Part shown: positions 1 to 64,000 of the stretch, in pieces
Layout of the letters: each line of letters opens with the position of its first letter
How positions within the stretch are numbered: position 1 is the first letter of the stretch
Virus record (IMG/VR): IMGVR_UViG_3300022698_000267
Span: 124,001-188,000 of that record
Length of the DNA stretch: 64,000 bases
Direction: 5' to 3' (one strand)
Position numbers and translations under genes: made by a program
Notes under the pieces: generated by a model
Seen by the model: only the letters and a program-made list of their open reading frames with translations
Told to the model about the DNA's origin: nothing
Databases searched by the model: none

Positions 1-138
1 CCATGGTATGATAAAGACCCAAATGCAAAAGGATTATCTGGCGGTCAAAGAGAAAGAATGGGAAGAAGCTGCTAGGGCAATGGAAAAGGACATGGAAGAA
101 GCCTATGGCGAAGCAGATTCTATCTTGGAGGAAGACTA

Positions 139-642
139 ATGCAAAGCCCCTACTATATTCAGAGAATGAAAAGAGTTGAAAACCCATCAGAGAACCCGTC
201 TGTCGATGACCTTTATCGAATGGACTATATGGGTTCGGCAGAGTTTGAGTTTGGAGCTCTGCCCAAGTCATTGAAACGTATGACCAAAGTTTTCGATGAG
301 CTTGTGGTTCAGATATCAGTAATCAAGGATTTCAAAAAGAAACCTCTTTACCTGCTTGGAACAGCAAAAAATGTTCATGAATATCAAAATTTTATTCCAG
401 AATTGTTTTATGAAAAGATTCATTTGAAAGAAAGGCTGGAGCATACGTATGCTTGGAAAGGTAAAGGTGGTTATGGTATTACCAAGTATCCTTTCAAAGA
501 GTTTTATCATCCAACGGCCTGGTGGGACATTGACAATGATGTGATGTTCACTTTCGGAAAGAAGCACGCTGAAAATTTGCGAAAAGCTATTGGTGTCGTT
601 CGGGACAAGAAGATGGCACAAGGGAAATCCGAATGGTACTAA
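139..642 (+). CDS. phage hypothetical protein
   Basis: 167-aa ORF, GGAGG RBS, overlaps upstream stop (TAATG); DYMGSAEFEFGALP motif. Confidence 0.75.
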   Translation: MQSPYYIQRMKRVENPSENPSVDDLYRMDYMGSAEFEFGALPKSLKRMTKVFDELVVQISVIKDFKKKPLYLLGTAKNVHEYQNFIPELFYEKIHLKERLEHTYAWKGKGGYGITKYPFKEFYHPTAWWDIDNDVMFTFGKKHAENLRKAIGVVRDKKMAQGKSEWY

Positions 643-753
643 TTGTATTTCTTCAACACCTCCCCCCCAACACCTTTCTCATGAGAGGTGAGGTCCCCTC
701 CCTCACCTCTCCCTACCTATCACATAAATTATTCTGAAAAGTTCAAATAGTAC

Positions 754-782
754 TTGACATTTCTATCAAATTCTGTTATACT
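754..782 (+). promoter_or_regulatory. sigma70-type early promoter (cassette copy 1)
   Basis: TTGACA-17-TATACT with extended -10 TG. Confidence 0.85.
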
Positions 783-933
783 ATGTTTAAGTGGTTAGGG
801 GAAATAGAATAAAGGGGGGATAGCAAATGATGAATGAAGCCGAATATGATTTTTACATGGAAGCACAGAGACAGGCGTGGGAAGTAGAGCAAGAGCTGGA
901 AAAAGAAGAAGCGGAAGAGGAGGTGATAGAATA

Positions 934-1236
934 ATGGAAATGGCTTTCGAATGGCAGCGGGAAGAGATTTTGAATAAGGCTAACAATTTTGAGAAGTTTG
1001 CAGTAAAGGGAAAGACAGTCACTCTTATCTGTTCGGATTGTACAATTGTCCTTCAAGTTGGAGTTGTACAAAGGGTGGAATTGGTTTTTGTTTACTACTT
1101 CCCAAAGGCTGCAGATGAGAAACCTTTGGAATTTTGGATCAATAAATCGTCTATGTCACAGTTGGGTGATAAGCTTCGAAGTTCTGCTTTTAAACGGGTC
1201 CCATGGACTGAAGTTCCAGTACTGAAGTTCCAGTAA
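934..1236 (+). CDS. hypothetical protein
   Basis: GGAGG RBS, TAATG coupling to a small acidic ORF at 827-934. Confidence 0.65.
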   Translation: MEMAFEWQREEILNKANNFEKFAVKGKTVTLICSDCTIVLQVGVVQRVELVFVYYFPKAADEKPLEFWINKSSMSQLGDKLRSSAFKRVPWTEVPVLKFQ

Positions 1237-1297
1237 AAACTATTCCTTTACTTAGATTAAAACCTTTTTAAAATCATTTGAATCTACGTAGAGGACA

Positions 1298-2293
1298 TTG
1301 ATGGGAAAGAGTAGGTTAAAACCCAAGGTTAAGAAAGAAATTGCAGTTGTTCCACATTCTCGTGTGGATCCTAAGAAGGGAGTTGAAGAAGTTGAAGGAC
1401 ATCAACGTAGTATGGATGTTAATGCTGCTGTTTCTGATGTACATAAATCGAAGGAAAATGCAGCAAATCCTGATAGACAAAGACGAGAGTTTGTGGATGA
1501 TATGAATCAGAAGTTTTCTGAGATGAATAGTAGGGAAGAAACACATGATGACTTTAGAAAAAAGACTGGACAAAGAGAACAAGCAAAGCGTCTTACCAGT
1601 GAAGAAATAGGAACTATTGATAAGTACACAGAGGAAGTTGGATTCAATGAAAAGTTGCGAAAGTCTATCAAGGATGGACATACCAATGATCCAGACGTAA
1701 AGCTTCTGGATTCTGTGGTTTCTAAAGCAGAACCACTAGCAAATGATACGTTAGTAGTTAGAGGATCCAGAAGAGATTTTCATAAAACCATTGGTAGAGA
1801 GTTGAAAGTTGGTGAAGTCATCACAGACCATGGATTTATGTCTACCACTACACAACCGGATGTAGCTTCTAATTTCATGTGGAAGCAGAATAAAGATACC
1901 GGAAAGATCAAGATGGGAACCTTCTATCAAATAAGTTTGCCGAAAGGAACGAAAGCATTTCCTATAAATGCTAAGGAGCATGAATATCTTCTTTCCAGAA
2001 ACATGAACTTTGAAGTACTAAATAATCAAGTAGTTGATATGAACAAAGATTCCCAGAAGTTACCAAGGATACTAAAACAGTATGGAGAGCAAGGATTTAA
2101 TCCCCTCACTTGGGGAGTTGGGAGTGATGCCGATACTGGTGGTGGTTCTGCTGGCGGCTCGACCGGTTTGGAATCAGAAAAGTTACGACTGATTCATTTA
2201 CGAGCTTTGCCAAATGAAAACCAGAGAGGAAAAGTTAGTGACAAACCTTTACAACCTAAGAAGACTGTTATTCGGAGAAAGAAAAGGAAATAA
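1298..2293 (+). CDS. ADP-ribosyltransferase (VIP2/exoenzyme-like R-S-E fold) with basic low-complexity N-terminus
   Basis: LVVRG ... DHGFMSTT ... ISLPKGT ... EHEYLL match the R, STT and ExE motifs. Confidence 0.8.
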   Translation: MMGKSRLKPKVKKEIAVVPHSRVDPKKGVEEVEGHQRSMDVNAAVSDVHKSKENAANPDRQRREFVDDMNQKFSEMNSREETHDDFRKKTGQREQAKRLTSEEIGTIDKYTEEVGFNEKLRKSIKDGHTNDPDVKLLDSVVSKAEPLANDTLVVRGSRRDFHKTIGRELKVGEVITDHGFMSTTTQPDVASNFMWKQNKDTGKIKMGTFYQISLPKGTKAFPINAKEHEYLLSRNMNFEVLNNQVVDMNKDSQKLPRILKQYGEQGFNPLTWGVGSDADTGGGSAGGSTGLESEKLRLIHLRALPNENQRGKVSDKPLQPKKTVIRRKKRK

Positions 2294-2294
2294 A

Positions 2295-2489
2295 ATGGCA
2301 CCTATTGAAAGCAAAGGAGATGAATCAAGGTTTACTTGGGATGACCCATCATTGTTATCTTTCACTGATTGTGGTACCTGCAGAAATAAGTTTCCTGAAG
2401 ACTTTGGATGCAAAGTATATCCAGATATTATTCCAATCAATTTCCGCACACCAAATGTTGATAAATGTCCCGATTACGTTAGAGAGTAA
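2295..2489 (+). CDS. small 4-Cys protein, putative ART partner or immunity protein
   Basis: RFTWDD, CxxC..C..YP..IP..CP; coupled to the ART gene; paralog at 42623. Confidence 0.6.
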   Translation: MAPIESKGDESRFTWDDPSLLSFTDCGTCRNKFPEDFGCKVYPDIIPINFRTPNVDKCPDYVRE

Positions 2490-2515
2490 TTTCTTTTAAA
2501 ATCTTCATAAAGTAC

Positions 2516-2544
2516 TTGACAAAACCTCTAATTTTTGTTATATT
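2516..2544 (+). promoter_or_regulatory. sigma70-type promoter (copy 2)
   Basis: TTGACA-17-TATATT. Confidence 0.8.
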
Positions 2545-2582
2545 ATGTTTAATATGTTAATGAAAGTTAAGGGGAGGGGAAA

Positions 2583-3074
2583 ATGCAAATTCGAATCAAC
2601 ATTGAAGACGATATGGCAAAAGTGGATGAAAAGGCTATCCTGGAGAAGTTAAATACTTCCTTTAAGCAATATCCAAATAATTACATTTCATCTTTATTTA
2701 CTCAAGAGTTTGTTGATTGGTGTTCCTGGAGGATTAAGAATGATTTCCCTCTCGATGTGATGGAGTACATCAATGCTTATGAGGAAGATAAAGATGCCCG
2801 AGCAGAACGTGATTTGGCCCAGGCTGAAGCAGATTCTAAAGAAGAACTTCTTGAAGTTCGGGATCAAATTATACGAGATAGAGAGGAAGAGATTTTAAAG
2901 CTTCATGAACAAATTGAAATCATGCAATCCAAGATGGATACAATGGTTGATCGAATCGTTTTTGAGGCTATGAGCAGGGAAAGAGACAAACAAGACCAGG
3001 CTTATGCAAGGTTGGAACAAGAGAATAAAGACTTGAAAGCCCATCTTTATGATTTAATGACAAAAAAATCTTGA
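2583..3074 (+). CDS. hypothetical coiled-coil protein
   Basis: 163-aa ORF behind promoter, GGAGG RBS. Confidence 0.7.
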   Translation: MQIRINIEDDMAKVDEKAILEKLNTSFKQYPNNYISSLFTQEFVDWCSWRIKNDFPLDVMEYINAYEEDKDARAERDLAQAEADSKEELLEVRDQIIRDREEEILKLHEQIEIMQSKMDTMVDRIVFEAMSRERDKQDQAYARLEQENKDLKAHLYDLMTKKS

Positions 3075-3128
3075 TAATATAAGTAAAAGATACTAAAACA
3101 TATGTAAATTAATGAAAGGAGAGACGTG

Positions 3129-3173
3129 ATGACAGCTTTTTATTTTCCGTAGATACGTGACCCGCCGTTTTAA
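3129..3173 (+). CDS. putative leader peptide with internal amber (MTAFYFP*IRDPPF)
   Basis: AAAGGAG RBS about 6 nt upstream; TAG at 3150-3152; ATA CGT GAC CCG CCG TTT TAA follows in frame. Confidence 0.55.
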
Positions 3174-3222
3174 TCTCCGGTCCAAACCCTCTGGTACTAC
3201 ATCTAAAAAAGGAGATTAGAAA

Positions 3223-3567
3223 ATGGCAAAGTACGAAATGAAGGAAGATCTTAAAGCATTAGCGTCGAGGATAAGAAATGGGAAATCCGGAAGGAAACCC
3301 AAATTTAGGACTGAAACAAACACTCAGGATTACAACGATTTAGACCGTCTTCGGTATCAATTCAGACATATGCACATCGCACATTGTCTTCTACGTGGCC
3401 GCAAGATGGAACAAATCGAGCGTCCCAGGGAAGACAACCAACCTAATGACGCTACAATTTACGAATACATTAAGCAGTATAGACCAAAAGATTGGAAGAT
3501 TAATTTTAAGCATACTTTCGATGGTTTGGAAAGTTTTATTGTTGAAGAAAAGAAGGAGGCTGCCTAA
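3223..3567 (+). CDS. phage hypothetical protein upstream of the PTH2-like gene
   Basis: AAGGAG RBS; RHMHIAHCLLRGRKMEQIE motif. Confidence 0.75.
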   Translation: MAKYEMKEDLKALASRIRNGKSGRKPKFRTETNTQDYNDLDRLRYQFRHMHIAHCLLRGRKMEQIERPREDNQPNDATIYEYIKQYRPKDWKINFKHTFDGLESFIVEEKKEAA

Positions 3568-3860
3568 TGGAAAAAATGTATGTTCTTATACGAAAGGACT
3601 TGTCTAAAAGTCAGCAGGCCGTCCAAGCTGGACATGCCGTGGCAGAGTACGTTCTACGGGATTAGGGACTTCGTTGGACTAACGGAACGCTTATCTACTT
3701 GGCAGTTAAGAACGAAGATGACCTTAGACATTGGGAAAAGAAGTTAATGGATTGTAATCAATTGTACGTAACATTTCGGGAACCTGATATTGGTTATCAG
3801 AGGACAGCTATTGCAACTGTTGCTGGCGGCGAAATGTTTAAAAACGAGAGATTGCTTTAA
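3567..3860 (+). CDS. peptidyl-tRNA hydrolase type 2 (PTH2)-like protein with in-frame amber at codon 33
   Basis: Manual translation: MEKMYVLIRKDLSKSQQAVQAGHAVAEYVLRD*GLRWTNGTLIYLAVKNEDDLRHWEKKLMDCNQLYVTFREPDIGYQRTAIATVAGGEMFKNERLL; TAG 3663-3665; absent from the ORF track. Confidence 0.75.
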
Positions 3861-3866
3861 ATGGAT

Positions 3867-3944
3867 TGCGTCTGTAGCTGAGAGGTTCAGCGGTGGACTC
3901 TAAATCCACGTCAACGTAGGTTCGAATCCTACCAGACGCACCCA
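3867..3944 (+). tRNA. amber suppressor tRNA, anticodon CTA
   Basis: Acceptor GCGTCTG/CAGACGC, D stem GCTG/CAGC, anticodon stem GTGGA/TCCAC with loop CT-CTA-AA, T arm GTAGG-TTCGAAT-CCTAC. Confidence 0.9.
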
Positions 3945-3964
3945 AAAATAAATTCAAATAATAC

Positions 3965-3993
3965 TTGACAAAACCCCTCAAATATACTATAAT
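3965..3993 (+). promoter_or_regulatory. sigma70-type promoter (copy 3)
   Basis: TTGACA-17-TATAAT directly after the tRNA. Confidence 0.85.
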
Positions 3994-4024
3994 GTGTTTA
4001 ATTAAAAATTGAGGGAGATACATT

Positions 4025-4369
4025 ATGGAACGTCGAAATGGTTATAATTTTAAGCGGGCAAAAGTAAGTCGAAAAAGAATCGCCAATGTGTTGAACAATT
4101 TCAGTTTCGTTAATTGGGATCCAGATTCGGTTATAATCAAAAGGCCAAGTTATGATCTTCCACAGTTCAGCATCAAAGGCGTTTATCGAAGGAATTTTAA
4201 ACATGTTGATGTGATGTGGGTGAGTAAACATCCGGGTGGAACTGTACCAAGATTCTTCTTCGGTCATAAGATTCTTCCTAGGATTTCGCAAGGTATTACT
4301 GGTTTCAGACCAGCTTATTTTTCAAATGCTGAAAAGATTCACAAGCTTCTTTATGATATGACAATGTAA
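4025..4369 (+). CDS. hypothetical protein
   Basis: GAGGGAG RBS behind promoter. Confidence 0.7.
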   Translation: MERRNGYNFKRAKVSRKRIANVLNNFSFVNWDPDSVIIKRPSYDLPQFSIKGVYRRNFKHVDVMWVSKHPGGTVPRFFFGHKILPRISQGITGFRPAYFSNAEKIHKLLYDMTM

Positions 4370-4375
4370 TTCTTA

Positions 4376-4451
4376 GCCACCATAGCTCAGTTGGTAGAGC
4401 AGGTCACTTGTAATGACTTGGTCGCGGGTTCGACTCCTGCTGGTGGCTCCA
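4376..4451 (+). tRNA. tRNA-Thr(TGT)
   Basis: Cloverleaf, loop CT-TGT-AA, encoded CCA. Confidence 0.95.
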
Positions 4452-4465
4452 AAGAGGATAAAAGA

Positions 4466-5077
4466 ATGTTCAAGAATTTTAAAGTATTGGGATCTACTAC
4501 TGGAAGAGTAAGTTCGAAGAAACCAAATTTTTCATCTCCTCCAAGATCTATTAGTGATGCTGAAAAAGAAGTTCAAGGATTCAAGTTTTTTAAATTAGAT
4601 CCTGAAAAGGAGCACACAATTCGGATGCTGCCTGATGTTCCGAAGGCAAAATTTAATAAGAAAGGATTATTTTTCGGAGAGGCTAAATGTCCCATATGTG
4701 AAGCATTAGAGGAAAGGAAGAAGAAAATGTCGAAAAATCGAAATTTCATGAAAGAGGCAATCGAAATTATATCCCTCAACCCAAATCTGTACAAAGAGAT
4801 TCTGGAAGAGATTGTTCGTAAACGTCCTTCAGCCATTGTTCGGGCTTTCGAAAAGATTCAGAAGGATGAAAAAGGGTCAAATCCCAATCAGGTGGAACTA
4901 AAATGGTTGGAAGAAGTTAAGAAGTTGTTATCTGATGGTCGAAAGATCGAAGCCATTAAAACTTACCGCTATTATGCACAAATTGGTCTTAAAGAGGCCA
5001 AAAAGGCTGTGGATGAACTTGAAATGAAATTGATACGTGGAAAAGGATTCCCTTATCGAAAGTACCCACATGTTTAA
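4466..5077 (+). CDS. mosaic hypothetical protein with C-terminal ribosomal L7/L12-like domain
   Basis: C-term GRKIEAIKTYR..GLKEAKKAVDEL; N-term TTGRVSS..PN and FFKLD..HTIRMLP..CPICE segments. Confidence 0.6.
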   Translation: MFKNFKVLGSTTGRVSSKKPNFSSPPRSISDAEKEVQGFKFFKLDPEKEHTIRMLPDVPKAKFNKKGLFFGEAKCPICEALEERKKKMSKNRNFMKEAIEIISLNPNLYKEILEEIVRKRPSAIVRAFEKIQKDEKGSNPNQVELKWLEEVKKLLSDGRKIEAIKTYRYYAQIGLKEAKKAVDELEMKLIRGKGFPYRKYPHV

Positions 5078-5084
5078 TATTTGT

Positions 5085-5160
5085 TCCTCCGTAGTTCAGT
5101 TGGTAGAACGGCGGACTGTTAATCCGTATGTCGCAGGTTCGAGTCCTGCCGGGGGAGCCA
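5085..5160 (+). tRNA. tRNA-Asn(GTT)
   Basis: Cloverleaf, loop CT-GTT-AA, CCA. Confidence 0.95.
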
Positions 5161-5183
5161 TTAATTAGTAAGGAGAAAAGGTT

Positions 5184-5618
5184 GTGGCTACTATATCCTT
5201 AAATCAAGCCTGGGCAACGTTGGCAGAACCTATCGATAAGAATAAAGAGTATGAACGTGCACTTCGGGTAGTACGGGATAGTTACTTTGAAATTGAACAA
5301 GAACTGTTTCGTCTTAAGAAAGATGGAAAGAACGAAGTGACAAGTAGAAAGAAATCAATCCGGGATGATATTCGAGCTAATAGAAGACAAAATCATCCTC
5401 ATGAAGCTAAATTCTACAGCGAGTGGATGCGGGAACATGCAAGTAGAATAGGTAAATCATATACCACTCTCGAATACTTACTGGCGGAGAATCCGAATTA
5501 TCCTGCAGGTGAATGTACCGAACGGGATGAATATGTTGCAGAAGTTTTAATTCAATGGCTTGGTTCTCCGGTTGGATTAAGTTTCTTACGTAATTGTGGA
5601 TTTGAAGAGGAAGAATAA
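5184..5618 (+). CDS. hypothetical protein
   Basis: AAGGAG RBS, GTG start; C-term IQWLGSPVG motif. Confidence 0.65.
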   Translation: MATISLNQAWATLAEPIDKNKEYERALRVVRDSYFEIEQELFRLKKDGKNEVTSRKKSIRDDIRANRRQNHPHEAKFYSEWMREHASRIGKSYTTLEYLLAENPNYPAGECTERDEYVAEVLIQWLGSPVGLSFLRNCGFEEEE

Positions 5619-5693
5619 AGGGGTGTTGCCAAGTGGTAAGGCAGCGGGCCTTGGACCCGCTATTCGGAGGTTCGAATCCTTCCACCCCTGCCA
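5619..5693 (+). tRNA. tRNA-Gln(TTG), C at position 33
   Basis: Acceptor AGGGGTG/CACCCCT, anticodon stem GCGGG/CCCGC, loop CC-TTG-GA, CCA. Confidence 0.9.
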
Positions 5694-5703
5694 AATTAAA
5701 TTA

Positions 5704-5837
5704 TGATGGGTGCCCTAATGGAGGGTTGATGTTCGGAGAGTTTGAGGCCGGTAACCTTTGAGCTTTTCAAACATCGGGAACAATTACCGGTTGTGAAATG
5801 ATAATTTGTAGGTTCGAATCCTACCATCCATCAGCCA
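5704..5837 (+). ncRNA. tRNA-like RNA with anticodon arm replaced by an approximately 80-nt insert
   Basis: TGATGGGTG/CATCCATCA stem + G + CCA, D arm CCCT-AATGG-AGGG, T arm GTAGG-TTCGAAT-CCTAC. Confidence 0.7.
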
Positions 5838-5865
5838 CAATTTAAAGGGAGTACTTGAGTAGGAA

Positions 5866-6219
5866 ATGTTAAGTCCTCAGATAAAAGAATATATGCGATT
5901 GATTGGTTTACAATCTTTTCCATTCAATTCTGAGCAGTTGAATAAAGCATGGAGGTTTGCTGCTAGTCAATGTCATCCAGATAAACCTGGTGGAAGTTTG
6001 CAGAAGATGCAACGTGTGAATGAAGCTCGTGCTGCATTGAAACCTCTCGTCACCATTGTAGTAGAAAAGCCAGTAGAAAAGGTTACTAAACAAAGAACAA
6101 ACGAGCCAGGGACGAATAATTTTTTGCGACAAATGAGGAAACAAACCATTAAAGGTTTGAAGAAGAAAAAGGCGCAAGGAGCAGATACCGACGATTTATT
6201 GAAGTTTTGGCAAGAGTAA
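5866..6219 (+). CDS. DnaJ (J-domain) protein
   Basis: KAWR..ASQCHPDKPGGS...MQRVNEA with the HPD motif. Confidence 0.85.
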   Translation: MLSPQIKEYMRLIGLQSFPFNSEQLNKAWRFAASQCHPDKPGGSLQKMQRVNEARAALKPLVTIVVEKPVEKVTKQRTNEPGTNNFLRQMRKQTIKGLKKKKAQGADTDDLLKFWQE

Positions 6220-6222
6220 TAC

Positions 6223-6309
6223 GGCACCGTGGCGAAGCTGGGAGACGCGCCAGATTTAGGATCTGGTGACCGAAAGGTCGTGGGAGTTCGATCCTCCCCG
6301 GTGCTACCA
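6223..6309 (+). tRNA. tRNA-Leu(TAG)
   Basis: Long variable arm, loop TT-TAG-GA, CCA. Confidence 0.95.
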
Positions 6310-6609
6310 TTTAAGAGGATTAGGCTAATGTATTACTGCAAAACATGTGAATTGAGTATTTCAGAAGAGAATGTTCTTACAGATCGTGATGGTGATCCAT
6401 ATTCCAAAGATACTAAATTTTGGAGCATATGTCCTTATTGTTTAGAACCAGTAGAGGAGTTGGACAGTGATAGTATATAAAGATTGGGTGGAACTTAAAG
6501 ATGGCAAACGTTATGTTTGCGAAGGGTACTTTTTATTTGGAAAGGTTCCATTATTTATTTCCAAATATGATCCAGATGTTCCTGGAAATTCAGACAAGAA
6601 ATAATCATT

Positions 6610-6697
6610 GCCAAAGTGGTGGAATTTGGTATACACGGTGGATTCAAAATCCACTGACCTTCGGGTCATGGGAGTTCGATCCTCCCCTTTGGCACCA
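6610..6697 (+). tRNA. tRNA-Leu(CAA)
   Basis: Long variable arm, loop TT-CAA-AA, CCA. Confidence 0.95.
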
Positions 6698-6878
6698 TTT
6701 AACTAGGAGAACAAATGGAAGATTCTAAAGCTCAACAATGTGTCGTTGACATTCGAAAATGGGCTATGGGAATGGTTAATTGTTCTCATGCACTCTGTTC
6801 AATAGCAGAAGCAGGTTATGAAGAACGTTATGGAAATGAAGTATTGAAAATCATTGAAAAATATGAGAAGTAAATAAA

Positions 6879-7055
6879 ATGAAACAAACTAAAACAGTTA
6901 CAGGAAAGATTACTTCTAAAGCTCCTCCGTTCCAAGAGATTGAAAGGGGATCTAAAGACAGAAAAAGTCTCGGCCCCTATGTACATCTTACGCTGGAAAT
7001 GGATTATGAGAAGTTGGAGGCTAGAATCGCAAAGTATTTCAATATGGATGCTTAA
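6879..7055 (+). CDS. small hypothetical protein resembling DNA polymerase A motif remnants
   Basis: VTGKITSKAPPFQEI and MDYEKLEARI resemble PolA TGRLSS..PN.Q.I and D.SQ.ELRI. Confidence 0.4.
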   Translation: MKQTKTVTGKITSKAPPFQEIERGSKDRKSLGPYVHLTLEMDYEKLEARIAKYFNMDA

Positions 7056-7069
7056 CTATGAGAACAAAT

Positions 7070-7364
7070 GCCTGGGTGGCGGAACTTTGGTAGACGCAAG
7101 GGACTTGATTTAAATTGAGCCTTTATAGGGAAACTTATAAAGTGGACACTGCTAAAACGGGGAAACCTTAACAGATATGCTGATGGCAATCCCGTGCTAA
7201 CCGAAAGGTGAGTGTAGAGACTTTATACAGTGCATCTAAGTCTAAGGATAAGATGAAGAGAAAGTCCAGACCACAAACTATTTTTATAGGCGATGAAAAT
7301 CGTAGTGGTATGAAAATCCCTCGATCGCAAGGTCGTGCGGGTTCGATTCCCGCCCTAGGCACCA
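7070..7364 (+). tRNA. tRNA-Leu(TAA) interrupted by a group I intron
   Basis: Exons 7070-7106 and 7313-7364 join to loop CT-TAA-AA; CCA. Confidence 0.9.
7107..7312 (+). mobile_element. group I intron (tRNA-Leu UAA, IC3-like), no homing endonuclease ORF
   Basis: P AAAACGGGGAAACC, Q AATCCCGTGCT, R GTGTAGAGACT, S AAGAGAAAGTCC, terminal G before AAAATCCC. Confidence 0.9.
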
Positions 7365-7372
7365 AAATATGC

Positions 7373-7448
7373 GGGTTGGTAGCTCAGTTGGTAGAGCAGG
7401 GGACTGAAAATCCCCGTGTCAAAGGTTCGATTCCTTTCCGGCCCACCA
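7373..7448 (+). tRNA. tRNA-Phe(GAA)
   Basis: Cloverleaf, loop CT-GAA-AA, CCA. Confidence 0.95.
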
Positions 7449-7453
7449 TAAGC

Positions 7454-7529
7454 GCCACCGTAGCTCAGTTGGTAGAGCAATCGGCCGATAACCGATAGGT
7501 CGGGTGTTCAATTCACCCCGGTGGCACCA
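7454..7529 (+). tRNA. tRNA-Ile(GAT), C33
   Basis: Anticodon stem ATCGG/CCGAT, loop CC-GAT-AA, CCA. Confidence 0.88.
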
Positions 7530-7532
7530 TAT

Positions 7533-7707
7533 AATTAAATATTGACTGCACCCGTGGACCATAGTGGGTATTGTGGGCTCGCGACCTATCAAGATACCAC
7601 AAAGTCGCCCGACTTGGGGAGATGCGGAACTGGAACTTTTGGATTCACACCGGTCAATGAGCCATTAGGAAAGGATAAGTGCCGTCGGGTGCAGTGAATA
7701 TTTAATT
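7533..7707 (+). ncRNA. candidate structured ncRNA (175 nt)
   Basis: ATTAAATATTGACTGCACCCG / CGGGTGCAGTGAATATTTAAT closing stem with 1 mismatch, between two tRNAs, no ORF. Confidence 0.6.
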
Positions 7708-7708
7708 T

Positions 7709-7785
7709 GCGCTCATAGCTCAGCTGGACAGAGCAGGAGCCTTCTAAGCTTCAGGTCGTAGGTTCGAATCCTACTGGGCGTACCA
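7709..7785 (+). tRNA. tRNA-Arg(TCT)
   Basis: Cloverleaf, loop CT-TCT-AA, CCA. Confidence 0.95.
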
Positions 7786-7802
7786 TAAATTTCATAAAGT
7801 AC

Positions 7803-7831
7803 TTGACTTTTTGTTCCATATCCTATATAAT
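7803..7831 (+). promoter_or_regulatory. sigma70-type promoter (copy 4)
   Basis: TTGACT-17-TATAAT. Confidence 0.85.
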
Positions 7832-7856
7832 AAATTAAAAAATTAAGGAGGGAGCA

Positions 7857-8057
7857 ATGAGTGAGTACACTGTTCAAAGTGCAGATCCAAAGGAATTGAT
7901 TGCTGTGATTTCAAATCATGAATGGAAATGGGCAGATGTTAAAGCTACGAGAAAAGAAAATCTAGTGACTGTTCAGGAATTAGCAGGTAATTGTCTCGAT
8001 GAACTTGATGCAATTTTGGATTCTGTTCCCGGCAGTTACTACATACTATCTCATTAG
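7857..8057 (+). CDS. small hypothetical protein
   Basis: AAGGAGG RBS behind promoter. Confidence 0.7.
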   Translation: MSEYTVQSADPKELIAVISNHEWKWADVKATRKENLVTVQELAGNCLDELDAILDSVPGSYYILSH

Positions 8058-8071
8058 ATATTGTATCATGC

Positions 8072-8149
8072 GCCTTCGTAGCTCAGTTTGGTCAGAGCAG
8101 GGGACCTTTAATCCTTTGGTCGTAGGTTCGAATCCTACCGAGGGCACCA
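8072..8149 (+). tRNA. tRNA-Lys(TTT), C33
   Basis: Stem GGGGA/TCCTT, loop CC-TTT-AA, CCA. Confidence 0.88.
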
Positions 8150-8419
8150 AAGTAAAGGAGAAAGATGAAAGATAAATGTTGTATATGTGGCAGGGTTAAT
8201 GGTGATGGTGATTTAATTTCACACACTACTTGTATTAAATGCCATGTAAAACCTAGATTAAAACAACATGCAGCAATGATTAAAATTGCAATGCAAGCAA
8301 TACAGTACATGGGGATTAACTATGGATATGACAATTCTTCTATTGGCAATAGCTACTCTAGGAACTTTGGGTGTTTTCATTGCAAGGCAGCATGATGTTG
8401 TTGGTAACAAATAACTTAT

Positions 8420-8498
8420 CTGCGTGTAGCTCAGTCTGGTAGAGCGCTCGCTTTGGGAGCGAGAGGTTTCGGGAGTTCAATTCTCCCCACGCAGACCA
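8420..8498 (+). tRNA. tRNA-Pro(TGG)
   Basis: Cloverleaf, loop TT-TGG-GA, CCA. Confidence 0.95.
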
Positions 8499-8520
8499 TT
8501 AAAATAATTTCAAATAATAC

Positions 8521-8549
8521 TTGACATTTTTATTCATTTCCTATATAAT
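8521..8549 (+). promoter_or_regulatory. sigma70-type promoter (copy 5)
   Basis: TTGACA-17-TATAAT, then TTTAAGTGGTTGGGGAAA leader. Confidence 0.85.
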
Positions 8550-8586
8550 AGATTTAAGTGGTTGGGGAAATTATAAAGGAGATGTT

Positions 8587-8859
8587 ATGGAACTTTTTAA
8601 TTTAAATAGAGCAGTTGCAGAAATTACTTTTGCTAAACGTGATTTAAAAGCAGCTCTGCTTTTTGAAAAAGAAGATTCCGATATTATGATTCGTTCGGCA
8701 TTGGGTACGTTGAATGATGCTATCCAGGTTATTGAATTAAACAATAGATTAGATTCAAAGGTTATTTCTTTTCTGGTCGCTGTAAGAAGCTGGTACAAAA
8801 GAACCAGAAAGTTTTACTACGAGAAAGTAAAAGGATTAACTAATGAAAGCAAAGATTAA
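8587..8859 (+). CDS. hypothetical protein
   Basis: AAGGAG RBS. Confidence 0.65.
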   Translation: MELFNLNRAVAEITFAKRDLKAALLFEKEDSDIMIRSALGTLNDAIQVIELNNRLDSKVISFLVAVRSWYKRTRKFYYEKVKGLTNESKD

Positions 8860-9085
8860 TAAAGCAGGAAGGTTGCTTTTACAACGTAACGGAATTGATG
8901 ATGAAAATACTTATGTTACGCAAAGTTGTCGTTTTCAGATTGATCAATTCTGTGATGTTTTTTGTCCTTTGTTCGGTGAACCAAAAGTTGTAAGAGTAAT
9001 GACAAATGCACGATCCATTGAAACCATTCAACTTTCCCTCTGTCAAAAAACTTTGGTTTTTGAAGGCATAATTATCGAAAAATAA
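8843..9085 (+). CDS. hypothetical Cys-containing protein
   Basis: AAGGA RBS; C..Q...C...CPLFGEP motif. Confidence 0.6.
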   Translation: MKAKINKAGRLLLQRNGIDDENTYVTQSCRFQIDQFCDVFCPLFGEPKVVRVMTNARSIETIQLSLCQKTLVFEGIIIEK

Positions 9086-9098
9086 ATTCAAATAGTAC

Positions 9099-9127
9099 TT
9101 GACTTTTTGTTCTATGTCCTATATAAT
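9099..9127 (+). promoter_or_regulatory. sigma70-type promoter (copy 6)
   Basis: TTGACT-17-TATAAT. Confidence 0.85.
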
Positions 9128-9154
9128 GCATTTAAATCAATTGAGGAGGGAACA

Positions 9155-9991
9155 ATGAACAAAGACCTTATTAAAAGAGGAATCGAGAAGATGGGGGCAA
9201 ATGTTGCCTTCACAGGACTTCATTCCTTCCGTCGCAGTGCCCTGGATTTTGATATTGACGTTGTGGAGGACAAAAAGAAAGGTTCTTTTTTCTCTTTCGG
9301 TGTGGCAGATGAAGATGTATTTAACGATTTTACAATCCTGGACATTGATCCCAAAGATCGACACCTTCTTCTTATGAAGAAAGAAAAGATTATGGCGAGA
9401 GATGGAAAAAATGTCATGGATATGATAAAACATCGTCTTCTTCTCGGTCATGATGAAAGGGATTGGTTTTGTGCTGCCGTTCCTGGAAATGCTTCCACCA
9501 TTCAACAAGCAAAAGACGAACTTCGTCCCGATGCTGCTACCCATTCCATCAAGAAGCGTGGAAAGATCAAAAACCGGAACAAGAGAAAGAACAAGGGTTT
9601 CAAACGGCAGGGAGAATGGTTCTTTATTCCTACCAACCTTAACTTGGATGACGAGATTATTCATTCCAACGAGCCTATTGTTCGAACTGGTGGTGGAAAG
9701 CCTCATATCGTTTCTGAAATTGTTCGAATGGGAGGGCATACTGTCTATACCCATCCTCTTTTCGAAGGGGAAATTGGTCAGGAACAATACAGCGAGATTA
9801 TGAAAGATCCCACAACTGATTCCACTCATAAGATTGGATGGCAAACTTGGACCAGAGATGCAACAGTTTATGGTCGTGGGACTGTTCGTCATCCCGATCA
9901 CAAAACAATCAAACTTCCCGGATGGCATTTAATCCTGGCTAACTTGGAAGACAAAACACCTCTTAGAAGGAATCTGACCTTCCTGGATTAA
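9155..9991 (+). CDS. phage hypothetical protein
   Basis: GAGGAGG RBS; GHDERDWF, RQGEWFFIP and VRHPDH motifs. Confidence 0.8.
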   Translation: MNKDLIKRGIEKMGANVAFTGLHSFRRSALDFDIDVVEDKKKGSFFSFGVADEDVFNDFTILDIDPKDRHLLLMKKEKIMARDGKNVMDMIKHRLLLGHDERDWFCAAVPGNASTIQQAKDELRPDAATHSIKKRGKIKNRNKRKNKGFKRQGEWFFIPTNLNLDDEIIHSNEPIVRTGGGKPHIVSEIVRMGGHTVYTHPLFEGEIGQEQYSEIMKDPTTDSTHKIGWQTWTRDATVYGRGTVRHPDHKTIKLPGWHLILANLEDKTPLRRNLTFLD

Positions 9992-10402
9992 CTAAGGAGG
10001 ACAAGATGTTGCGTTATCTCAACACATTTTTAATACTGTTTGCTACTCTTCTTGTCTTAATGGCTTCTGATAACTTGGAAGACATAAGATTGTTTGTTGC
10101 TACCATACTACTGCTATTTTGTGCAGCTATCAGCTTTGCAAGAGCTACATAACTAGGAGGACAAGATGGCTTTTTTACCTGATAATACAGTACAACCAAG
10201 AGTAGTAACAACTTGGGATTCTTTACCTCCGGTGGTAGAGGCATATGGTGAAACTTTTTCAACAAGGGTTTTGGCATATAACTATAGTAAGATGCAAAAA
10301 GCTTTGGAATCAATTCGAGATCATGGCTTAGACGCAAAGCAATGTCGTGATGCGGCTTCAGATGCTTTAACTCATGTAATATAAAATAAATTCAAATAAT
10401 AC

Positions 10403-10431
10403 TTGACATTTTTCCCTCTATCATATATAAT
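10403..10431 (+). promoter_or_regulatory. sigma70-type promoter (copy 7)
   Basis: TTGACA-17-TATAAT. Confidence 0.85.
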
Positions 10432-10664
10432 GTTGTTAAATTAAAAGATAGGGGGGATTTTCATTATGGAAGACAACACAGTAAAGATAGTTGCTAATAA
10501 CGAAGTGGTTGAGTTGCATATGTTCGGTAAATTTGAGGCCAGTTGGGATCTGGATACTGGTGTGGATGTGACCAAAACCATTCTTCCATATGCAGTGAAA
10601 AGAGCCGTTGAAATTGGTAAAGAGCGTAAGGCGGTGGAAATTCGAAAAGTACTGGGGTGCTAAT

Positions 10665-11123
10665 ATGGAAAAGAAAGTGGTTGAAAAGTATGGCTTGAGG
10701 CTAAAGGATACCGATGAGGTGCTCGGTTATTATCATGAGAGTAATCATGGAGCTGACTTTGCTGGTGATACTCGTTGTCATCTTTCTACCTCTGAAGATA
10801 AAATGTGGTTGGTAGATGATAAATATCAGGCTGAATATGTTCGCAATTTTACTACTCCTTGGTACAATGCCGGTTATGAAACTCCTATGAATGATTTTGA
10901 TCCAGATGAACTGGAAGTGGTGAAGGTTAAAATTGTCACCGAAGTGAAAGCAGAAGAAGTATCGGTTCCAACTTTCGAACAATACCTGGAATTGAAGTAC
11001 AAGGAAAAAGAACCTGCCCATTATGAGTACACTTTGAAGGAGTATAAGGAACATCCTCAATCATTTTCGGCTTATAGTGTTTATGATCTTCTCGAGTTAG
11101 TACAAAAGAAATTGTGGAGATAA
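10665..11123 (+). CDS. hypothetical protein
   Basis: 152-aa ORF coupled to the upstream ORF 10466-10663. Confidence 0.7.
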   Translation: MEKKVVEKYGLRLKDTDEVLGYYHESNHGADFAGDTRCHLSTSEDKMWLVDDKYQAEYVRNFTTPWYNAGYETPMNDFDPDELEVVKVKIVTEVKAEEVSVPTFEQYLELKYKEKEPAHYEYTLKEYKEHPQSFSAYSVYDLLELVQKKLWR

Positions 11124-11126
11124 CAA

Positions 11127-11590
11127 ATGTTTGTACAATGGAGTTGTGGATGTGTTGGACTAAAACTCAGGAACCGTTGCATTGTTATGGATTCCTGTAA
11201 TGAAGTTCATACTAAAACTAAGATTAAACAAGAGGTACTTATTTCTTCTGATCTTCATAACTATCCATATATTCCTTTAACTATTCAGAAGGCAGAAATC
11301 TATACGGATAGATTTTGCGAATTGCTTGAAACTTGTATTGGAGGTATATAATGTTTGTACAATGGAGTTGTGGATGTATTGGTTTGTTATTGGATGATGT
11401 TTGCATCGTTATTGACGAGTGTGATGGTCCAGATACTTTGAGTTTTAAACCACGTCCGGATCTTGCAGATAAGTCCTATCATCCTATATCTCGTGGTCAT
11501 CGAGCTGATCTCATTGAAAAAATGGAGACACAGATGGTGGATGGTTATAAATGGGAAACTTTCTTGGAGCTTGTACATAAAGACGATTAA
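11127..11590 (+). CDS. two tandem paralogous small proteins (11127-11351 and 11351-11590)
   Basis: Both start MFVQWSCGC(V/I)GL with identical first 27 nt. Confidence 0.7.
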
Positions 11591-11681
11591 CTTATAGAAC
11601 AAAATATCCCTCCCAACCCAACCCTGAAGATTAAGGGATCATTTCTGATCCCTTTTTCTTTGTAAAAAGTTCAAATAGTAC

Positions 11682-11710
11682 TTGACTTTTTAGTTCGTAG
11701 TCTATATAAT
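11682..11710 (+). promoter_or_regulatory. sigma70-type promoter (copy 8)
   Basis: TTGACT-17-TATAAT + GGTTGGGG leader. Confidence 0.85.
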
Positions 11711-12030
11711 ACGTTTAAGTGGTTGGGGAAAACAGTAAGGAAGGATAGAAGGAGGAACTTTACTTGGAACTTTATAAGGAGCCTTATTTGAATAAAGATG
11801 GCAGGATTTTTCTTACCAAAGGTGGTAAGCCTAATAAAAACAGAAAGAATAAAAGGCTATCTAGGTTAAAATCTGATCTTCGGAAGTTAAATGGTCTTCC
11901 CCCCTATAACGATATGTCTAATATTTGCTGGGGGGATAGTTACTTCAATAAAAGCATTAGAAGTCGTTATAGTAAATCAGAGATTAAACAGGCTGAAAAA
12001 GAGTTGGGTTTAAAATAAGGGAGGTGGCAA

Positions 12031-12435
12031 ATGAAATATGAAGCAGCTGTTAGAGATTTTACACCTGGTTTCACGAAAGATGAATTGGATGATCTGAGAA
12101 AGAAAATTAACAAGGCTTTGGCAGCTTTCAAGGATCAGGGAATCAACATTTCCATCAAGGGAGGAATTCGTTACGGTAATGGAGCTTTTTCCTGTAAGAT
12201 CGAGGGTTTGAAAGAAGGATTTGATTCGAGAGAAGTTTCCGCTTACAAACTTAACTCCAAATTATATAACTTGCCTCCTCTTGGATCGAAGATTGAAGTT
12301 GGTGGAAAGCAGTTTACAATTCGAGGCTTCAATACACGGGCTCGAAAAAACAAGATCCTTTTAACTGGGGTTCACGATGGAAAGGGTTATCATGCATCCA
12401 TTCCCCAACTTCAACGTGCAATTGTTGTCTCCTAA
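12031..12435 (+). CDS. hypothetical protein
   Basis: GGAGG RBS, 134 aa. Confidence 0.7.
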   Translation: MKYEAAVRDFTPGFTKDELDDLRKKINKALAAFKDQGINISIKGGIRYGNGAFSCKIEGLKEGFDSREVSAYKLNSKLYNLPPLGSKIEVGGKQFTIRGFNTRARKNKILLTGVHDGKGYHASIPQLQRAIVVS

Positions 12436-12514
12436 TCATTAATCTCATCACTATCCTCCCAAAGGGTTAGTCTTCATGATGACCCTTTTCCTTGTAAAAA
12501 AATTCAAAAAGTAC

Positions 12515-12543
12515 TTGACATTTTGTTCAAAATAATATATAAT
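12515..12543 (+). promoter_or_regulatory. sigma70-type promoter (copy 9)
   Basis: TTGACA-17-TATAAT. Confidence 0.85.
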
Positions 12544-12847
12544 GTATTTAATGGTGAGGGTGATAGGGTAAATTAAAAAGGGAGGTAGTAAAATGGGGTA
12601 CAAAAATTTTGGTGTTGATGTTTCACTTGCTAATGAAATCAGGGGCTACATCAAAAATGGTGACGTGAAAAATCTGGTGAAAATTTGTGGGCAACTTGAC
12701 ACTACTCCACGTGAGTTGGTGATGCTTGAATGTGAACCAACTCTCCGTGATGCTGTATGTGAAAAATTGGGGTTCGTTTGGGTCGGTTAATTTAAAATTG
12801 GGGGGTTTCAACCCCCCAAAAAAAATTAAAAAATATTCAAAAAGTAC

Positions 12848-12876
12848 TTGACATTTTGCTCCAAATAATATATAAT
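12848..12876 (+). promoter_or_regulatory. sigma70-type promoter (copy 10)
   Basis: TTGACA-17-TATAAT. Confidence 0.85.
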
Positions 12877-12926
12877 ACGAATAAGACGTTGGGGAAATGG
12901 TTAAAATTTAAATGGGAGGTAGCAAA

Positions 12927-13202
12927 ATGGTAGAGAAAATTAAAAAGTATTTTGAGTTGAAGGACCAGATGAAAGCTTTGGATACGGAGCTGAAGGGGAT
13001 TCGGGATGATATTTTCACTGCGTTCGGCGGAGCCAAAGTTGAAATCGAGGTTGATGGTACCAAGGTTCGGTGTCAAACCAAAACACGTTCCACCAAGCGT
13101 TGCAGTTGGGACGCCCTCAAGGAGGCCAACGAAGATCTTTACAATCGTGTGGTAACCGAATCTGAGTCTTCCTACTACGAGCTGAGAAAATTGGCTCGTT
13201 AG
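12927..13202 (+). CDS. small hypothetical protein, paralog of 30818-31093
   Basis: Shared YFELKDQ..KVRCQTK..TESESSYYELRKLAR. Confidence 0.8.
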   Translation: MVEKIKKYFELKDQMKALDTELKGIRDDIFTAFGGAKVEIEVDGTKVRCQTKTRSTKRCSWDALKEANEDLYNRVVTESESSYYELRKLAR

Positions 13203-13215
13203 TTACCCACCCCAC

Positions 13216-13235
13216 TGGGGGGCTTCGGCCCCCCA
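13216..13235 (+). terminator. GC hairpin with C(UUCG)G tetraloop
   Basis: TGGGGGGC-TTCG-GCCCCCCA; similar hairpins near 31814 and 32544. Confidence 0.6.
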
Positions 13236-13813
13236 CCCATTCTTTCAGCTTCCTATCCAATCTGCAAACAATCGTTGCAAACTGCTTAACTATATGAACA
13301 AAGGATGAATATTACTAAATACTTTCTAAGGAGGGGAAGTATGAAAGAAATCAACTTACGTTACATGCTTTCTATTCATCCTGGACTTGGAATTTACAGA
13401 TTATGTATTGTATTTGCAGAGGATGAAGAGAACTATTATGGTCATTGGGTCGTTGATGTTGGAGATTTCAAGACTAAGTTTCCGAAGAAGGGGACCAGAG
13501 CATTGACTGAAGAAGAGGTAGAGAATTACAACAGTTTTCGTTTTAGAAGAACGAAAGGTATTGTATTCGAAATTAAGATGAATTACGATGGTACTCCGAA
13601 AGGACTGAAGAAAAAATTTGAGTAATTTATGGAAAAGGTAAGAGATCAATTAGAGAAAGCATTCGAATATCTTACAGAGTGTGAGAAACAACCAACCTTC
13701 TTTTGCTTGGAACAAATGGAGAAGTACATTCGAAGATCCCTTACTTTTGTTGAGGAAGAAAGAACAAGAATAAATATGAAAATGCGTTTATTGAAAAAAA
13801 ATTCAAAAATTAC

Positions 13814-13842
13814 TTGACATTCTACTAAAATTTTGTTATACT
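13814..13842 (+). promoter_or_regulatory. sigma70-type promoter (copy 11)
   Basis: TTGACA-17-TATACT. Confidence 0.85.
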
Positions 13843-13886
13843 ACATTTAAGAGGTTGGGGATAACATTTAAACAAGGAGGAAGCAA

Positions 13887-14264
13887 ATGGGTAACGTAGA
13901 AAAGAAAGAAGGATACAATCAAGTTTGTGTATGGCCGGGAACCGTGCTTGGTGAAAGTACACCAGCAGATTTTGAGAAGTGGTTGAAGGACGAGTTTGGG
14001 GTTGAAGGTCAGTACTTGGAGGAAATCGAAACCAGTCCTGATATGGAGAATGGAAAACCGGTTTCCAATACTGGCGGTCGAAGCGATTTATTCTTCGCCA
14101 TTCACGATGAAGACGTTGACAAGTTTGTCCTTCCCAAGCTTCGAATAGGAGCCCGATGGGTCGAAGATGTTCTGGCCGATGTCAATTACACCTCCCCTAT
14201 CTATCCAAAACGGGTTTTCGACTATTGTTCCTGGAACAAAGAAAATCTTGCTGTCTCGGCGTAA
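13887..14264 (+). CDS. hypothetical protein
   Basis: AAGGAGG RBS, 125 aa. Confidence 0.75.
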   Translation: MGNVEKKEGYNQVCVWPGTVLGESTPADFEKWLKDEFGVEGQYLEEIETSPDMENGKPVSNTGGRSDLFFAIHDEDVDKFVLPKLRIGARWVEDVLADVNYTSPIYPKRVFDYCSWNKENLAVSA

Positions 14265-14289
14265 AACATACTAAACTAATAGAACAAAC

Positions 14290-14379
14290 GGCGGGTTGTC
14301 CGAGTCTGGTTAATGGTGCTTGACTTGAAATCAAGTGGATGTAAAAGTCCCGTGGGTTCGAATCCTACACCCGCCGCCA
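14290..14379 (+). tRNA. tRNA-Ser(TGA)
   Basis: Long variable arm, loop CT-TGA-AA, G73, CCA. Confidence 0.95.
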
Positions 14380-14401
14380 ACAACTAACTAAGAGAACAAA
14401 T

Positions 14402-14809
14402 ATGGATATTACTTGGGGTGAAGCACAGGAGTTAGTTCAAGACTTAGCAAAGTGGATAAGAGAGAAGAATCTTTTAGCCATAACAAGAGGAGGTCTTGTC
14501 CCTGCTGCTATGCTATCTCATGTAAATGACTTCGACATTATCGATACAGTATGCATTACAAGCTACGTAGACCGGCAACAAGGGCAGTTAAGAGTTTCCA
14601 AATGTCCTGACATAGGGACTGGCTTAGGATGGTTTATACTTGACGATATCGTCGATTCAGGTGAGACCATAAAAACTCTTAGAAGATTATTTCCTGATGC
14701 TCAATACGGAGCATTGATTGCAAAACCCGATGGGGTTGATCAGATCAACTCTTATTCTCTTTTAGTTCCACAAGATACATGGGTAATTTTTCCTTGGGAG
14801 AAAGACTAA
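14402..14809 (+). CDS. purine phosphoribosyltransferase (Gpt-like)
   Basis: AITRGGLVPA, ILDDIVDSGET PRPP-binding loop, WVIFPWE. Confidence 0.9.
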   Translation: MDITWGEAQELVQDLAKWIREKNLLAITRGGLVPAAMLSHVNDFDIIDTVCITSYVDRQQGQLRVSKCPDIGTGLGWFILDDIVDSGETIKTLRRLFPDAQYGALIAKPDGVDQINSYSLLVPQDTWVIFPWEKD

Positions 14810-15180
14810 TGGCAAAATCAAGTATGAAGGATATTGTTAAAGCAATTCAAGAAGGTTACTACGAAAGCAAAGTTCCTTATCCTGGATCGAAACCTTTAAA
14901 GCCAAAACCTCTTCTTGGAAAAGAATACAATGAATTGAATAAAAAGGCTCTTAAAATCTATGAAGGTTTAATATCAGAGCACAACGAGAAAGTTCTGGTC
15001 TATCGAAAAGAACAAGCCAGATTAGCCAAGGAATTTCGTGAAGATGCTCTCGAGTATGTTGGATTAACTGGTCATTTGAAAGCTGATAAGGCTTTCGAAT
15101 TGGCTTGGGATAAAGGGCATAGTTCAGGACTTTATGAAGTATTAACAAATCTGGAAGAACTAGCGGAGCTTTTGATATGA
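14809..15180 (+). CDS. hypothetical protein
   Basis: Coupled start; AWDKGHSSG motif. Confidence 0.7.
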   Translation: MAKSSMKDIVKAIQEGYYESKVPYPGSKPLKPKPLLGKEYNELNKKALKIYEGLISEHNEKVLVYRKEQARLAKEFREDALEYVGLTGHLKADKAFELAWDKGHSSGLYEVLTNLEELAELLI

Positions 15181-15473
15181 ACAAGGCCTTTACATCTCCT
15201 GAGGAAGTAATAGCTTATCTTACTGAATGTACGTTGGCAACGGTTATTACAATGGCGTCTAAAAAAAGACGTTCGCAGAATGAATTTAATCGTCAAATAA
15301 GTATTGCTCAAACTGGAATAGATGCTTTAATACAGTTTAAAGTTCCTATTCCACTTAATTCAGGCTATGGAAGAGTTGATGTTGTTCTTAATGATTACAA
15401 ACAATCTGTTAAGGATTGGGTTGTTAGTAAGATGGAGGAGTGGCCGAGTCAGGTCAAGGCAGCAGTTTGCTAA
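15177..15473 (+). CDS. hypothetical protein, paralog of 16044-16310; 3' end overlaps tRNA-Ser
   Basis: AYLTECTLATV.TMA.KKR shared with 16044. Confidence 0.7.
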   Translation: MNKAFTSPEEVIAYLTECTLATVITMASKKRRSQNEFNRQISIAQTGIDALIQFKVPIPLNSGYGRVDVVLNDYKQSVKDWVVSKMEEWPSQVKAAVC

Positions 15474-15522
15474 ACTGTCGAATGTAAAAGTTCCGGGGGT
15501 TCAAATCCCTCCTCCTCCGCCA
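15434..15522 (+). tRNA. tRNA-Ser(GCT)
   Basis: Long variable arm, loop TT-GCT-AA, G73, CCA. Confidence 0.93.
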
Positions 15523-15541
15523 AAATAATTTCAAATAATAC

Positions 15542-15570
15542 TTGACATTTTCATTCATTTCCTATATAAT
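15542..15570 (+). promoter_or_regulatory. sigma70-type promoter (copy 12)
   Basis: TTGACA-17-TATAAT; nearly identical to copy 5. Confidence 0.85.
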
Positions 15571-15761
15571 AGATTTAAGTGGTTGGGGGAAATATTAATA
15601 CGGAGGAAAGATAATGAAACCTACTAAATTCCTTTGTTCCAATGCCAAAGATTTTTGTTGTGGAAAAGCTAACAAGTTGACCATGAAAGGTGTCATTCGG
15701 GCCATTTGTAAGAAAGAAGCCAAGATCGAAATCAAAGAACAGTTGGTGGAAGATAAGTAAT

Positions 15762-15848
15762 GGGTCGGTGTGCTTAGTGGCGAGAGCAGCGGACTGTAAA
15801 TCCGTGACAAATGAAACATCGTGGGTTCGACTCCCACCCGGCCCTCCA
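15762..15848 (+). tRNA. tRNA-Tyr(GTA)
   Basis: Loop CT-GTA-AA, long variable region, CCA. Confidence 0.9.
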
Positions 15849-16043
15849 CTTAACTAGGAGAACAAAATGAGTGTTTCTATTAAACTTACGGAAAAAGAGC
15901 ATTTTGATGTTATCAGACCTTTTACATCTATCATCGTTCCTGGAATGCGATATATTGGACAATGGTCTGGCGGTCCAATCGTTAAATTTGATGAAGAATC
16001 AGAATCTTACAAAAGATTTCTTGAATTACATGAGGGGTAGTAA

Positions 16044-16310
16044 ATGCACTTTTATCATATAGCTTCTTCAGAAGATGCATTGGCCTATTTGCTAGATTGT
16101 ACTTTGGCTACTGTGGAAACAATGGCTGAAAAGAAGAGGATTCCTAAGTATGAATATGAACGTCATGTTGGAATAGCACAGAGGAATTTGGAATTGTGTA
16201 GGAAGTTCGATTGTAATATTGCTGGAACCAGAGGACAGAAGGTGATGGAAGAGTTTAATGGTGATGTTTCAGAATATGGACTTTCTATTCAAATACAAAC
16301 TAATACTTGA
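16044..16310 (+). CDS. hypothetical protein, paralog of 15177
   Basis: AYLLDCTLATVETMAEKKR. Confidence 0.7.
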   Translation: MHFYHIASSEDALAYLLDCTLATVETMAEKKRIPKYEYERHVGIAQRNLELCRKFDCNIAGTRGQKVMEEFNGDVSEYGLSIQIQTNT

Positions 16311-16335
16311 CAAAACCTTTCAAATACACTATAAT
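16307..16335 (+). promoter_or_regulatory. sigma70-type promoter (copy 13) driving a candidate ncRNA
   Basis: TTGACA-17-TATAAT; boxA-like TGTTCTTTGAAAA at 16357-16369. Confidence 0.8.
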
Positions 16336-16365
16336 AGTATAAGAAGTTGGAATTTTTGTTCTTTG

Positions 16366-16683
16366 AAAAAGGAAGTTAAGCTGGAGAAAGCGACAATTGT
16401 GAAACGATGCACTTAGAGTCGAAGTAGCTTTGCAGCTTTAATTGATGGGATTCCCCCGGTTAGACCCCCTTGTCCGTCCACAACTGGTGGACGCGGCGGC
16501 TGACGGTCCTGGATGAAGAACAGCCGCCCTTTTTGGGTTCCGGGAATTGCTGGAATTTGCCAGTGTATAAAGCGGTTTTGGTTCTGAAGCCCAACGGTAC
16601 CCATACGTGAATATGATAAGACATCCGGAGTCTTAACTTAATGAACAAGTCAAATAATTGGCCTCCAGTTTAACTTCCTTTTT
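16366..16683 (+). ncRNA. candidate large structured ncRNA (about 318 nt)
   Basis: 21-bp terminal stem 16366-16386/16663-16683 with one G-U; several internal GC hairpins; no credible ORF. Confidence 0.7.
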
Positions 16684-16697
16684 GAATGAACAATTAT

Positions 16698-16772
16698 CGC
16701 GGGTTAGCCAAGAGGTAAGGCACCAGACTCATATTCTGGAGATCGTGGGTTCGATTCCCACACCCGCAACCA
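16698..16772 (+). tRNA. tRNA-Met(CAT), initiator-like acceptor
   Basis: C1-A72 mismatch (CGCGGGT/ACCCGCA), loop CT-CAT-AT, CCA. Confidence 0.9.
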
Positions 16773-16818
16773 AATTTTTATACCTTCATTAAAATTCTCA
16801 AAAATCAGTAAATAATAC

Positions 16819-16847
16819 TTGACTTTTATTTCTAGATATTATATAAT
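16819..16847 (+). promoter_or_regulatory. sigma70-type promoter (copy 14)
   Basis: TTGACT-17-TATAAT. Confidence 0.8.
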
Positions 16848-17047
16848 ATTGGAAATAAAAGTTAGTCATCATGGAGAATTTAAATGACAAAACAATCAAA
16901 GATTATGGTGACAATGCGGGTTCAGAAAACAATTGCCTTTGAAAATTTTGAAGACGATTATGTTGGTCAATTGAATGAGATGATTGGTCAATTGAATAAT
17001 CTGGGTTACGCAGTTGATGTTGAGTCAGAAGATGATGTTTAATATGC

Positions 17048-17126
17048 AGTCCCTTAGTCTAGTCTGGTCTATGACGCCAGCCTGTCACGCTGGAGATCGC
17101 GGGTTCAAATCCCGTAGGGACTGCCA
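17048..17126 (+). tRNA. tRNA-Asp(GTC)
   Basis: Loop CT-GTC-AC, G73, CCA. Confidence 0.95.
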
Positions 17127-17133
17127 AAACCTT

Positions 17134-17211
17134 GGACCCTTAGACCAAAATGGTAAAGGTCATGGGACTTTCAATCCCATAACGCGGGTTCAATTCCCGC
17201 AGGGTCTACCA
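17134..17211 (+). tRNA. tRNA-Glu(TTC)
   Basis: Loop CT-TTC-AA, CCA. Confidence 0.93.
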
Positions 17212-17417
17212 TAATACTAAAAGGGTTTTGTATGAGCACATTAGATCCTTTCTTACGTTTGGCAGAAGATTCTTTATACATGTTAAGAGATCGATCTAGA
17301 TTGGGAGTAGATATGATGAACATACGAACTGACTCACCTACACATAAGAAAAACATTAAGAAGAAATGCAAACGGAAGATTGTTAAAGCATCACGAAGAA
17401 GGAATCGTTAACTAAAT

Positions 17418-17494
17418 GGGTCGCGTAGCTCAGTTGGGAGAGCGTCTGCCCTGCAAGCAGAAGGTCCCGGGTTCGAGCCCCGGCCGATCCACCA
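17418..17494 (+). tRNA. tRNA-Ala(TGC), C33
   Basis: G3-U70 pair, loop CC-TGC-AA, CCA; one-base bulge in the acceptor stem. Confidence 0.88.
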
Positions 17495-17513
17495 TCAAAA
17501 AAAGGATAAGATT

Positions 17514-17954
17514 ATGGGTATTAAAAGAATTTTATTTCTACCAATCTTATTCCTGTCTTTAGTACTTCCCTTCAAAGTTTATTCTGCAGATTCCATATAT
17601 GTTACTGGTTCTCATGAATTTGAACCATTAGATTACATAACCTACTTTGGAACAACAGACAAGACAATTACAATGGCATGGGATGCAGCAGAAAATGCGG
17701 TAAAATACGATATTCGTTTGTATCATGTAGAACAACATGTTTATCTTAAGTATGGATATGTAGAAGGTTTACAAGTTTCTTTAAAACTTCCAAAGACAGG
17801 ACACTATATTCCTGAGATAAGATCGGTTGGAACTACTGATGATCAGGTAAGTGAATGGGTAACTTCATTGACAGCGGGTACTGTCAATGGAGAGTTAAAA
17901 CCCTGGTGGCTTTATGGTTACGTAGCACCACCAGGACCAATAATCATTAATTAG
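17514..17954 (+). CDS. secreted fibronectin-type-III-like protein
   Basis: Signal peptide; TMAWDAAENAVKYDI..Y.PEIRSV pattern. Confidence 0.55.
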   Translation: MGIKRILFLPILFLSLVLPFKVYSADSIYVTGSHEFEPLDYITYFGTTDKTITMAWDAAENAVKYDIRLYHVEQHVYLKYGYVEGLQVSLKLPKTGHYIPEIRSVGTTDDQVSEWVTSLTAGTVNGELKPWWLYGYVAPPGPIIIN

Positions 17955-17967
17955 GGAGGGTATTAAC

Positions 17968-18300
17968 ATGGCAATAGTAAAGAAAGTAACATTATCATTT
18001 CCACCTTCAGGATCACCGGATGTTGTTGGTTATAATCTATACATCGTACCGGTCCCAGAGGTAGTGGATGAAACTGGTGCAGATGGGAATTACATTGCAA
18101 ATCCTTATGATTTGGGGAACACAACAAGTGTAGATTTGTCAACAATTCCAGGTATGACTACCAATGATGGGACTTACAACATTGGTGTAACAGCGGTTGA
18201 TGATGCCGGCAATGAATCGTCAATGTCTGTAACAACAAATGTCCCTTTAGATTTTGCTGCCCCAGATGCCCCAGGCGAGCTTGTCATAACAAGGTCGTAA
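17968..18300 (+). CDS. fibronectin-type-III-like protein
   Basis: VVGYNLY..YNIGVTAVDDAGNES..APDAPG. Confidence 0.65.
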   Translation: MAIVKKVTLSFPPSGSPDVVGYNLYIVPVPEVVDETGADGNYIANPYDLGNTTSVDLSTIPGMTTNDGTYNIGVTAVDDAGNESSMSVTTNVPLDFAAPDAPGELVITRS

Positions 18301-18459
18301 ATAAAGTTCTGGGAGTGTTTTGCAGCATATCTCATTTCATGGGGTTCTGTAAAAGGTAAAGAAAGAACAATCTACTAAAATATCAGTATATGGCCGGATT
18401 AGGTCCGAGTAAAATCCCTTTCCTCCACCTAATCTGGCCATTTTAACTAAGGGAACAAA

Positions 18460-18957
18460 ATGGATCTTTTAGAAACTCTTGAATTTATTAAAGAGGCTCA
18501 TAAGGGACAGGTAGATAAAGCAGGTAAACCTTATTGGAAACATCCATATTCCGTTAGAATTCTTCTTGGTCCTAATGCAACGTTCGAAGAACAACAATTA
18601 GCTTTGTTACATGATATTCTGGAAGATACGAAATGGACTGCAGAAGATTTGCTAACTCATGGTATTTCAAAAGAAGTTGTAGAAGCTCTAATTATCATCA
18701 GTAAACCTGAGGAAATGACTTTAACATACATGGATTGGATTCGCAGTATCATAGATACTAACAACGAATTAGCTATAAAAGTAAAGTATGCAGACCTTAT
18801 GCATAATTCATTTCCTTGGAGAATTGAACAATTGCCTGTAGAAGAACAGAGTATTGCTAAGCGTTACGATAGAGCGAAGAAGTTAATTGATAAATGGATA
18901 ATAAGTAATAACAATCAAGATCCTGGTTGGAATTATTTATTGGATGTGACTGTGTAG
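18460..18957 (+). CDS. HD-domain hydrolase, RelA/SpoT-hydrolase (Mesh1/SAH)-like
   Basis: AHKGQVDKAGKPYWKHP, LLHDILEDT, VKYADLMHN. Confidence 0.85.
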   Translation: MDLLETLEFIKEAHKGQVDKAGKPYWKHPYSVRILLGPNATFEEQQLALLHDILEDTKWTAEDLLTHGISKEVVEALIIISKPEEMTLTYMDWIRSIIDTNNELAIKVKYADLMHNSFPWRIEQLPVEEQSIAKRYDRAKKLIDKWIISNNNQDPGWNYLLDVTV

Positions 18958-19033
18958 GGCCTGTAGCTCAGTTGGCTAGAGCCCCCGGCTCATAACCGGA
19001 TGGTCAAAGGTTCGAATCCTTTCAGGCCCACCA
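18957..19033 (+). tRNA. tRNA(CAT), probably Ile2
   Basis: GGGCCTG acceptor, CCGG-CT-CAT-AA-CCGG arm resembling lysidine-modified Ile2, CCA. Confidence 0.85.
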
Positions 19034-19052
19034 AAATAAATTCAAATAGTAC

Positions 19053-19081
19053 TTGACAAATCCTCTCATTTATACTATAAT
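19053..19081 (+). promoter_or_regulatory. sigma70-type promoter (copy 15)
   Basis: TTGACA-17-TATAAT. Confidence 0.85.
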
Positions 19082-19120
19082 AGATAGTACGATAAGAGGA
19101 TTTTTCATGAGGGGACTAAA

Positions 19121-19732
19121 ATGGATCAATTGAAAGTAGATGAATTAAAGACAGTCGAAACTTACCGGAAAGACAAATGTGCATGGTTTTGTTCGAAAAG
19201 AGATCCTTACTGGGAACTATCGAATATTGCTGCAATACCGGTTGTTTTTGGAGCAATAACGTGTAATTCTTCGGAACAACTTTATCAGGCTACCAAATAT
19301 GACTGGGATGTTGAATGTCTTCCCGAAGATGCTAAACCTGGAACTGATCCTAATGTGAAAAGAAGGATTCTGGCGGCGAAAAATGCTATGGGTTCTAAGA
19401 TGACACAGAAGTGTGCTGTAAAAGCTGGTCTAGTTCGGAGGGATTGGTATGCTCCAGAAGAGATGAGAATACATACAATGCTTTGGGTCCTGGAATTAAA
19501 ATTGTGGAATAACAAAGATACGTTTGGAGCGGTCCTTAAAAGCACTGGTGATTTGCCAATCGTTGAGAAGTCTCGTAAGGATAATTTCTGGGGAGCTATT
19601 CCTATGGGTATAGGGAATATGATTGGTTGTAACATATTGGGTAAACTTCTAACTATTTTGCGTGACGAAAAATTTGATAAAGTTTTGAAAGGCACTTTTA
19701 CTTACCCAATGGACGGTCTTTTTCTCCTGTAA
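19121..19732 (+). CDS. NADAR (YbiA/DUF1768) family protein
   Basis: LSN..SSEQLYQATKY, LKSTGD.PIVEKS.KDNFWG, GCNILGKLL. Confidence 0.85.
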   Translation: MDQLKVDELKTVETYRKDKCAWFCSKRDPYWELSNIAAIPVVFGAITCNSSEQLYQATKYDWDVECLPEDAKPGTDPNVKRRILAAKNAMGSKMTQKCAVKAGLVRRDWYAPEEMRIHTMLWVLELKLWNNKDTFGAVLKSTGDLPIVEKSRKDNFWGAIPMGIGNMIGCNILGKLLTILRDEKFDKVLKGTFTYPMDGLFLL

Positions 19733-19760
19733 AATAATTTAAAAAAGTTGTAAATAATAC

Positions 19761-19789
19761 TTGACAAAACCTCTAAAATCTGTTATACT
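19761..19789 (+). promoter_or_regulatory. sigma70-type promoter (copy 16)
   Basis: TTGACA-17-TATACT. Confidence 0.85.
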
Positions 19790-20064
19790 ACCTTTAAGAC
19801 GTTGGGGAGAACATTTAAATAAGGGGATAGAATGAGATACGATACTTGGGAAGAAAAACGGTTGGATGAAGAAATTGATCGTGAATGGTGGGAGAAAATG
19901 AAAGAAAATGTGAGAAAAGAGAAGGAGAAAAAAGAGAAGTAGTTATATGGGGGGTTCGCCCCCCAATTAAATCGTTAACTATAAGAACAAAGAAAGGGGG
20001 GGCTTATTATGCGCTATTGCTAAATTCTTCTAACTAAATGAACAAAATACTAAAACATAAAGTG

Positions 20065-20221
20065 TATGGGGCATAAGACCCCCGCTTTGCCGGCCAGCGC
20101 CCCTGGAACAGAATAAGATCGGGCGCCTAATGACCGGCCTGCCGGCCTAGTTGGGATGGGCCAATAATACATCCCCTTTTAATACATAGATATGGGCCTC
20201 AACGGGGGTGGGCACCCCATA
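20065..20221 (+). ncRNA. candidate GC-rich structured ncRNA (about 157 nt)
   Basis: TATGGGG/CCCCATA and ACCCCCG/CGGGGGT closing stems; arms GCGCCC/GGGCGC and GGGATG/CATCCC. Confidence 0.6.
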
Positions 20222-20350
20222 GATTAAACTAGTGGGCCGGGAGGTGCCAATGCTAAAAGTGACTTTAAAAAGCGCTTGCTTGCATATCAGGCGCTGAGAC
20301 ATAAATGTTTAAATATGCATTTACGTTATTATAAAAGTTCGCTTATCACA

Positions 20351-20398
20351 GAGAAAAGAAAGGGGTGCCGGCAAGGTCGACACCCCTTTTTCTTTCTC
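20351..20398. terminator. bidirectional intrinsic terminator-like hairpin
   Basis: GAGAAAAGAAAGGGGTG..CACCCCTTTTTCTTTCTC. Confidence 0.7.
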
Positions 20399-20413
20399 GA
20401 CAAAACATTATGT

Positions 20414-20953
20414 ATGTTAACAAGACAAGTAAAAGATCGTTACCCTTATGGTGCTCCTAATCCTAAACCACTTCCACAATGGTTTTATAAACTGGATCTG
20501 GACCGTTTTAACATCCTTGTTCGTAAACCTGTTGATGTTGTTAACTTTGTGATCGAACATATGATATATACTACGGATCAAGAAGCTCATCAAGTTCCTG
20601 AGTATTGGTTACAAAGTCCAGAAGATATATACACATGGTTATTTGATAAGAGAATGGATGATTGTGATGGTTCAGCTATTACAGTGGCAAGTATATTGTA
20701 TAGTCTTGGTAACCCTCACGTTCGTTTGGCATTAGGATATTATGGAAACGATGCTTATGCTAATACAAAAGTATTTCAGATGAACCATGCTTATTGTTTA
20801 CTAGAGATTGGTCCTAGTAAATACAAATTATTAGATGCAGTAGGTGATAGACCTGTAGAGTGGTTAGAGGACATTGATTTTTGCCCTCTTTACCATACAA
20901 TGATCAGTGCATCGGCAGATGGTAGAGTTTGGTATCATAATTCTTGGGTGTGA
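20414..20953 (+). CDS. transglutaminase-like cysteine protease fold protein
   Basis: DDCDGSAIT, NHAYC and LLDA give a plausible C-H-D triad. Confidence 0.65.
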   Translation: MLTRQVKDRYPYGAPNPKPLPQWFYKLDLDRFNILVRKPVDVVNFVIEHMIYTTDQEAHQVPEYWLQSPEDIYTWLFDKRMDDCDGSAITVASILYSLGNPHVRLALGYYGNDAYANTKVFQMNHAYCLLEIGPSKYKLLDAVGDRPVEWLEDIDFCPLYHTMISASADGRVWYHNSWV

Positions 20954-20955
20954 TA

Positions 20956-21150
20956 ATGAAAAGATTTATACTTGTCCTCTCATTCCTGTTCTTAGTTAGT
21001 TGTGCTAGCAGTACTGGTGTTGCTAATAGGGATATTGGTAAGATTCAGAGTCAGTTGGTTACTTTAACCGTCGAGTGTGAAAAAGGTTATCAACCTTCCT
21101 GTGATAAAATACCCTCCAAAAAGCAAGAACTTCAAAAATTACTTCAATAA
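20956..21150 (+). CDS. small lipoprotein
   Basis: MKRFILVLSFLFLVSC lipobox-like signal. Confidence 0.6.
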   Translation: MKRFILVLSFLFLVSCASSTGVANRDIGKIQSQLVTLTVECEKGYQPSCDKIPSKKQELQKLLQ

Positions 21151-21154
21151 GTAC

Positions 21155-21183
21155 TTGACATTTTCTCTACAATCCTATATAAT
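21155..21183 (+). promoter_or_regulatory. sigma70-type promoter (copy 17)
   Basis: TTGACA-17-TATAAT. Confidence 0.85.
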
Positions 21184-21189
21184 AGATAT

Positions 21190-21453
21190 ATGATATGGGA
21201 TAGAGCACAAGCAAAACAATATTTAAAGTCAATAGAATCTTTACTGCTTTCTCAAGGATATACAGCGGAAGTGGTTGGTTCAGTGGATAAAATCGGACAT
21301 TCAGACCATGATTTAGATATTCTTCTGATTCCGGTTAGAGAAGATTACACTTTCGAATATCTGTATGAGTTTTGGAAAGGTGATTTTTTTGGTTCTTGTT
21401 ATACAATGGCTGATGATCAAGGAAGAATGATAGATATATTCTTCGAGGAGTAG
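21190..21453 (+). CDS. minimal nucleotidyltransferase (Pol beta superfamily), apparently leaderless
   Basis: VVGSV..GHSDHDLDILL; ATG 6 nt after the -10 element. Confidence 0.6.
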   Translation: MIWDRAQAKQYLKSIESLLLSQGYTAEVVGSVDKIGHSDHDLDILLIPVREDYTFEYLYEFWKGDFFGSCYTMADDQGRMIDIFFEE

Positions 21454-21586
21454 ATATTATGGGAAAAAAGAAAGATAAATCATATAAAATACTAAAAGTA
21501 AGGGGACAGTTGTTACCACCAAATAAGGCCCATAAATCTAAGAAGGTTTATGATAGAAAGAAGTTAAAGTCATTCAATTAACAGGA

Positions 21587-22198
21587 GTGAACAAAATGTC
21601 TTATTGGGAAGCTATTAAGAATTTTTGGAATAATGTTTTGGGTGTAAAAGAGGAATTCTATTCAGTAGATGCATTAGATCAACTTACTAAAGAGCTTGAT
21701 GTGCCTGATTCAGAGGTAAAAACGTTACGTTCTAATCTTTCAAGCTATCTGAGTAGACTTGAAAAGAAAGGTATTTGTGAAGTGCAAAGAAACGCCTCTA
21801 GAAGGAATTTTGTTTTCAAAAAATTGGCTAACGACGACAATTTGAGAGGTAAGAGAACGCACAGAAAAATAAATAAAAAGGCAAATAAAAAGATCATACA
21901 TGTATATGAACCCATACAAAAGGAAGAAGCTGATTTAACAGATGTAACAGCTTTGGAGCTTGGAAATTCTATAATCTCCCTCATTAAAAATTTTGAGAGG
22001 CGTTTAAAAGCAAAGGACGCTGAGTTATCTGCTCGTTCTGAGGAGATTCGAGATCTTGTTGAGCGTAACAGTGATTTGGAAAGACAAGTTCGAAAGTGCA
22101 AAGAACGTATTCTGGAATTAAATAACAGTAACATGAAAAAGACTGGGAAAACTATTAATCTACATGCTTTGCAACAGATAGTAAAAGGAGCAAGTTAA
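21587..22198 (+). CDS. hypothetical protein, possible winged-HTH plus coiled coil
   Basis: LSSYLSRLEKKGICEV helix-wing pattern; heptad C-terminus. Confidence 0.55.
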   Translation: MNKMSYWEAIKNFWNNVLGVKEEFYSVDALDQLTKELDVPDSEVKTLRSNLSSYLSRLEKKGICEVQRNASRRNFVFKKLANDDNLRGKRTHRKINKKANKKIIHVYEPIQKEEADLTDVTALELGNSIISLIKNFERRLKAKDAELSARSEEIRDLVERNSDLERQVRKCKERILELNNSNMKKTGKTINLHALQQIVKGAS

Positions 22199-22671
22199 TG
22201 GTCTTGAAGAAGATTGTGTCTGGCGGTCAGACCGGTGCAGATAGGGCAGGACTGGATGTTGCAATAGACAATGACATTCCTCATGGTGGGTGGATTCCTA
22301 AAGGCAGAAGGACTGAAGAAGGTCCTTTAGACCCAAAATATAACCTCCAACAGACGAATTCCAGGGATTGGAAGCCAAGAACGGAAAGAAACTTAAGACT
22401 TTCAGATGGCACTATTATCTTAACATATGGACCAATACAAAAGAGGGGTGGTACCGCTTTAACGGTAAGACTTTGTGAGCAATTTAAAAAGCCTTGTCTT
22501 TATGTCGATATGAATACCGATGAGGTTGTTGAAGAAGACATTACCAAATGGTTACAAGATAATAATATCGAGGTGTTAAATGTAGCTGGTCCAAGGGCTA
22601 GTAAAGAACCAAATGTTTATCATGATGCATATGATATGTTAGAAACAGTTGTTAAAACATTGAAAAAATAA
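22198..22671 (+). CDS. putative molybdenum-carrier / SLOG family protein
   Basis: KIVSGGQTGADRAGLD, HGGWIPKGR, RTERN...SDGT, LNVAGPRASK. Confidence 0.9.
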   Translation: MVLKKIVSGGQTGADRAGLDVAIDNDIPHGGWIPKGRRTEEGPLDPKYNLQQTNSRDWKPRTERNLRLSDGTIILTYGPIQKRGGTALTVRLCEQFKKPCLYVDMNTDEVVEEDITKWLQDNNIEVLNVAGPRASKEPNVYHDAYDMLETVVKTLKK

Positions 22672-22797
22672 ACAGGGAGATTCGTCGGGCCCAAGATCAT
22701 GATGACGGTCTCCACAATGTAGGATTGGCCTTGTCCTACATGACCAAAAGCGACGATGCTGCTCCCATCGTCGCTTTTATTTTAAGGAGGATTTAAA

Positions 22798-23253
22798 ATG
22801 CCAGAAGAAGAAATTAACATAACAGAAGTAGCAAGTGAAAGTCTAAATTCAGGTTACGAAATGTATGTTCGAATAACTGATAATACTATGCTATACAAGG
22901 TCTTAGAAGACCATCTATCCTTGGAAGAAGTAAAATTGACCCCTGTATTCATTGTACATGATGCAAAAAGTTACGCACAGACAGTAAGGGCATGTATGAA
23001 GAAACTGAAGGAAGGTTGGACAGATGAAGATTTAGAAGCATACGAACGTAGAGGATTAAATCCTCCTACTACTTTAGAGGAATTCCTTGCAGAGATATAT
23101 GACATCACAGTCCCTTATTGGATGATAGAGGCAGTAGACATATCTATGTCCGGAGTTATGAATATAGATGACCCCTTTATAATTAGAAAAAAACTTTCTG
23201 AAGAAAATATTCCTTCAAACTATACTTTTATTACTGTCGATTCTCGATTATAA
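22798..23253 (+). CDS. hypothetical protein
   Basis: AAGGAGG RBS. Confidence 0.7.
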   Translation: MPEEEINITEVASESLNSGYEMYVRITDNTMLYKVLEDHLSLEEVKLTPVFIVHDAKSYAQTVRACMKKLKEGWTDEDLEAYERRGLNPPTTLEEFLAEIYDITVPYWMIEAVDISMSGVMNIDDPFIIRKKLSEENIPSNYTFITVDSRL

Positions 23254-23286
23254 ATACTAAAAGTATAGAAAATAGGAGGGTACTTA

Positions 23287-23754
23287 ATGCGTTGTAACGT
23301 AGGGATTAATCCAAAATATCTATTAGATCAGCATCTTATAGCTGAGTATAGAGAACTCCCAATGGTTGTTGTATCTTTACGAAAGAACGGTTGGTATATA
23401 AAAGGGAATGTTCCAGATACCTTTGGATTGGGGGAAGGACATATCAACTTTTTTAAAGTACGATTACGATATCTTTGTCGTAGACATGATGAAATAGTAA
23501 AAGAATGCTTCTCCAGAAATTTTAATTGTACAGCATTATCAATGTCTCCACTTTTCTATCCAGTTGGTTATTGTAAGAATTGGCTTCCAACTATTGATGA
23601 TTCTATGATAATTAGGAAACGTGTAGTAGAGAAAATTGAACAAAGAAATGAAAAAACACCTGGATTCTGGCGGCATTATAGTTGTAAATTATCAGATAGT
23701 GAGTTAGAAAAAGCAAAAGAGAGAATACTAGAAGGAGACTTATTTTATGTCTGA
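23287..23754 (+). CDS. denV: pyrimidine-dimer DNA glycosylase / endonuclease V-like
   Basis: MR.N..INP..L.DQHL.AEYRELP, FGLGEGHINFF. Confidence 0.85.
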   Translation: MRCNVGINPKYLLDQHLIAEYRELPMVVVSLRKNGWYIKGNVPDTFGLGEGHINFFKVRLRYLCRRHDEIVKECFSRNFNCTALSMSPLFYPVGYCKNWLPTIDDSMIIRKRVVEKIEQRNEKTPGFWRHYSCKLSDSELEKAKERILEGDLFYV

Positions 23755-24348
23755 TCAATTAGGTCCTTTGGAAGAAGCATGGTTGCAGTTTAATAAAGAT
23801 AATGATTTTTCTATTGAATGTGCTGAATGTTTTGAAGAAGGTTTCAAGGCAGCTTTAAACGATAAATTACGATTTCATTCTTCCTATTCTGGTTTTATTT
23901 CCACTTTAATAGTGGAGTTTGATATAGAGTTACAAAAGAAGACTGGTTGGGGTAGGAATGAGATAAAAGATAGATTTCAGAAGTGTTTAATTAGGGCATT
24001 GACAAAGACTTTAGACAGAGAAAAGGAGTAATGATGGATACTTCAAGTGTGCCTATCATAAAACTTGAGTTAGAGGGTATGAAGCACAGAATTATGACTC
24101 ATCTTGGTGTTCATGGAAGTGAACTTGGTGACATAATTAATGCTGGTATAGATAGAGCAATCAAATCTTATGACTTCGATGATAAGGTACTTTCTACAGT
24201 TCATGAGGTCTTGAATACAGAGATTGACAACTTTCTTAAATATGGTGGTGGTAGAGTTGTTATAAGAGAGGCCGTTGCAAAAACTCTTAATGAAGCTTTT
24301 AATATCTCTTCTAAACCAGATGAACCAAAACCACCAGATTCAGAATAA
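23747..24348 (+). CDS. two coupled hypothetical proteins (23747-24031 and 24031-24348)
   Basis: Overlapping start/stop codons, GGAG RBSs. Confidence 0.6.
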
Positions 24349-24363
24349 AGTTGTATATAATAC

Positions 24364-24392
24364 TTGACAAACCAGCTACAATCTATTATAAT
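24364..24392 (+). promoter_or_regulatory. sigma70-type promoter (copy 18)
   Basis: TTGACA-17-TATAAT. Confidence 0.8.
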
Positions 24393-24604
24393 GCATCTAA
24401 TGGTTGATTAATAATGGAGGTGGCAAAATGGATTTTTTAGGGTGGTCAATGCTTTTAGTTTTTATTTTTGGTGGAATAGCACAGTCCTTTCGGCACAATA
24501 AACTTTTGAACAATCTATTCGGTGGATTGGCTTTATTTACAGCTATCCCGGTGGTGATTGTGATAGCTTTACTTTAACATTTAAACCAAAGGAGAGGAGA
24601 GAAG

Positions 24605-25072
24605 ATGAGCAAAGTGGACTACAGTAAGATTCCGGACAGAGAAAAGGCTGCAAGGTTAATGGAGGAGGCTGCTGCAAGGGCTGCAAGGGAGTTGGAGTAT
24701 CAAACCCTCCATGATTCCTTGGCTTTGAATTATCGATATTTTCGCTTTCCAGTCCATTCCAGAAAGGGTAATTGCATACGAACCTGGTGGGTTTCAGTGA
24801 ACTTCGGTTGGAGAGTTGTTGACAGCCATATTGAGTATTCAGTGGCTCTTCAGTCATACAAAGACTTTTTCTCACGACCGAAGGCAAGGAAAGTTATAGA
24901 CGAAAGGTTTCAGATGGGTTTCACTCGTTTGCTTCCAGTCTTCTTCGACAGCAGCAAAGACATTGGTTCTTTACTGGCCTGGCATTACAACAATCTGGAT
25001 AAGAAGAAGAGGAATGAAATCTTTGGCATCGAAGAGGAAATTCCTTCTTATCTATCGAAAATTCCGCTTTAA
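24605..25072 (+). CDS. hypothetical protein
   Basis: GAGGAG RBS, 155 aa. Confidence 0.65.
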   Translation: MSKVDYSKIPDREKAARLMEEAAARAARELEYQTLHDSLALNYRYFRFPVHSRKGNCIRTWWVSVNFGWRVVDSHIEYSVALQSYKDFFSRPKARKVIDERFQMGFTRLLPVFFDSSKDIGSLLAWHYNNLDKKKRNEIFGIEEEIPSYLSKIPL

Positions 25073-25430
25073 CATACAGAACGATGAGTAATATAAAAAC
25101 CAAAACAATTCGAGACGTTAAAGTAGTGTTGTACCTTCCAGAGGATGTTGCTTTATGGTTAAAAGGTATAATGCAGAACCCTTTTTATGGTCAGACTCCT
25201 GATAACGAAAAAGAAATTGATTCAAAAAATAGACATGACCTTTGGGATGCTTTAAACGATTCGTTGCCACATAAAACATAACAATGTTGGGTTCATTTTA
25301 ACCTGTCCATAGTCGATGGTTGAATCGGCTCACCAACTAGTATGTGCGGGTGAATCTCCTTTCTTATCGTTGGGTTCCATTCTGGAGGTTGACTAGTTGC
25401 CTCCCACCTACCAAAAGTTACAAATACTAC

Positions 25431-25459
25431 TTGACTTTTCTTCTAAAATATACTATAAT
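25431..25459 (+). promoter_or_regulatory. sigma70-type promoter (copy 19)
   Basis: TTGACT-17-TATAAT. Confidence 0.8.
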
Positions 25460-25533
25460 TATGTAAAGGAAGAAAGAGCTACTCTTTCTTAACTTATAGA
25501 ACAAATACTAATACTTAGTAATGGAGTAGTAAA

Positions 25534-26151
25534 ATGACAAGAAAGAAAGATCCAAATATCATCAGAGTCGGCGATTTGGTTAAAGTCATGAATCCCCGAG
25601 TATTTGAAAGATGTGGTTATCCCATGTCTTTTGAGGATGCTGTGAAGGAAGTAGAGAACAAGTATGGTGACAAAATCAAAGAATTTATCTACAGTATTGA
25701 AGATGAAGCAAGAACTTACGTAATGGGTTTTACATTAGATAGAAATGAAATAACTAATAATGATCCTACTTTTAATAAGATAGTAAGGGCCTTGGCTTAC
25801 AATTACTTAGGAAGGAAAAAGTTTGGTGGTAGGGAAAGAAAGATTTATACTAAGGAAGTTGGACATCTTCTTCATCGGTTGGTGGTTGTTTGTAAAGTAA
25901 GGTTTGTAAAGACTGGTTTTTATATGCCTGGTGGTGGACCTTACTATTCTTATGAAGATCCTTATCCTGAATATGACCAAGCTTATTTGGATAAAGAAAA
26001 GACCCATAAAATATTGTCTGTTTCCAGCGTCACCAATGGACAATATGATGATTGGAAACATGGAAGACCTGTATCAGATATTGGTTGGTGGGAATTTGAT
26101 ATAGAAGCTGACAATGTAAAGAAGTTGTTTCCTAACAAAGAAGGAGATTAA
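25534..26151 (+). CDS. hypothetical protein
   Basis: GGAG RBS, 205 aa. Confidence 0.7.
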   Translation: MTRKKDPNIIRVGDLVKVMNPRVFERCGYPMSFEDAVKEVENKYGDKIKEFIYSIEDEARTYVMGFTLDRNEITNNDPTFNKIVRALAYNYLGRKKFGGRERKIYTKEVGHLLHRLVVVCKVRFVKTGFYMPGGGPYYSYEDPYPEYDQAYLDKEKTHKILSVSSVTNGQYDDWKHGRPVSDIGWWEFDIEADNVKKLFPNKEGD

Positions 26152-26551
26152 AATGGTTGGAATGTTTGTAACGGCTAAATCATCTCAATTGGGATACCCT
26201 GTTCAAGGTTGGGTAGCAGTAGAAGAACCAGAACTTATTATTGTTGGTATGTCTGGTCATCGGTATCGTTGTGATAAAGGGACAAAGTATGTGGAGGTAG
26301 ACAATCCACCAATTATGCCTCCAAAGGTACAAAGTGTGTTGGATGAATATAGAAATGCCCAGAATGAAGAGGAAGGAAATGTGGTGGGTTTATAAATGTG
26401 AAGACTGTGGAAGACTTTGGATTGATCCAGGTGGTGTTCCATTAAAGTGTTCTAATTGTGCAAGTAAAGACCGAGAACAATTATATGTCATAGAAAATCC
26501 CCGTAAAGAGTTAGAAAAGTATTTAAATGAAGAAAAAGGTTCTAATAATAC

Positions 26552-26580
26552 TTGACAAAGTTCTTCATTTAATATATAAT
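26552..26580 (+). promoter_or_regulatory. sigma70-type promoter (copy 20)
   Basis: TTGACA-17-TATAAT. Confidence 0.85.
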
Positions 26581-26614
26581 GGAAATAAAAGGTTGGGAAA
26601 TGGAGGATAAGATT

Positions 26615-27028
26615 ATGACACAACATAGAGTATTTGTATATGGAACATTGAGGAAAGGTCTTCAATTCAGTGATGCTTTGGTTAATGGTAAATTCGAAGG
26701 TAATGCAGAAACCAAGGAAAAATATGGTTTCGTTTTTCATCACTACCCTGCGGTTCTTCCTTTGCCGGATGATGTTCATGTTAAAGGAGAGATTTATACG
26801 GTCTCTTCGGCTGTTCTGGAATCTTTGGATCGGATCGAAGGTCATCCCCGCTTTTATCGTCGACGTCCTGTGACTGTTGTTAAAGAGAATGGATCGGAAG
26901 ATGTGGCCTGGATGTACTTTTTGGGTTCTGGTGCAAATAAAGCAGAGAGAGTTGGAATTCCAATACCTAATGGCGACTTCGTTCCTTTCTACAACAAGTA
27001 TTTTCGAGATAAAAAGGAAGCAGCATAA
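26615..27028 (+). CDS. gamma-glutamylcyclotransferase (AIG2-like)
   Basis: VFVYGTLRKG, VKGEIY, LDRIEG..FYRR, AWMY. Confidence 0.9.
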   Translation: MTQHRVFVYGTLRKGLQFSDALVNGKFEGNAETKEKYGFVFHHYPAVLPLPDDVHVKGEIYTVSSAVLESLDRIEGHPRFYRRRPVTVVKENGSEDVAWMYFLGSGANKAERVGIPIPNGDFVPFYNKYFRDKKEAA

Positions 27029-27371
27029 TGGTCACTGAAGTTAAAAGATTTAAAGCAAATGACGGTCAGGTTTTTAAAACCGAGAAAGAAGCAGAAGACC
27101 ATGAAAAGATTCTTGCTTTACAGGAGTGGTACGAGGAACATAAACTTTCTGGATCCACTTATGGTTCTTCTGTTAGTTGGGATGATTTTATCGATTGGTT
27201 AATAGATCATCGGGATGAAGCAAAGGCTATCCTTAAACTGTATAAATAAAGGAGAGAATAATGGAAGGTATAATCATAATCATCTTTTTTCTTTGGGCTG
27301 TGGCACAAATTGGTAAAGTGGTCAATCGTAAGAAAGACTAAAAAATTTTTCAAAAAAAGTTCAAATAATAC

Positions 27372-27400
27372 TTGACATTTCTACTCCATTCTGTTATACT
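27372..27400 (+). promoter_or_regulatory. sigma70-type promoter (copy 21)
   Basis: TTGACA-17-TATACT + GAGGTAAGAGGTTGGG leader. Confidence 0.85.
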
Positions 27401-27442
27401 AGAGGTAAGAGGTTGGGAGAACAGAACAAGGGAGGTAGTACA

Positions 27443-27853
27443 ATGGATTACAGAGTAGAACAAGTTAAGCAATTCGTCACAGCGGGTAGAGCTTTGTTCA
27501 CCATTAAAAATGAGGAGTCTGGCGGTCGATTCACCTTCAAAGTAAAACAACCCGATCGTGCTCGTGACTTTTGGTTCGTTAGTGTTTTGGATGGTCCAGA
27601 TAATTACTCCAATTACAAGTACATTGGCAGCATTTTTTCTACTGATTTCCGGAGAACAACAAAGAGTCGGGTCAGTTCAGATTCACCCTGTTTTAAAGCG
27701 TTCAAGTGGTTTTGGAAACGGGTAGTGGTTGATCAGTTACCTGAGAAAGTAAGTGTTTATCATGAAGGTCGATGTGGACGATGTGGTCGGCGTCTAACGG
27801 TTCCAGAAAGTATCCAAAGTGGCTTCGGTCCGGAGTGTATTACAAGAGTCTAA
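27443..27853 (+). CDS. DUF6011-like zinc-binding phage protein
   Basis: HEGRCGRCGRRLTVPESIQSGFGPEC. Confidence 0.8.
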   Translation: MDYRVEQVKQFVTAGRALFTIKNEESGGRFTFKVKQPDRARDFWFVSVLDGPDNYSNYKYIGSIFSTDFRRTTKSRVSSDSPCFKAFKWFWKRVVVDQLPEKVSVYHEGRCGRCGRRLTVPESIQSGFGPECITRV

Positions 27854-27956
27854 TATCCACCCTAACCACCCCTCCCAAAGGTGCTATTCTAACGGATAGC
27901 ACCTTTTCTATTTATATAAAACATAAGGTAATCGTAAAATTAATCGACATTTTATT

Positions 27957-29594
27957 ATGGCAAAAGGTTCGAAGAAGATAAAACAATTACCCACAAGGCC
28001 CACCAGTGTAAATGCTGTTAAACGTAGCCCCTATGTTAGACAACAGCATGTATCTACTAGTAAAGATAGATTGAGACCAAAGAAGGAAAGAACTTCTCTT
28101 CAAGAAGAAATTGGTAATCTGGAAAAGTCTTATAAGGATAGAGATCAGTATGGATCTATTACCGATAAGGGGAAGAAGTATATAAGTGATTTTGTAAAGG
28201 GAATGAAAGATAGGCCTCAGGATCAGTTGCATACTATAGCTGAGAGTGGTCTTGGTATAGTAGAGGTTGATTCCTTTTTATCGGATCATTTAGACTCTGA
28301 TGGTATGGCTAAGTTAGCATTAAATACCAAAGATCCTTTCGCTAGGTCAATGTTAACCGATAGGATGGATAATAAATCTTTACATAAACTATTGGACAAA
28401 GAAAAAAATCCTGAAGTTATTCAAAGAATGGCTTTAAATATTGATCAGAAGGGATTACATAGGATTGTAGATAGACCAGAGACTTCTGGAGATGATTATT
28501 CAATATTAATAACCGCATTAAATAGGATGGATACTGCTGGTGCTAAGAAGATAATGGATAAAGCAAATTGGCAGAAGTGGTTAAAGAATGACACTGGGGA
28601 AGAACATGTTGGTGATCATGGTTCTAGATTTGCAAAGAAATTGTTCAATAAATTAGGAATGGACGATTTAAGAAAGTTTATTGATGGAGGAGGCACAGCA
28701 AAGAATGCTTTTGGAGATGATATTGCTAAGGATTCTTTTCTGCAACGTGCTTCATATTCTGAGCTTAAGAAAAAGTTTCCTAATGAGAGGGTCACTAAAT
28801 TTAAGGAAAAGCATAAAGGATTGCTGGAAGGTGTTGATAAGTTAAAGACTCATGAAGAACTGGTTAATCACTTCTCAAAGAATTTACCAGACAACATACC
28901 AGAAGATGAGAATATGCCTGGTCTAAAGTCCTTATTTAGAGAGAACACAACTCATTTTTCCCAACAAATGGATTATTGGTTGTTTACAATGGGACAAGAA
29001 CCAACTCATAATTTAAAGTTTGCTACTATTGATTCTTTTGGTGGTCAATTTAATAGCACTAAGAATCCTAAACACAGAGAAATGTCAGAACCTTTCTTAA
29101 GAGATAGATATGATGGTGTTGGTCCTGAAATTAAAGCAGACTTGGCTAGAGGTTTACAAATATCTAAAGCTTTAAGTAGATCCATTCTAGATAAAAGATT
29201 TCCTGGACAGGATACCATTGAGTTATTTAGAGGAACATCTAGGCCAGAAGTTAACATCAAAAGGAACAAAGAAGGTGTTCCACAAGCTTCTGCTTCTTCT
29301 GATCCACTTTCCTCATGGACACCAAATCCAACAACAGCATCATCTTTTGCTAATCAAAGGGGTGTGTTGTCTAGTAAGAAGGGACTGGTGCTAAGAACTC
29401 ATGCTAATAAGGACAATGTTATAGGGACCAACCAGTTTTGGAGTAAGGAGGGTGCTCAGCAAGAACACATTGTGAATTTTTCTCGTCCTGTTAGTGTGGA
29501 TGTGATGAGAGATTATAACAATGATTATCAGCATGATGATTGGGATCAGTTCTGGGAACATGATCCATATGCAGAAGAGGAAGAACCTTACTGA
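27957..29594 (+). CDS. large protein with probable C-terminal ADP-ribosyltransferase fold
   Basis: Basic N-term like 1298; ELFRG ... LSSWT.N..TA..FA ... QQEHIV (R-S-E pattern). Confidence 0.55.
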   Translation: MAKGSKKIKQLPTRPTSVNAVKRSPYVRQQHVSTSKDRLRPKKERTSLQEEIGNLEKSYKDRDQYGSITDKGKKYISDFVKGMKDRPQDQLHTIAESGLGIVEVDSFLSDHLDSDGMAKLALNTKDPFARSMLTDRMDNKSLHKLLDKEKNPEVIQRMALNIDQKGLHRIVDRPETSGDDYSILITALNRMDTAGAKKIMDKANWQKWLKNDTGEEHVGDHGSRFAKKLFNKLGMDDLRKFIDGGGTAKNAFGDDIAKDSFLQRASYSELKKKFPNERVTKFKEKHKGLLEGVDKLKTHEELVNHFSKNLPDNIPEDENMPGLKSLFRENTTHFSQQMDYWLFTMGQEPTHNLKFATIDSFGGQFNSTKNPKHREMSEPFLRDRYDGVGPEIKADLARGLQISKALSRSILDKRFPGQDTIELFRGTSRPEVNIKRNKEGVPQASASSDPLSSWTPNPTTASSFANQRGVLSSKKGLVLRTHANKDNVIGTNQFWSKEGAQQEHIVNFSRPVSVDVMRDYNNDYQHDDWDQFWEHDPYAEEEEPY

Positions 29595-29605
29595 GAGGAG
29601 ATTCT

Positions 29606-30346
29606 ATGTCACAGTTAGTTTTTGCCGGACATCCAAAGGCTAGTTTGGTATGGCATCAGTATGTTTATGGTAGATTTTGTAAGGAATTAAATTTATCTAT
29701 ACAGTGGGTAACCCGTTTAAGTGATTCTAAGAAGTATTTAGATGAAAATAAGTGTGATTTCCTATTTTACAAGAGTTCAACAGGCTCTCAGATTATGGAA
29801 GATATGATAGGATTTCATATCTATAGAAATCCACGTGATATGTTGGTATCCGGATACTATTCATCTAAATTCAGCCATCCAGCTGATAACCATCCAGTCC
29901 TTCAAGAACACAGAAAGAAATTGCATCAAGTTAACATGGAAGAAGGATTGATACTGGAGATGGATTATTTGAATGATTACTTCAATGACATGAGAGGATG
30001 GTGCTGGGACAATACGAATATCCTTAACATACCTATGGAGGAACTATTTAGTTCACCAGCCGAGATCCTGTTAAACACAATAAAAATTGCAAGACATATG
30101 GGTTTTCTTAAAGGTTATGGTTATGAAAGACCCACTTATCTTACCGAAGCTACCATAACAAGGACTTTAGATGATTATAGCTTTGAAAATCTTACAAAAA
30201 GGAAGAAAGGTGAGGAAGATTCAAAACATCATTTTAGAAAAGGTACACCAAATGATTGGAAAAACCATTGGACGGATAAAGTAGATAAGGAATTTACGGC
30301 TCGTTATGGTGACATTATTGCTGAGTACGATTATGATAAAGATTAG
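29606..30346 (+). CDS. sulfotransferase-domain protein
   Basis: HIYRNPRDMLVSGY (3'-PB motif), HFRKG..NDWKNH. Confidence 0.85.
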   Translation: MSQLVFAGHPKASLVWHQYVYGRFCKELNLSIQWVTRLSDSKKYLDENKCDFLFYKSSTGSQIMEDMIGFHIYRNPRDMLVSGYYSSKFSHPADNHPVLQEHRKKLHQVNMEEGLILEMDYLNDYFNDMRGWCWDNTNILNIPMEELFSSPAEILLNTIKIARHMGFLKGYGYERPTYLTEATITRTLDDYSFENLTKRKKGEEDSKHHFRKGTPNDWKNHWTDKVDKEFTARYGDIIAEYDYDKD

Positions 30347-30468
30347 GAGCAGTTAGCACATACGTAACCTTTCTTTTTATCTTCCAATTTACTCCCGCAT
30401 TTCCAACAGATTCCATTCTTAAACATCTCTTTTTTGTCTGCTTTTGTTAACTTCTTTCTCTTAGCCAA
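30343..30468 (-). CDS. small zinc-ribbon protein
   Basis: AGGAG RBS, TTG start; MAKRKKL..CWKCGSKL..YVCANCS. Confidence 0.5.
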   Translation of the reverse strand: MAKRKKLTKADKKEMFKNGICWKCGSKLEDKKKGYVCANCS

Positions 30469-30550
30469 GAAAAACTCCTATCATTGATTGTTTATTTTTC
30501 ATACTCCTAATGTTTTTCATCACTTTAATTAAAAAAAGTTCAAAAAGTAC

Positions 30551-30579
30551 TTGACATTTTTAACAAATTCTGTTATACT
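30551..30579 (+). promoter_or_regulatory. sigma70-type promoter (copy 22)
   Basis: TTGACA-17-TATACT. Confidence 0.85.
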
Positions 30580-30736
30580 AGAGGTAAGAGGTTGGGGAAA
30601 TACATAATGGAGGTGACGAAATGTTATTTAATGAGATCAAATCAAACATTGTCCATTATTTAATAGCCGTTACAGCAGCCAGCAGTATTTTACTTCTTCT
30701 CATTTACTAAAATTTTAAAAAAACTTCAAAAAGTAC

Positions 30737-30765
30737 TTGACAAAATCGGTTGCAGATTATATAAT
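30737..30765 (+). promoter_or_regulatory. sigma70-type promoter (copy 23)
   Basis: TTGACA-17-TATAAT. Confidence 0.85.
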
Positions 30766-30817
30766 ACGTTTAAGTGGTTGGGGAAATGGTTAAAATTTTA
30801 AAAGGGGGGTAGTTAAA

Positions 30818-31093
30818 ATGATCGAGAAAATCCAGAGATATTTCGAGTTGAAGGACCAAATCAAAGTTTTGGACGATGAGTTGAAAGCCATTCGAAGTGA
30901 AGTTTCCACCCTATTTGGTGGGGCTAAAGTTGAAATCGAAGTCGACGGTTCCAAGGTCCGTTGCCAAACCAAAAAACGTTCCACCAAAAGTTGTGATTGG
31001 TCCACGTTTAAGGAAGTCAATGAGCATCTTTACAATCAGATAGTCACCGAATCTGAGTCTTCCTACTATGAGCTGAGAAAATTGGCTCGCTAA
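30818..31093 (+). CDS. paralog of 12927-13202
   Basis: High identity, same stop position (TAA here, TAG there). Confidence 0.8.
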   Translation: MIEKIQRYFELKDQIKVLDDELKAIRSEVSTLFGGAKVEIEVDGSKVRCQTKKRSTKSCDWSTFKEVNEHLYNQIVTESESSYYELRKLAR

Positions 31094-31244
31094 TCATCTC
31101 CTAAAAGTGGTGGTGGGGCAACCCACCATCCACGTTTAACTTGCCGAACAAAGCCTCCAGCGTTTAACTATATGACCAAAGCTACTTTCAGCTATCGAAT
31201 GGAAACGCTTGTCAAAATTATTTGCAAGAAAGTTCAAAAAGTAC

Positions 31245-31273
31245 TTGACAAAATCGGTTGTAGCCTATATAAT
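31245..31273 (+). promoter_or_regulatory. sigma70-type promoter (copy 24)
   Basis: TTGACA-17-TATAAT. Confidence 0.85.
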
Positions 31274-31321
31274 AGAGGCAAGTGGTTAGGGAAATGGTTA
31301 AAATTTAAGGGAGGTAGTAAA

Positions 31322-31807
31322 ATGCAAATACATGAATTGAACAGCGGTTTCTTACGATCACCTGAAGCAATAAATAATGTGCAGATGGTACGAGGTGGAG
31401 CACCGATTGAAGTCAAGAAGGATGATGAGCAGAAGACATACGTTGCAATCGGTAACGTTCAGGGCAGAAGCCTTGCCAAAGGAATGGTCGTGTTGGCCTC
31501 CTACAACGAAGGTAATCAAGGAGCTGACTTGGTTGAGGTGCTAGGGTTCACAAGTGATAAGGAACACTATGGTGAGGGTGGTGTTGCCTTTGAATCAGCA
31601 AAAGAAATGCTCAAACATTATGGTGTAAAGAGCCTTCAAGAGCTGGAAGACCTGCAGGACAAGAATGAGTATGGGTACCACTCTTATTTAGTTGTTCGGG
31701 ATTTGAACGATGACGAAGAAGGTGCCTGGTATTACCTCTACGAAGGTCGATGGGCAAGGGGTTCCGGTGCGGAGAAATTATCCTTCGTCAGAATGAATTT
31801 ACAGTAA
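31322..31807 (+). CDS. hypothetical protein
   Basis: GGAGG RBS behind promoter. Confidence 0.7.
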   Translation: MQIHELNSGFLRSPEAINNVQMVRGGAPIEVKKDDEQKTYVAIGNVQGRSLAKGMVVLASYNEGNQGADLVEVLGFTSDKEHYGEGGVAFESAKEMLKHYGVKSLQELEDLQDKNEYGYHSYLVVRDLNDDEEGAWYYLYEGRWARGSGAEKLSFVRMNLQ

Positions 31808-31949
31808 CGATCAGGGGGCTTCGGCCCCCATTTTCATAACCTGCCTGGCGTTTAACTATAAGACCAAAACAGCTAACGGATACTGGAATTTGTACGTCAA
31901 TGATTCCTTGAAATATCAAATACTATTTGCAAGAAAGTTCAAAAAGTAC

Positions 31950-31978
31950 TTGACATTTTGTCTCCAAGACATTATAAT
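31950..31978 (+). promoter_or_regulatory. sigma70-type promoter (copy 25)
   Basis: TTGACA-17-TATAAT. Confidence 0.85.
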
Positions 31979-32227
31979 AGAGGTAAGAGGTTGGGGGAAA
32001 TACTGCTAAAGGGAGATACAAAATGGCAAAGAAATTATTGGTTGATAAGGTAAGGGTGACAGGGAAAGACGAAAATGGCTACCGTGCTATCGAAGTTGAT
32101 AGGGCTGGTGAACCTTTAAGTTTTCCCATTATGTTTTCCGATACAAGCATCTCGCAACAAGGCATTGACAAGCTTATTAAGCTGATAAAGAAAGAAATGG
32201 CCTTAATATAAAAAGTTCAAAAAGTAC

Positions 32228-32256
32228 TTGACAAAACCTCCTCAAGACATTATAAT
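32228..32256 (+). promoter_or_regulatory. sigma70-type promoter (copy 26)
   Basis: TTGACA-17-TATAAT. Confidence 0.85.
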
Positions 32257-32298
32257 AGAGGTAAGAGGTTGGGGAAATAGAAAAGAGGGGGAAATAAA

Positions 32299-32535
32299 AT
32301 GGAGCAAGTTATAGAGAATTTAGAAGTACAGGGAATTACCTGCAGGGCCAACGTAATTACCGAACATGGTGACTTTGAAGTGGTTGGGGTTATCGCCGGT
32401 AACGAAGTTGATCAATTAAGGCTTGAAACCATTCTCGAGAACAGGAAAGCGGAATTTGATTTTGAGAACCTTGTTGAGAGAAGGCTCATTGAAGAAGCAG
32501 AGGAAGATTATCAAGAACCGGACGATTGGTACTAA
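32299..32535 (+). CDS. small acidic hypothetical protein
   Basis: GAGGGGG RBS behind promoter. Confidence 0.65.
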   Translation: MEQVIENLEVQGITCRANVITEHGDFEVVGVIAGNEVDQLRLETILENRKAEFDFENLVERRLIEEAEEDYQEPDDWY

Positions 32536-32745
32536 TAATCTAATGGGGGCTTCGGCCCCCAAAGGAGGTATAAAAATGTTCGAGTCGACTCCGTGGTGGT
32601 TAATTTTGGTAGAAATTTCTGCTGGTGGTATTTGGTGTGTAGCAGTAACCTACTACCTTATTAAAATGTGCAGGGCAGTTTCGAGTTAAAATCATAGGGG
32701 GGCTTAAAAAGCCCCCATTTCTTTGCAAGAAAGTTCAAAAAGTAC

Positions 32746-32774
32746 TTGACATTTCTACCATAATCCGTTATAAT
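32746..32774 (+). promoter_or_regulatory. sigma70-type promoter (copy 27)
   Basis: TTGACA-17-TATAAT. Confidence 0.85.
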
Positions 32775-33055
32775 AGAGGTAAGAGGTTGGGGAACCTAAT
32801 TATAAAATGGGAGGTAGCAAATGGAAAAAGTAAAAGGAGTAGACAGGAAGACTTACAAAAAAGCGCTTCGGTATCTTTCGAAGAAATTCGGTCTCAAGAA
32901 GTCAGATTTTGAATTCGAGGCAGCCTGGATTGATGAGTACGTTCGTTGTCTCCTTTTCAGCATCATCAATGAGAAATCCCGTCTGTACAAAAGCACCGTT
33001 GGCTACCAGCTGTAGTCGATTTCTACAAGCCCCCACTTCTGGGGGCTTTTTCAGC

Positions 33056-33219
33056 CTAACTTAATGAACAAAACGTCTAGCGAGACCCGCCTGCATGCCG
33101 CTAACTTAATGAACAAAACGTCCTGCAGAGCCCAGCGGGTCCATCGCTAACTTAATGACCAAAGGCGCTAGGGTGGACCGTGGTGGCCCGGCGGCCACTC
33201 CTCTAACTTAATGACCAAA
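33056..33219 (+). repeat. 4 x CTAACTTAATGA(A/C)CAAA separated by GC-rich spacers
   Basis: Core motif at 33057, 33102, 33148 and 33204. Confidence 0.9.
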
Positions 33220-33281
33220 AAAGCCTTTCAGAGTCAGCCACGTAAGTAGATAAATTAAAACCTTCTATAAAGGAGGAATAT

Positions 33282-33500
33282 ATGGATTCAAAAATTATAA
33301 TGGGTGAAGTGGTAGACAATAAAGAAAGAAGATTTGGTAGTTGGAAAGAATATTACCCTTGTAAAGTTCTTAAATCTAATGGAGAAGAAAAGAATGCTTT
33401 GTTCACTCAGGATCAGATAGAGCAAGCCATTGACCGTGCAGAAAGAAACCCAGAAGATATACCTGAGGATCAGACTTTCTGGGATTGGTTGTTTGGTTAA
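33282..33500 (+). CDS. small hypothetical protein
   Basis: AAGGAGG RBS. Confidence 0.7.
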   Translation: MDSKIIMGEVVDNKERRFGSWKEYYPCKVLKSNGEEKNALFTQDQIEQAIDRAERNPEDIPEDQTFWDWLFG

Positions 33501-33519
33501 ATTTAAACATATACTAAAA

Positions 33520-33660
33520 CATTTAAGTGATTGGATTGACATTCCCCATGCTCAAGCCTTTCACCATAGTCCATTCGACCTTCTGTATATTGCGGCTCTC
33601 CTCAACCTAGACTTAATAGCCGTGATTTGCTACCTCCATAAAGGTCGAATGGACTCCTCA
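33520..33660 (+). ncRNA. candidate trans-acting small RNA
   Basis: Perfect 15-bp stem 33568-33582/33641-33655; inner stem GCGGCT/AGCCGT; C-rich loops. Confidence 0.6.
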
Positions 33661-33715
33661 TTTATAAATTATCAAATACTAAAATTGATTTAAAGAATTC
33701 ATACTATTTAAGGAT

Positions 33716-34099
33716 ATGAAAGAAATGGAATTTACCTTTATGAAACAAAAGAAGGGGAAAGCCCTTTACTACACATCTGATGTTATCATTAAAGATGATA
33801 GACAGGCAGCCTACTGGGCCAATTATCTGACTCGTTTTAGAGGACCTAATACCGTTCTAGCTTCATTCAGTATTCAATATAGATGGGATGGTCCTAAATC
33901 TAATTGGTTTGGTTTTAGGTTGAGTAATTTCTTCGATGGTGCAAATAGCTCACAGATTTGTAGAAGATGGTTGAATTATCTATTGAATAATCCTCCTACT
34001 AATATATTGCATATTCAAGGTCCTGAAATGGCTCCGGATATAAATGCTCCCAATTCATTTGATTTGTTGGAACACATCAGAAAAGCTCTATTCGATTAA
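33716..34099 (+). CDS. hypothetical protein
   Basis: 127-aa ORF, AAGGA RBS. Confidence 0.6.
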   Translation: MKEMEFTFMKQKKGKALYYTSDVIIKDDRQAAYWANYLTRFRGPNTVLASFSIQYRWDGPKSNWFGFRLSNFFDGANSSQICRRWLNYLLNNPPTNILHIQGPEMAPDINAPNSFDLLEHIRKALFD

Positions 34100-34135
34100 A
34101 AAACATTAAATATTATTTATTTTATACAGGATTTT

Positions 34136-37100
34136 GTGATGTCACTTGATGTTAATATTCGTCTTCAGGATAAGCTTGAGAGATCTACCATTTTTAATCA
34201 CAGTCTTAGAGCTTTTCTATTATCACTCCTAATTGTGCTAGGGTTGTACAATCTGAATCTATTTCATCTAACGGGATCACTTATTCCTGTAATAATATCA
34301 ATGTCTTTGTTTCTACTGACTTGGAACACTCGTAATTTCATCAATAATCCTTACATTACTTTTATGGGGATGTCTTGTTTTTTCATAGGTTTGTTTTCAC
34401 TTGGTCATATTGTATTCTATCATGGTGCAAATCTTATAGTACCTATCGACGCTACCAGGTTGGTACGAGTAACAGGATTATTTGCAGATATAATACAAGG
34501 ATTTTCTTTTTTACTAGCACCATTATTCTTTGTTGCTAGAGTGAAATTTAGAATTCTATTTATTATAATTTCTGTTTTTCTACTATCAATGTTGTACTTT
34601 TCTATTTCGATTGATCCAGTATTCAAGTATTACATTGTTTTTAATTTTACCAGTATACAGATATTTATGGTACAGGCAGTACTATTAATTTGTGCTTTAT
34701 TCTTGACATTTAGAATAAGAGAGGCATTTGATAAAAAAACCTTCTACTATCTTCTAGCTTCCATGGTATGTTGTTTAATTTCTGGAATCTCCTATGTGTT
34801 AAATGACCCATTTACAACATATCATGCTATAATTACAATCGTCTTTAATATTCTGACTCTTTTATTTTTATATGACGCTATTATCACTACTGTTTTACTA
34901 AATCCTTATTCCAGTTTAGCTCAGAGTCTAATTACAAGTAAGAAATTGATAAATAATTTAGATTCTATGTATACTAATCTATTTGAAAATATAAATGCTG
35001 GTGTAGCTATATTTAGACCAGAACATGGTAATTTCACTTTGATTTCTATTAATAGAACGGCTTTGGAACTAGATGATCTTGATATTAGGGAGGTATTGGG
35101 TCGTAAAGTAACGGAAATTTGGCCTTCTGTAAAAGAATATGGTATATACGAAGCATTTGAGCACGTTCGAGATACTGGAGATTCTGTGGAATGGCCCACT
35201 TCTTTATATGAGGATGAGAGAATAAGGGCATGGAGAGAAAGTTTTATATATCAACTAGAATCTGGTTTACTAGTGTCGGTATATACAGATAGAACAGATG
35301 AGAAAGAACAGGAAGAGAAATTATTAGAAAGTGAGAGAAGATATAGAACAGTAGCCGAATTTACATACGATTTGGAATATTGGGTTGCTCCTGATGGTTC
35401 ATTTCTTTATATATCTCCGGCATGTGAGAGAATAACGGGGTATACGGTCGAAGAGTTCATGAATGATCCTGAATTAATGGATTCTATAATTTATCCGGAG
35501 GATAGGTTTAAATCTTGTTCTATGAACTCTAAAGATGATGGAACTCTTAATGTAAATTCCACAGAGTTTCGAATAAAGACTAAAAATCATCTGACTAAAT
35601 GGATAGGACATATTTGCATGAACATCTACGATGAAGATGGCACCTATCTGGGAATTCGAGGTAGTTCCAGAGATATTACAGGTAAAAAGGAAGCTGAATT
35701 GGAGGTACTAAGAAGTAAAGCTCTTTTTGAAACCCTTTTTGATGCTCTTTCCATACCTATCTTTCGTAAAGATTTGGAAGGTCATTACGTAATGTTCAAT
35801 AAGGCTTTTTGTAATTTCTTCGAAAGAGATAAGGAGGAATTACAAGGTATTTCAGTCTATGATTTACATACTAAAGAAGTTGCTGATATTTGTATGAATA
35901 GAGATAAAGCTTTGCTGCTATCTGGAGATTCTATACAATCATATACTATTGGAGTGAGGACTAAAAACGGTCTTAGGCAGGTCATTATTAGAAAGTCACT
36001 TTTGAAGGATCATGATGATGTTATAATTGGCTTTGTAGGAGGTGTTTTCGATATTACTAAATTAAATCAATTACAGAATCAATTAATGTCTGAGAAATTA
36101 CTTCATGAAGAAGCACAGAGAGTGGCTAAATTGGGTCATTGGGAATTTGTTAATGGTGATAAGTTTCCTAATTGGTCTGATCAGGTTTTCGAAATATTTG
36201 GGGTATCCAAGACTGCAAAAGGGTTATCTATTGAAGATTGGAAGACCATAATAGACCCTAGAGACTACGATATGGTCATAGATGCTTTTAATACGTGTAG
36301 ATTAGAAAATAGGTCCTTTGAAATAGAATTCAGGGCCATTAAATTTGATACTAAAGAACCAAGATGGTTGTATACTATTGGACGTTGTGTAGAAGATACC
36401 GAACCTAAAAGGGTTTATGGAATCGTTCAGGATATTACAGATTACAAGGAAGCACAGATCTCCTTACATTCTACAGAATTTAAATTCAAAACGTTGATAG
36501 ATAATCTGAATGTTGGGATATACAGTTGTACTGTTGGAGAAAAAGACACAAAGTTTATTGAGGTTAATGATGCTTTAGTTAGACTATTGGGTGCTAAGAA
36601 TAAACAACAATTGTATAAGTTACGACCTAAAGACTTCTGGCTAAATCCTGAAAAACGTGATCTACTTTCGTTTAGACTTTTAAAATATGGTAAAATCCGC
36701 AATATGGAGCTACAATTAAGGACTCTAGATGGTTCTAAAATTACAGGTTTAGTATCTGGTGTTGTTGTCCACGATGATGAATCTAAACCCATTCGCACTG
36801 ATATGATACTGGAAGATATTACACAGAGAAGAAACCTGGAGATACAGTTACAACACGCTGTTAAAATGGAGGCAGTTGGTAGATTTGCTAGTAAATTGTC
36901 GCATGACTTTAATAATCTATTGAGTATTCTACAGGGCTATTCAGAGATACTAAAGAAGGAGTTACCGGAGGGTCAAAATCGTCAGAGAGCAGAGTTAATA
37001 CATAAGTCTTCCATCAATGCTCAGAAGTTAATATCCAGGCTTCTAAAGTTTAGTCGTAAAGAGGTCCTGGAGGTTCATAATGTCAACATACAGAAGTTCT

Positions 37101-38011
37101 TAGATGTGTTCTATACATCAGTCAAAGGATTCCTATCTGAAAATATACAACTAAAATTTATATCAGAAATTGAAAATACTTATTGTAATATGGACATAGC
37201 CCAGATGGAGCAGGTATTAATGAATATAATCGTTAATGCTAAAGACGCTATGCCAGATGGAGGTTCGTTACTTATAGAATGCATTTCTATCAATGTTGAT
37301 GATGAATTCACCTCTTCGAAACCCCATCTTAATTCTGGAGGTTACGTTTGTATTAAAATTGGAGACACTGGTCATGGAATGTCTGATGAAACAAGATTAA
37401 ATATCTTCGAACCATTCTTTACTACTAAAGCTAAAGGAACGGGATTAGGTTTATCCACAGCCTATGGAATAATAAAACAACATGGTGGTGATATATGGGT
37501 CTACAGTGAATTAGGGAAGGGCACAACCTTCAAGATTTATCTACCCATTGTTTCTAAAGACTCCTATGCACCTAAAGTAGATGAAAAGATTCAAATACTG
37601 GATACGAGTTTACATGGAGATGAGAATTTGATAATTGTAGAAGACGATCGTGCCCTGCTTACAATGTTCACAGATATATTGAGTTCTTCTGGATACTATA
37701 CTATGCCGTTCACTGATGGAGATCAATGTCTTGAAGCTATGGTCTTGACGGACGTTATTCCTGATCTGGTCGTTAGCGATTATGTTATGCCAGGAGGGTA
37801 TAATGGACAGCAATTATGTGAAGAGTTGTTGGAGTTATATCCTGATATTAGAATAATACTAATGTCTGGATATTCAGAGAAGTTAAATGGAAGTACTAGG
37901 GTTTCAGGGAAGATCAAAGCTTATCTGGAGAAACCCTTTTCGAATAGAGAATTGTTACAGCTTGTTAGAACTCTTTTAGATGAAAGAAGGAGGTCAATAG
38001 ATGAGAAGTAA
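34136..38011 (+). CDS. hybrid sensor histidine kinase: membrane (MASE3-like) region, several PAS domains, HisKA, HATPase, REC
   Basis: About 8 TM segments; YISPACERITGY; SHDFNNLL H-box; NIIVNAKDAM, DTGHGM, FFTTK.KGTGLGL; VEDD..SDYVMP..KPF. Confidence 0.92.
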   Translation: MMSLDVNIRLQDKLERSTIFNHSLRAFLLSLLIVLGLYNLNLFHLTGSLIPVIISMSLFLLTWNTRNFINNPYITFMGMSCFFIGLFSLGHIVFYHGANLIVPIDATRLVRVTGLFADIIQGFSFLLAPLFFVARVKFRILFIIISVFLLSMLYFSISIDPVFKYYIVFNFTSIQIFMVQAVLLICALFLTFRIREAFDKKTFYYLLASMVCCLISGISYVLNDPFTTYHAIITIVFNILTLLFLYDAIITTVLLNPYSSLAQSLITSKKLINNLDSMYTNLFENINAGVAIFRPEHGNFTLISINRTALELDDLDIREVLGRKVTEIWPSVKEYGIYEAFEHVRDTGDSVEWPTSLYEDERIRAWRESFIYQLESGLLVSVYTDRTDEKEQEEKLLESERRYRTVAEFTYDLEYWVAPDGSFLYISPACERITGYTVEEFMNDPELMDSIIYPEDRFKSCSMNSKDDGTLNVNSTEFRIKTKNHLTKWIGHICMNIYDEDGTYLGIRGSSRDITGKKEAELEVLRSKALFETLFDALSIPIFRKDLEGHYVMFNKAFCNFFERDKEELQGISVYDLHTKEVADICMNRDKALLLSGDSIQSYTIGVRTKNGLRQVIIRKSLLKDHDDVIIGFVGGVFDITKLNQLQNQLMSEKLLHEEAQRVAKLGHWEFVNGDKFPNWSDQVFEIFGVSKTAKGLSIEDWKTIIDPRDYDMVIDAFNTCRLENRSFEIEFRAIKFDTKEPRWLYTIGRCVEDTEPKRVYGIVQDITDYKEAQISLHSTEFKFKTLIDNLNVGIYSCTVGEKDTKFIEVNDALVRLLGAKNKQQLYKLRPKDFWLNPEKRDLLSFRLLKYGKIRNMELQLRTLDGSKITGLVSGVVVHDDESKPIRTDMILEDITQRRNLEIQLQHAVKMEAVGRFASKLSHDFNNLLSILQGYSEILKKELPEGQNRQRAELIHKSSINAQKLISRLLKFSRKEVLEVHNVNIQKFLDVFYTSVKGFLSENIQLKFISEIENTYCNMDIAQMEQVLMNIIVNAKDAMPDGGSLLIECISINVDDEFTSSKPHLNSGGYVCIKIGDTGHGMSDETRLNIFEPFFTTKAKGTGLGLSTAYGIIKQHGGDIWVYSELGKGTTFKIYLPIVSKDSYAPKVDEKIQILDTSLHGDENLIIVEDDRALLTMFTDILSSSGYYTMPFTDGDQCLEAMVLTDVIPDLVVSDYVMPGGYNGQQLCEELLELYPDIRIILMSGYSEKLNGSTRVSGKIKAYLEKPFSNRELLQLVRTLLDERRRSIDEK

Positions 38012-38387
38012 GCACATCCTGTTTGCTCATGGGTCATTACGAAAGGGAGGATTACATAATTACCTTCTACATGATTCTAAATTTCTTGGTGCTGGAGTCA
38101 CTAAAGAATTATATAAAATGTATTTTAATAAGATGACTATGGTCATTGAGAAACCGGATGTTCCTATTCATGGAGACTTATTTGATATAAGTGGTTATAT
38201 GCTTCGAATCTTGGACACATTATACAATCACCCTTCCTTTTATTACAGAGAACTCATAGGTGTGGAGTCTAAAGAACTTGGTGACTTAAAAGCTCTCATG
38301 TACTTCCTACCAGCTAATGACCCTCTATTGTCGAAAGCTAAGCACATTATCAATGGGAATTCATTGTACCCTAAATTCGAAGAATAA
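38001..38387 (+). CDS. degenerate gamma-glutamylcyclotransferase paralog
   Basis: FAHGSLRKG, IHGDLF, LDTLYNHP (LEG glutamate absent). Confidence 0.75.
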   Translation: MRSKHILFAHGSLRKGGLHNYLLHDSKFLGAGVTKELYKMYFNKMTMVIEKPDVPIHGDLFDISGYMLRILDTLYNHPSFYYRELIGVESKELGDLKALMYFLPANDPLLSKAKHIINGNSLYPKFEE

Positions 38388-38873
38388 TATGGAGAGGAAA
38401 TCGAATTATGGAGAGGAAAAGACCACTAAGGACTAGAAAAGACCAATCGACTCCTATTATTGAGTTAGATTCCACGCAGATTGATGTTAATTGGATAAAA
38501 TACATGGATCCTACCCATCCTCTACGAAGACCTGGCGAAACTGACGCTGAATTTCTTGCACGTAATCCGATCGCCGAATATTTGGATGGGAAGATAGATA
38601 TTAATGGGAATCCCATCGATAATAGAATGGTAGAACCTCCTGGTGAAATGCAGGAAAAAGGACCTTTAGACAGGCGTGCTGCTGCTCTGAAAAGGGTGCA
38701 GCGTTCAAGAGGTGATCGCCTTAAGCCTGTTACTAAAAAGTCTACATTTGGTTAGTACAGTTGTTACTAATTTGGTAGATGTTTAATTAGTATATCTGAT
38801 ATTCTATATAAAAAACTTCTCATTAATCCAGTATTTTAGTGTGCAGTCCATTTAAATGTAATATAAGTCTGGT

Positions 38874-38966
38874 CTAAATCTGCTAAATCCACCACTGATA
38901 CCGCTAAATCTGCCCACTGATACCACCACTGATACCGCTGATCTAAATCTGCCCACTGATACCACC
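38874..38966. repeat. iteron-like direct-repeat array
   Basis: CCACTGATACC at 38892, 38914, 38926, 38953; CTAAATC at 38874, 38883, 38904, 38943. Confidence 0.85.
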
Positions 38967-39372
38967 AGACCCCACCCACAAATGATATGATTGCAGCTTT
39001 CTGGCGACAGTCCGAAGAAAAACCCCAAAATCGGCCCGAACGAAAAAAGCCGGTAGTACAAGTACCTCCCCCAACGCAACTATAGGGCGACCAGATACTC
39101 CCGATAAAAACCCGAATAAAAAAACCGTAGTTACAAAACATCCATATAAGGGAATTCAAACAGGCCGGTCTAAAAATACTAGTAGGAAGAAAAAATCGGG
39201 CCTAAAGGCCCCTCAGACAGACAACAAGGGAGGCCTGTATATCCTTATATTAGGATATACCTTACCAGGGAAAAGTCCAATACAGCCCGGCTACGCCGGT
39301 CTGATTGAGTTTTATGGGTAGTATTTATTATTGAATTTGAGTTGTTATTTCCCGTTGTCATTTGAAAGGTTA

Positions 39373-39966
39373 TTAAGAAGTGACGAGAACAGTTGATTCG
39401 CACTTTATTCCTCTGCAGATTGGTTTTAGGTATCTGGATTTTTCTTTGGTCCATTCGTTGAGGGCTTTCCATTCGTGGTTGACTAATTTGTCTTTTAGAG
39501 GGTTTTGATGTTGCCAGGCCATGAGTTCGTCGAAGACGATGATGGTGCCTTTGGTGATTCTGTCGTTGAGTTCGTTGAGGACGTATTTGCAGGATGAGTA
39601 GAGGTCGCTGTCGATGTGTAGGAAAGCAACTTTATTGGGGTGTGTTTTTTTCCATTTGGGTAGGGTGTCTTGGAAGAGGCCGACGTGTAGTTTTACGTTG
39701 TTTTCGACTTTGGGGATTTTAGTTTTGAAGTGGCCTTTTTTTAAACCCCAGCCGTCGAGGATCCAGTCTTCTGGGAGTCCTTCGAAAGAGTCGAAGCCGT
39801 GGAAGGTTATATCTTTGCGGTCTCGAGCTAAGAGGTTTAGTGATACACCTTCGGAGACACCGAATTCCATGAAGTATCCTTCGATTCTAGCCGATTTTAG
39901 GGCTGTTCTGAGGTTTAATCCTCTGTTGAGGGGTTGAACGTTTTTGAAAGTTTTATAGTTAAGCAT
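39373..39966 (-). CDS. TylF/MycF-family SAM-dependent O-methyltransferase
   Basis: EFGVSEG, GFDSFEGLPEDW, GLFQDTLP, HIDSDLYSS, IVFDE. Confidence 0.9.
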   Translation of the reverse strand: MLNYKTFKNVQPLNRGLNLRTALKSARIEGYFMEFGVSEGVSLNLLARDRKDITFHGFDSFEGLPEDWILDGWGLKKGHFKTKIPKVENNVKLHVGLFQDTLPKWKKTHPNKVAFLHIDSDLYSSCKYVLNELNDRITKGTIIVFDELMAWQHQNPLKDKLVNHEWKALNEWTKEKSRYLKPICRGIKCESTVLVTS

Positions 39967-40870
39967 TGTTTTTCCACCATTCTTCAACTTTTTTCATATT
40001 GACAGGATGTACATATGGTTTATCGTAATATTTTAGTTCCGGGGGTTGACAGTCGTCACTTCCGTATCTTATAAAGTGGTTATGTTCTGAATGTAGGTGT
40101 CTGAAGCCCGCTTTTTCGTACCATGTTCCTTCTTTTGAGTACATTTGAGCGTTTAGAGGGTTTTTTGGGACTGTAATATTCTTTAGTTTAAGATCTTTGA
40201 CAGCTCTACCCATTCTTGTTTCGCAGTTTCCGAATTCTTGGGTAGTTCTTTCATAGGTTTTTAGAGGAATGAAATTTTCTTCGAAATGATCCATCATTTT
40301 TATGATAGCTTCTGTTCTACCAAGGAAGCCTAAAGAGTTGAAGCTTGTACTATTTTTGCGTTCCCAATAACCGGTGGATAGAAGATCTCCGTCCTTCTCT
40401 TTTAATTCTTCCAGGAGCTCTAGTATGCCTTCTGGTTTTTCTATGATACAATCTCCATTTGTGCAATAGAGGTACTTGAATTCTCGCATGGTATTTACAC
40501 CAAGTCTGATTAGCCAGAAGTATGGATATAGAACTCCGCTCCATCTGCTTCTGGGACCCATTACAAGAGCATTTATTTTAGGGATTATTTCCGGATTTGG
40601 CATTTTTGAATCCCATGTGGTTTTAGGATTTACATCAAAATGGTTGTCATATGCCAATGTAATCCATGATTTTAATTTAGAATGTGTTTCGATTGAAGCT
40701 TTAAGGAATCCTCTGTTTCCTGGATGAGAGACAATGACTATTCCAAGGTCTCTTAGATAGGGAAAAGCAATATTTTTATCACACCAAGTGTAGCGACGGG
40801 ATAGATTTCTATAATCTTCCCTGCTCTTTTTATTCGTTATTGTCCTTAGATCTATTCTTCTAAATCCCAT
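39959..40870 (-). CDS. hypothetical, possibly glycosyltransferase-like
   Basis: YCTNGDCIIE resembles a DxD-type motif; sugar-modification neighbourhood. Confidence 0.45.
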   Translation of the reverse strand: MGFRRIDLRTITNKKSREDYRNLSRRYTWCDKNIAFPYLRDLGIVIVSHPGNRGFLKASIETHSKLKSWITLAYDNHFDVNPKTTWDSKMPNPEIIPKINALVMGPRSRWSGVLYPYFWLIRLGVNTMREFKYLYCTNGDCIIEKPEGILELLEELKEKDGDLLSTGYWERKNSTSFNSLGFLGRTEAIIKMMDHFEENFIPLKTYERTTQEFGNCETRMGRAVKDLKLKNITVPKNPLNAQMYSKEGTWYEKAGFRHLHSEHNHFIRYGSDDCQPPELKYYDKPYVHPVNMKKVEEWWKNNA

Positions 40871-41500
40871 TTAAATCCTCTTAAGATATCCATCAGGGTT
40901 GAAAGTGAATTCCAGTTTTTCGCATTTTTTGTCTGCTTCAAATTCCGTATTGTCTTTCATAAACGTTTTTAGTGCTTCCATCGGTCCCAAATCTTTGTAT
41001 GCCCATGGAACAGGATTCCAAACATGGGTATCTTCAACGATAAGATAGGAACCAGTGGTAACCATTCTAGAGTAGATACTAAGTTCTTTCAGTACGTAGT
41101 CTTCTGAGTGCCAGGAATCCAGAAGAACCATTACAGACCCTTCTAATTTCTCTTCAACGGTTTTGACTATATTTGGATCTACACTTTCCCCTGTTAGGAA
41201 AGTTATTCTTTCGCTGGTGGGAATTGTATCGATTATGTCAGATTTCAAATTGCTTGAATCTTTGTCGATAGATATAACTTGTCCATTTCCAATTAATTCG
41301 CAAATAGAAGCAAAGAATAAAGCAGAACCTCCATACCTTGTTCCTGTTTCTACTATAAAATCTGGACGAACTTTGGTAATTAATTCCTGAATAATCACCA
41401 AGTCACATGGATTCTTTTGAACATTAACTCCGAGCCAGTATGTATGTTCCCATAGTCTATTTTCCTCATAATAGATGTGATATTCATCAGATACACTCAT
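40871..41500 (-). CDS. CmcI / cephalosporin-hydroxylase family (rhamnosyl O-methyltransferase-like)
   Basis: WLGV..QKNP.DL, IVETGT.YGGSALF, LDSWH, GSYLIVEDT, NPDGYLKR. Confidence 0.9.
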   Translation of the reverse strand: MSVSDEYHIYYEENRLWEHTYWLGVNVQKNPCDLVIIQELITKVRPDFIVETGTRYGGSALFFASICELIGNGQVISIDKDSSNLKSDIIDTIPTSERITFLTGESVDPNIVKTVEEKLEGSVMVLLDSWHSEDYVLKELSIYSRMVTTGSYLIVEDTHVWNPVPWAYKDLGPMEALKTFMKDNTEFEADKKCEKLEFTFNPDGYLKRI

Positions 41501-41715
41501 TATTTATCTCCTGTATGGACAATTCCATCAATGATTTAAGTATGATTTGCCAAATTAGATAGAAAACATTAATTAATGACAAAGACTGTTTATAAAGTTT
41601 TATTAAAAACATAGTGGAAAGGATTTTATTTTTCATTTTTCATCTTTCAGGGGAATATGAATGTTTCTATTAGAGGGAAGAAAGGTTAATATCTAACCTT
41701 TTTGAATAGGATGAT

Positions 41716-42615
41716 ATGGCTACTAGAAAAAAATTGTCACCAAAGGTTGAAAAGGTTATGAAAAAGACAGATGAATCACCGGATATTGAAAGAAATGTTG
41801 TTTGGGATGGTGATAATTCCCAAGAAATCCCTCAAAATCCAGAATTTACTGTTCAAATAACCTCTGAAGAGTCCAGAAAGGCATTAGTACAGCTTTTGGA
41901 GGCTGATTTTCATATTGGAGACAGGAAACAATGGACATACAATGAATATTCCAGGAAATTTCCTGGAATGCAAGGATTAACAAGTCTGGAAAAGGATGTT
42001 ATACAAGATTACATCGATGAAATAGGTTTCAGAGACATTCTTAACAGTTCGATAAAGACTCCTGGATTTAATGAAGAAGATGTAGCTTCTATGGATTCCG
42101 CTATAAATAAATCGGAAGGTATCTCTACAAGATTGACGGTGTATAAAGGGATACAAGTAGACTTTCATGACATAATTGATAGGAAATTGAGAGTTGGAGA
42201 GACCTTTATGGATTTAGGCTTTGCTTCTGTAGCTTTAAAACCAGATGCAGTGACCAATCTTATGTGGAAAAACAATTCAGAAACAAATATGTTAGAATTT
42301 GGCACCATTTTTAAGATAGATTTGCCAGTAGGTACGAAAGTTCTTGCTATTAACTCCTCTGATTTCGAATTACTTCTTCCTAGAGAAATGGAATTTGAGG
42401 TTCTTGAGAACATGATAATAGACATACGAGAAAAGAGAGATTTGGTACCAAGAAGAATATTCGAATATTTGAAGATGTTGGAAATGAAAATGGGTGGAGT
42501 TGTTCCAGAAGATGCATCAAAAATGCGTTTACTATATCTTCGGGCACTACCAAATGATAATCAATTGACTAAGGACTTTTATTCTAAAAAAATAAGGCCA
42601 CGAGGTCAATTCTAG
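41716..42615 (+). CDS. ADP-ribosyltransferase paralog of 1298 with altered catalytic motifs
   Basis: TVYKG, DLGFASV, IDLPVGT, DFELLLPR. Confidence 0.75.
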   Translation: MATRKKLSPKVEKVMKKTDESPDIERNVVWDGDNSQEIPQNPEFTVQITSEESRKALVQLLEADFHIGDRKQWTYNEYSRKFPGMQGLTSLEKDVIQDYIDEIGFRDILNSSIKTPGFNEEDVASMDSAINKSEGISTRLTVYKGIQVDFHDIIDRKLRVGETFMDLGFASVALKPDAVTNLMWKNNSETNMLEFGTIFKIDLPVGTKVLAINSSDFELLLPREMEFEVLENMIIDIREKRDLVPRRIFEYLKMLEMKMGGVVPEDASKMRLLYLRALPNDNQLTKDFYSKKIRPRGQF

Positions 42616-42622
42616 GAGATAC

Positions 42623-42823
42623 ATGATGTGGCAGAACACTTACTCAAGATTTATGTGGGATGATGAAGAGATGTTGGTTTTTGGTCAATGTTCTGATTGC
42701 ATAAAGAAGTTTCCTGATAAGCTTGGGTGTGAACCATTTTCAGAATCTATTCCTGCCAAGTACAAAGGGCCTGTTGACTTTGAACCATGTCCTCATTTTA
42801 ACAATGGAATTTTCCATATTTAG
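42623..42823 (+). CDS. small 4-Cys ART partner paralog
   Basis: SRFMWDD..CSDC..GC..F..SIP..CP, as in 2295. Confidence 0.65.
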   Translation: MMWQNTYSRFMWDDEEMLVFGQCSDCIKKFPDKLGCEPFSESIPAKYKGPVDFEPCPHFNNGIFHI

Positions 42824-43518
42824 GAGACTATGATGTTGAGTTGGGTTTGTCCTGTTTGCAAAACTGTACATAACTCCGAGTGTGATAGCCTTTCTAATTT
42901 TGATTTTCTTTGCTTGGAATGTAAAGAGAAATTTGAATCAGCAAAGGTGTTTTGGACTTACAAACCAAGGAAATGAAAGCAATTCTATTGCAACCAATGA
43001 CAATGGGTCCAATTGCTAATTGAATCGCCTACATTCCTTTCTACGTTGGTTACATGAGGAAATTAGTTAAGTTTCTTCACTTAAATCTTTTAGAATATCA
43101 TGGAATAGCTCAGAAGATTCTTTGTCAATAAACTTGTCGTACTTAGAACATATAGAACATGACACCAATAAGCTCAGAGGAATTTTATCATCCTCTTCCA
43201 TTGGGTCATTCATCAGAATTTGATTTAGGATTTGTCCATTACTAAGGAGTTGTAAACGCATTCCGATCACATGAGCACCACAAGCCTCTCCAACGCAAGG
43301 TCCTCCAACATCTGGACAGAATTTTATAAACCCTTTATTCATTTTCTTCCTTTTCTAATAATAGAAATAAAGGTCCACTTTCGTTTTCTCTTTTCGCACT
43401 TTTAATGAGAAAATTCAGCTCTTTATAAAGAATATTTATTCTTTCCTTTATTTCAGCATTGGTTTTCTTGAAATTAAATCTATTCTTACTAATTAAGTAA
43501 ACAAGTAGAAAGAATTTT

Positions 43519-44157
43519 TTAATTTTTAGGGTCATCAACAATTTCTGGTTTAAGAACTTCTTTTTTATCATTATCTTTGCTAGGCTTCTCGGCAGTTTTT
43601 GCTTTCTTTCCCTTTTCAGTAGACTTTTTGGAAGTTATGGGTTCAATAATTTCCGTTTTTTTCTTTGCTTCGATTGGAGCTGGGGTTATAACATTTCTCA
43701 TTTTTGTTTTTTCAATTTCTCTGTTTAGTCCATCAACAAAGTCAGACATTGGTGTGTTATTTGGGAATAGAAAATGCATATGTCCATCTTCGAATTTCAA
43801 ACATATCAAGCAATCTACTACTTTTCTTCCTTCACAGGCAGATGTTCCTTCCAAATCTAACACTCTATCTAACATAAATTCTTTGATATTCATTGGCACC
43901 ACCCTCCCATCTTCCATTGCACATGGAACTAAATGAAGAATATTACGTTCATGTTCAGGAATACTAATTAGAACAGAGAAATTCCTGTCATTTTCGCCGA
44001 TTAATCCTGGTCTTTCTCCAGATTTTAGAACCTCTTTTACCTCCTCCCAGATTTTTTGTATTTGTGGAGTATATTTTGTTTCATACGTTCCAGATCCAAA
44101 CCACCCTCCAAGAGGTTCGAAATACTCTAATTCAACAAATATAGCATTGTTTTCCAT
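43519..44157 (-). CDS. hypothetical protein
   Basis: AAGGAG RBS downstream of gyrA. Confidence 0.65.
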   Translation of the reverse strand: MENNAIFVELEYFEPLGGWFGSGTYETKYTPQIQKIWEEVKEVLKSGERPGLIGENDRNFSVLISIPEHERNILHLVPCAMEDGRVVPMNIKEFMLDRVLDLEGTSACEGRKVVDCLICLKFEDGHMHFLFPNNTPMSDFVDGLNREIEKTKMRNVITPAPIEAKKKTEIIEPITSKKSTEKGKKAKTAEKPSKDNDKKEVLKPEIVDDPKN

Positions 44158-44171
44158 TTATTCGACTCCTT

Positions 44172-46622
44172 CTAAATAACATTTACATCACAAACTTCTC
44201 CATTGACGTTATCCTTATCATTCATATTCACAATTTTTGTACCAATAGAATATCTATTACGTATTGGTATATCTGAAATTTTCATCGACATTGTTGCATT
44301 TCCAGAAGTTAAGATTGTTACCCTGGAATCCTCTGTTACACACACGGCTCCTGCTATTTCTTTTTCTGGTTCATCCACTTTTAATAATGATAAACCAACT
44401 GACCCTCTGTTGGCAATTTTGAATTGCTCAATTTTTACTCTTCTTCCAAATCCATTTCTGGATACAGAAAATATTGAATGTTCATCGTCGTATACGACTT
44501 TTCCCATACTTATGATTTCATCACTGCCTTTCAAATTCATCCCTAAGAATCCCATAGCAGATCTGGTGGTTTTTATCTCTTTTATTTTCCCACAATTTAG
44601 GATTAAAACCATTGAATTTCTACTAACAAACATTATGTAGTCAGAGTCTGTAACTTCTTCCACTCCTAATAATTTATCATTATCCCTTAATGTTATAGCT
44701 TCAAGTCCTTGAACTACTTTTTTGCCTCGAAATAATGACATTGGAGATTTCTTTATGTAGCCATTTTTTGTTGCAAAGAAAAGATTTGTATCTTTTGCCT
44801 CTTCTGGTTTATAATGGGTTATGGAAGTTACGAATTCGGAATTTGTTTCAAATGGGTTTTTTCCAACTTTTTGTATATCGATTAAACCAGATATATGTTT
44901 TCCTTTAGCAGATCTACTCATTAGTGGAATATCTTCAACATTTAATATGAAGTATTTTCCAGTATTTGTAAATAGAAGTAGTTCATCATTTGAATCCACA
45001 GATATCATTGTTTTAATTAGATCTGAACCATGAACTATCCCTTTTCCACCCCTTTTTTGTGTTGGATACTCTGAAGCATTGGTGGTTTTAATATACCCTC
45101 TAGATGTTAGGGTAATTATTAATTTGGCAGAATCTAGTAATATTTTTTCTTTTTGGTCTTCAACTTCCTCTTCATTTAGGATTTTGGTTCTTCTTGGTCT
45201 TCCGTACTCATTCTTTATTTCCAACATTTCATCATTTATGGTTTTATCTAATTGCTCTTCCTCATCAATAATAGAATTAAGTTCCTTAACTCTTTTTGTA
45301 GCATTTTCATGCTCTTCTTTTATCTTCTTGTTTTCTATTTTTGTGAGTCTTTGTAAGGAAAGTCCTAAGATGGCTTTTGTTTGTTTCTCACTGGTTTTAA
45401 ATTTCTTTTGTATCTTTTGTTTTGCTATTTCAGAATCATCTGATTTTCTAACAATAGCAATAATTTCGTCAATATTTTTTGCTGCAATCTGCAAACCTTC
45501 TAATATATGCATTCTTTGCTGCAATTTTCTGGCTTCAAAGGCAGATCTCCTAAGAATTATATCTCTTCTGTGATCTATAAATGCTTCTATATAGTCTTTC
45601 AAATTTATTTGCTTTGGTTTATTGTCACTAACACATAGCATGTTAATGCTAAATGATGCTTCCAATGGAGTGTGTTTGTACAAACCATCTACGATGACTT
45701 TTTCCTGACTATTTCTCTTTAAACTAAGAACAATCCTGATTCCATTTCTATCCGATTCATCCCTAATCTCAGAAATTTCGGAAATACCCTTCTCAGTTAC
45801 ATAATGTCCTATTTTTTCAATCAAAGTAGTTTTATTAACAGAATATGGAATTTCCTTTATAACAATAGACTTGGTTCCATCTGGATTTGTTTCTATGTTA
45901 ACAACTCCATTGATTTTTATACTTCCACGTCCAGTTTTATATGTTTCTGAGATGGAGTCATTTACAAAAATAACTCCTCCAGTTGGAAAGTCAGGACCCT
46001 TGACAATTTTGCATAAATCTTCTATTGTTATTGCAGGATTTTTAATAGTAGCTATTATTGCATCTACTAATTCATTCAGGTTATGTGGTGGAATACTGGT
46101 GGCCATCCCTACTGCTATTCCAGAGGTTCCATTTAAAAGGAGATTAGGTATTCTGGTCGGAAGTATTTCTGGTTCTACAGTGCTACTATCGTAATTTTCT
46201 CTATAATCTACGGTTTCTTCGTTGAGATCCTTTGTAAATTCATCTGCTATTTTTTGTAATCTGCATTCAGTATATCTCATTGCTGCAGGTTTATCACCAT
46301 CTACAGACCCTATATTTCCTTGACCATCAACCAAGGCACTTTGCATGTTGAAATCTTGTGCCATTCGTATCAGGGCATCATATATGGCTCCGTCACTATG
46401 TGGATGGTATTTACCTATAACATCACCAACTATTCTAGCGGATTTTTTAAAAGGCTTGTCGTATCTATTGCCCAATTCTGTCATTGCATAGATAATTCTT
46501 CTGTGTACTGGTTTTAACCCATCTCTAATACTTGGAATAGTCCTTCCTACAATTACATTCATCGAGTAGTTCAGATACGATTTTTCAATTTCTTCTTTTA
46601 TGTCGACGTCGGTACTAGGCAT
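44172..46622 (-). CDS. gyrA: DNA gyrase subunit A
   Basis: [25 protein letters not shown] catalytic Tyr, GyrA box QKRGGKG, C-terminal repeats. Confidence 0.95.
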
Positions 46623-46666
46623 TTTTGTCCCTTAATTTATACAACATTATCATTCTTTAATTGTTT

Positions 46667-48538
46667 TTAGTATATTCCTTGATTAATCTGAAGATTATAG
46701 ACTTGACCATTTTTAAGACTGGCTAGTTTCACTTCATCTGAGAAGTACATAGCTTGTATTGATTCTATAGTAATTTCCTGCATTGTGTGAGCTGCCAACT
46801 TTAAGAATCCATTATCATCCACTTTATAAACTAGAAGTCCTGGTATAGATTCTAACACACAGTAAACAAGGTTTTGATAAGCATAGACTTTAATATAGTT
46901 ATTGTTACCAGTACCTCCATCCCAAAGATTTGAATCTACAAATACTGGTCGTTTTGTAATTGAATCTATTTTGAATGAAAATAGGCCTTGTTGTCCTCCT
47001 GCTATAAATAAGAAATGATTGGAAGTTGTCATATCCTTCGATTGAATTAGTCCATATGAGTATCCATTGTGTGCTTGCAATTCATATACTCCATTAGTAC
47101 TTTCAACGTAGAAGGTGTGGATGTAATATCCTCCGTCTGATATTCTATATAGGAAACCTTCTACTGCAACATACTTCTTTGCAGATGGATATGAATATGT
47201 CATTCTATTTGTGTTAAGAAGGCTTATCCCCCCATCTGGATAAGTTAAAAGGTGATGTATAAACGCATCTGAAGATTCTATAAAAAATCTCGAACTATAA
47301 TTTGCAATGGCAGAACTTGGCTTGCTACCAATGTCATATAAATCTAATGGTTCTAAGGTTCCATTGTTCGTTTGAAAAGTTAACAAACCTCCCCCATTAA
47401 ACAAAGTCGTTGTCGTTTCGTAACCATGCCATAGTACAAAAACCATAGTATTTACTGTTAAAACATCTAGCATTTTAACATTTCCATATGACCTTTTAGC
47501 TTTAGGATGCTCTTGAATAAAATTTTTAATTTGTGTATTGTCTATTGTTGTAAGAGTGTTGTTAGTGTCTATTCTATGATAGATTAAATCTGCATCTCCT
47601 CCAGATATAGAAGAAGCTGCTAAAACATTTCTCCCATTACATTTGAATGTTTCTAATGTTTCAGTTGTCTCATCTATTAGCAATGTTCCATCGACTAGTT
47701 CTGCTGCTAATGTTCCATAGGGTGCTTCTAGACTAGCGCTTGAGCTTGCAGAACTACTTGATGTAGAAGAACTTGAACTACTTTTAGAAGAACTTGAACT
47801 ACTTTTAGAAGAACTTGAACTACTTTTAGAAGAAGCAGAACTGCTTGAACTGCTTGATTTTGAAGAAGAACTACTCGAGCTTGAAGAAGAACTACTTGAC
47901 GGTACTATTATTTCTATTGGTACACATAATCCTACAAGTTCAGCATCTGACATTTCTAGTGGATTCCAAGGTCTCCCTGCAATTTTATCGTATGAACTGT
48001 CAGTTTCACAAACTTCTTTATACTCTAATTCTGCACCAGCAGTGCCCTTCTTCCACAGTCCTCCAAGCTTTCCAAGAAGATTAAGAGTAGTGAGAACCAA
48101 TTGACAATTAAGTCCAGCCAGTGGAATGGGACAGTCTGCTTCTAAATCTGCTAAAACCCATGAATAAGGACAGGCTCCACCTTGCAATTTTGGACAAACT
48201 AGAGGATCATACTTATACACGGCATCCCCGTATATTATAGTTTCCAATCTTTGACATAAGGATACAAATCCTGCATAAGGACATACGTGTTCTTTTCCAG
48301 GTAGTAAATCAATATTATAATCTTTTCTATTGTTTTGAACTGGACATTGTCCAAAACATGTTGATCTGCATCCTGGACAATGTTCACGACAGAAACCCAT
48401 TTCTCCATATTCACCAAAACCCATACCAATGTTCCCATCGAAATCTACCATGGATCCACCAATGGGTCTAAAACTACCTTTTTTTGTCAAAGACCATATA
48501 GGATAATTATCTTTGTGACTCCAGAACGAAAAAGGCAT
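46667..48538 (-). CDS. hypothetical: Cys-rich N-terminus, poly-Ser linker, beta-rich C-terminus (possible virion or surface protein)
   Basis: About 15 Cys in the first 200 aa; about 55-aa Ser tract. Confidence 0.6.
   Translation of the reverse strand: MPFSFWSHKDNYPIWSLTKKGSFRPIGGSMVDFDGNIGMGFGEYGEMGFCREHCPGCRSTCFGQCPVQNNRKDYNIDLLPGKEHVCPYAGFVSLCQRLETIIYGDAVYKYDPLVCPKLQGGACPYSWVLADLEADCPIPLAGLNCQLVLTTLNLLGKLGGLWKKGTAGAELEYKEVCETDSSYDKIAGRPWNPLEMSDAELVGLCVPIEIIVPSSSSSSSSSSSSSKSSSSSSSASSKSSSSSSKSSSSSSKSSSSSSTSSSSASSSASLEAPYGTLAAELVDGTLLIDETTETLETFKCNGRNVLAASSISGGDADLIYHRIDTNNTLTTIDNTQIKNFIQEHPKAKRSYGNVKMLDVLTVNTMVFVLWHGYETTTTLFNGGGLLTFQTNNGTLEPLDLYDIGSKPSSAIANYSSRFFIESSDAFIHHLLTYPDGGISLLNTNRMTYSYPSAKKYVAVEGFLYRISDGGYYIHTFYVESTNGVYELQAHNGYSYGLIQSKDMTTSNHFLFIAGGQQGLFSFKIDSITKRPVFVDSNLWDGGTGNNNYIKVYAYQNLVYCVLESIPGLLVYKVDDNGFLKLAAHTMQEITIESIQAMYFSDEVKLASLKNGQVYNLQINQGIY
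47765..47827. repeat. 3 x 21-bp tandem repeat in the poly-Ser linker
   Basis: AGAAGAACTTGAACTACTTTT x3. Confidence 0.9.
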
Positions 48539-48583
48539 TACAGTATAACACTCCTTATTATTCGTAATCTTTGTTAAAGGTTT

Positions 48584-49273
48584 TCAGAATGGAATTTCAC
48601 TTCTAAGATCTTCTAAATCTATAATGCTATCAAATTCTTTCCCTGTTCTGTCGATCCATTCACCATCATGAAATATAGAAGTTATTGTTTCATGTGCATA
48701 TGTTTGATAAAGATCTGCTAGATGTATATATTTGGTCAGAGGAAATTTTTCGATTGCTTCGCTTAAAGAAGCACCAGTGGGATAGAAGAAATGAGTTCCC
48801 GTTTCATGTCGATTAGTATGCCATCTTATAGCACAAGCTTCTTCTGGAGTTACTTGTATATAATTTTGTAGCATGTATAAACTCTTTTCTCCATGACCAA
48901 GAGGAACCATATCATTATGTCCCCAAACTTCAACTTCTTTCCATCTTCCATCAGGTTTTTGCCATTTCATTTGAATTTCATACATTCCAACTTTACAAAG
49001 ATCATGAAAGATTGAAACTAGGAATATAGTATCTGAACCTAATTCTTTAAATTCTTCTGGAGATCTCTTAAGAAGCATTTGCAATCTTTTATATACTCCC
49101 CATGAGTGTAGAAATAAACCTCCTGAGAAGGCTGCATGAAATTTGGTGGATGATGGGGCCGTGAAGAAATCAGAACTTAATAAGAAATCAACGAATCCAA
49201 TTGCATCACCTCTTTCTTTCAATAAATCTCTACAATCTCTAATCACTTTAATTGCACATTCTTGAGCATTCAT
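48584..49273 (-). CDS. HD-domain phosphohydrolase
   Basis: TAPSSTKFH..GGL.LHS, FHDLCK, GHGEKS, AIRWH. Confidence 0.85.
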   Translation of the reverse strand: MNAQECAIKVIRDCRDLLKERGDAIGFVDFLLSSDFFTAPSSTKFHAAFSGGLFLHSWGVYKRLQMLLKRSPEEFKELGSDTIFLVSIFHDLCKVGMYEIQMKWQKPDGRWKEVEVWGHNDMVPLGHGEKSLYMLQNYIQVTPEEACAIRWHTNRHETGTHFFYPTGASLSEAIEKFPLTKYIHLADLYQTYAHETITSIFHDGEWIDRTGKEFDSIIDLEDLRSEIPF

Positions 49274-49347
49274 CTTTTTCCTCCAGATATTTTTTATTAT
49301 TTAGTATCAATATAAAACATTCTGAAAATCCTATTGTTTAAATTCTT

Positions 49348-51096
49348 TTGGAGGAGCTTCTCTTGAAATCTAATCAATCTACCTGTCCAATTTGTAATAG
49401 CGATGATGTCATTTGTTACATGAAAAAAGATCTTTCGAAATGTCTGGAATGTGAACACGTTTGGCAATCGAGTTTAAACGTAACTCAGACTTACAACAAG
49501 GATTATTGTACCAAACGATATGACAATGAATCTTCTGATAAAATGGCATACTTACGAGCTGGTTTTGTTTTATCCTGTTCTTCTTTATTATCAGGAGCCA
49601 AAATTTCTAACACTCGTACTATCTGTGATATAGGTTATGGAATGGGTCATTTCTTGAAAACTATCGAGTGTTTTGATTTTAAAACTTATGGAATTGATGT
49701 CCATGGAGGAGATTTTGGGATACAGGAATGTAATTATGACTCAGATATTCACTTTTCTGTTGTTACAATGTTTGATTCCTTAGAACATCTTGAGGATCCT
49801 CTTTTAATTTCTAAAATGTCCACTGATTTGTATATTGTGACATTGCCAAATACACCAATGGACATTGCAGATTTCATTACTTGGAAGCATTATAGGCCTG
49901 GAGAGCATCTCCACTACTTTTCCAGAAAATCTTTGGAAACAACATTAAATTCCAAAATTATTAGCGAGATTGATTTAGAGGATGTTATAAGAAAGGGAGA
50001 TATTGCACATAAAGGTGTTTTCGGAAATTCTAATACAATTACATTAATTTTAAAACCAAATGATAGGGAAGAAAAACCACTTTTTGTTTCGTCTAACTCT
50101 TTTGAAGTAGAAAAGCCAGTAGAAAAGGTTACACCTCCAAAAGAATTAGAAACTTTGACTGTTAAAACCATAGATGGAGTTGGTGATGTTTGGTGGACTT
50201 ATAATAGAGTAAAAGACCTTGCAGAAAAGATACATTTACAAATTTATATGAATACTTTTTCAAAAGAGAGGCGTGGACAAAGACTTGAGAGACCAAGAAG
50301 GGCTCATCAGTTGATAGAAATGCTTCCAAATGCTTCTTATGAGTACATGCCATGTACTGATGACGATTACTTGCGGGTCTACAAAGGCTGTGCACCAGCA
50401 ACTCTTACACAATCACAATTGGTAGCAGCCCTTCGAAATGGCAGTGGTTATTCTGCTTGTGTAAACTCCCTTATGGAGACTGGAATTCACTTACAAGATG
50501 TTTGGAAAATGCCTTTAAGTTATCATAAGTTGAGTTTGGAAAAAAATGCCAATCTGAAATTATTAGATTCCGTAAATCTTAAGAAATTGGTATTTTTACA
50601 TGGAGCAACTTATGGAAATAGAAAAGTATGGGCAGATATGCCTCCTGATACCCTGGCATCTTTGGCAAAAGATCTATCCATTAATTTTGGTTTAGATATT
50701 GGTTTGATTGGAAGTGAGTATGATAACGTTGATTGGGATGTTTTAAAGAAGAAAGTTAGAAATGCTATTGGAAGATCTCCCTTTATGTTAGTCGGTGAAC
50801 ACTTATCTACTTCATTGTTAGCAATTCATAGATCACTTGGTTGGGTTGGTCCCATATGTGGAGTTGGAATTGTTGCTTTAACAATGGGTGACCCAATTTT
50901 TGCCTTATGGCCTAAACATCATCATAGAATGGTCAATACAATTAGTAATCCTTCAATATCTCCAAATCCACCCTATTTCCCATTTCTGTGCGAAAATTTC
51001 TATAAGGGAATTCCAACATCAGATGTTGTTTCTAAACTTCGATCTGATGTTCTTCGATGGGCAAAGAAGGCAGTCGATTACAGAAAACTCAGTTGA
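49348..51096 (+). CDS. class I SAM methyltransferase fused to a glycosyltransferase (GT9-like) domain
   Basis: CPIC..CLEC, DIGYGMGHF, MFDSLEH, GEHLHYFS; DGVGD and FLHGA..W in the C-terminal half; start uncertain. Confidence 0.65.
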   Translation: MEELLLKSNQSTCPICNSDDVICYMKKDLSKCLECEHVWQSSLNVTQTYNKDYCTKRYDNESSDKMAYLRAGFVLSCSSLLSGAKISNTRTICDIGYGMGHFLKTIECFDFKTYGIDVHGGDFGIQECNYDSDIHFSVVTMFDSLEHLEDPLLISKMSTDLYIVTLPNTPMDIADFITWKHYRPGEHLHYFSRKSLETTLNSKIISEIDLEDVIRKGDIAHKGVFGNSNTITLILKPNDREEKPLFVSSNSFEVEKPVEKVTPPKELETLTVKTIDGVGDVWWTYNRVKDLAEKIHLQIYMNTFSKERRGQRLERPRRAHQLIEMLPNASYEYMPCTDDDYLRVYKGCAPATLTQSQLVAALRNGSGYSACVNSLMETGIHLQDVWKMPLSYHKLSLEKNANLKLLDSVNLKKLVFLHGATYGNRKVWADMPPDTLASLAKDLSINFGLDIGLIGSEYDNVDWDVLKKKVRNAIGRSPFMLVGEHLSTSLLAIHRSLGWVGPICGVGIVALTMGDPIFALWPKHHHRMVNTISNPSISPNPPYFPFLCENFYKGIPTSDVVSKLRSDVLRWAKKAVDYRKLS

Positions 51097-51161
51097 AATA
51101 CTAAAACACCTCTGTGAGATACTAATTATATTTAAAGATAACCGCTCATGGAGGTATTTGT

Positions 51162-51647
51162 ATGTCTACACAAGATGTTCCTGGTTTTGGTTGTGCAGTT
51201 CGTGATGAACTTGCAATTGGTGTCTGGGGTGAACATCCAGACGGTTCCCTTATTTTAATTGAAGGTGTTGAGCAAGGCAGAGTTGTATTTTCCATGTTTG
51301 ATATGGAACCAACACCTCCCATCGAGTATCGAGATTCTCTTCCTGAAGATCAATTTAAACGTCAATTTTCATTCAGTTCCAGTGATAGTATTGTCAAAGA
51401 TGGTTGGCAATGGCATGACAAAACTCAGTTTCCCTGGAACAAAATCATGGATAATTTCCCAGATGGAACCAGATTCCCTTCCGCCGATGTTATCATGAAT
51501 GAAGCTCAAAGACTGGCTAGAGTTCGTTCTCTCAAGGGTGGTGTAGTTAAAAGAGAGAATTATGAGCACATGATTAAAAAAGTTGGAAGAAAGGGCAAAA
51601 TCATTGTTGATAAAATTCAACGAGCAATTGGTGAATTGAGGATCTAA
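51162..51647 (+). CDS. hypothetical protein
   Basis: GGAGG RBS. Confidence 0.7.
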   Translation: MSTQDVPGFGCAVRDELAIGVWGEHPDGSLILIEGVEQGRVVFSMFDMEPTPPIEYRDSLPEDQFKRQFSFSSSDSIVKDGWQWHDKTQFPWNKIMDNFPDGTRFPSADVIMNEAQRLARVRSLKGGVVKRENYEHMIKKVGRKGKIIVDKIQRAIGELRI

Positions 51648-52229
51648 AATGGCAGGGTCCTACCGTCATATCACAGATTCGGAAAATAATTTTTGTGGTT
51701 TAGAATCTATCGATAATCTTGGTGATGCTGTCGAAGCCCTTGAAGAGTGTTACTATATGATTCTACAACTTGCAGATGGTAAGAAAGAAAAGATTCATGA
51801 GGCATGGCTTCATGGATATGCATTAAAATTCTTGCCAGAAAGTAATCAGGATCTTTTTACCTATGATCGTTTTTGGGAGTAACTATGAATTTTATTCAAG
51901 CTTGTTGTAGAGGGAAAGAAGCAATTAATAAAATAGATGATTATGTTGATCAATGGCATGAAAATCATACCCATGAGCCTTTACACATATTTTTGGGTAT
52001 GACATACTTTGAATACAAAGTATGGTTAGAATCTAAAGATCCGGAGAATGTACTTTTGGAGGTTATTAAAAGTCACAAGAGCACAGTAATCGTAAATGTC
52101 AAAAATTTTGAACAAGAAATCGAAATGTTCCAATCAACATCGATATATCAAAATAAATCAACAGGATATAAAAATGGTTTTATCGATTGTGTTTCTTTAT
52201 CAAAACAAATAATTGAAGAAAGATATTAA

Positions 52230-52340
52230 TGTGGGTATAGCTTAAAGGTAAAGCGCCTGATCTAGTGAAAGAATGTAATGGTTGGTCACCTTGCCCTTTC
52301 TCGGTCAGGAGAAAATGTTCGAATCATTTGCCCACAACCA
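52230..52340 (+). ncRNA. tRNA-like RNA with a 44-nt extension in place of the anticodon loop
   Basis: TGTGGGT/GCCCACA + A + CCA, D arm GCTT/AAGC, CCTGA/TCAGG stem, T arm AAATG-TTCGAAT-CATTT. Confidence 0.75.
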
Positions 52341-52795
52341 AAGGAAACTTCTATGGACAGTTCTTATAGAGATATACCAATAGTCGAAGATGATATGGGT
52401 GAAGGTTTCAAAGATCCCATCGAAGAAAACGAAAGTGAAAAGGATAGGTCACAGAGGGAACATTACAAATTATTGGCTAAATTGAAAGATGCTGAAACAC
52501 ATAATCATGTGCTTGCGCATCTGACCAAGAATCAATTCTTTCCTGGAAAAAGGGGAAATCGTTAAGGAGATTGCAATGGCAACGGAATTAGCAAATGCAG
52601 TCAAAGTTTTATCTAATGCTCTGAAAGAGGATGAAGGATTATATATGGCATATCAATCAAATATTGCAGTAGCTTTTCAGGATGAATTTGCAAGAAGCAC
52701 TCTTAAATATAAGAATAGAGAGGAAGTTCACCGAATTTCTAATGAGGCAGCAAAGAATTTTCTGAATACTCTGATTTTTCTCAATAGAGGGTAAA

Positions 52796-53197
52796 ATGGC
52801 CGGCAAAAAAGTCTACTGTGAAAGTTGTCGAAAGTCGTATACAGCTAATAGCAAATTGAACGAAGATGGTGATTTAGTTAGAATATGTCCTCATTGTTTA
52901 CGGGAAGATCCTGTTAAACCAATTCGAACTGACACTCATTGCACTGAATGTTCAAAGAACTTTATTTCAGAAGTAGACGTGACGATAAACGGGGATCATG
53001 TTGTAATTTGCCCTTATTGTGGACATGAACATTGTCGGGTGGTTGAAGATGGCGTTATTACCAGTGACAGATGGAGCACTAGATCTCATAGGAAAGATGT
53101 CTTTGCAAAAGTTTGGAAATCGAACAACTTTCCTATCCAAACTTCTACAGCCTCCCAGTTTCTTAGAGATAAGTGGCTTAGGGTCGGGGTACAATAA
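52796..53197 (+). CDS. multi-CxxC zinc-ribbon protein
   Basis: CESC, CPHC, CTEC, CPYC. Confidence 0.7.
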   Translation: MAGKKVYCESCRKSYTANSKLNEDGDLVRICPHCLREDPVKPIRTDTHCTECSKNFISEVDVTINGDHVVICPYCGHEHCRVVEDGVITSDRWSTRSHRKDVFAKVWKSNNFPIQTSTASQFLRDKWLRVGVQ

Positions 53198-53198
53198 T

Positions 53199-53840
53199 AC
53201 GATGATAAATTCAGGAACTGCAACGTCGATGTATTATGATACAGGAACAGCTTCTACAGCATATGATACAAATGCTTACGTTACTTTTACTACGTCAGAT
53301 TCCATTGTTAGTACAGGTAGTGGAAGTGCACAAGTTGTTCAAATTCAGCATCATTACCCAGACATTCAAGAAATGTTAGAGGATAATGGTGCTCGCATAG
53401 ATTTCGCCACTAAATTAAAGATGAAAGACGGCTCTATTATTCATGTAGATAAAAAAGGTAACTTTCGAATTGATGATAAAAATGCCAAGGTTATTTACAA
53501 GGGTAATAATATTCGAGAGTTTAATAGATACATTAATGCTTCCGATATTATAGAGGAGTTTATTCGATTCTTAGGTCAGGAATTTCATGTAAAACAGGAG
53601 CAAATTTTGCAGGTTCCATTGGAACTTTTTATCAATTTTCTCATTCTTAGAGCTAGTGAAGAAGATGGTGATAATTGTGATAATGAAATCAAGGCTTTAA
53701 CCATTGGTGCTAAGAAGAATAGATACTATAATCGTTGTAAATGGTGTGGTAAATTCATTCCAAAGAAGTTAATTGAGGCAGGAATACAATTCTGCAATCC
53801 AGAACACTATCAATTTAAATTAAGACAAATTAACTGCTAA
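53199..53840 (+). CDS. hypothetical protein with C-terminal CxxC
   Basis: Long ORF; start uncertain. Confidence 0.55.
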   Translation, partial: TMINSGTATSMYYDTGTASTAYDTNAYVTFTTSDSIVSTGSGSAQVVQIQHHYPDIQEMLEDNGARIDFATKLKMKDGSIIHVDKKGNFRIDDKNAKVIYKGNNIREFNRYINASDIIEEFIRFLGQEFHVKQEQILQVPLELFINFLILRASEEDGDNCDNEIKALTIGAKKNRYYNRCKWCGKFIPKKLIEAGIQFCNPEHYQFKLRQINC

Positions 53841-54175
53841 TTCCAATTTCTTTCCTTTTATGGAATAATCACTGGATAATTCGTAGGAAACTCCAGAATC
53901 AATATTAGTTACATATACGTTATGTATGTTTTTAAAACTAAGAAGATATGATATCATAGCTTTAGTTTTATTTTCTCTTGGTTTTGGATGTTGTGTAACA
54001 CTAAGTATGAAGTCTCTTCTGGTTTCTGGAACGAATTTCAAGTCAATTGCTTTTGTTTTCGTTAAATCCCTCGATTTTGGAATTATAACCCATATTTCCT
54101 CAATGTTATTATCCATCAAGATTTCTTTTAACTTTCCAGATTTCATTATATTTCCCTCATACTTTTTCAAATGTT

Positions 54176-55048
54176 TTACCGTTCGAATGCATTAATCCAG
54201 TCTTCGAAAACATGATGTCTTAAAAATGAAGCAAATTCATATCTATCGAAAACCTGTCTTAATTTTCTTCTGTCTATAGAATCCTGAGTCACATCATTTG
54301 TAATGTCAAATTTGCCTTCATGCAAAGGCAATTTTACCAATTCTAGGTTTCTTCTATAGATTTCCTTTCCTTCCTCTGATTCGATTCTTCCTTTTACGAC
54401 ACCACTTTTCATTTCACCTTTGATATATTTTATAGCTTTTATGGCACCAACACCCTCTATTCCTGGAACTTCGTCAGATTTGCACCCTCCTAAAGCTTTT
54501 ACATCTACCCATTCTTGTGGTGTGACGTCTCGATACTTCTTAGCAAGATCTTTAATTCCAAATCTTTTCCCACCTTTTATTTTATACATTATGACATTCT
54601 CATCTAGTAGTTGATACAAATCTTCATCCGAACTCACAATGATATTTTTTCCTTCTAAACCTCTTGATAGATGACAAATTAGATCATCTGCTTCATATCC
54701 AGTTTTCATAAAGGAGTTATTAAATCCAATTTCAGGAAGAACAGATTCTCGTATTTTTGATATTTGTTCATGTGTCATCATAATCCTGGCGAGATCTTCT
54801 GGTGATAGCTCCTTCTTCTTGTCTGATCGTTTCCTTTTATAGTCTGGAAACATTAATTTTCTATACGATTTTCTGGAATCCCAACAGAAATAGAAATTGT
54901 TGGTTTCGAATTTTTTAGATAATGCTAGTACTTGCTTCAAAAATCCATAAATTACACCGACCTCTTGGTCGTCTGTTGACATTTCTGGTAAAGCAAATGA
55001 ACTAGACCAACAAACGTAATGACAATCCATAATGATATTCGTTTTCAA
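54176..55048 (-). CDS. 5'-3' exonuclease / flap endonuclease (PolI N-terminal, T4 RNase H-like)
   Basis: CWDSRKSYRK..YK.KR, GYEADD, SSDEDLYQL, GCKSDEVPGIEGVG. Confidence 0.9.
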   Translation of the reverse strand: MKTNIIMDCHYVCWSSSFALPEMSTDDQEVGVIYGFLKQVLALSKKFETNNFYFCWDSRKSYRKLMFPDYKRKRSDKKKELSPEDLARIMMTHEQISKIRESVLPEIGFNNSFMKTGYEADDLICHLSRGLEGKNIIVSSDEDLYQLLDENVIMYKIKGGKRFGIKDLAKKYRDVTPQEWVDVKALGGCKSDEVPGIEGVGAIKAIKYIKGEMKSGVVKGRIESEEGKEIYRRNLELVKLPLHEGKFDITNDVTQDSIDRRKLRQVFDRYEFASFLRHHVFEDWINAFER

Positions 55049-55320
55049 ATCAAACCCCCCTCTAAAATTTTACTAAATTTAGTATTCAAAAGTGTTATTA
55101 AAACTTTAGTTATAGATTCAATATAGTTACATTCCTTTTAGATTTCAAAAAAATACTAAAATTATATAAAGAAAATGCAAACAGAATATTCAAATAAATG
55201 TGACAAATGTAAAAAGATAACGGAAGCTAGGATTTTTTACATGCCAGTTTTGGATGGTGACTACCCGTATCTTTGTAAAGAATGTTGGAATAGGATTACT
55301 AAATTACTTGAAGAGGATAA

Positions 55321-57681
55321 ATGGAAGAGCGATACGACGGAAATAACATAATTGTTTTAGAGGGTCTAGAAGCTGTCAAAAAGCGTCCAGCTATGTATAT
55401 TGGCAGTACAGACTATCGTGGTGTTCATCATCTGGTTTATGAGGTTCTAGATAATAGTATTGATGAAACTATGGTTGGTTATTGTGATCATATAAAAGTT
55501 CTAATTCACAAAGACAACAGTATTACTGTAATAGATAATGGTCGAGGAATTCCGGTAGATAAACATCCTACTGAAAATATGTCATCTTTAGAAGTTGTTA
55601 TGACAAAATTGCATGCAGGTGGAAAATTTGATCACAGAAGTTATAAAGTTTCTGGTGGACTTCATGGAGTTGGAATTTCTGTAGTTAATGCACTTTCTGA
55701 ACAATTAAAGGTTAGTGTTAGAAGGGATGGAAATTTATTTATACAGAATTATGAAAAAGGATTTCCTGTCACCGAATTAAAAAAAGGAAAAAAGACCAAT
55801 AAAAGAGGAACTACCATAAAATTTCGACCAGATGAAGACATTTTTGGTTCGTACAAAATAGATTTTAATATGCTATCCGAGAGGATGAAGGAACTAGCTT
55901 ATTTAAATGGTGGTTTACAGTTAGAACTTTTTGATGAACGTACTGGTGCAGAATCTTCTTTTAAATTCGATGGTGGAGTTAATAGTCTACTTAAAAAGTT
56001 GAATGAAGGCAAGAGAAATGTGCATCCAATCATTTATGATTCGGATTCAATGGATTCTGGTCTTTGGATAGAATTTTGTTTCCAATATACAGATGTTTCC
56101 AACACAAGAGTTCTATCTTTTTGCAATAACATTAAGACTCAAGAAGGTGGAACTCACCTCTCTGGTTTTAAAACTGCTTTAACAAGAACATTTAACTCTT
56201 TTATACAAGGTAGTGATTCCGTTGCAAAAAGATTGAAGCAATTTAGAATTAATGGAGAGGACATTCTAGCAGGTTTGTCTGCTATCATTAATGTCAAAGT
56301 GCCGGATCCACAATTTGAAGGACAAACCAAGACAAAGTTGGGAAATAATGATGTTTCTGGAGAGGTTAGATCTTTCGTTGGGGGTAAATTAACCACTTAT
56401 TTAAATGAGAACCCAAAACATGCAAAATCTATTGTAGAAAGATTAATTCAATCTACCAGAGAAAGAGAAGCAGCCAGAAAGGCTAAGGATATTATTAGAA
56501 AGAAATCAGGACTTTCACATCTTCTGATATCCAGTAAATTGGCTGATTGTCGTAGTAAAAATGTTAAAAAGCGAGAACTATTTATTGTTGAAGGTGATAG
56601 TGCTGGTGGTTCTGCTAAACAAGGTAGAAATCCAGAATTTCAGGCTATATTGCCATTAAGAGGTAAAGTTTTAAATATTGAAAAAGCAGATACACACAAG
56701 ATTATTAAAAACAAAGAGATTCAAAATTTAATTGCTAGTCTAGGTGTGGGTTTTGGTGATGACACTGATGTCAATAAACTTCGATATGACAAAGTCATTA
56801 TTATGACAGATGCTGATATTGATGGAGCTCATATTAGAACTTTGCTTCTAACTTTCTTTTTTAGGCAATTTGTTGAGATTATAGAGAATGGACATCTGTA
56901 TATATCACAACCACCTTTATATAGAGTCTATAAGAAAGGATTTGAAAAATTTCTTTCTGATGAGGCTGATTTAGAAGAATTTCTATTGGAGGATTCTATA
57001 GATTTTCTTGCTGTAACAAATGGAAAAAAGACTTATACAAAGAAAACTTTACAAAATTTCTTACTTCGAATTAGAGAACTTATGAGACTTTTTTCTAGAG
57101 CATCCGATTTTGGTATACCAAAAGAATTGTTTAAACTGATTCTACTATATGAAGACCTTTCAGTTAATTTAAATTCTAAATTTGAACCATTTAAGAAGTA
57201 TATGAAAAAGAATGGTTTTTTTCTAGAATTAAAATCGAATGTTATAGAAGATGAAGATCTACCTTACTTTCTATTACAATATGGAAGAAAGAAGGTTAAA
57301 ATTCCAATTGATTTCTTCAGATCCAATTTGTATAGGAATTCCTACAAGATTTTGAGTCGAATAAAACTTGATAGTCCGACATTACAATTTAAACTTCCTT
57401 CAATAGAAGAAGAATTAAGTTACGAAGAATTGTACGTCAAAAGTTTAAATCTTCTGCGTTCTAAGTATTCTATTCAACGTTATAAAGGTTTGGGGGAAAT
57501 GAATCCAGAACAGCTTTGGAAAACCACTATGAATGCAAGAACTAGAAATCTTCTACGAGTAACAATACCAGATGCAGAAGCAGCAGATAGATCTTTTAGT
57601 ATGTTAATGGGTGGTAATGTTGAAATCAGGAGGAATTTCATTGAGAGCTACTCCTCCAATTTTGAATTTCTAGATATTTAA
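55321..57681 (+). CDS. gyrB: DNA gyrase subunit B
   Basis: LEAVKKRPAMYIG, EVLDNSIDE, LHAGGKF, VEGDSAGGSAKQGR, MTDADIDG, RYKGLGEMN. Confidence 0.95.
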   Translation: MEERYDGNNIIVLEGLEAVKKRPAMYIGSTDYRGVHHLVYEVLDNSIDETMVGYCDHIKVLIHKDNSITVIDNGRGIPVDKHPTENMSSLEVVMTKLHAGGKFDHRSYKVSGGLHGVGISVVNALSEQLKVSVRRDGNLFIQNYEKGFPVTELKKGKKTNKRGTTIKFRPDEDIFGSYKIDFNMLSERMKELAYLNGGLQLELFDERTGAESSFKFDGGVNSLLKKLNEGKRNVHPIIYDSDSMDSGLWIEFCFQYTDVSNTRVLSFCNNIKTQEGGTHLSGFKTALTRTFNSFIQGSDSVAKRLKQFRINGEDILAGLSAIINVKVPDPQFEGQTKTKLGNNDVSGEVRSFVGGKLTTYLNENPKHAKSIVERLIQSTREREAARKAKDIIRKKSGLSHLLISSKLADCRSKNVKKRELFIVEGDSAGGSAKQGRNPEFQAILPLRGKVLNIEKADTHKIIKNKEIQNLIASLGVGFGDDTDVNKLRYDKVIIMTDADIDGAHIRTLLLTFFFRQFVEIIENGHLYISQPPLYRVYKKGFEKFLSDEADLEEFLLEDSIDFLAVTNGKKTYTKKTLQNFLLRIRELMRLFSRASDFGIPKELFKLILLYEDLSVNLNSKFEPFKKYMKKNGFFLELKSNVIEDEDLPYFLLQYGRKKVKIPIDFFRSNLYRNSYKILSRIKLDSPTLQFKLPSIEEELSYEELYVKSLNLLRSKYSIQRYKGLGEMNPEQLWKTTMNARTRNLLRVTIPDAEAADRSFSMLMGGNVEIRRNFIESYSSNFEFLDI

Positions 57682-57693
57682 AGGAGGTTGTAA

Positions 57694-58463
57694 ATGAATG
57701 CGCTACATGAAGTTAAGATTGCTTTTGCAGAAGAGATTAATAAGCTTCCGGAAGAGTTGAAAAAGCAAACATTAAAAGAACTTGACCTTTTTGAGGGTCT
57801 TTTCAATCGAGATATTTTTGGAATCACTGACAATTCTGCAGTAGGACTTATTAACAAGAAGGAGGCCTGGTTTATTTTTATGTTGGCAAAGATTTCTGCT
57901 AGGGTAAATTTCGTTGGGGATTGGTGTTCAAAGTTAGAAGAAAGTCTTGAGGAAAAATGAAGAAGTATCTTTTATATCATCCAGTTGCAGGAATATTTCT
58001 TGGAATGTTTGGCAATGTTTCTTTATGGTCTGATTTGGATCCAATGGGTATAAGTTCTGCTTTTGTTTTTTCTTCTATTAAAGACTTAAACCATTTTGCC
58101 ATAAGTCATATCCCACCAGAAAATTTAGAAGATCTGGTTTACTATGAAATAAAAACGGAAGAGGATTTTCAAGTTATTCCATATTGTGAAATCAAGAAAT
58201 ACTGTCCCACCTTACACCCTTGGAATCCAATGCACTCACCGATTCAAATTGTTCAATAAAAGGAGGTTAAAATGGCATTATTGGAAACTAATATTGTTCA
58301 TAATCCTAGATCTGGAATGTTATTTGAAAGGGATGATCTTAAATGTAGCAATTGTCAAACTCTTGCCGTTATTCTACTGCAATTGGATTCAAAACACCTT
58401 TTATGTAAAAGTTGTTTATCAAATTTCATTAAGAAAATTGATGAAGCAATTCTTCAGTATTAA
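57694..58463 (+). CDS. three small coupled hypothetical proteins (57694-57960, 57957-58259, 58272-58463)
   Basis: GGAGG RBSs and overlapping stops; the last has CxxC motifs. Confidence 0.6.
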
Positions 58464-58529
58464 AACATTAATCATATATTTGCTAGTGTGTTCAGTGAAT
58501 GATGTTTCTTAGAAGGAGGATTTTTATAC

Positions 58530-59030
58530 ATGTTAATTAGAAATTTGGAATATGAAATGATTTGCAGATTTACGCAGGCCAATGATTTCATGGATAGAGA
58601 AGTGGATATGCTTTCTAGTACGGCTGCTGTTACATCTGGAACAGCATTTACTACTGAACTTATCCACAATATTATCCTTGGTTTGGCCACTTTGTCTAAT
58701 CCTGGTTACGTAGCTAAGTTTATCGATACGGATGATACTGAATATACTTCTACATCTACCGTTGCAGATTTCTACGAAACCGAAACAGACTTGATTTCAG
58801 AGTCTGTTATTACAAACTCTATTACTGTTACATCTGATTTGTACCTCAAGACTGGTATGATTTTGTTTAATAGAGGTGGTGCTCAAGACCTGTTAACTGT
58901 TTTGACTTCAACTCAATTACGGAATTTGGACATTTCTGTTTTGGATGGCACTTCTAAAGGCATACCGATTTTAAGTGCTGGAGGAAATCTTACTATTCAG
59001 ACTAAGTTTCGTTTCATTGTTTCGAAATAG
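58530..59030 (+). CDS. hypothetical Thr/Ser-rich protein
   Basis: GGAGG RBS. Confidence 0.65.
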   Translation: MLIRNLEYEMICRFTQANDFMDREVDMLSSTAAVTSGTAFTTELIHNIILGLATLSNPGYVAKFIDTDDTEYTSTSTVADFYETETDLISESVITNSITVTSDLYLKTGMILFNRGGAQDLLTVLTSTQLRNLDISVLDGTSKGIPILSAGGNLTIQTKFRFIVSK

Positions 59031-59059
59031 TTTTCTTTCTCATATGTGGAGGTTTTCGT

Positions 59060-59956
59060 ATGTCGTTAGATCCTGGTATTCCAGATGAACTGTCTTCTGA
59101 ATCGATAAATTCTATTGCTAGAAAGTTAAAGCATTATTGGTCGAATATTTACACCATTAGCCCTGTTGAATTAGCTACATTCGTTAAAATAAAGAGTAAC
59201 TTCCTTCGTCAAGGTATTGTTCTAGAAGAATCAGTATTAAATTCTTCAGTTTCTAACATTACCTCATGGTTAGAACGAAAACTTCGTTCCACTAATTTCC
59301 TGTCTTCGAATAACATTGGAGATTTTCCAAGTAATGATAATTTGGATGGTTTGCTAAATGTTGATGTTGATTGTATAGAATCAGAAAGACAGGAAATTAG
59401 AAAGCAGTTGTTTAATGAAGACATTAAAGTTCGAATTCAACAATCTGTCAAGAGTTTTAGTATTCAATGTAATAAGAAGATGACAGTTTGGGATATTCGA
59501 ATTCCAGCCTCCTGGAATGTAAATGTTGAGCAATCTTTTCTGCTTAGTTTGTATGACAAAACCTTTCATAAAAAAGAGGAGAAACCAAAAGCTGATGTCA
59601 CAAAGTTAGAGCCAGATTCCGTTGATGAGGAGTTGAATGAAAAGGATTTAACAGATTCTATTTCGAAATTTACTGGATCTATAATTCAAAAGTATAATGA
59701 CTTTTCATTAATAAGGGCTGAGCTAGATTCTTTTCTGGCAGACAAGAAAAATTTAACTACTTTGGAGCTTGGTGAGGACATATTTGGTGATGATCTACCA
59801 TTATCATCAATAATAATTTTAAAAGTCTTTTCAGATAAAATCATTGCTGGAAAGATTGATAAAACTGATGTTTTTAGAAAAATAGGTGTTAGAAGAAAGC
59901 GCTTATTAAAAAGACTGGAGGATTTTCTTTCAGCAAAACGCTCTTCTAAGAAATAG
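59060..59956 (+). CDS. hypothetical protein
   Basis: GGAGG RBS, 298 aa. Confidence 0.7.
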   Translation: MSLDPGIPDELSSESINSIARKLKHYWSNIYTISPVELATFVKIKSNFLRQGIVLEESVLNSSVSNITSWLERKLRSTNFLSSNNIGDFPSNDNLDGLLNVDVDCIESERQEIRKQLFNEDIKVRIQQSVKSFSIQCNKKMTVWDIRIPASWNVNVEQSFLLSLYDKTFHKKEEKPKADVTKLEPDSVDEELNEKDLTDSISKFTGSIIQKYNDFSLIRAELDSFLADKKNLTTLELGEDIFGDDLPLSSIIILKVFSDKIIAGKIDKTDVFRKIGVRRKRLLKRLEDFLSAKRSSKK

Positions 59957-59964
59957 GAAGCAAT

Positions 59965-62900
59965 ATGTCTGGTTTCTTTGGATTTTTCAGGGGTGCAGCT
60001 TCATATGGCCTTGGTAGTGAATCCAGGTTAGAAGGGTTTATTCATGGTTTAAATGACTTTGTTGAGAGTGGTTCTAATCCACTACCATATGCTAATAGAA
60101 TTGTTACCCCAACAATTGATTTTGCATCTGGTCCTTCTGGATTCATTACTAAAATTTCGTTGGGAGATGCACGAAATTCACACCTTTTTCGTTCTGCTAA
60201 ACTTGCTGCAATGAATTCTAACATTCCGACTATGCCTATGCAAGATGCCAGACTTGGAGAATTCTCTATTGTTACAAATCCAGAAGCTTATGGGGGCAAT
60301 TTAGAAGCTGCATCTATTGGTCATGCTTTAAATTCCTATATATCTGTTATGGGAATGCAAGATCCAAATCTAGCCACGTTTCTTACTGAAGGTTCTCTTA
60401 GAAATAAAACGCAGTTTAATCCGATACAGAATTTTTTGGCTTCTGAATTTCGTTGGCAGGATAGTTCTCAGAGTATGCAAGATAGAAATTTATTCTACTC
60501 TAATCAATTTCTTGGAACGATGGATGTATACGGACATCCTAGTGGAGGTGAATTTCAAGGACAAAGAGCACATCCAGAGAGATGGGGTGATACTAATCTT
60601 CTACGGAGATTAAATCCTGGCATAAATGATCTAATAAATTCTATTTCAATTGATGATTCTGCTTCTGGTATTAAAGCTGGTTTTGAAAAACAAATGCTTC
60701 GTGTCAAACATTCGGCAGATAGTCAATACGAAAACATTCATGATTTTGCTACACCTAATACTATAATTTCAAGAAGTCAACTTTCAGGAACAGATTTTGA
60801 TAGACCTGTACAGACTGATGCCGATGTTGAAGGAAGACCAGATGTAACACCCACCGATATTATCAATAGAAGTGGTGAAGGAATTGCTTCTGTACTTGCA
60901 TCTACCACAGGAACGACACTCGATGTTTACAATTCAGAAACTGGTGAGCTTTTGCATACACAAAGTCCGTCAGGAACTACAAGACCATCGACAGAAGCTC
61001 CTACAGAAGGAAATGTTCCAAGTTCTGGTGAGGCAGCAAGTGGAAATATTTACGTTTTCGCTGATGGTTACATTCCAGATCCAGATTTTGCAGATGAAGA
61101 AGAATACATTAGGAATAGATATGGAGACGAAGCTGCAAATGCTTTTACTGAGGGTCGTTATGCCTCTTCTGTTGAAGATGCTGAAAGAATGTCTAGAGCT
61201 GGTGGACCAGAATCTTCAGAAGGTGTTCGACCTAGTGGAAATCCTGAAGTTAGACACACAGACACACATTCAATAGACAATACTCCTCCCAGTTTACAAG
61301 ATACACCTACTCAAAGAACAGGTCGTCCAGGTCCATTTTCTGAATCTGGTGGTTTCAATGTAAACTATGAGGATTTTGATAGTGCAGCAAGGGCTCAGTA
61401 TGATGAACGTAATGTTAACGTTGTTGATTCACCTTCTTCTATAGATACAAGTGCTATAAGAATCATATCAGAAGCAGAATATGATGCTCTTGAAAAGCGT
61501 TATCCTATTGGTGGAATTGGTCATCAGGAGGAAGGTTCACATTTAGTTAGCACACCAGATGCTGTGCATGCAGTAAATACCCTTCGTGACATTCAAAAGA
61601 GCTTTGGCTTGGCCAATGATTCTGACAGAAGATTTTATGAGAATATAGGGAAAAATGCTATAGGAGAAAGAAATTTTTCGGTACATTCTGGTGAGTTGGA
61701 CACAGTAACTAACAAAATTAAACGAAAGATGATGTTGGGTGGAGCTATAGTTGGAAGATCTGAAGAAGGTGGACATTTATGGTTAATGGATGAACCATTA
61801 AACAGTCTTTGGGAAGTGGGAAGTTCAATGAGTAATCGTCCACAAGATTTTCCACGTCCTAACTTTCGTACCATACAAGATACACCAATTCCAGAGATGG
61901 ACCCAAATCCTGATAACTGGCGTATACGAAATATGGACATTAGTATGCGGGATGCTATGGGAAAGGGATACATCATGCCGATTGGTGGGCGTGATGCCGT
62001 TTTTTTGCCTAGTTTTGCTAACCCAGATTTTAGTATGGGTGTAGAAATAGAATCATTTCTTACTAGACCAATTTCTGAAATCACTCGTGGAATTCAACAG
62101 AACTATGGTTATAATCTTAATCATATGGCTTTTAATGGAGAATTTAGTTCCCATAATGACCCATCCGTTTATGGTGGTGGTAAAGAATACATAACTCCGG
62201 TTATGTCTGGACTCAGAGCTTTTAAAGCAGGATATCTTCTTGGGGAACAGCTAAAGTCTCTTGGAGATGTTCCTCCAATACATAGAGGTCCAGATAGATT
62301 TGACACTTCAGGTTTACATGTAAATATAGGAACCATTCCAGCGTATAATAAAAAGAATGCTTTCAAATTTTCTACTGATATGTTGCGATTACAGGAAGAT
62401 GTAATAAAACGAATGTCAGAACCGGATGTCAGATACAATTACTATTCTAGACCAAGTACGGGAGGTCAGTATTCCCCTTATAATTCTACAATAAAACCTG
62501 AAAGACTTCCTCCAGATGCTCGTAGTTCTCCACATGAGGAACATGGAAGACAGTTTTGGTCTCAATCCATTTCTAAATTTAGGTCTGCTGGAAGAACGAA
62601 TGAATATGATTACTACAGAAATAATGGAAAACATTATTCAAATGTAGCTCTTGAGATGTCAATGTCAGATGTTGGCAAATTGGCAAAGTACAAAACGTTT
62701 GGTATGCATAAACTTCAATTAATGGGTTTAATGGAATACAGGTCTCCAATGTATGTTCCTGGTGGTGATCATGTTTTAGCATCTATGGCAATGGGAACTA
62801 AATTAGCTGCAGACATTTTTCAAGCATCACAAAATCATGGTGCATTTGCTAGAACAAATAAATTGATTCCTCCTATTGGTGGTTGGTTTAATGGTGATAA

Positions 62901-63045
62901 GAACGTGTTTAATAATATTGCTGAAAACTTCCTAAATATACGAAATCCAGTCAATCAGGAATTTATGTGGCAAATGCATCAAAAATGTGGACAGGTTACA
63001 ATGCCACCAGATGCAAATACTCTTAGAAGTCAAGGAATATATTAG
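59965..63045 (+). CDS. large protein with C-terminal putative amidoligase (COOH-NH2 ligase type 2-like) domain
   Basis: MGVEIE, KEYITPVMSG, TSGLHVNIG, LMEYRSP; low-complexity middle. Confidence 0.7.
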   Translation: MSGFFGFFRGAASYGLGSESRLEGFIHGLNDFVESGSNPLPYANRIVTPTIDFASGPSGFITKISLGDARNSHLFRSAKLAAMNSNIPTMPMQDARLGEFSIVTNPEAYGGNLEAASIGHALNSYISVMGMQDPNLATFLTEGSLRNKTQFNPIQNFLASEFRWQDSSQSMQDRNLFYSNQFLGTMDVYGHPSGGEFQGQRAHPERWGDTNLLRRLNPGINDLINSISIDDSASGIKAGFEKQMLRVKHSADSQYENIHDFATPNTIISRSQLSGTDFDRPVQTDADVEGRPDVTPTDIINRSGEGIASVLASTTGTTLDVYNSETGELLHTQSPSGTTRPSTEAPTEGNVPSSGEAASGNIYVFADGYIPDPDFADEEEYIRNRYGDEAANAFTEGRYASSVEDAERMSRAGGPESSEGVRPSGNPEVRHTDTHSIDNTPPSLQDTPTQRTGRPGPFSESGGFNVNYEDFDSAARAQYDERNVNVVDSPSSIDTSAIRIISEAEYDALEKRYPIGGIGHQEEGSHLVSTPDAVHAVNTLRDIQKSFGLANDSDRRFYENIGKNAIGERNFSVHSGELDTVTNKIKRKMMLGGAIVGRSEEGGHLWLMDEPLNSLWEVGSSMSNRPQDFPRPNFRTIQDTPIPEMDPNPDNWRIRNMDISMRDAMGKGYIMPIGGRDAVFLPSFANPDFSMGVEIESFLTRPISEITRGIQQNYGYNLNHMAFNGEFSSHNDPSVYGGGKEYITPVMSGLRAFKAGYLLGEQLKSLGDVPPIHRGPDRFDTSGLHVNIGTIPAYNKKNAFKFSTDMLRLQEDVIKRMSEPDVRYNYYSRPSTGGQYSPYNSTIKPERLPPDARSSPHEEHGRQFWSQSISKFRSAGRTNEYDYYRNNGKHYSNVALEMSMSDVGKLAKYKTFGMHKLQLMGLMEYRSPMYVPGGDHVLASMAMGTKLAADIFQASQNHGAFARTNKLIPPIGGWFNGDKNVFNNIAENFLNIRNPVNQEFMWQMHQKCGQVTMPPDANTLRSQGIY

Positions 63046-63051
63046 TTTACT

Positions 63052-64000
63052 ATGGATCTTCAGAGAATAGCTTCTTATACCAAAGATCTTTTAGACAAAC
63101 ATGGTGTTTACCTTAATGTTGACCCAGATGTTTTGGCATCTGTTTCACGTTCTGATCCGAGTGAAGTAAAAAAGATTTCGCAGAAGGAGACATTCGAAGC
63201 ACCTGGAGGCTTAGATTTTAAGATTCCTAGACAAGCTACATCTGTTCCATTTATAACTGGAATAAATGGAAATAATCTAAGTTTGATGACCTATCAACCT
63301 GGTTTTAAACAATATAGACCAGAATCTTGGGCATTTGGCCCTTCTACACATGGGGCTATGACACCAACCAGATTACATGACTTTAGATCTGAAGTAAATA
63401 GAATCAATAGAAGCCGGTTTCCAAATGGTTTGAATATTGATAGTATGAATTTAATTAATATTAGAAATGAACCATTTGACAGAGAGGGCTTGCAAAGGGT
63501 TCTTCAACATGGAGCAATAGTACCTTTAAGCTCTAATAGAGGAGCCTTCATTCCTAATTTTGGAATATCATCAAACTTTTTTTCCTATGAATATGAAGGT
63601 CGATTTAAAACTGATCTTGATCTTGGTTATGGACCATCTGAACAAGGAAAATTCGATTCTTTAGTGACCAATCCAATTGAAAAGAATTTTGGAGTTAATG
63701 TAAAAAATCTTCTCCCCTATGATTTTGGAAGCCAGAACTCTTACAAAGCATACAATGATGGTTCTATTTCTGAGAAACCTGGTAGAAAATCACAGGAGGT
63801 TGTAGTTGGATCTGCTCCAATGTCTAATCTACTAATGGCTTCTGATATGATGTTTGGTGCTTGGCAGAAGGAAGGAATGTTACATCCAGATGACATACCA
63901 ATGGATAGGTCTGCTGGAATGCACATTAGTACAACATTGCCTAATCTTGCTGGTAGTGGAGCTTATGAAGTACAAAAAGGCATGTCTAATTACTTAAACA
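63052..64000 (+). CDS. partial large ORF, in frame with the upstream gene across a TAG
   Basis: No stop to the window end; DRSAGMHIST resembles the amidoligase GLHV motif. Confidence 0.65.
   Translation, partial: MDLQRIASYTKDLLDKHGVYLNVDPDVLASVSRSDPSEVKKISQKETFEAPGGLDFKIPRQATSVPFITGINGNNLSLMTYQPGFKQYRPESWAFGPSTHGAMTPTRLHDFRSEVNRINRSRFPNGLNIDSMNLINIRNEPFDREGLQRVLQHGAIVPLSSNRGAFIPNFGISSNFFSYEYEGRFKTDLDLGYGPSEQGKFDSLVTNPIEKNFGVNVKNLLPYDFGSQNSYKAYNDGSISEKPGRKSQEVVVGSAPMSNLLMASDMMFGAWQKEGMLHPDDIPMDRSAGMHISTTLPNLAGSGAYEVQKGMSNYLN

What the first reader, a model, noticed from the sequence alone, without database searches (positions are those of the whole stretch)
33511..33660. Candidate sRNA whose two loops are complementary to the shared leader and RBS of the early promoter cassettes
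Seen: a perfect 15-bp stem (33568-82/33641-55) and an inner stem GCGGCT/AGCCGT. The 20-nt apical loop carries TCCTCAACCT (33599-608), complementary with one G-U to AGGTTGGGGA, the leader motif in many cassettes. It continues AGACTTAA, which could pair with the TTAAG upstream of that motif across a 3-nt bulge. The unpaired 3' segment ATTTGCTACCTCC (33625-37) is a perfect complement of GGAGGTAGCAAA(T) at 32810 and 12915, and pairs with wobbles to 12020, 12581, 24416 and 31310. A further TTCCCCA lies at about 33542. The RNA sits behind the non-sigma70 ATACTAAAA motif. Inference: a later-expressed RNA that silences the early regulon through its standardised 5' UTR.
Basis: partly seen in the sequence, partly recalled or inferred. 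Interest (0 to 1): 0.85.

Follow-up and report, generated by a model that had tools for sequence, protein, structure and literature searches.

The report
Candidate phage sRNA against early leaders
A strongly folded, probably non-coding RNA gene in an uncultured jumbo phage exposes C-rich loops that match the shared leader and ribosome-binding site of the phage's own early genes better than any other spot in the window, so it may switch those genes off, but nothing yet shows that it is expressed or conserved.

Summary
Positions 33524-33668 (+) fold into a small hairpin with a UCCCC loop and a large hairpin with a perfect 15-bp stem (z about -7). The 20-nt apical loop complements the whole conserved early leader across a 3-nt bulge. 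Positions 33625-33637 are an exact 13-nt complement of the RBS-to-start region at 32810.

The window has 27 sigma70 cassettes. ATACTAAAA is about 10-fold enriched, conserved in related phages, and precedes topoisomerase II and denV genes, so it is probably a middle-class promoter.

The pairing is better than chance. The element ranks first of 25,542 windows for combined leader-plus-RBS complementarity. The loops beat shuffles (RBS 0/1000, leader 16/1000). Cassette mRNAs are preferred over other start regions (Fisher 7e-7 and 2e-4).

The function is unproven:
- No transcript data exist.
- No canonical terminator follows the hairpin.
- The hairpin has no homologue, so covariation cannot be tested.
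- The core folds equally well on both strands.
- C-rich tracts occur elsewhere in the early region.

One related phage carries two tandem ATACTAAAA-led hairpin units containing an anti-SD sequence, which hints at a family.

Verdict: a real structured element and a plausible early-regulon silencer (about 0.4). It is a new variant of a known kind and of moderate interest.

The parts
33501..33519 (+). Promoter-like motif P1 (ATTTAAAC-AT-ATACTAAAA). It contains TATACT but has no -35 element.
   Evidence: ATACTAAAA occurs 15 times against 1.5 expected and lies before gene starts. It is conserved before homologous genes in relatives. The extended context is shared with the L242 unit 1 promoter.
33524..33567 (+). 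5' part of the candidate RNA. It has a leader-like start (UAAGUGAUUGG) folded into hairpin 1 (33527-33564), whose loop UCCCC lies within UUCCCCA.
   Evidence: The fold is -11.1 kcal/mol with z -3.1. UUCCCCA is complementary to UGGGGAA of the leader, but this is not better than shuffles (p 0.21).
33568..33655 (+). Hairpin 2. It has a perfect 15-bp lower stem (33568-82/33641-55), an asymmetric internal loop, an upper stem of 3+9 bp and a 20-nt apical loop.
   Evidence: Searches give -34.7 kcal/mol and z -6.8. No Rfam family matches.
33598..33617 (+). Apical loop carrying the anti-leader: UCCUCAACCU (33599-608), a bulge AGA, then CUUAA (33612-16).
   Evidence: It forms 10 bp with one G-U to AGGUUGGGGA. 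With the 3-nt bulge it covers UUUAAG.GGUUGGGGA at -18 kcal/mol. It ranks 7-11 in the window scan and 16/1000 shuffles do as well.
33625..33637 (+). Anti-RBS segment AUUUGCUACCUCC. The CCUCC half is unpaired in the 3' internal loop; the AUUUGC half is weakly paired.
   Evidence: It is an exact complement of 32810-22 and a near complement of 5 or more other cassette RBSs. It ranks 1 in the window scan and 0/1000 shuffles do as well.
33654..33668 (+). 3' tail CUCCUCAUUUAUAAA. It is a third CUCC motif and has no real U-tract.
   Evidence: Sequence. The terminator scan does not flag it. Pairing is not better than shuffles for specificity.
33676..33684 (+). Second ATACTAAAA motif (P2), 40 nt before the ATG at 33716 of the orphan 124/127-aa ORF that is followed by the hybrid histidine kinase.
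32744..32835 (+). Example target: the last early cassette. It has a perfect sigma70 promoter, the leader AGGUUGGGGA (32784-93), the RBS-to-start GGAGGUAGCAAAUG (32810-23) and a 64-aa ORF.
   Evidence: Predicted accessibility-corrected pairing is -11 to -14 kcal/mol for both loops.
735..32835 (+). The early regulon inside the window: 27 cassettes (UP element, ACTTGACA, 17 nt, TATAAT). About 16 carry the leader TAAG.GGTT[GA]GGGAA and many carry the RBS GGAGGTAGYAAAATG.
   Evidence: The same cassette and leader occur in related metagenomic phage fragments.

Best explanation
This is a gene for a small non-coding RNA of about 130-145 nt on the + strand. It would be transcribed from the first ATACTAAAA motif, which belongs to a phage-specific, probably middle-class promoter type that also precedes topoisomerase II and denV genes.

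The RNA folds into two hairpins that expose C/U-rich sequences. The 20-nt apical loop can kiss the standard 5' leader (UUUAAG.GGUUGGGGA) of the host-RNAP-transcribed early mRNAs. The internal-loop segment AUUUGCUACCUCC can cover their standard Shine-Dalgarno-to-start region. Binding would block ribosome loading, create double-stranded substrates for nucleases, or both. That would help shut down early protein synthesis once middle transcription begins.

Shown here: the structure, the motif enrichment, the complementarity, and its specificity for cassette mRNAs. Inferred: transcription, the 3' end, the timing, and repression.
For: - Structure: z -7.1 and -6.8. The complementary segments sit in loops.
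- No convincing ORF: codon score is +0.135, like spurious open frames (0.018 +/- 0.205). There is no ATG or SD, and IMG gene calling did not call it in three assemblies.
- Promoter motif: 15 copies against 1.5 expected, before gene starts. It is conserved before the 72-aa gene homologue and before the homologue of the window 3090 site in relatives. It precedes topoisomerase II subunits and denV. A second copy directly serves the next ORF, which implies that the first serves something else.
- Anti-RBS: rank 1 of all 20-mers outside the cassettes' own antisense.
- Combined leader plus RBS score: rank 1 of 25,542 windows of 145 nt, -41.6 against a mean of -23.0 with sd 4.7.
- Shuffles: 0/1000 for the RBS segment and 16/1000 for the leader loop.
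- Cassette mRNAs against 83 other start regions: 10/21 vs 2/83 and 6/21 vs 1/83 at -8 kcal/mol or below (Fisher 7e-7 and 2e-4). The same holds.
- A relative (L242/L243) has two tandem ATACTAAAA-led non-coding hairpin units that carry CCUCCUUUU. They are stable only on the sense strand and share the promoter context and the 5' TTGGATT.
Against: - There is no expression data.
- No canonical intrinsic terminator follows the hairpin, so the RNA could simply be part of a longer transcript.
- No homologue of hairpin 2 was found in IMG/VR, metagenome fragments of relatives, GTDB genomes or other fetched parts of the same contig. The three assemblies that contain it are identical, so there is no covariation.
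- The core hairpin folds equally well on the minus strand.
- The anti-leader match alone is modest (rank 7-11, p about 0.016).
- The cassettes are paralogous copies, so many targets amount to one motif match.
- The anti-leader lies 5' of the anti-RBS in the RNA, while the leader lies 5' of the RBS in the mRNA. One RNA cannot form one continuous duplex with both sites.
- C-rich, G-free tracts occur in other early-region trailers, so C-richness may have another cause.
- The units in the relative hide their anti-SD inside the stem and show no anti-leader loop.
Confidence: 0.4

Rival explanations
1. The hairpin is a transcript-boundary or processing element. It would act as a 3'-end-forming, insulating or RNase III-type processing hairpin between the upstream unit (the 72-aa gene) and the 124-aa/kinase operon, or as a terminator for the phage-modified polymerase. 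The complementarity to early leaders would be incidental.
For: - It lies exactly between two transcription units, with a promoter-like motif on each side.
- The geometry resembles T7 RNase III sites, from general knowledge: a 15-bp lower stem, an asymmetric internal loop and a 12-bp upper stem.
- In the relative L242, each hairpin is likewise followed within 5 nt by the next ATACTAAAA motif or by an early cassette.
- The core folds equally well on both strands.
- Other long perfect stems exist in the window.
Against: - It does not explain why this element has the best anti-RBS match and the best combined complementarity in 128 kb of scanned strand, nor why those matches sit in loops.
- The phage's ordinary terminators are short GC-rich hairpins with U-tracts, unlike this one.
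- This rival does not exclude a processed RNA that also acts in trans.
Confidence: 0.25
2. The element is a cis-acting 5' untranslated leader of the 124-aa ORF and histidine-kinase operon. Transcripts from P1 would run through the hairpins into the ORF, and the structure would tune stability or translation of that mRNA.
For: - No terminator signature lies between P1 and the ORF.
- Tandem promoters are common.
- 5'-UTR-derived structured RNAs are the commonest class of sRNA reported in the jumbo phage 201phi2-1 (PMC11512511).
Against: - The C-rich loops do not pair with the RBS of the downstream ORF or of the kinase. Totals are -4.4 to +5.9 kcal/mol.
- The ORF has its own ATACTAAAA motif 40 nt upstream.
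- In L242 the homologous-looking units are followed by an early cassette, not by such an operon.
Confidence: 0.1
3. It is a real sRNA with a different main job. It could be a general anti-Shine-Dalgarno competitor or sponge, with three CUCC/CCUCC motifs that mimic the 16S rRNA 3' end. It could act on host mRNAs or titrate an RNA-binding factor, or it could stabilise early mRNAs by capping their 5' ends rather than silencing them.
For: - There are four exposed C/U-rich motifs.
- The units in the relative carry CCUCCUUUU, which is 16S-tail-like, paired to an RBS-like GGAAAAGGGGGG.
- The direction of regulation cannot be read from sequence.
- From general knowledge, 5'-end pairing by sRNAs can stabilise mRNAs in Gram-positive bacteria.
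Against: - The 13-nt match extends well beyond the SD core into the phage-specific spacer GUAGCAAAU.
- The apical loop matches the non-SD leader.
- Other start regions in the window are clearly poorer partners.
- The host is unknown, so host targets cannot be tested.
Confidence: 0.12
4. It is not an RNA device at all. It could be a DNA-level element, such as an inverted repeat for a protein or a recombination or replication site. Alternatively, the open frame 33493-33693 (66 aa, with a hydrophobic stretch) could encode a small protein.
For: - A perfect 15-bp inverted repeat that is strand-symmetric in stability.
- It lies next to an array of four direct repeats that looks like a set of protein-binding sites and is conserved in relatives.
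- The 72-aa gene next to it is inverted in relatives.
- The open frame's codon score of +0.135 is within the range of real small genes.
Against: - The arms are 58 nt apart, which is unusual for a protein-binding palindrome.
- The inner region adds RNA-type pairing with G-U pairs on the + strand.
- The open frame has only a TTG start that overlaps the upstream gene and a weak SD. It scores like spurious frames (32% of them score as high). It was not called in three assemblies.
- The order of the anti-leader and anti-RBS pieces does not fit an inverted cassette relic (sequence).
Confidence: 0.06

Closest known systems
P1/P7 c4 antisense RNA (Rfam C4 family)
   Same: It is a phage-encoded, structured small RNA. 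Two separate exposed segments pair with two short sites on a phage mRNA, one of which covers the ribosome-binding site, and this blocks translation in trans (general knowledge).
   Different: c4 is cut out of the same transcript as its single target operon (icd-ant) in temperate enterobacterial phages. Here the proposed targets are dozens of separately promoted early mRNAs that share a standard leader. No Rfam match was found even at E up to 10.
C-rich-loop sRNAs of Gram-positive bacteria (RsaE/RoxS type)
   Same: They have several C-rich motifs in hairpin loops and unpaired stretches that bind G-rich Shine-Dalgarno regions of many mRNAs (general knowledge). The UCCCC, CUCCUC and CCUCC motifs here are displayed the same way.
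   Different: Those sRNAs are host-encoded, regulate metabolism and end in canonical terminators. This one is phage-encoded, has no canonical terminator, shows no sequence or structure match in Rfam, and extends its match into phage-specific leader and spacer sequence.
T4 RegB endoribonuclease
   Same: It is a functional analogue. It inactivates many early mRNAs together by recognising a motif in their Shine-Dalgarno regions (GGAG, consensus GGAGRAYARAA) to speed the early-to-middle switch (PMC3014915). This phage shows T4-like traits: strong sigma70 early promoters, many tRNAs, topoisomerase II and denV.
   Different: RegB is a protein nuclease and is itself an early gene. Here the recogniser would be an RNA made from a later promoter class.
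sRNAs mapped in jumbo phages such as 201phi2-1 and phiKZ (ONT-cappable-seq)
   Same: They are short transcription units in intergenic or 5'-UTR positions of giant phages, where a start site is followed shortly by a 3' end. Their function is unknown (PMC11512511).
   Different: Those were found by transcriptomics and have no proposed targets. This one is predicted from sequence alone but has a specific proposed target set. The phage lineages are unrelated.
T7-type RNase III processing hairpins
   Same: They are intergenic hairpins with two stems separated by an asymmetric internal loop, placed between transcription units (general knowledge).
   Different: The apical loop here is 20 nt and the lower stem is a perfect 15 bp. 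Cleavage cannot be tested here. RNase III sites are not expected to complement other mRNAs' leaders.

Membership tests
Trans-acting base-pairing sRNA (anti-RBS type) | An independent transcription unit with its own promoter and a defined 3' end. | tested here: inconclusive
   A promoter-like motif is enriched, well positioned and conserved. No canonical terminator follows, and there are no transcript data.
Trans-acting base-pairing sRNA (anti-RBS type) | A stable scaffold with the pairing segments unpaired. | tested here: met
   Fold z is -7.1 and -6.8. The anti-leader lies in the 20-nt apical loop. The CCUCC half of the anti-RBS lies in the internal loop, while the AUUUGC half is weakly paired.
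Trans-acting base-pairing sRNA (anti-RBS type) | Complementarity to target translation-initiation regions beyond chance, and target-specific. | tested here: met
   The element ranks 1 for anti-RBS and for the combined score. Shuffles reach it 0/1000 and 16/1000 times. Cassette against other start regions gives Fisher 7e-7 and 2e-4.
Trans-acting base-pairing sRNA (anti-RBS type) | Conservation with co-variation of seed and target, or compensatory changes in stems. | tested here: inconclusive
   Only identical copies exist. No homologue of hairpin 2 was found in relatives' fragments or collections. A relative has similar promoter-plus-hairpin units with a different architecture.
Rfam families (C4 antisense RNA, RsaE/RoxS, tRNA, tmRNA, riboswitches and others) | A covariance-model match. 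| tested here: not met
   Only tRNAs reach the gathering threshold in the window. At E up to 10 the region gives only a meaningless miRNA-precursor hit at 17.7 bits against a cut-off of 171. ARAGORN finds nothing there.
Intrinsic (Rho-independent) terminator | A short G+C-rich hairpin with a small loop, followed directly by a U-tract. | tested here: not met
   The scan does not flag it. The stem encloses 58 nt, and the tail is CUCCUCAUUUAUAAA. Ordinary terminators of this phage fit the rule.
RNase III processing site (T7 type) | About two helical turns of near-continuous duplex with an internal loop, and cleavage by RNase III. | not testable with these tools
   The geometry is compatible: 15 bp plus 12 bp around an asymmetric loop. 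Cleavage needs an experiment.
Small protein-coding gene | A start codon with an SD, coding statistics above background, and homologues. | tested here: not met
   The only start is a TTG overlapping the upstream gene, with a weak SD. Its codon score is indistinguishable from spurious frames. It was not called in three assemblies.

The most novel reading that the evidence does not exclude
This would be an RNA counterpart of T4 RegB. A middle-class sRNA of an uncultured jumbo-phage clade would recognise the standardised 5' leader and ribosome-binding site carried by dozens of host-polymerase-transcribed early mRNAs and switch off the whole early regulon at once. It would belong to a small family of ATACTAAAA-driven anti-Shine-Dalgarno hairpin RNAs seen in at least two related phages.
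Probability: 0.3. Interest if true: 0.8.

Novelty: new variant of a known kind. Interest (0 to 1): 0.55.

Why it matters
Phage-encoded sRNAs are now being detected in many phages, but almost none has a known target. Global shut-off of early genes is so far attributed to proteins, such as T4 RegB and promoter shut-down factors.

If this element works as proposed, a phage would have standardised the 5' ends and ribosome-binding sites of its early mRNAs so that a single later-made RNA can address all of them. That is a compact temporal switch. It would be directly testable with reporters even without the unknown host, and it could be useful as an orthogonal regulatory part.

Even if the trans-acting model fails, the locus defines two things worth having for an uncultured jumbo-phage clade: a conserved non-sigma70 promoter motif and a class of short hairpin units.

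Tried and rejected
- **Known RNA family.** Rfam at gathering and at E up to 10, and ARAGORN, found nothing at the element.
- **Relatives for covariation.**
  - Neighbour proteins: the 127-aa ORF is an orphan. The kinase has only bacterial relatives at 39% identity or less over at least 20% of the query. Homologues of the 72-aa protein lie in non-syntenic or inverted contexts.
  - DNA patterns for the loops, promoter, leader and the RNA's own promoter context: IMG/VR holds only the phage itself. GTDB genomes and several AT-rich patterns gave chance hits.
  - The single metagenome scan found true relatives by their cassettes, but only as short early-region fragments without the hairpin.
- **Sister assemblies.** The three copies are 100% identical.
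- **Relic of an inverted early cassette.** Rejected. On the minus strand the RBS-like piece precedes the leader-like piece, which is the reverse of a real cassette.
- **General sense-strand enrichment of anti-leader words.** Not found. CCYHAACC occurs 4 times on the + strand, about as expected.
- **First accessibility-corrected scan.** Using near-optimal full-length duplexes failed for technical reasons, and a full 27-target scan timed out. Both were replaced.
- **Neighbouring GC-rich non-coding stretches as structured RNAs.** Rejected by z-scores of 0.07 and -0.5.
- **Strand of the core hairpin from G-U asymmetry.** Inconclusive.

Full report
**Context.** The window is positions 124001-188000 of IMGVR_UViG_3300022698_000267, a 273.5-kb uncultured jumbo phage. 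The same phage was assembled in two sister samples, and the region studied is 100% identical in all three. The first 33 kb of the window is an early region on the + strand. It holds 19 tRNA genes and many small ORFs. These are served by 27 nearly identical promoter cassettes: an A-rich UP element, ACTTGACA, 17 nt, then TATAAT or TATACT. About 16 of the cassettes continue into the leader TAAG.GGTT[GA]GGGAA. Many end in a standard ribosome-binding region, GGAGGTAGYAAAATG. Standard code fits the ORFs in this window.

**Observation check.** The region 33511-33680 folds at -46.3 kcal/mol on the + strand, with z -7.1 and 0 of 200 shuffles as good.
- Hairpin 1 (33527-33564) has the loop UCCCC.
- Hairpin 2 has the perfect 15-bp stem 33568-82/33641-55, a 2 x 10-nt asymmetric internal loop (3' side UACCUCCAUA), an upper stem of 3+9 bp with three G-U pairs, and a 20-nt apical loop at 33598-33617.
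- The loop decamer 33599-608 is the reverse complement of AGGTTGAGGA, which gives one G-U against the leader decamer.
The loop can therefore cover the whole conserved leader at about -18 kcal/mol.
- Positions 33625-37 are an exact 13-nt complement of 32810-22 and a near complement of at least five other cassette RBSs.
- ATACTAAAA occurs at 33511 and 33676, and 15 times in the window against 1.5 expected.

The description is therefore correct. Two small corrections apply. Half of the anti-RBS segment is weakly paired in the minimum-energy fold. The exact leader decamer is present in only four cassettes.

**Is the complementarity more than chance?** I scanned every 20-mer of both strands against consensus leader and RBS targets.
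- Outside the cassettes' own antisense strand, the anti-RBS site is the best in the window (-23.8 kcal/mol). The apical loop ranks 7th to 11th for the leader.
- For 145-nt windows scored on both targets together, the element ranks first of 25,542 (-41.6 against a mean of -23.0 with sd 4.7). The next + strand window scores -36.8.
- Shuffling each segment while keeping its composition gives 0/1000 as good for the RBS segment and 16/1000 for the loop. The UUCCCCA loop and the 3' tail are not better than shuffles.
- With accessibility terms, cassette mRNAs are far better partners than the other 83 start regions. Using identical -55..+15 windows, 10/21 against 2/83 reach -8 kcal/mol for the loop (Fisher 7e-7), and 6/21 against 1/83 for the RBS segment (2e-4).

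Two caveats matter. The cassettes are paralogous, so this amounts to one motif pair. My rough window-level estimate for the joint event is a few in a thousand.

**The promoter motif.**
- Position: six of the ten intergenic copies of ATACTAAAA lie 18-51 nt before a start codon on the coding strand.
- Genes served: the motif precedes both topoisomerase II subunits and a denV-type endonuclease.
- Conservation: in related phages it is kept before the homologue of the 72-aa gene and before the homologue of the window 3090 site.
- Core elements: it has a -10-like core but no -35 element (sequence).

This fits a phage-directed, middle-type promoter class distinct from the sigma70 cassettes. The timing itself is an inference. 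The next ORF (33716/33725) has its own copy 40 nt upstream, so the copy at 33511 is followed by about 200 nt with no convincing gene. The open frame across the element has only a TTG start inside the upstream gene and a weak SD. Its codon score of +0.135 matches spurious open frames, 32% of which score as high. IMG did not call it.

**Relatives.**
- IMG/VR holds no relative, only the phage itself.
- One metagenome scan for promoter plus leader found true relatives as short fragments: L219-L222, L226-L228, L231 and L232. They carry the same cassettes and leader, with variants GGTTAGGG and GTTGGTTGAG. The leader is therefore a family trait.
- Homologues of the 72-aa protein (67-71% identity) lie on two of these contigs, inverted relative to the early genes.
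- A covariance model of the element found nothing in any relative or in other fetched parts of the contig.
- L242/L243 do carry two tandem non-coding units on the early-sense strand. Each starts with ATACTAAAACATTAA and contains a 13-bp hairpin, GGAAAAGGGGGGC...GUCCUCCUUUUCC. These hairpins are stable on the sense strand (z -5.1 and -3.9) but not on the antisense strand (z -1.8).
- The promoter context of these units (ATTTAAAC..ATA.TACTAAAACATT.AA) and the 5' TTGGATT resemble the window element. BLAST does not find this significant (E 2.4), and the anti-SD of these units is buried in the stem.

I read this as a hint that short ATACTAAAA-driven hairpin RNAs with anti-SD sequence are a family feature. 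It is not evidence for the anti-leader mechanism.

**Points against the silencing model.**
- No canonical terminator follows the hairpin, whereas the phage's ordinary terminators are textbook.
- The core hairpin is as stable on the minus strand as on the plus strand.
- Other long stems exist in the window.
- C-rich, G-free tracts occur in several early-unit trailers, although a strict anti-leader word is not enriched on the sense strand.
- The two pairing segments are in crossed order relative to their targets. Simultaneous binding would need two separate kissing contacts or two RNA molecules.

**Explanation and comparison.** The best-supported reading, at about 0.4, is a middle-expressed trans-acting sRNA that binds the standard leader and RBS of early mRNAs.
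- In logic it is closest to the two-site c4 RNA of P1/P7 and to C-rich-loop sRNAs of Gram-positive bacteria.
- In biological role it is closest to T4 RegB, which inactivates early mRNAs through their Shine-Dalgarno motif (PMC3014915).
- It is not a member of any Rfam family.
- Jumbo phages are known to make many short intergenic or 5'-UTR RNAs of unknown function (PMC11512511).

The main rival, at about 0.25, is a boundary or processing hairpin whose complementarity is incidental. Lesser rivals are a cis-acting leader of the kinase operon, an sRNA with other targets or the opposite sign of regulation, and a DNA-level element or small peptide.

**Verdict.** The element is real and its match to the early regulon is the best in the window. 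Expression, 3' end, timing and effect are all untested, and no covariation is available. If the model is true, it is a new variant of a known kind. Interest is moderate (0.55).

Noticed in passing
window 33056-33219 (four copies); single copies at 11587, 13286, 14384, 16633, 18443, 19975, 20030, 25489, 31164, 31852; L226 minus strand about 2000-2120 (five copies): The 17-nt motif CTAACTTAATGAMCAAA (looser form YTAACTWNNNGAMCAAA) occurs 16 times against 2 expected, 14 of them on the + strand. Just upstream of the 72-aa gene it forms an array of four copies, separated by GC-rich spacers of 28-39 nt. Related phages carry arrays of five copies at 21-34 nt spacing next to the same gene. As RNA the array is not structured (z -0.5), so it may be a set of protein-binding sites (iteron-like) or another promoter class.
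   Followed up: partly
L242 plus 1795-1976 (= minus 8244-8425); identical in L243: In a related phage, two tandem non-coding units lie just before an early cassette. Each is an ATACTAAAACATTAA motif followed by a 13-bp hairpin that pairs an RBS-like GGAAAAGGGGGG with a 16S-tail-like CCUCCUUUUCC. The hairpins are stable only on the sense strand.
   Followed up: partly
window 20056-20227: A 170-nt GC-rich stretch with no gene called here sits in an AT-rich phage. It lies directly behind CTAACTAAATGAACAAA plus ATACTAAAACATAAAGTG and a leader-like TATGGGG. It is not more structured than shuffles (z 0.07) and has no Rfam match.
   Followed up: partly
window 651-724, 11598-11627, 13229-13258, 27849-27878; L226 minus about 1880-1910; L222 minus about 7580-7700: C-rich, G-free tracts lie in the 3' trailers of early transcription units, usually just before the terminator hairpin. 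Several contain anti-leader or anti-SD words, for example CCCTAACCAC (complementary to GTGGTTAGGG) and CCCCTCCC. They could be Rho-loading sites, 3'-UTR-derived sRNA seeds or 5'-3' end-pairing partners of the G-rich leaders.
   Followed up: partly
window 34139-38011: The phage encodes a 1290-aa hybrid sensor histidine kinase (MASE3, several PAS domains, HisKA, HATPase, receiver). Its database relatives reach at most 39% identity over at least 20% of the query, and those carrying a source name are bacterial. It follows an orphan 124/127-aa ORF. This is unusual cargo for a phage.
   Followed up: partly
window 3867-3944 and 52231-52336: One of the 19 tRNA genes has the anticodon CTA (an amber suppressor; ARAGORN labels it Pyl), although standard code fits the ORFs in this window. 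Rfam also calls a 106-nt tRNA-like match at 52231-52336 that ARAGORN does not find. It may be interrupted by an intron or degenerate.
   Followed up: partly
window 33282-33500; L240 2625-2846; L242 5001-5219: The conserved 72-aa gene next to the element lies on the same strand as the early genes in this phage, but is inverted in two relatives. In one of those relatives it has its own ATACTAAAACAT motif. This points to a local inversion in the lineage.
   Followed up: partly
window 12907-13201 and 30798-31092: A 295-nt direct repeat at 76% identity marks paralogous early genes that share the cassette, leader and RBS. This shows that the early cassettes spread by duplication.
   Followed up: no
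window 59291-59400, 18391-18440, 56107-56155: Other long, near-perfect stems (14-16 bp) occur in the window, some inside coding regions. The one at 59291-59400 is the most structure-biased 110-nt window in the scan.
   Followed up: no
window 47764-47846: A 21-nt tandem repeat with about 4 copies lies inside the 623-aa minus-strand gene.
   Followed up: no

Follow-up and report, generated by a model that had tools for sequence, protein, structure and literature searches.

To our knowledge, the anticodon loop is the site of every known tRNA intron. Protein-dependent splicing of tRNAs counts as an archaeal and eukaryotic trait, with bacteria and phages known for self-splicing group I introns alone. 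Group I introns span ~200–300 nt and are built around a catalytic core that comprises P3–P9. The pre-tRNAs of archaea and eukaryotes carry a bulge-helix-bulge (BHB) motif at their exon–intron borders, which consists of two 3-nt bulges with a 4-bp helix between them, and are processed by EndA/TSEN together with RtcB. The latter represents the archaeal/metazoan tRNA-splicing ligase family. Hairpins inserted into structural RNAs are also found in the intervening sequences of bacterial 23S rRNA, which are excised by RNase III without religation and leave a fragmented, functional rRNA. Other RNAs resemble tRNAs only in part. The T4 transcripts rnaC and rnaD (species 1 and 2) are small stable RNAs with partial tRNA features, and rnaC combines a canonical T arm with long hairpins. 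The tRNA-like domain of tmRNA and the Y RNA-like YrlA are mimics in which a long helix replaces the anticodon arm. Phage tRNAs are of current interest as counter-defence against tRNA-cleaving immunity (PMC11555353, PMC13096335). A literature search turned up no description of phage tRNA genes with short inserts outside the group I class, nor of tRNA mimics built in this way.

The locus described here combines a complete tRNA core with a hairpin in place of the anticodon loop. It lies in a 64,000-nt stretch of DNA (the window), which corresponds to bases 124001–188000 of a virus record of 273,563 bp with an estimated completeness of 97%. The phage has a G+C content of ~37%, a Gp23-type major capsid protein, and a large terminase that is ~25% identical to cyanophage terminases and to that of an uncultured 484-kb phage. 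The capsid type and the terminase relationships identify it as a deep-branching T4-like jumbo phage.

Structure of the element

The element occupies positions 52230–52340 (+) of the window, is 111 nt long, and ends in ACCA. The tRNA model RF00005 matches it over its full length (52231–52336, model positions 1–71) with 48.4 bits at a gathering score of 29 bits and an E-value of 2.8e-7 for the whole window. Its minimum free energy (MFE) fold is a cloverleaf (−32 kcal/mol, z −2.2). The likeness to tRNA is far beyond chance. Three metagenomes that were assembled separately contain the identical sequence, which shows that the element is no assembly artefact.

All parts of a tRNA except the anticodon loop can be located on the plus strand. 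The 5′ strand of the acceptor (52230–52237) is made up of TGTGGGT and A52237, which can contribute an optional eighth pair. It is followed by the D arm GCTT-AAAGGTA-AAGC (52240–52254), which is supported by the Rfam alignment and the fold and contains A14 and G18G19. The anticodon stem is formed by CCTGA (52256–52260), found in the Rfam alignment, the fold, and the ARAGORN model, and by TCAGG (52305–52309), found in the first two. A 4-nt variable loop (AGAA) and the T arm AATG-TTCGAAT-CATT (52314–52328) take up positions 52310–52328, and the 3′ strand of the acceptor, the discriminator A52337, and the encoded CCA (52338–52340) complete the molecule at 52329–52340. The set of tertiary-contact nucleotides is complete (U8, A14, G18G19, T loop TTCGAAT, 4-nt variable loop, discriminator A, and CCA), and all stems are intact with G.U as the sole non-Watson–Crick pairs. 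In the acceptor, 52230–52236 pairs with 52330–52336. The extra pair A52237:T52329 can be assigned to the acceptor (8/4 layout) or T52329 to the T stem (7/5 layout), an ambiguity that arises because A52237 and A52313 compete for T52329. The MFE and centroid folds differ solely in this eighth acceptor pair.

The anticodon region departs from this canonical picture. A 7-nt loop on a 5-bp stem is absent, and 44 nt (52261–52304) separate the two stem strands, 43 of which are treated as an insertion within the anticodon loop in the RF00005 alignment. The insert extends the anticodon stem, starting with TC/GG and continuing through a 4×2 internal loop, GAAAG/CTTTC, a 3×1 loop, GTAA/TTGC, a bulged T, and GGT/ACC to the apical TGGTC. 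An irregular anticodon arm of 19 bp results, in which the insert is stacked coaxially on the stem. Folded alone, this arm reaches −16.8 kcal/mol (z −2.3), a value equalled by 3 of 200 shuffles. A short UCU repeat flanks the insert. ARAGORN makes no call on the element by default and reports a tRNA-Glu(CUC) with a 37-nt intron at 31/32 when introns are allowed. An earlier note, made from the sequence alone, had described intact acceptor, D, and T arms with CCA, a core that can be drawn 7/5 or 8/4, and a CCTGA/TCAGG stem around 44 nt with these same extension pairings, and the model match and the folds agree with it in each of these respects.

Several known RNA classes were considered for the element and rejected. 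The tmRNA option of ARAGORN reports none in the genome, and no Rfam tmRNA model matches the element. A Y RNA-like identity finds neither a YrlA match at the element nor a Ro/TROVE protein (PF05731) in the genome. Among ribozymes and riboswitches, no Rfam family matches at E ≤ 10 except for a chance 9-bit glmS. CUGAUC and GAAA are present as in a hammerhead, but inspection by eye shows that stem II is absent. A repeat or mobile-element origin of the insert was dismissed as well, since the phage genome holds no other copy of it.

tRNA genes and tRNA-processing enzymes of the phage

The phage genome gives 22 matches to the tRNA model, 20 of them inside the window. With few exceptions, its ordinary tRNAs have an encoded CCA at the 3′ end. 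No tRNA for Gly, Val, His, Cys, or Trp was called by ARAGORN, whether run by default or with introns allowed. The tRNA cluster extends as far as position 19033, the end of its last tRNA, which confirms that the element lies 33 kb away from it.

A second tRNA-like gene (5704–5838 of the window, +) is located directly 3′ of a tRNA-Gln. It consists of a 9-bp acceptor, a D arm, a 19-bp hairpin at the anticodon position, an extra arm, and a canonical T arm, with UGAUGGG at the 5′ end and CAUCA-G-CCA at the 3′ end (fold z −2.8). Neither Rfam nor ARAGORN calls it as a tRNA. At 7070–7364 (+) of the window, the anticodon of a tRNA-Leu(UAA) is split by a 206-nt group I intron (RF00028, 59.7 bits, E 7e-15), and this gene is overlooked by default ARAGORN and by the whole-window Rfam gathering run. 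An amber-suppressor-type tRNA with the anticodon CUA, labeled Pyl by ARAGORN, is encoded at 3867–3944 (+) of the window and has an 8-bp acceptor (with an extra U:A pair) and a 5-bp T stem. A link to stop-codon recoding was rejected, as a crude ORF test across the genome gave no sign of TAG or TGA reassignment and TAG closes 61 of 261 long ORFs. Outside the window, at genome positions 60324–60892, two “tRNA-Asn(AUU)” genes with 314- and 53-nt introns are reported by ARAGORN when introns are allowed. They adjoin two real tRNAs at 60014–60199 and are probably spurious.

The phage encodes several enzymes that act on tRNAs. RtcB (394 aa, 259 bits) is found at genome positions 220391–221575, immediately 3′ of a 160-aa HD-domain protein (L003:867–2601, +, corresponding to genome ~219.8–221.6 kb, outside the window). 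Two tandem Thg1-like 3′–5′ nucleotidyltransferases of 269 and 272 aa are located beside an AAA_33 kinase-like ORF (L144:1105–2744, −, genome ~97.2–98.9 kb, likewise outside the window). Thg1 represents the tRNA-His guanylyltransferase family. A general link between Thg1 and insert-bearing tRNA-likes was rejected, as neither the Klebsiella phages nor three huge phages with such genes have Thg1. Ligases of the Rnl1 and Rnl2 families gave no match in the phage, and the Rnl1 control was positive nowhere, so that their absence is not established. In a comparative review of jumbo phages, gene sets of this kind, which include RtcB, are read as serving the repair of tRNAs cut by host nucleases (PMC7824862).

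Genomic setting

The element exactly occupies the gap between the stop codon of one small ORF and the ribosome-binding site of the next. The TAA of the upstream 114-aa ORF (51885–52229, +) abuts the element, and the ribosome-binding site AAGGAAA of the downstream 70-aa ORF (52353–52565, +) begins 2 nt past the CCA. Both ORFs appear in the ORF list and in the JGI gene calls. Homologues of the upstream ORF were searched outside this phage and none were found, and no tRNA-like neighbour was found beside the homologues of the downstream ORF.

Together with seven small ORFs, the element forms a 2.7-kb block (51162–53840, +) that is absent from the nearest relative found, the 55-kb contig L004, which carries no tRNA within its 55 kb. 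In L004, the gene of a 582-aa methyltransferase-like protein directly adjoins those of a 108-aa and a 290-aa protein (5′–3′ exonuclease), and the three proteins share 58%, 57%, and 69% amino acid identity, respectively, with their counterparts in the phage. As the block is placed between genes that are adjacent in L004, the element is part of an accessory island. The ORF families of the block include zinc ribbons and a weak Lar-like match and are otherwise uninformative; one ORF is a double zinc ribbon with a weak match to Lar-like restriction alleviation. A terminator or promoter role of the element was rejected, because no signal rises above shuffle level. For the same reason, the element is likely co-transcribed with the neighbouring ORFs.

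Analogues in other phages

A blastn match to the D arm led to Klebsiella jumbo phages of ~300 kb (Maaswegvirus, 13 records), which have been cultured and which carry two insert-bearing tRNA genes. Kp-1 (L026:1506–1613 in FBKp24, MW394391) is 108 nt long with 40 nt between the strands of the anticodon stem and scores 34.4 bits with RF00005. Kp-2 (L026:1027–1128 in the same phage) is 102 nt long with 30 nt between the strands and scores 38 bits. Kp-1 is annotated as “tRNA-OTHER” in one record and nowhere else, and Kp-2 has no annotation in FBKp24, the record examined. The description of FBKp24 gives nine tRNAs found by tRNAscan-SE and mentions neither of the two (bioRxiv 10.1101/2021.03.02.433402). 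The CDS-free stretch that extends 3′ of both elements to ~2200 contains more T-arm-like pieces (e.g., ~1660–1730).

The element, Kp-1, and Kp-2 have an unusual layout in common. All three start with U1:A72 and G2:C71, end with A73-CCA, and have a 4-bp T stem. Each has a 7-bp acceptor with one extra layer, which is A:U in the element and CxA and GxA in the Klebsiella elements. A UG start is found in 26 of 351 ordinary phage tRNAs.

The Klebsiella elements further allow the conservation of such inserts to be compared between two phages. Kp-1 is identical at 105 of 108 positions in FBKp24 and MJ359; its upstream flank is barely alignable, and MJ359 carries a 160-nt insertion immediately 3′ of the CCA. 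Within the insert, 38 of 40 positions are identical, with both changes located in the apical loop and the unpaired 3′ tail invariant; the remaining change lies in the anticodon stem, where G-C replaces a G.U pair. Kp-2 differs by one insert base between the two phages. In Kp-1 and Kp-2, to which this observation applies (the flank comparison to Kp-1), the constraint on the insert, its unpaired tail included, therefore equals that on the tRNA body. The conservation between these two Klebsiella-phage variants could also reflect recent exchange.

Further candidates came from 16 large IMG/VR contigs that encode RtcB, whose tRNA-cluster regions (264 kb in total) were surveyed with ARAGORN, introns allowed. 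Of 329 calls, 10 were flagged as intron-bearing, and ~7 of these are tRNA-likes with canonical acceptor, D, and T arms and 23–106 extra nt in the middle domain. They include L123:2257–2354 (−), in which a 5-bp stem encloses a 29-nt hairpin, L122:11507–11634 (−), L118:11690–11824 (−), L119:11869–11998 (+), and L117:2349–2487 (−), all from huge (390–430 kb) metagenomic phages. The 8/4 layout is not found among them. Since the contigs were chosen for RtcB, no association with RtcB can be claimed. The “Ser” readings that ARAGORN gives for Kp-2 and for L123:2257–2354 conflict with their short variable loops. It is proposed that jumbo-phage tRNA-likes with an enlarged anticodon arm form a class, which the element, Kp-1, Kp-2, L123:2257–2354, and others would fit. 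Such genes would join canonical acceptor, D, and T arms to a hairpin of tens of additional nt within the anticodon stem and would be conserved as a unit, a trait seen in Kp-1 and Kp-2. Because tRNAscan-SE misses both elements of FBKp24 and default ARAGORN misses the element, this class is probably under-counted.

Ancestry of the element

The element is not paralogous to any other tRNA of the phage. Its exons were compared with 456 phage and metagenome tRNAs, a set in which the D arm of the element is over-represented, and the two best matches are tRNA-His(GUG) genes (L017 and L019). The element and these two genes share the D arm, the CCTGA/TCAGG stem, an AGA(A) variable loop, and a GTGG acceptor. 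A tRNA-His lineage would be expected to show an 8-bp acceptor owing to an extra −1 nucleotide, a 4-nt variable loop, and a GUG anticodon. The element has an eighth acceptor pair and a 4-nt variable loop, whereas its GUG at 52265–52267 is not placed in a loop, and an additional A stands before the CCA. The D-arm sequence recurs in many phage tRNAs of many isoacceptors, and together with the enrichment of the comparison set this makes His ancestry likely rather than proven. The resemblance thus suggests that the element likely descends from a tRNA-His-type gene.

No second copy with the same insert was found in IMG/VR or the JGI metagenomes with exact and gapped DNA patterns, which returned just ordinary tRNAs that share the D arm, and no such homologue was found in GenBank phages by megablast and blastn. 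A metagenomic tRNA with the same D arm (L020:606–720, +) has a 7-bp anticodon stem (CCAATGG/CCATTGG) that closes a 12-nt loop.

Interpretation

The element is best explained, though tentatively, as the gene of a stable, non-decoding tRNA-like RNA of ~111 nt with a remodelled anticodon arm. From its structure, its genomic setting, the absence of a known intron signature, and the conserved analogues in jumbo phages, we infer how this RNA may be expressed and processed, how stable it may be, and which role it may have. The element would be transcribed together with the surrounding small ORFs and released by RNase P at its 5′ end and by 3′ trimming to the encoded CCA, a step that would also part the upstream from the downstream cistron. 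The released RNA would retain the irregular 19-bp anticodon arm. Through its canonical L-shaped core (acceptor, T arm, D arm, elbow, and CCA), it could still be bound by enzymes that read this core, among which RNase P, the CCA enzyme, the Thg1-like enzymes of the phage, tRNA-attacking host toxins, and possibly an aminoacyl-tRNA synthetase indifferent to the anticodon are candidates. As a 7-nt anticodon loop would be missing at the right distance from the CCA, the RNA would not decode on the ribosome. It would likely act as a decoy, sponge, or regulator in a tRNA-centred conflict between phage and host.

This explanation is based first on the complete tRNA core that lacks an anticodon loop and on the coaxial arm, which is more stable than shuffled sequences. 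It is further supported by the Maaswegvirus analogues that share the unusual layout, by the additional enlarged-middle tRNA-likes of RtcB phages and the 19-bp arm of 5704–5838, by the precedent of T4 rnaC, and by the location in an accessory island of small ORFs. The insert conservation of Kp-1 shows the pattern of a functional arm rather than of a discarded intron. The full tertiary core and the encoded CCA, however, would equally be expected of a real pre-tRNA, and the missing Gly, Val, His, Cys, and Trp tRNAs as well as the presence of RtcB also count against a non-decoding RNA. Moreover, the three copies of the element are identical and thus offer no variation that could show selection on the element itself.

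It is less probable that the element is a pre-tRNA with a short, protein-removed intron. In this scheme, an endonuclease of the phage or host that leaves 2′,3′-cyclic phosphate and 5′-OH ends would excise 37–44 nt, and the phage RtcB would join the exons. The position of the insert strictly inside the anticodon loop, the fully canonical core with CCA, the RtcB gene beside an HD-domain protein, the two Thg1-like enzymes, and a tRNA set short of five amino acids are in line with splicing. So are the RtcB of FBKp24 and the fact that the further insert-bearing tRNA-likes all come from RtcB phages, though these phages were selected on RtcB.

The known intron types, however, leave no trace at the locus. 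A group I intron was rejected since the 44-nt insert is too short and RF00028 gives no match at E ≤ 10 in 52100–52500; a comparable search recovers the intron of the phage tRNA-Leu(UAA) at 59.7 bits. For a BHB intron, which the earlier note had put forward for checking, exhaustive enumeration found no strict hBHBh′ motif in the element, Kp-1, or Kp-2. The same note had envisaged an endonuclease and a ligase as the splicing enzymes. Of these two, the ligase has a counterpart in the phage genome with RtcB (259 bits), whereas the splicing endonuclease PF01974 gave no match in the 273-kb genome, the control being positive in four archaea. The lack of a group I, BHB, or endonuclease signature supports the non-decoding explanation.

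The possible splice products point in the same direction. Every 7-nt loop that can be built from the first k and the last 7−k bases of the insert was enumerated, and only UUCUCGG, which would yield Glu(CUC), has U33 and a purine at 37. Other candidates place a UAG or GUG anticodon in less canonical loops; excision at the canonical position 37/38 results in UCUAGUG with C33 and U37. A loop with U33 and R37 is found by ARAGORN for the element and for Kp-1, which favors splicing, but in the element this sole canonical loop requires the 3′ cut to fall inside the helix GAAAG/CTTTC. For Kp-2, no single excision produces a loop with purine 37. The splice sites of the element, Kp-1, and Kp-2 have no structure or sequence in common. 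A tRNA-Glu(CUC) would be redundant with the existing tRNA-Glu(UUC), and the exons are His-like and not Glu-like. RtcB was also searched in MJ359, which keeps both Kp-1 and Kp-2, and was not found. Where it is present in jumbo phages, it is already accounted for by tRNA repair (PMC7824862). Finally, the insert of Kp-1 is conserved as much as its exons.

Between the intron and the mimic, which the earlier note had left side by side, the choice is made by inference and leans toward the mimic. Splicing calls for an endonuclease yet to be named, lacks a shared recognition structure, and fails for Kp-2, whereas the mimic calls for just an unknown partner and fits the insert conservation of Kp-1. The broader proposition, under which short introns in jumbo-phage tRNA genes would belong to neither the group I nor the BHB type and would be cut by an endonuclease of unknown type before phage or host RtcB rejoins the halves, is rather improbable. 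If it were true, such introns might serve to hold a tRNA inactive, or out of reach of anticodon nucleases, up to the time of its use.

A decaying gene is about as probable as a spliced pre-tRNA. The element would then be the nonfunctional relic of a tRNA-His-type gene, carried on an accessory cassette and interrupted by an insertion in the anticodon loop, and might still be transcribed and processed. Its position in a variable island, which is distant from the tRNA cluster and has no counterpart in the nearest relative, the absence of any homologue carrying this insert from the IMG/VR, JGI metagenome, and GenBank phage sequences searched, the short UCU repeat around the insert, and an 8/4 layout with a 4-bp T stem unlike that of standard tRNAs are all compatible with decay, and three identical copies offer no variation for a test of selection. 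Yet all stems are intact with G.U as their only mismatches, the tertiary-contact nucleotides and the CCA are kept, and the insert, which folds as a coaxial extension, outdoes 197 of 200 shuffles. Two conserved genes of Klebsiella phages show the same unusual layout, and phage genomes seldom retain dead sequence in a space that runs precisely from a stop codon to the ribosome-binding site that follows. The flawless core, the coaxial insert, and the recurrence of the layout in conserved genes of unrelated jumbo phages favor a functional element over a relic.

It is highly improbable that there is no RNA gene and that the region is the 5′ coding part, or N-terminus, of ORF 52278–52565, as the earlier note had considered, for the ATG at 52278 does open a 95-aa frame, but the tRNA-model match is highly significant, a good ribosome-binding site and the ATG at 52353 yield the 70-aa product whose start JGI also calls at 52353, and the homologues have 52–89 aa and cover 54–89% of the 70-aa query.

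The element may therefore mark an overlooked class of phage tRNA mimics or give a first hint of enzymatic tRNA splicing in phages. If it is spliced, this would be something new in kind among bacteria and their viruses.

Comparison with known systems

Like the archaeal and eukaryotic BHB pre-tRNAs, the element has an anticodon-loop insert of tens of nt and shares its genome with the gene of an RtcB-family ligase. It differs from them in that there is no BHB motif and no endonuclease homologue, and in the bacterial domain of the host. In addition, its sole good splice position is at 31/32 within a helix and not at 37/38. Group I introns of tRNAs such as tRNA-Leu(UAA) likewise interrupt the anticodon loop, and the phage harbors a true example at 7070–7364, but they are ~200–300 nt long, whereas the insert of the element has 44 nt and no catalytic core. 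The intervening sequences of bacterial 23S rRNA are similar to the element in being hairpins inserted in a loop of a structural RNA. A tRNA cut in its anticodon loop, in contrast to the fragmented rRNA, would not decode.

Among the tRNA-like RNAs, T4 rnaC may serve as an old and loose precedent by analogy. Both rnaC and rnaD lack a full cloverleaf and remain below the threshold of the tRNA model, whereas the element is a complete tRNA except for the loop and lies outside the tRNA cluster. The long helix that takes the place of the anticodon arm in the tRNA-like domain of tmRNA and in YrlA is also present in the element. YrlA has its ends at the opposite pole, unlike the element, and the element does not have the G3:U70 pair.

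Kp-1 and Kp-2 of the Klebsiella phages combine, as the element does, a cloverleaf with a hairpin insert (30–40 nt), a UG start, and a CA-A-CCA end. Their insert sequences are unrelated to that of the element, and they are located within or just after the tRNA cluster. The D arm of Kp-1 is identical to that of the element, and both have UAG at nt 3–5 past the stem. By sequence, homology between the element and the Klebsiella genes is supported for this common D arm only, while a hairpin insert in a tRNA cloverleaf is the layout that they have in common.
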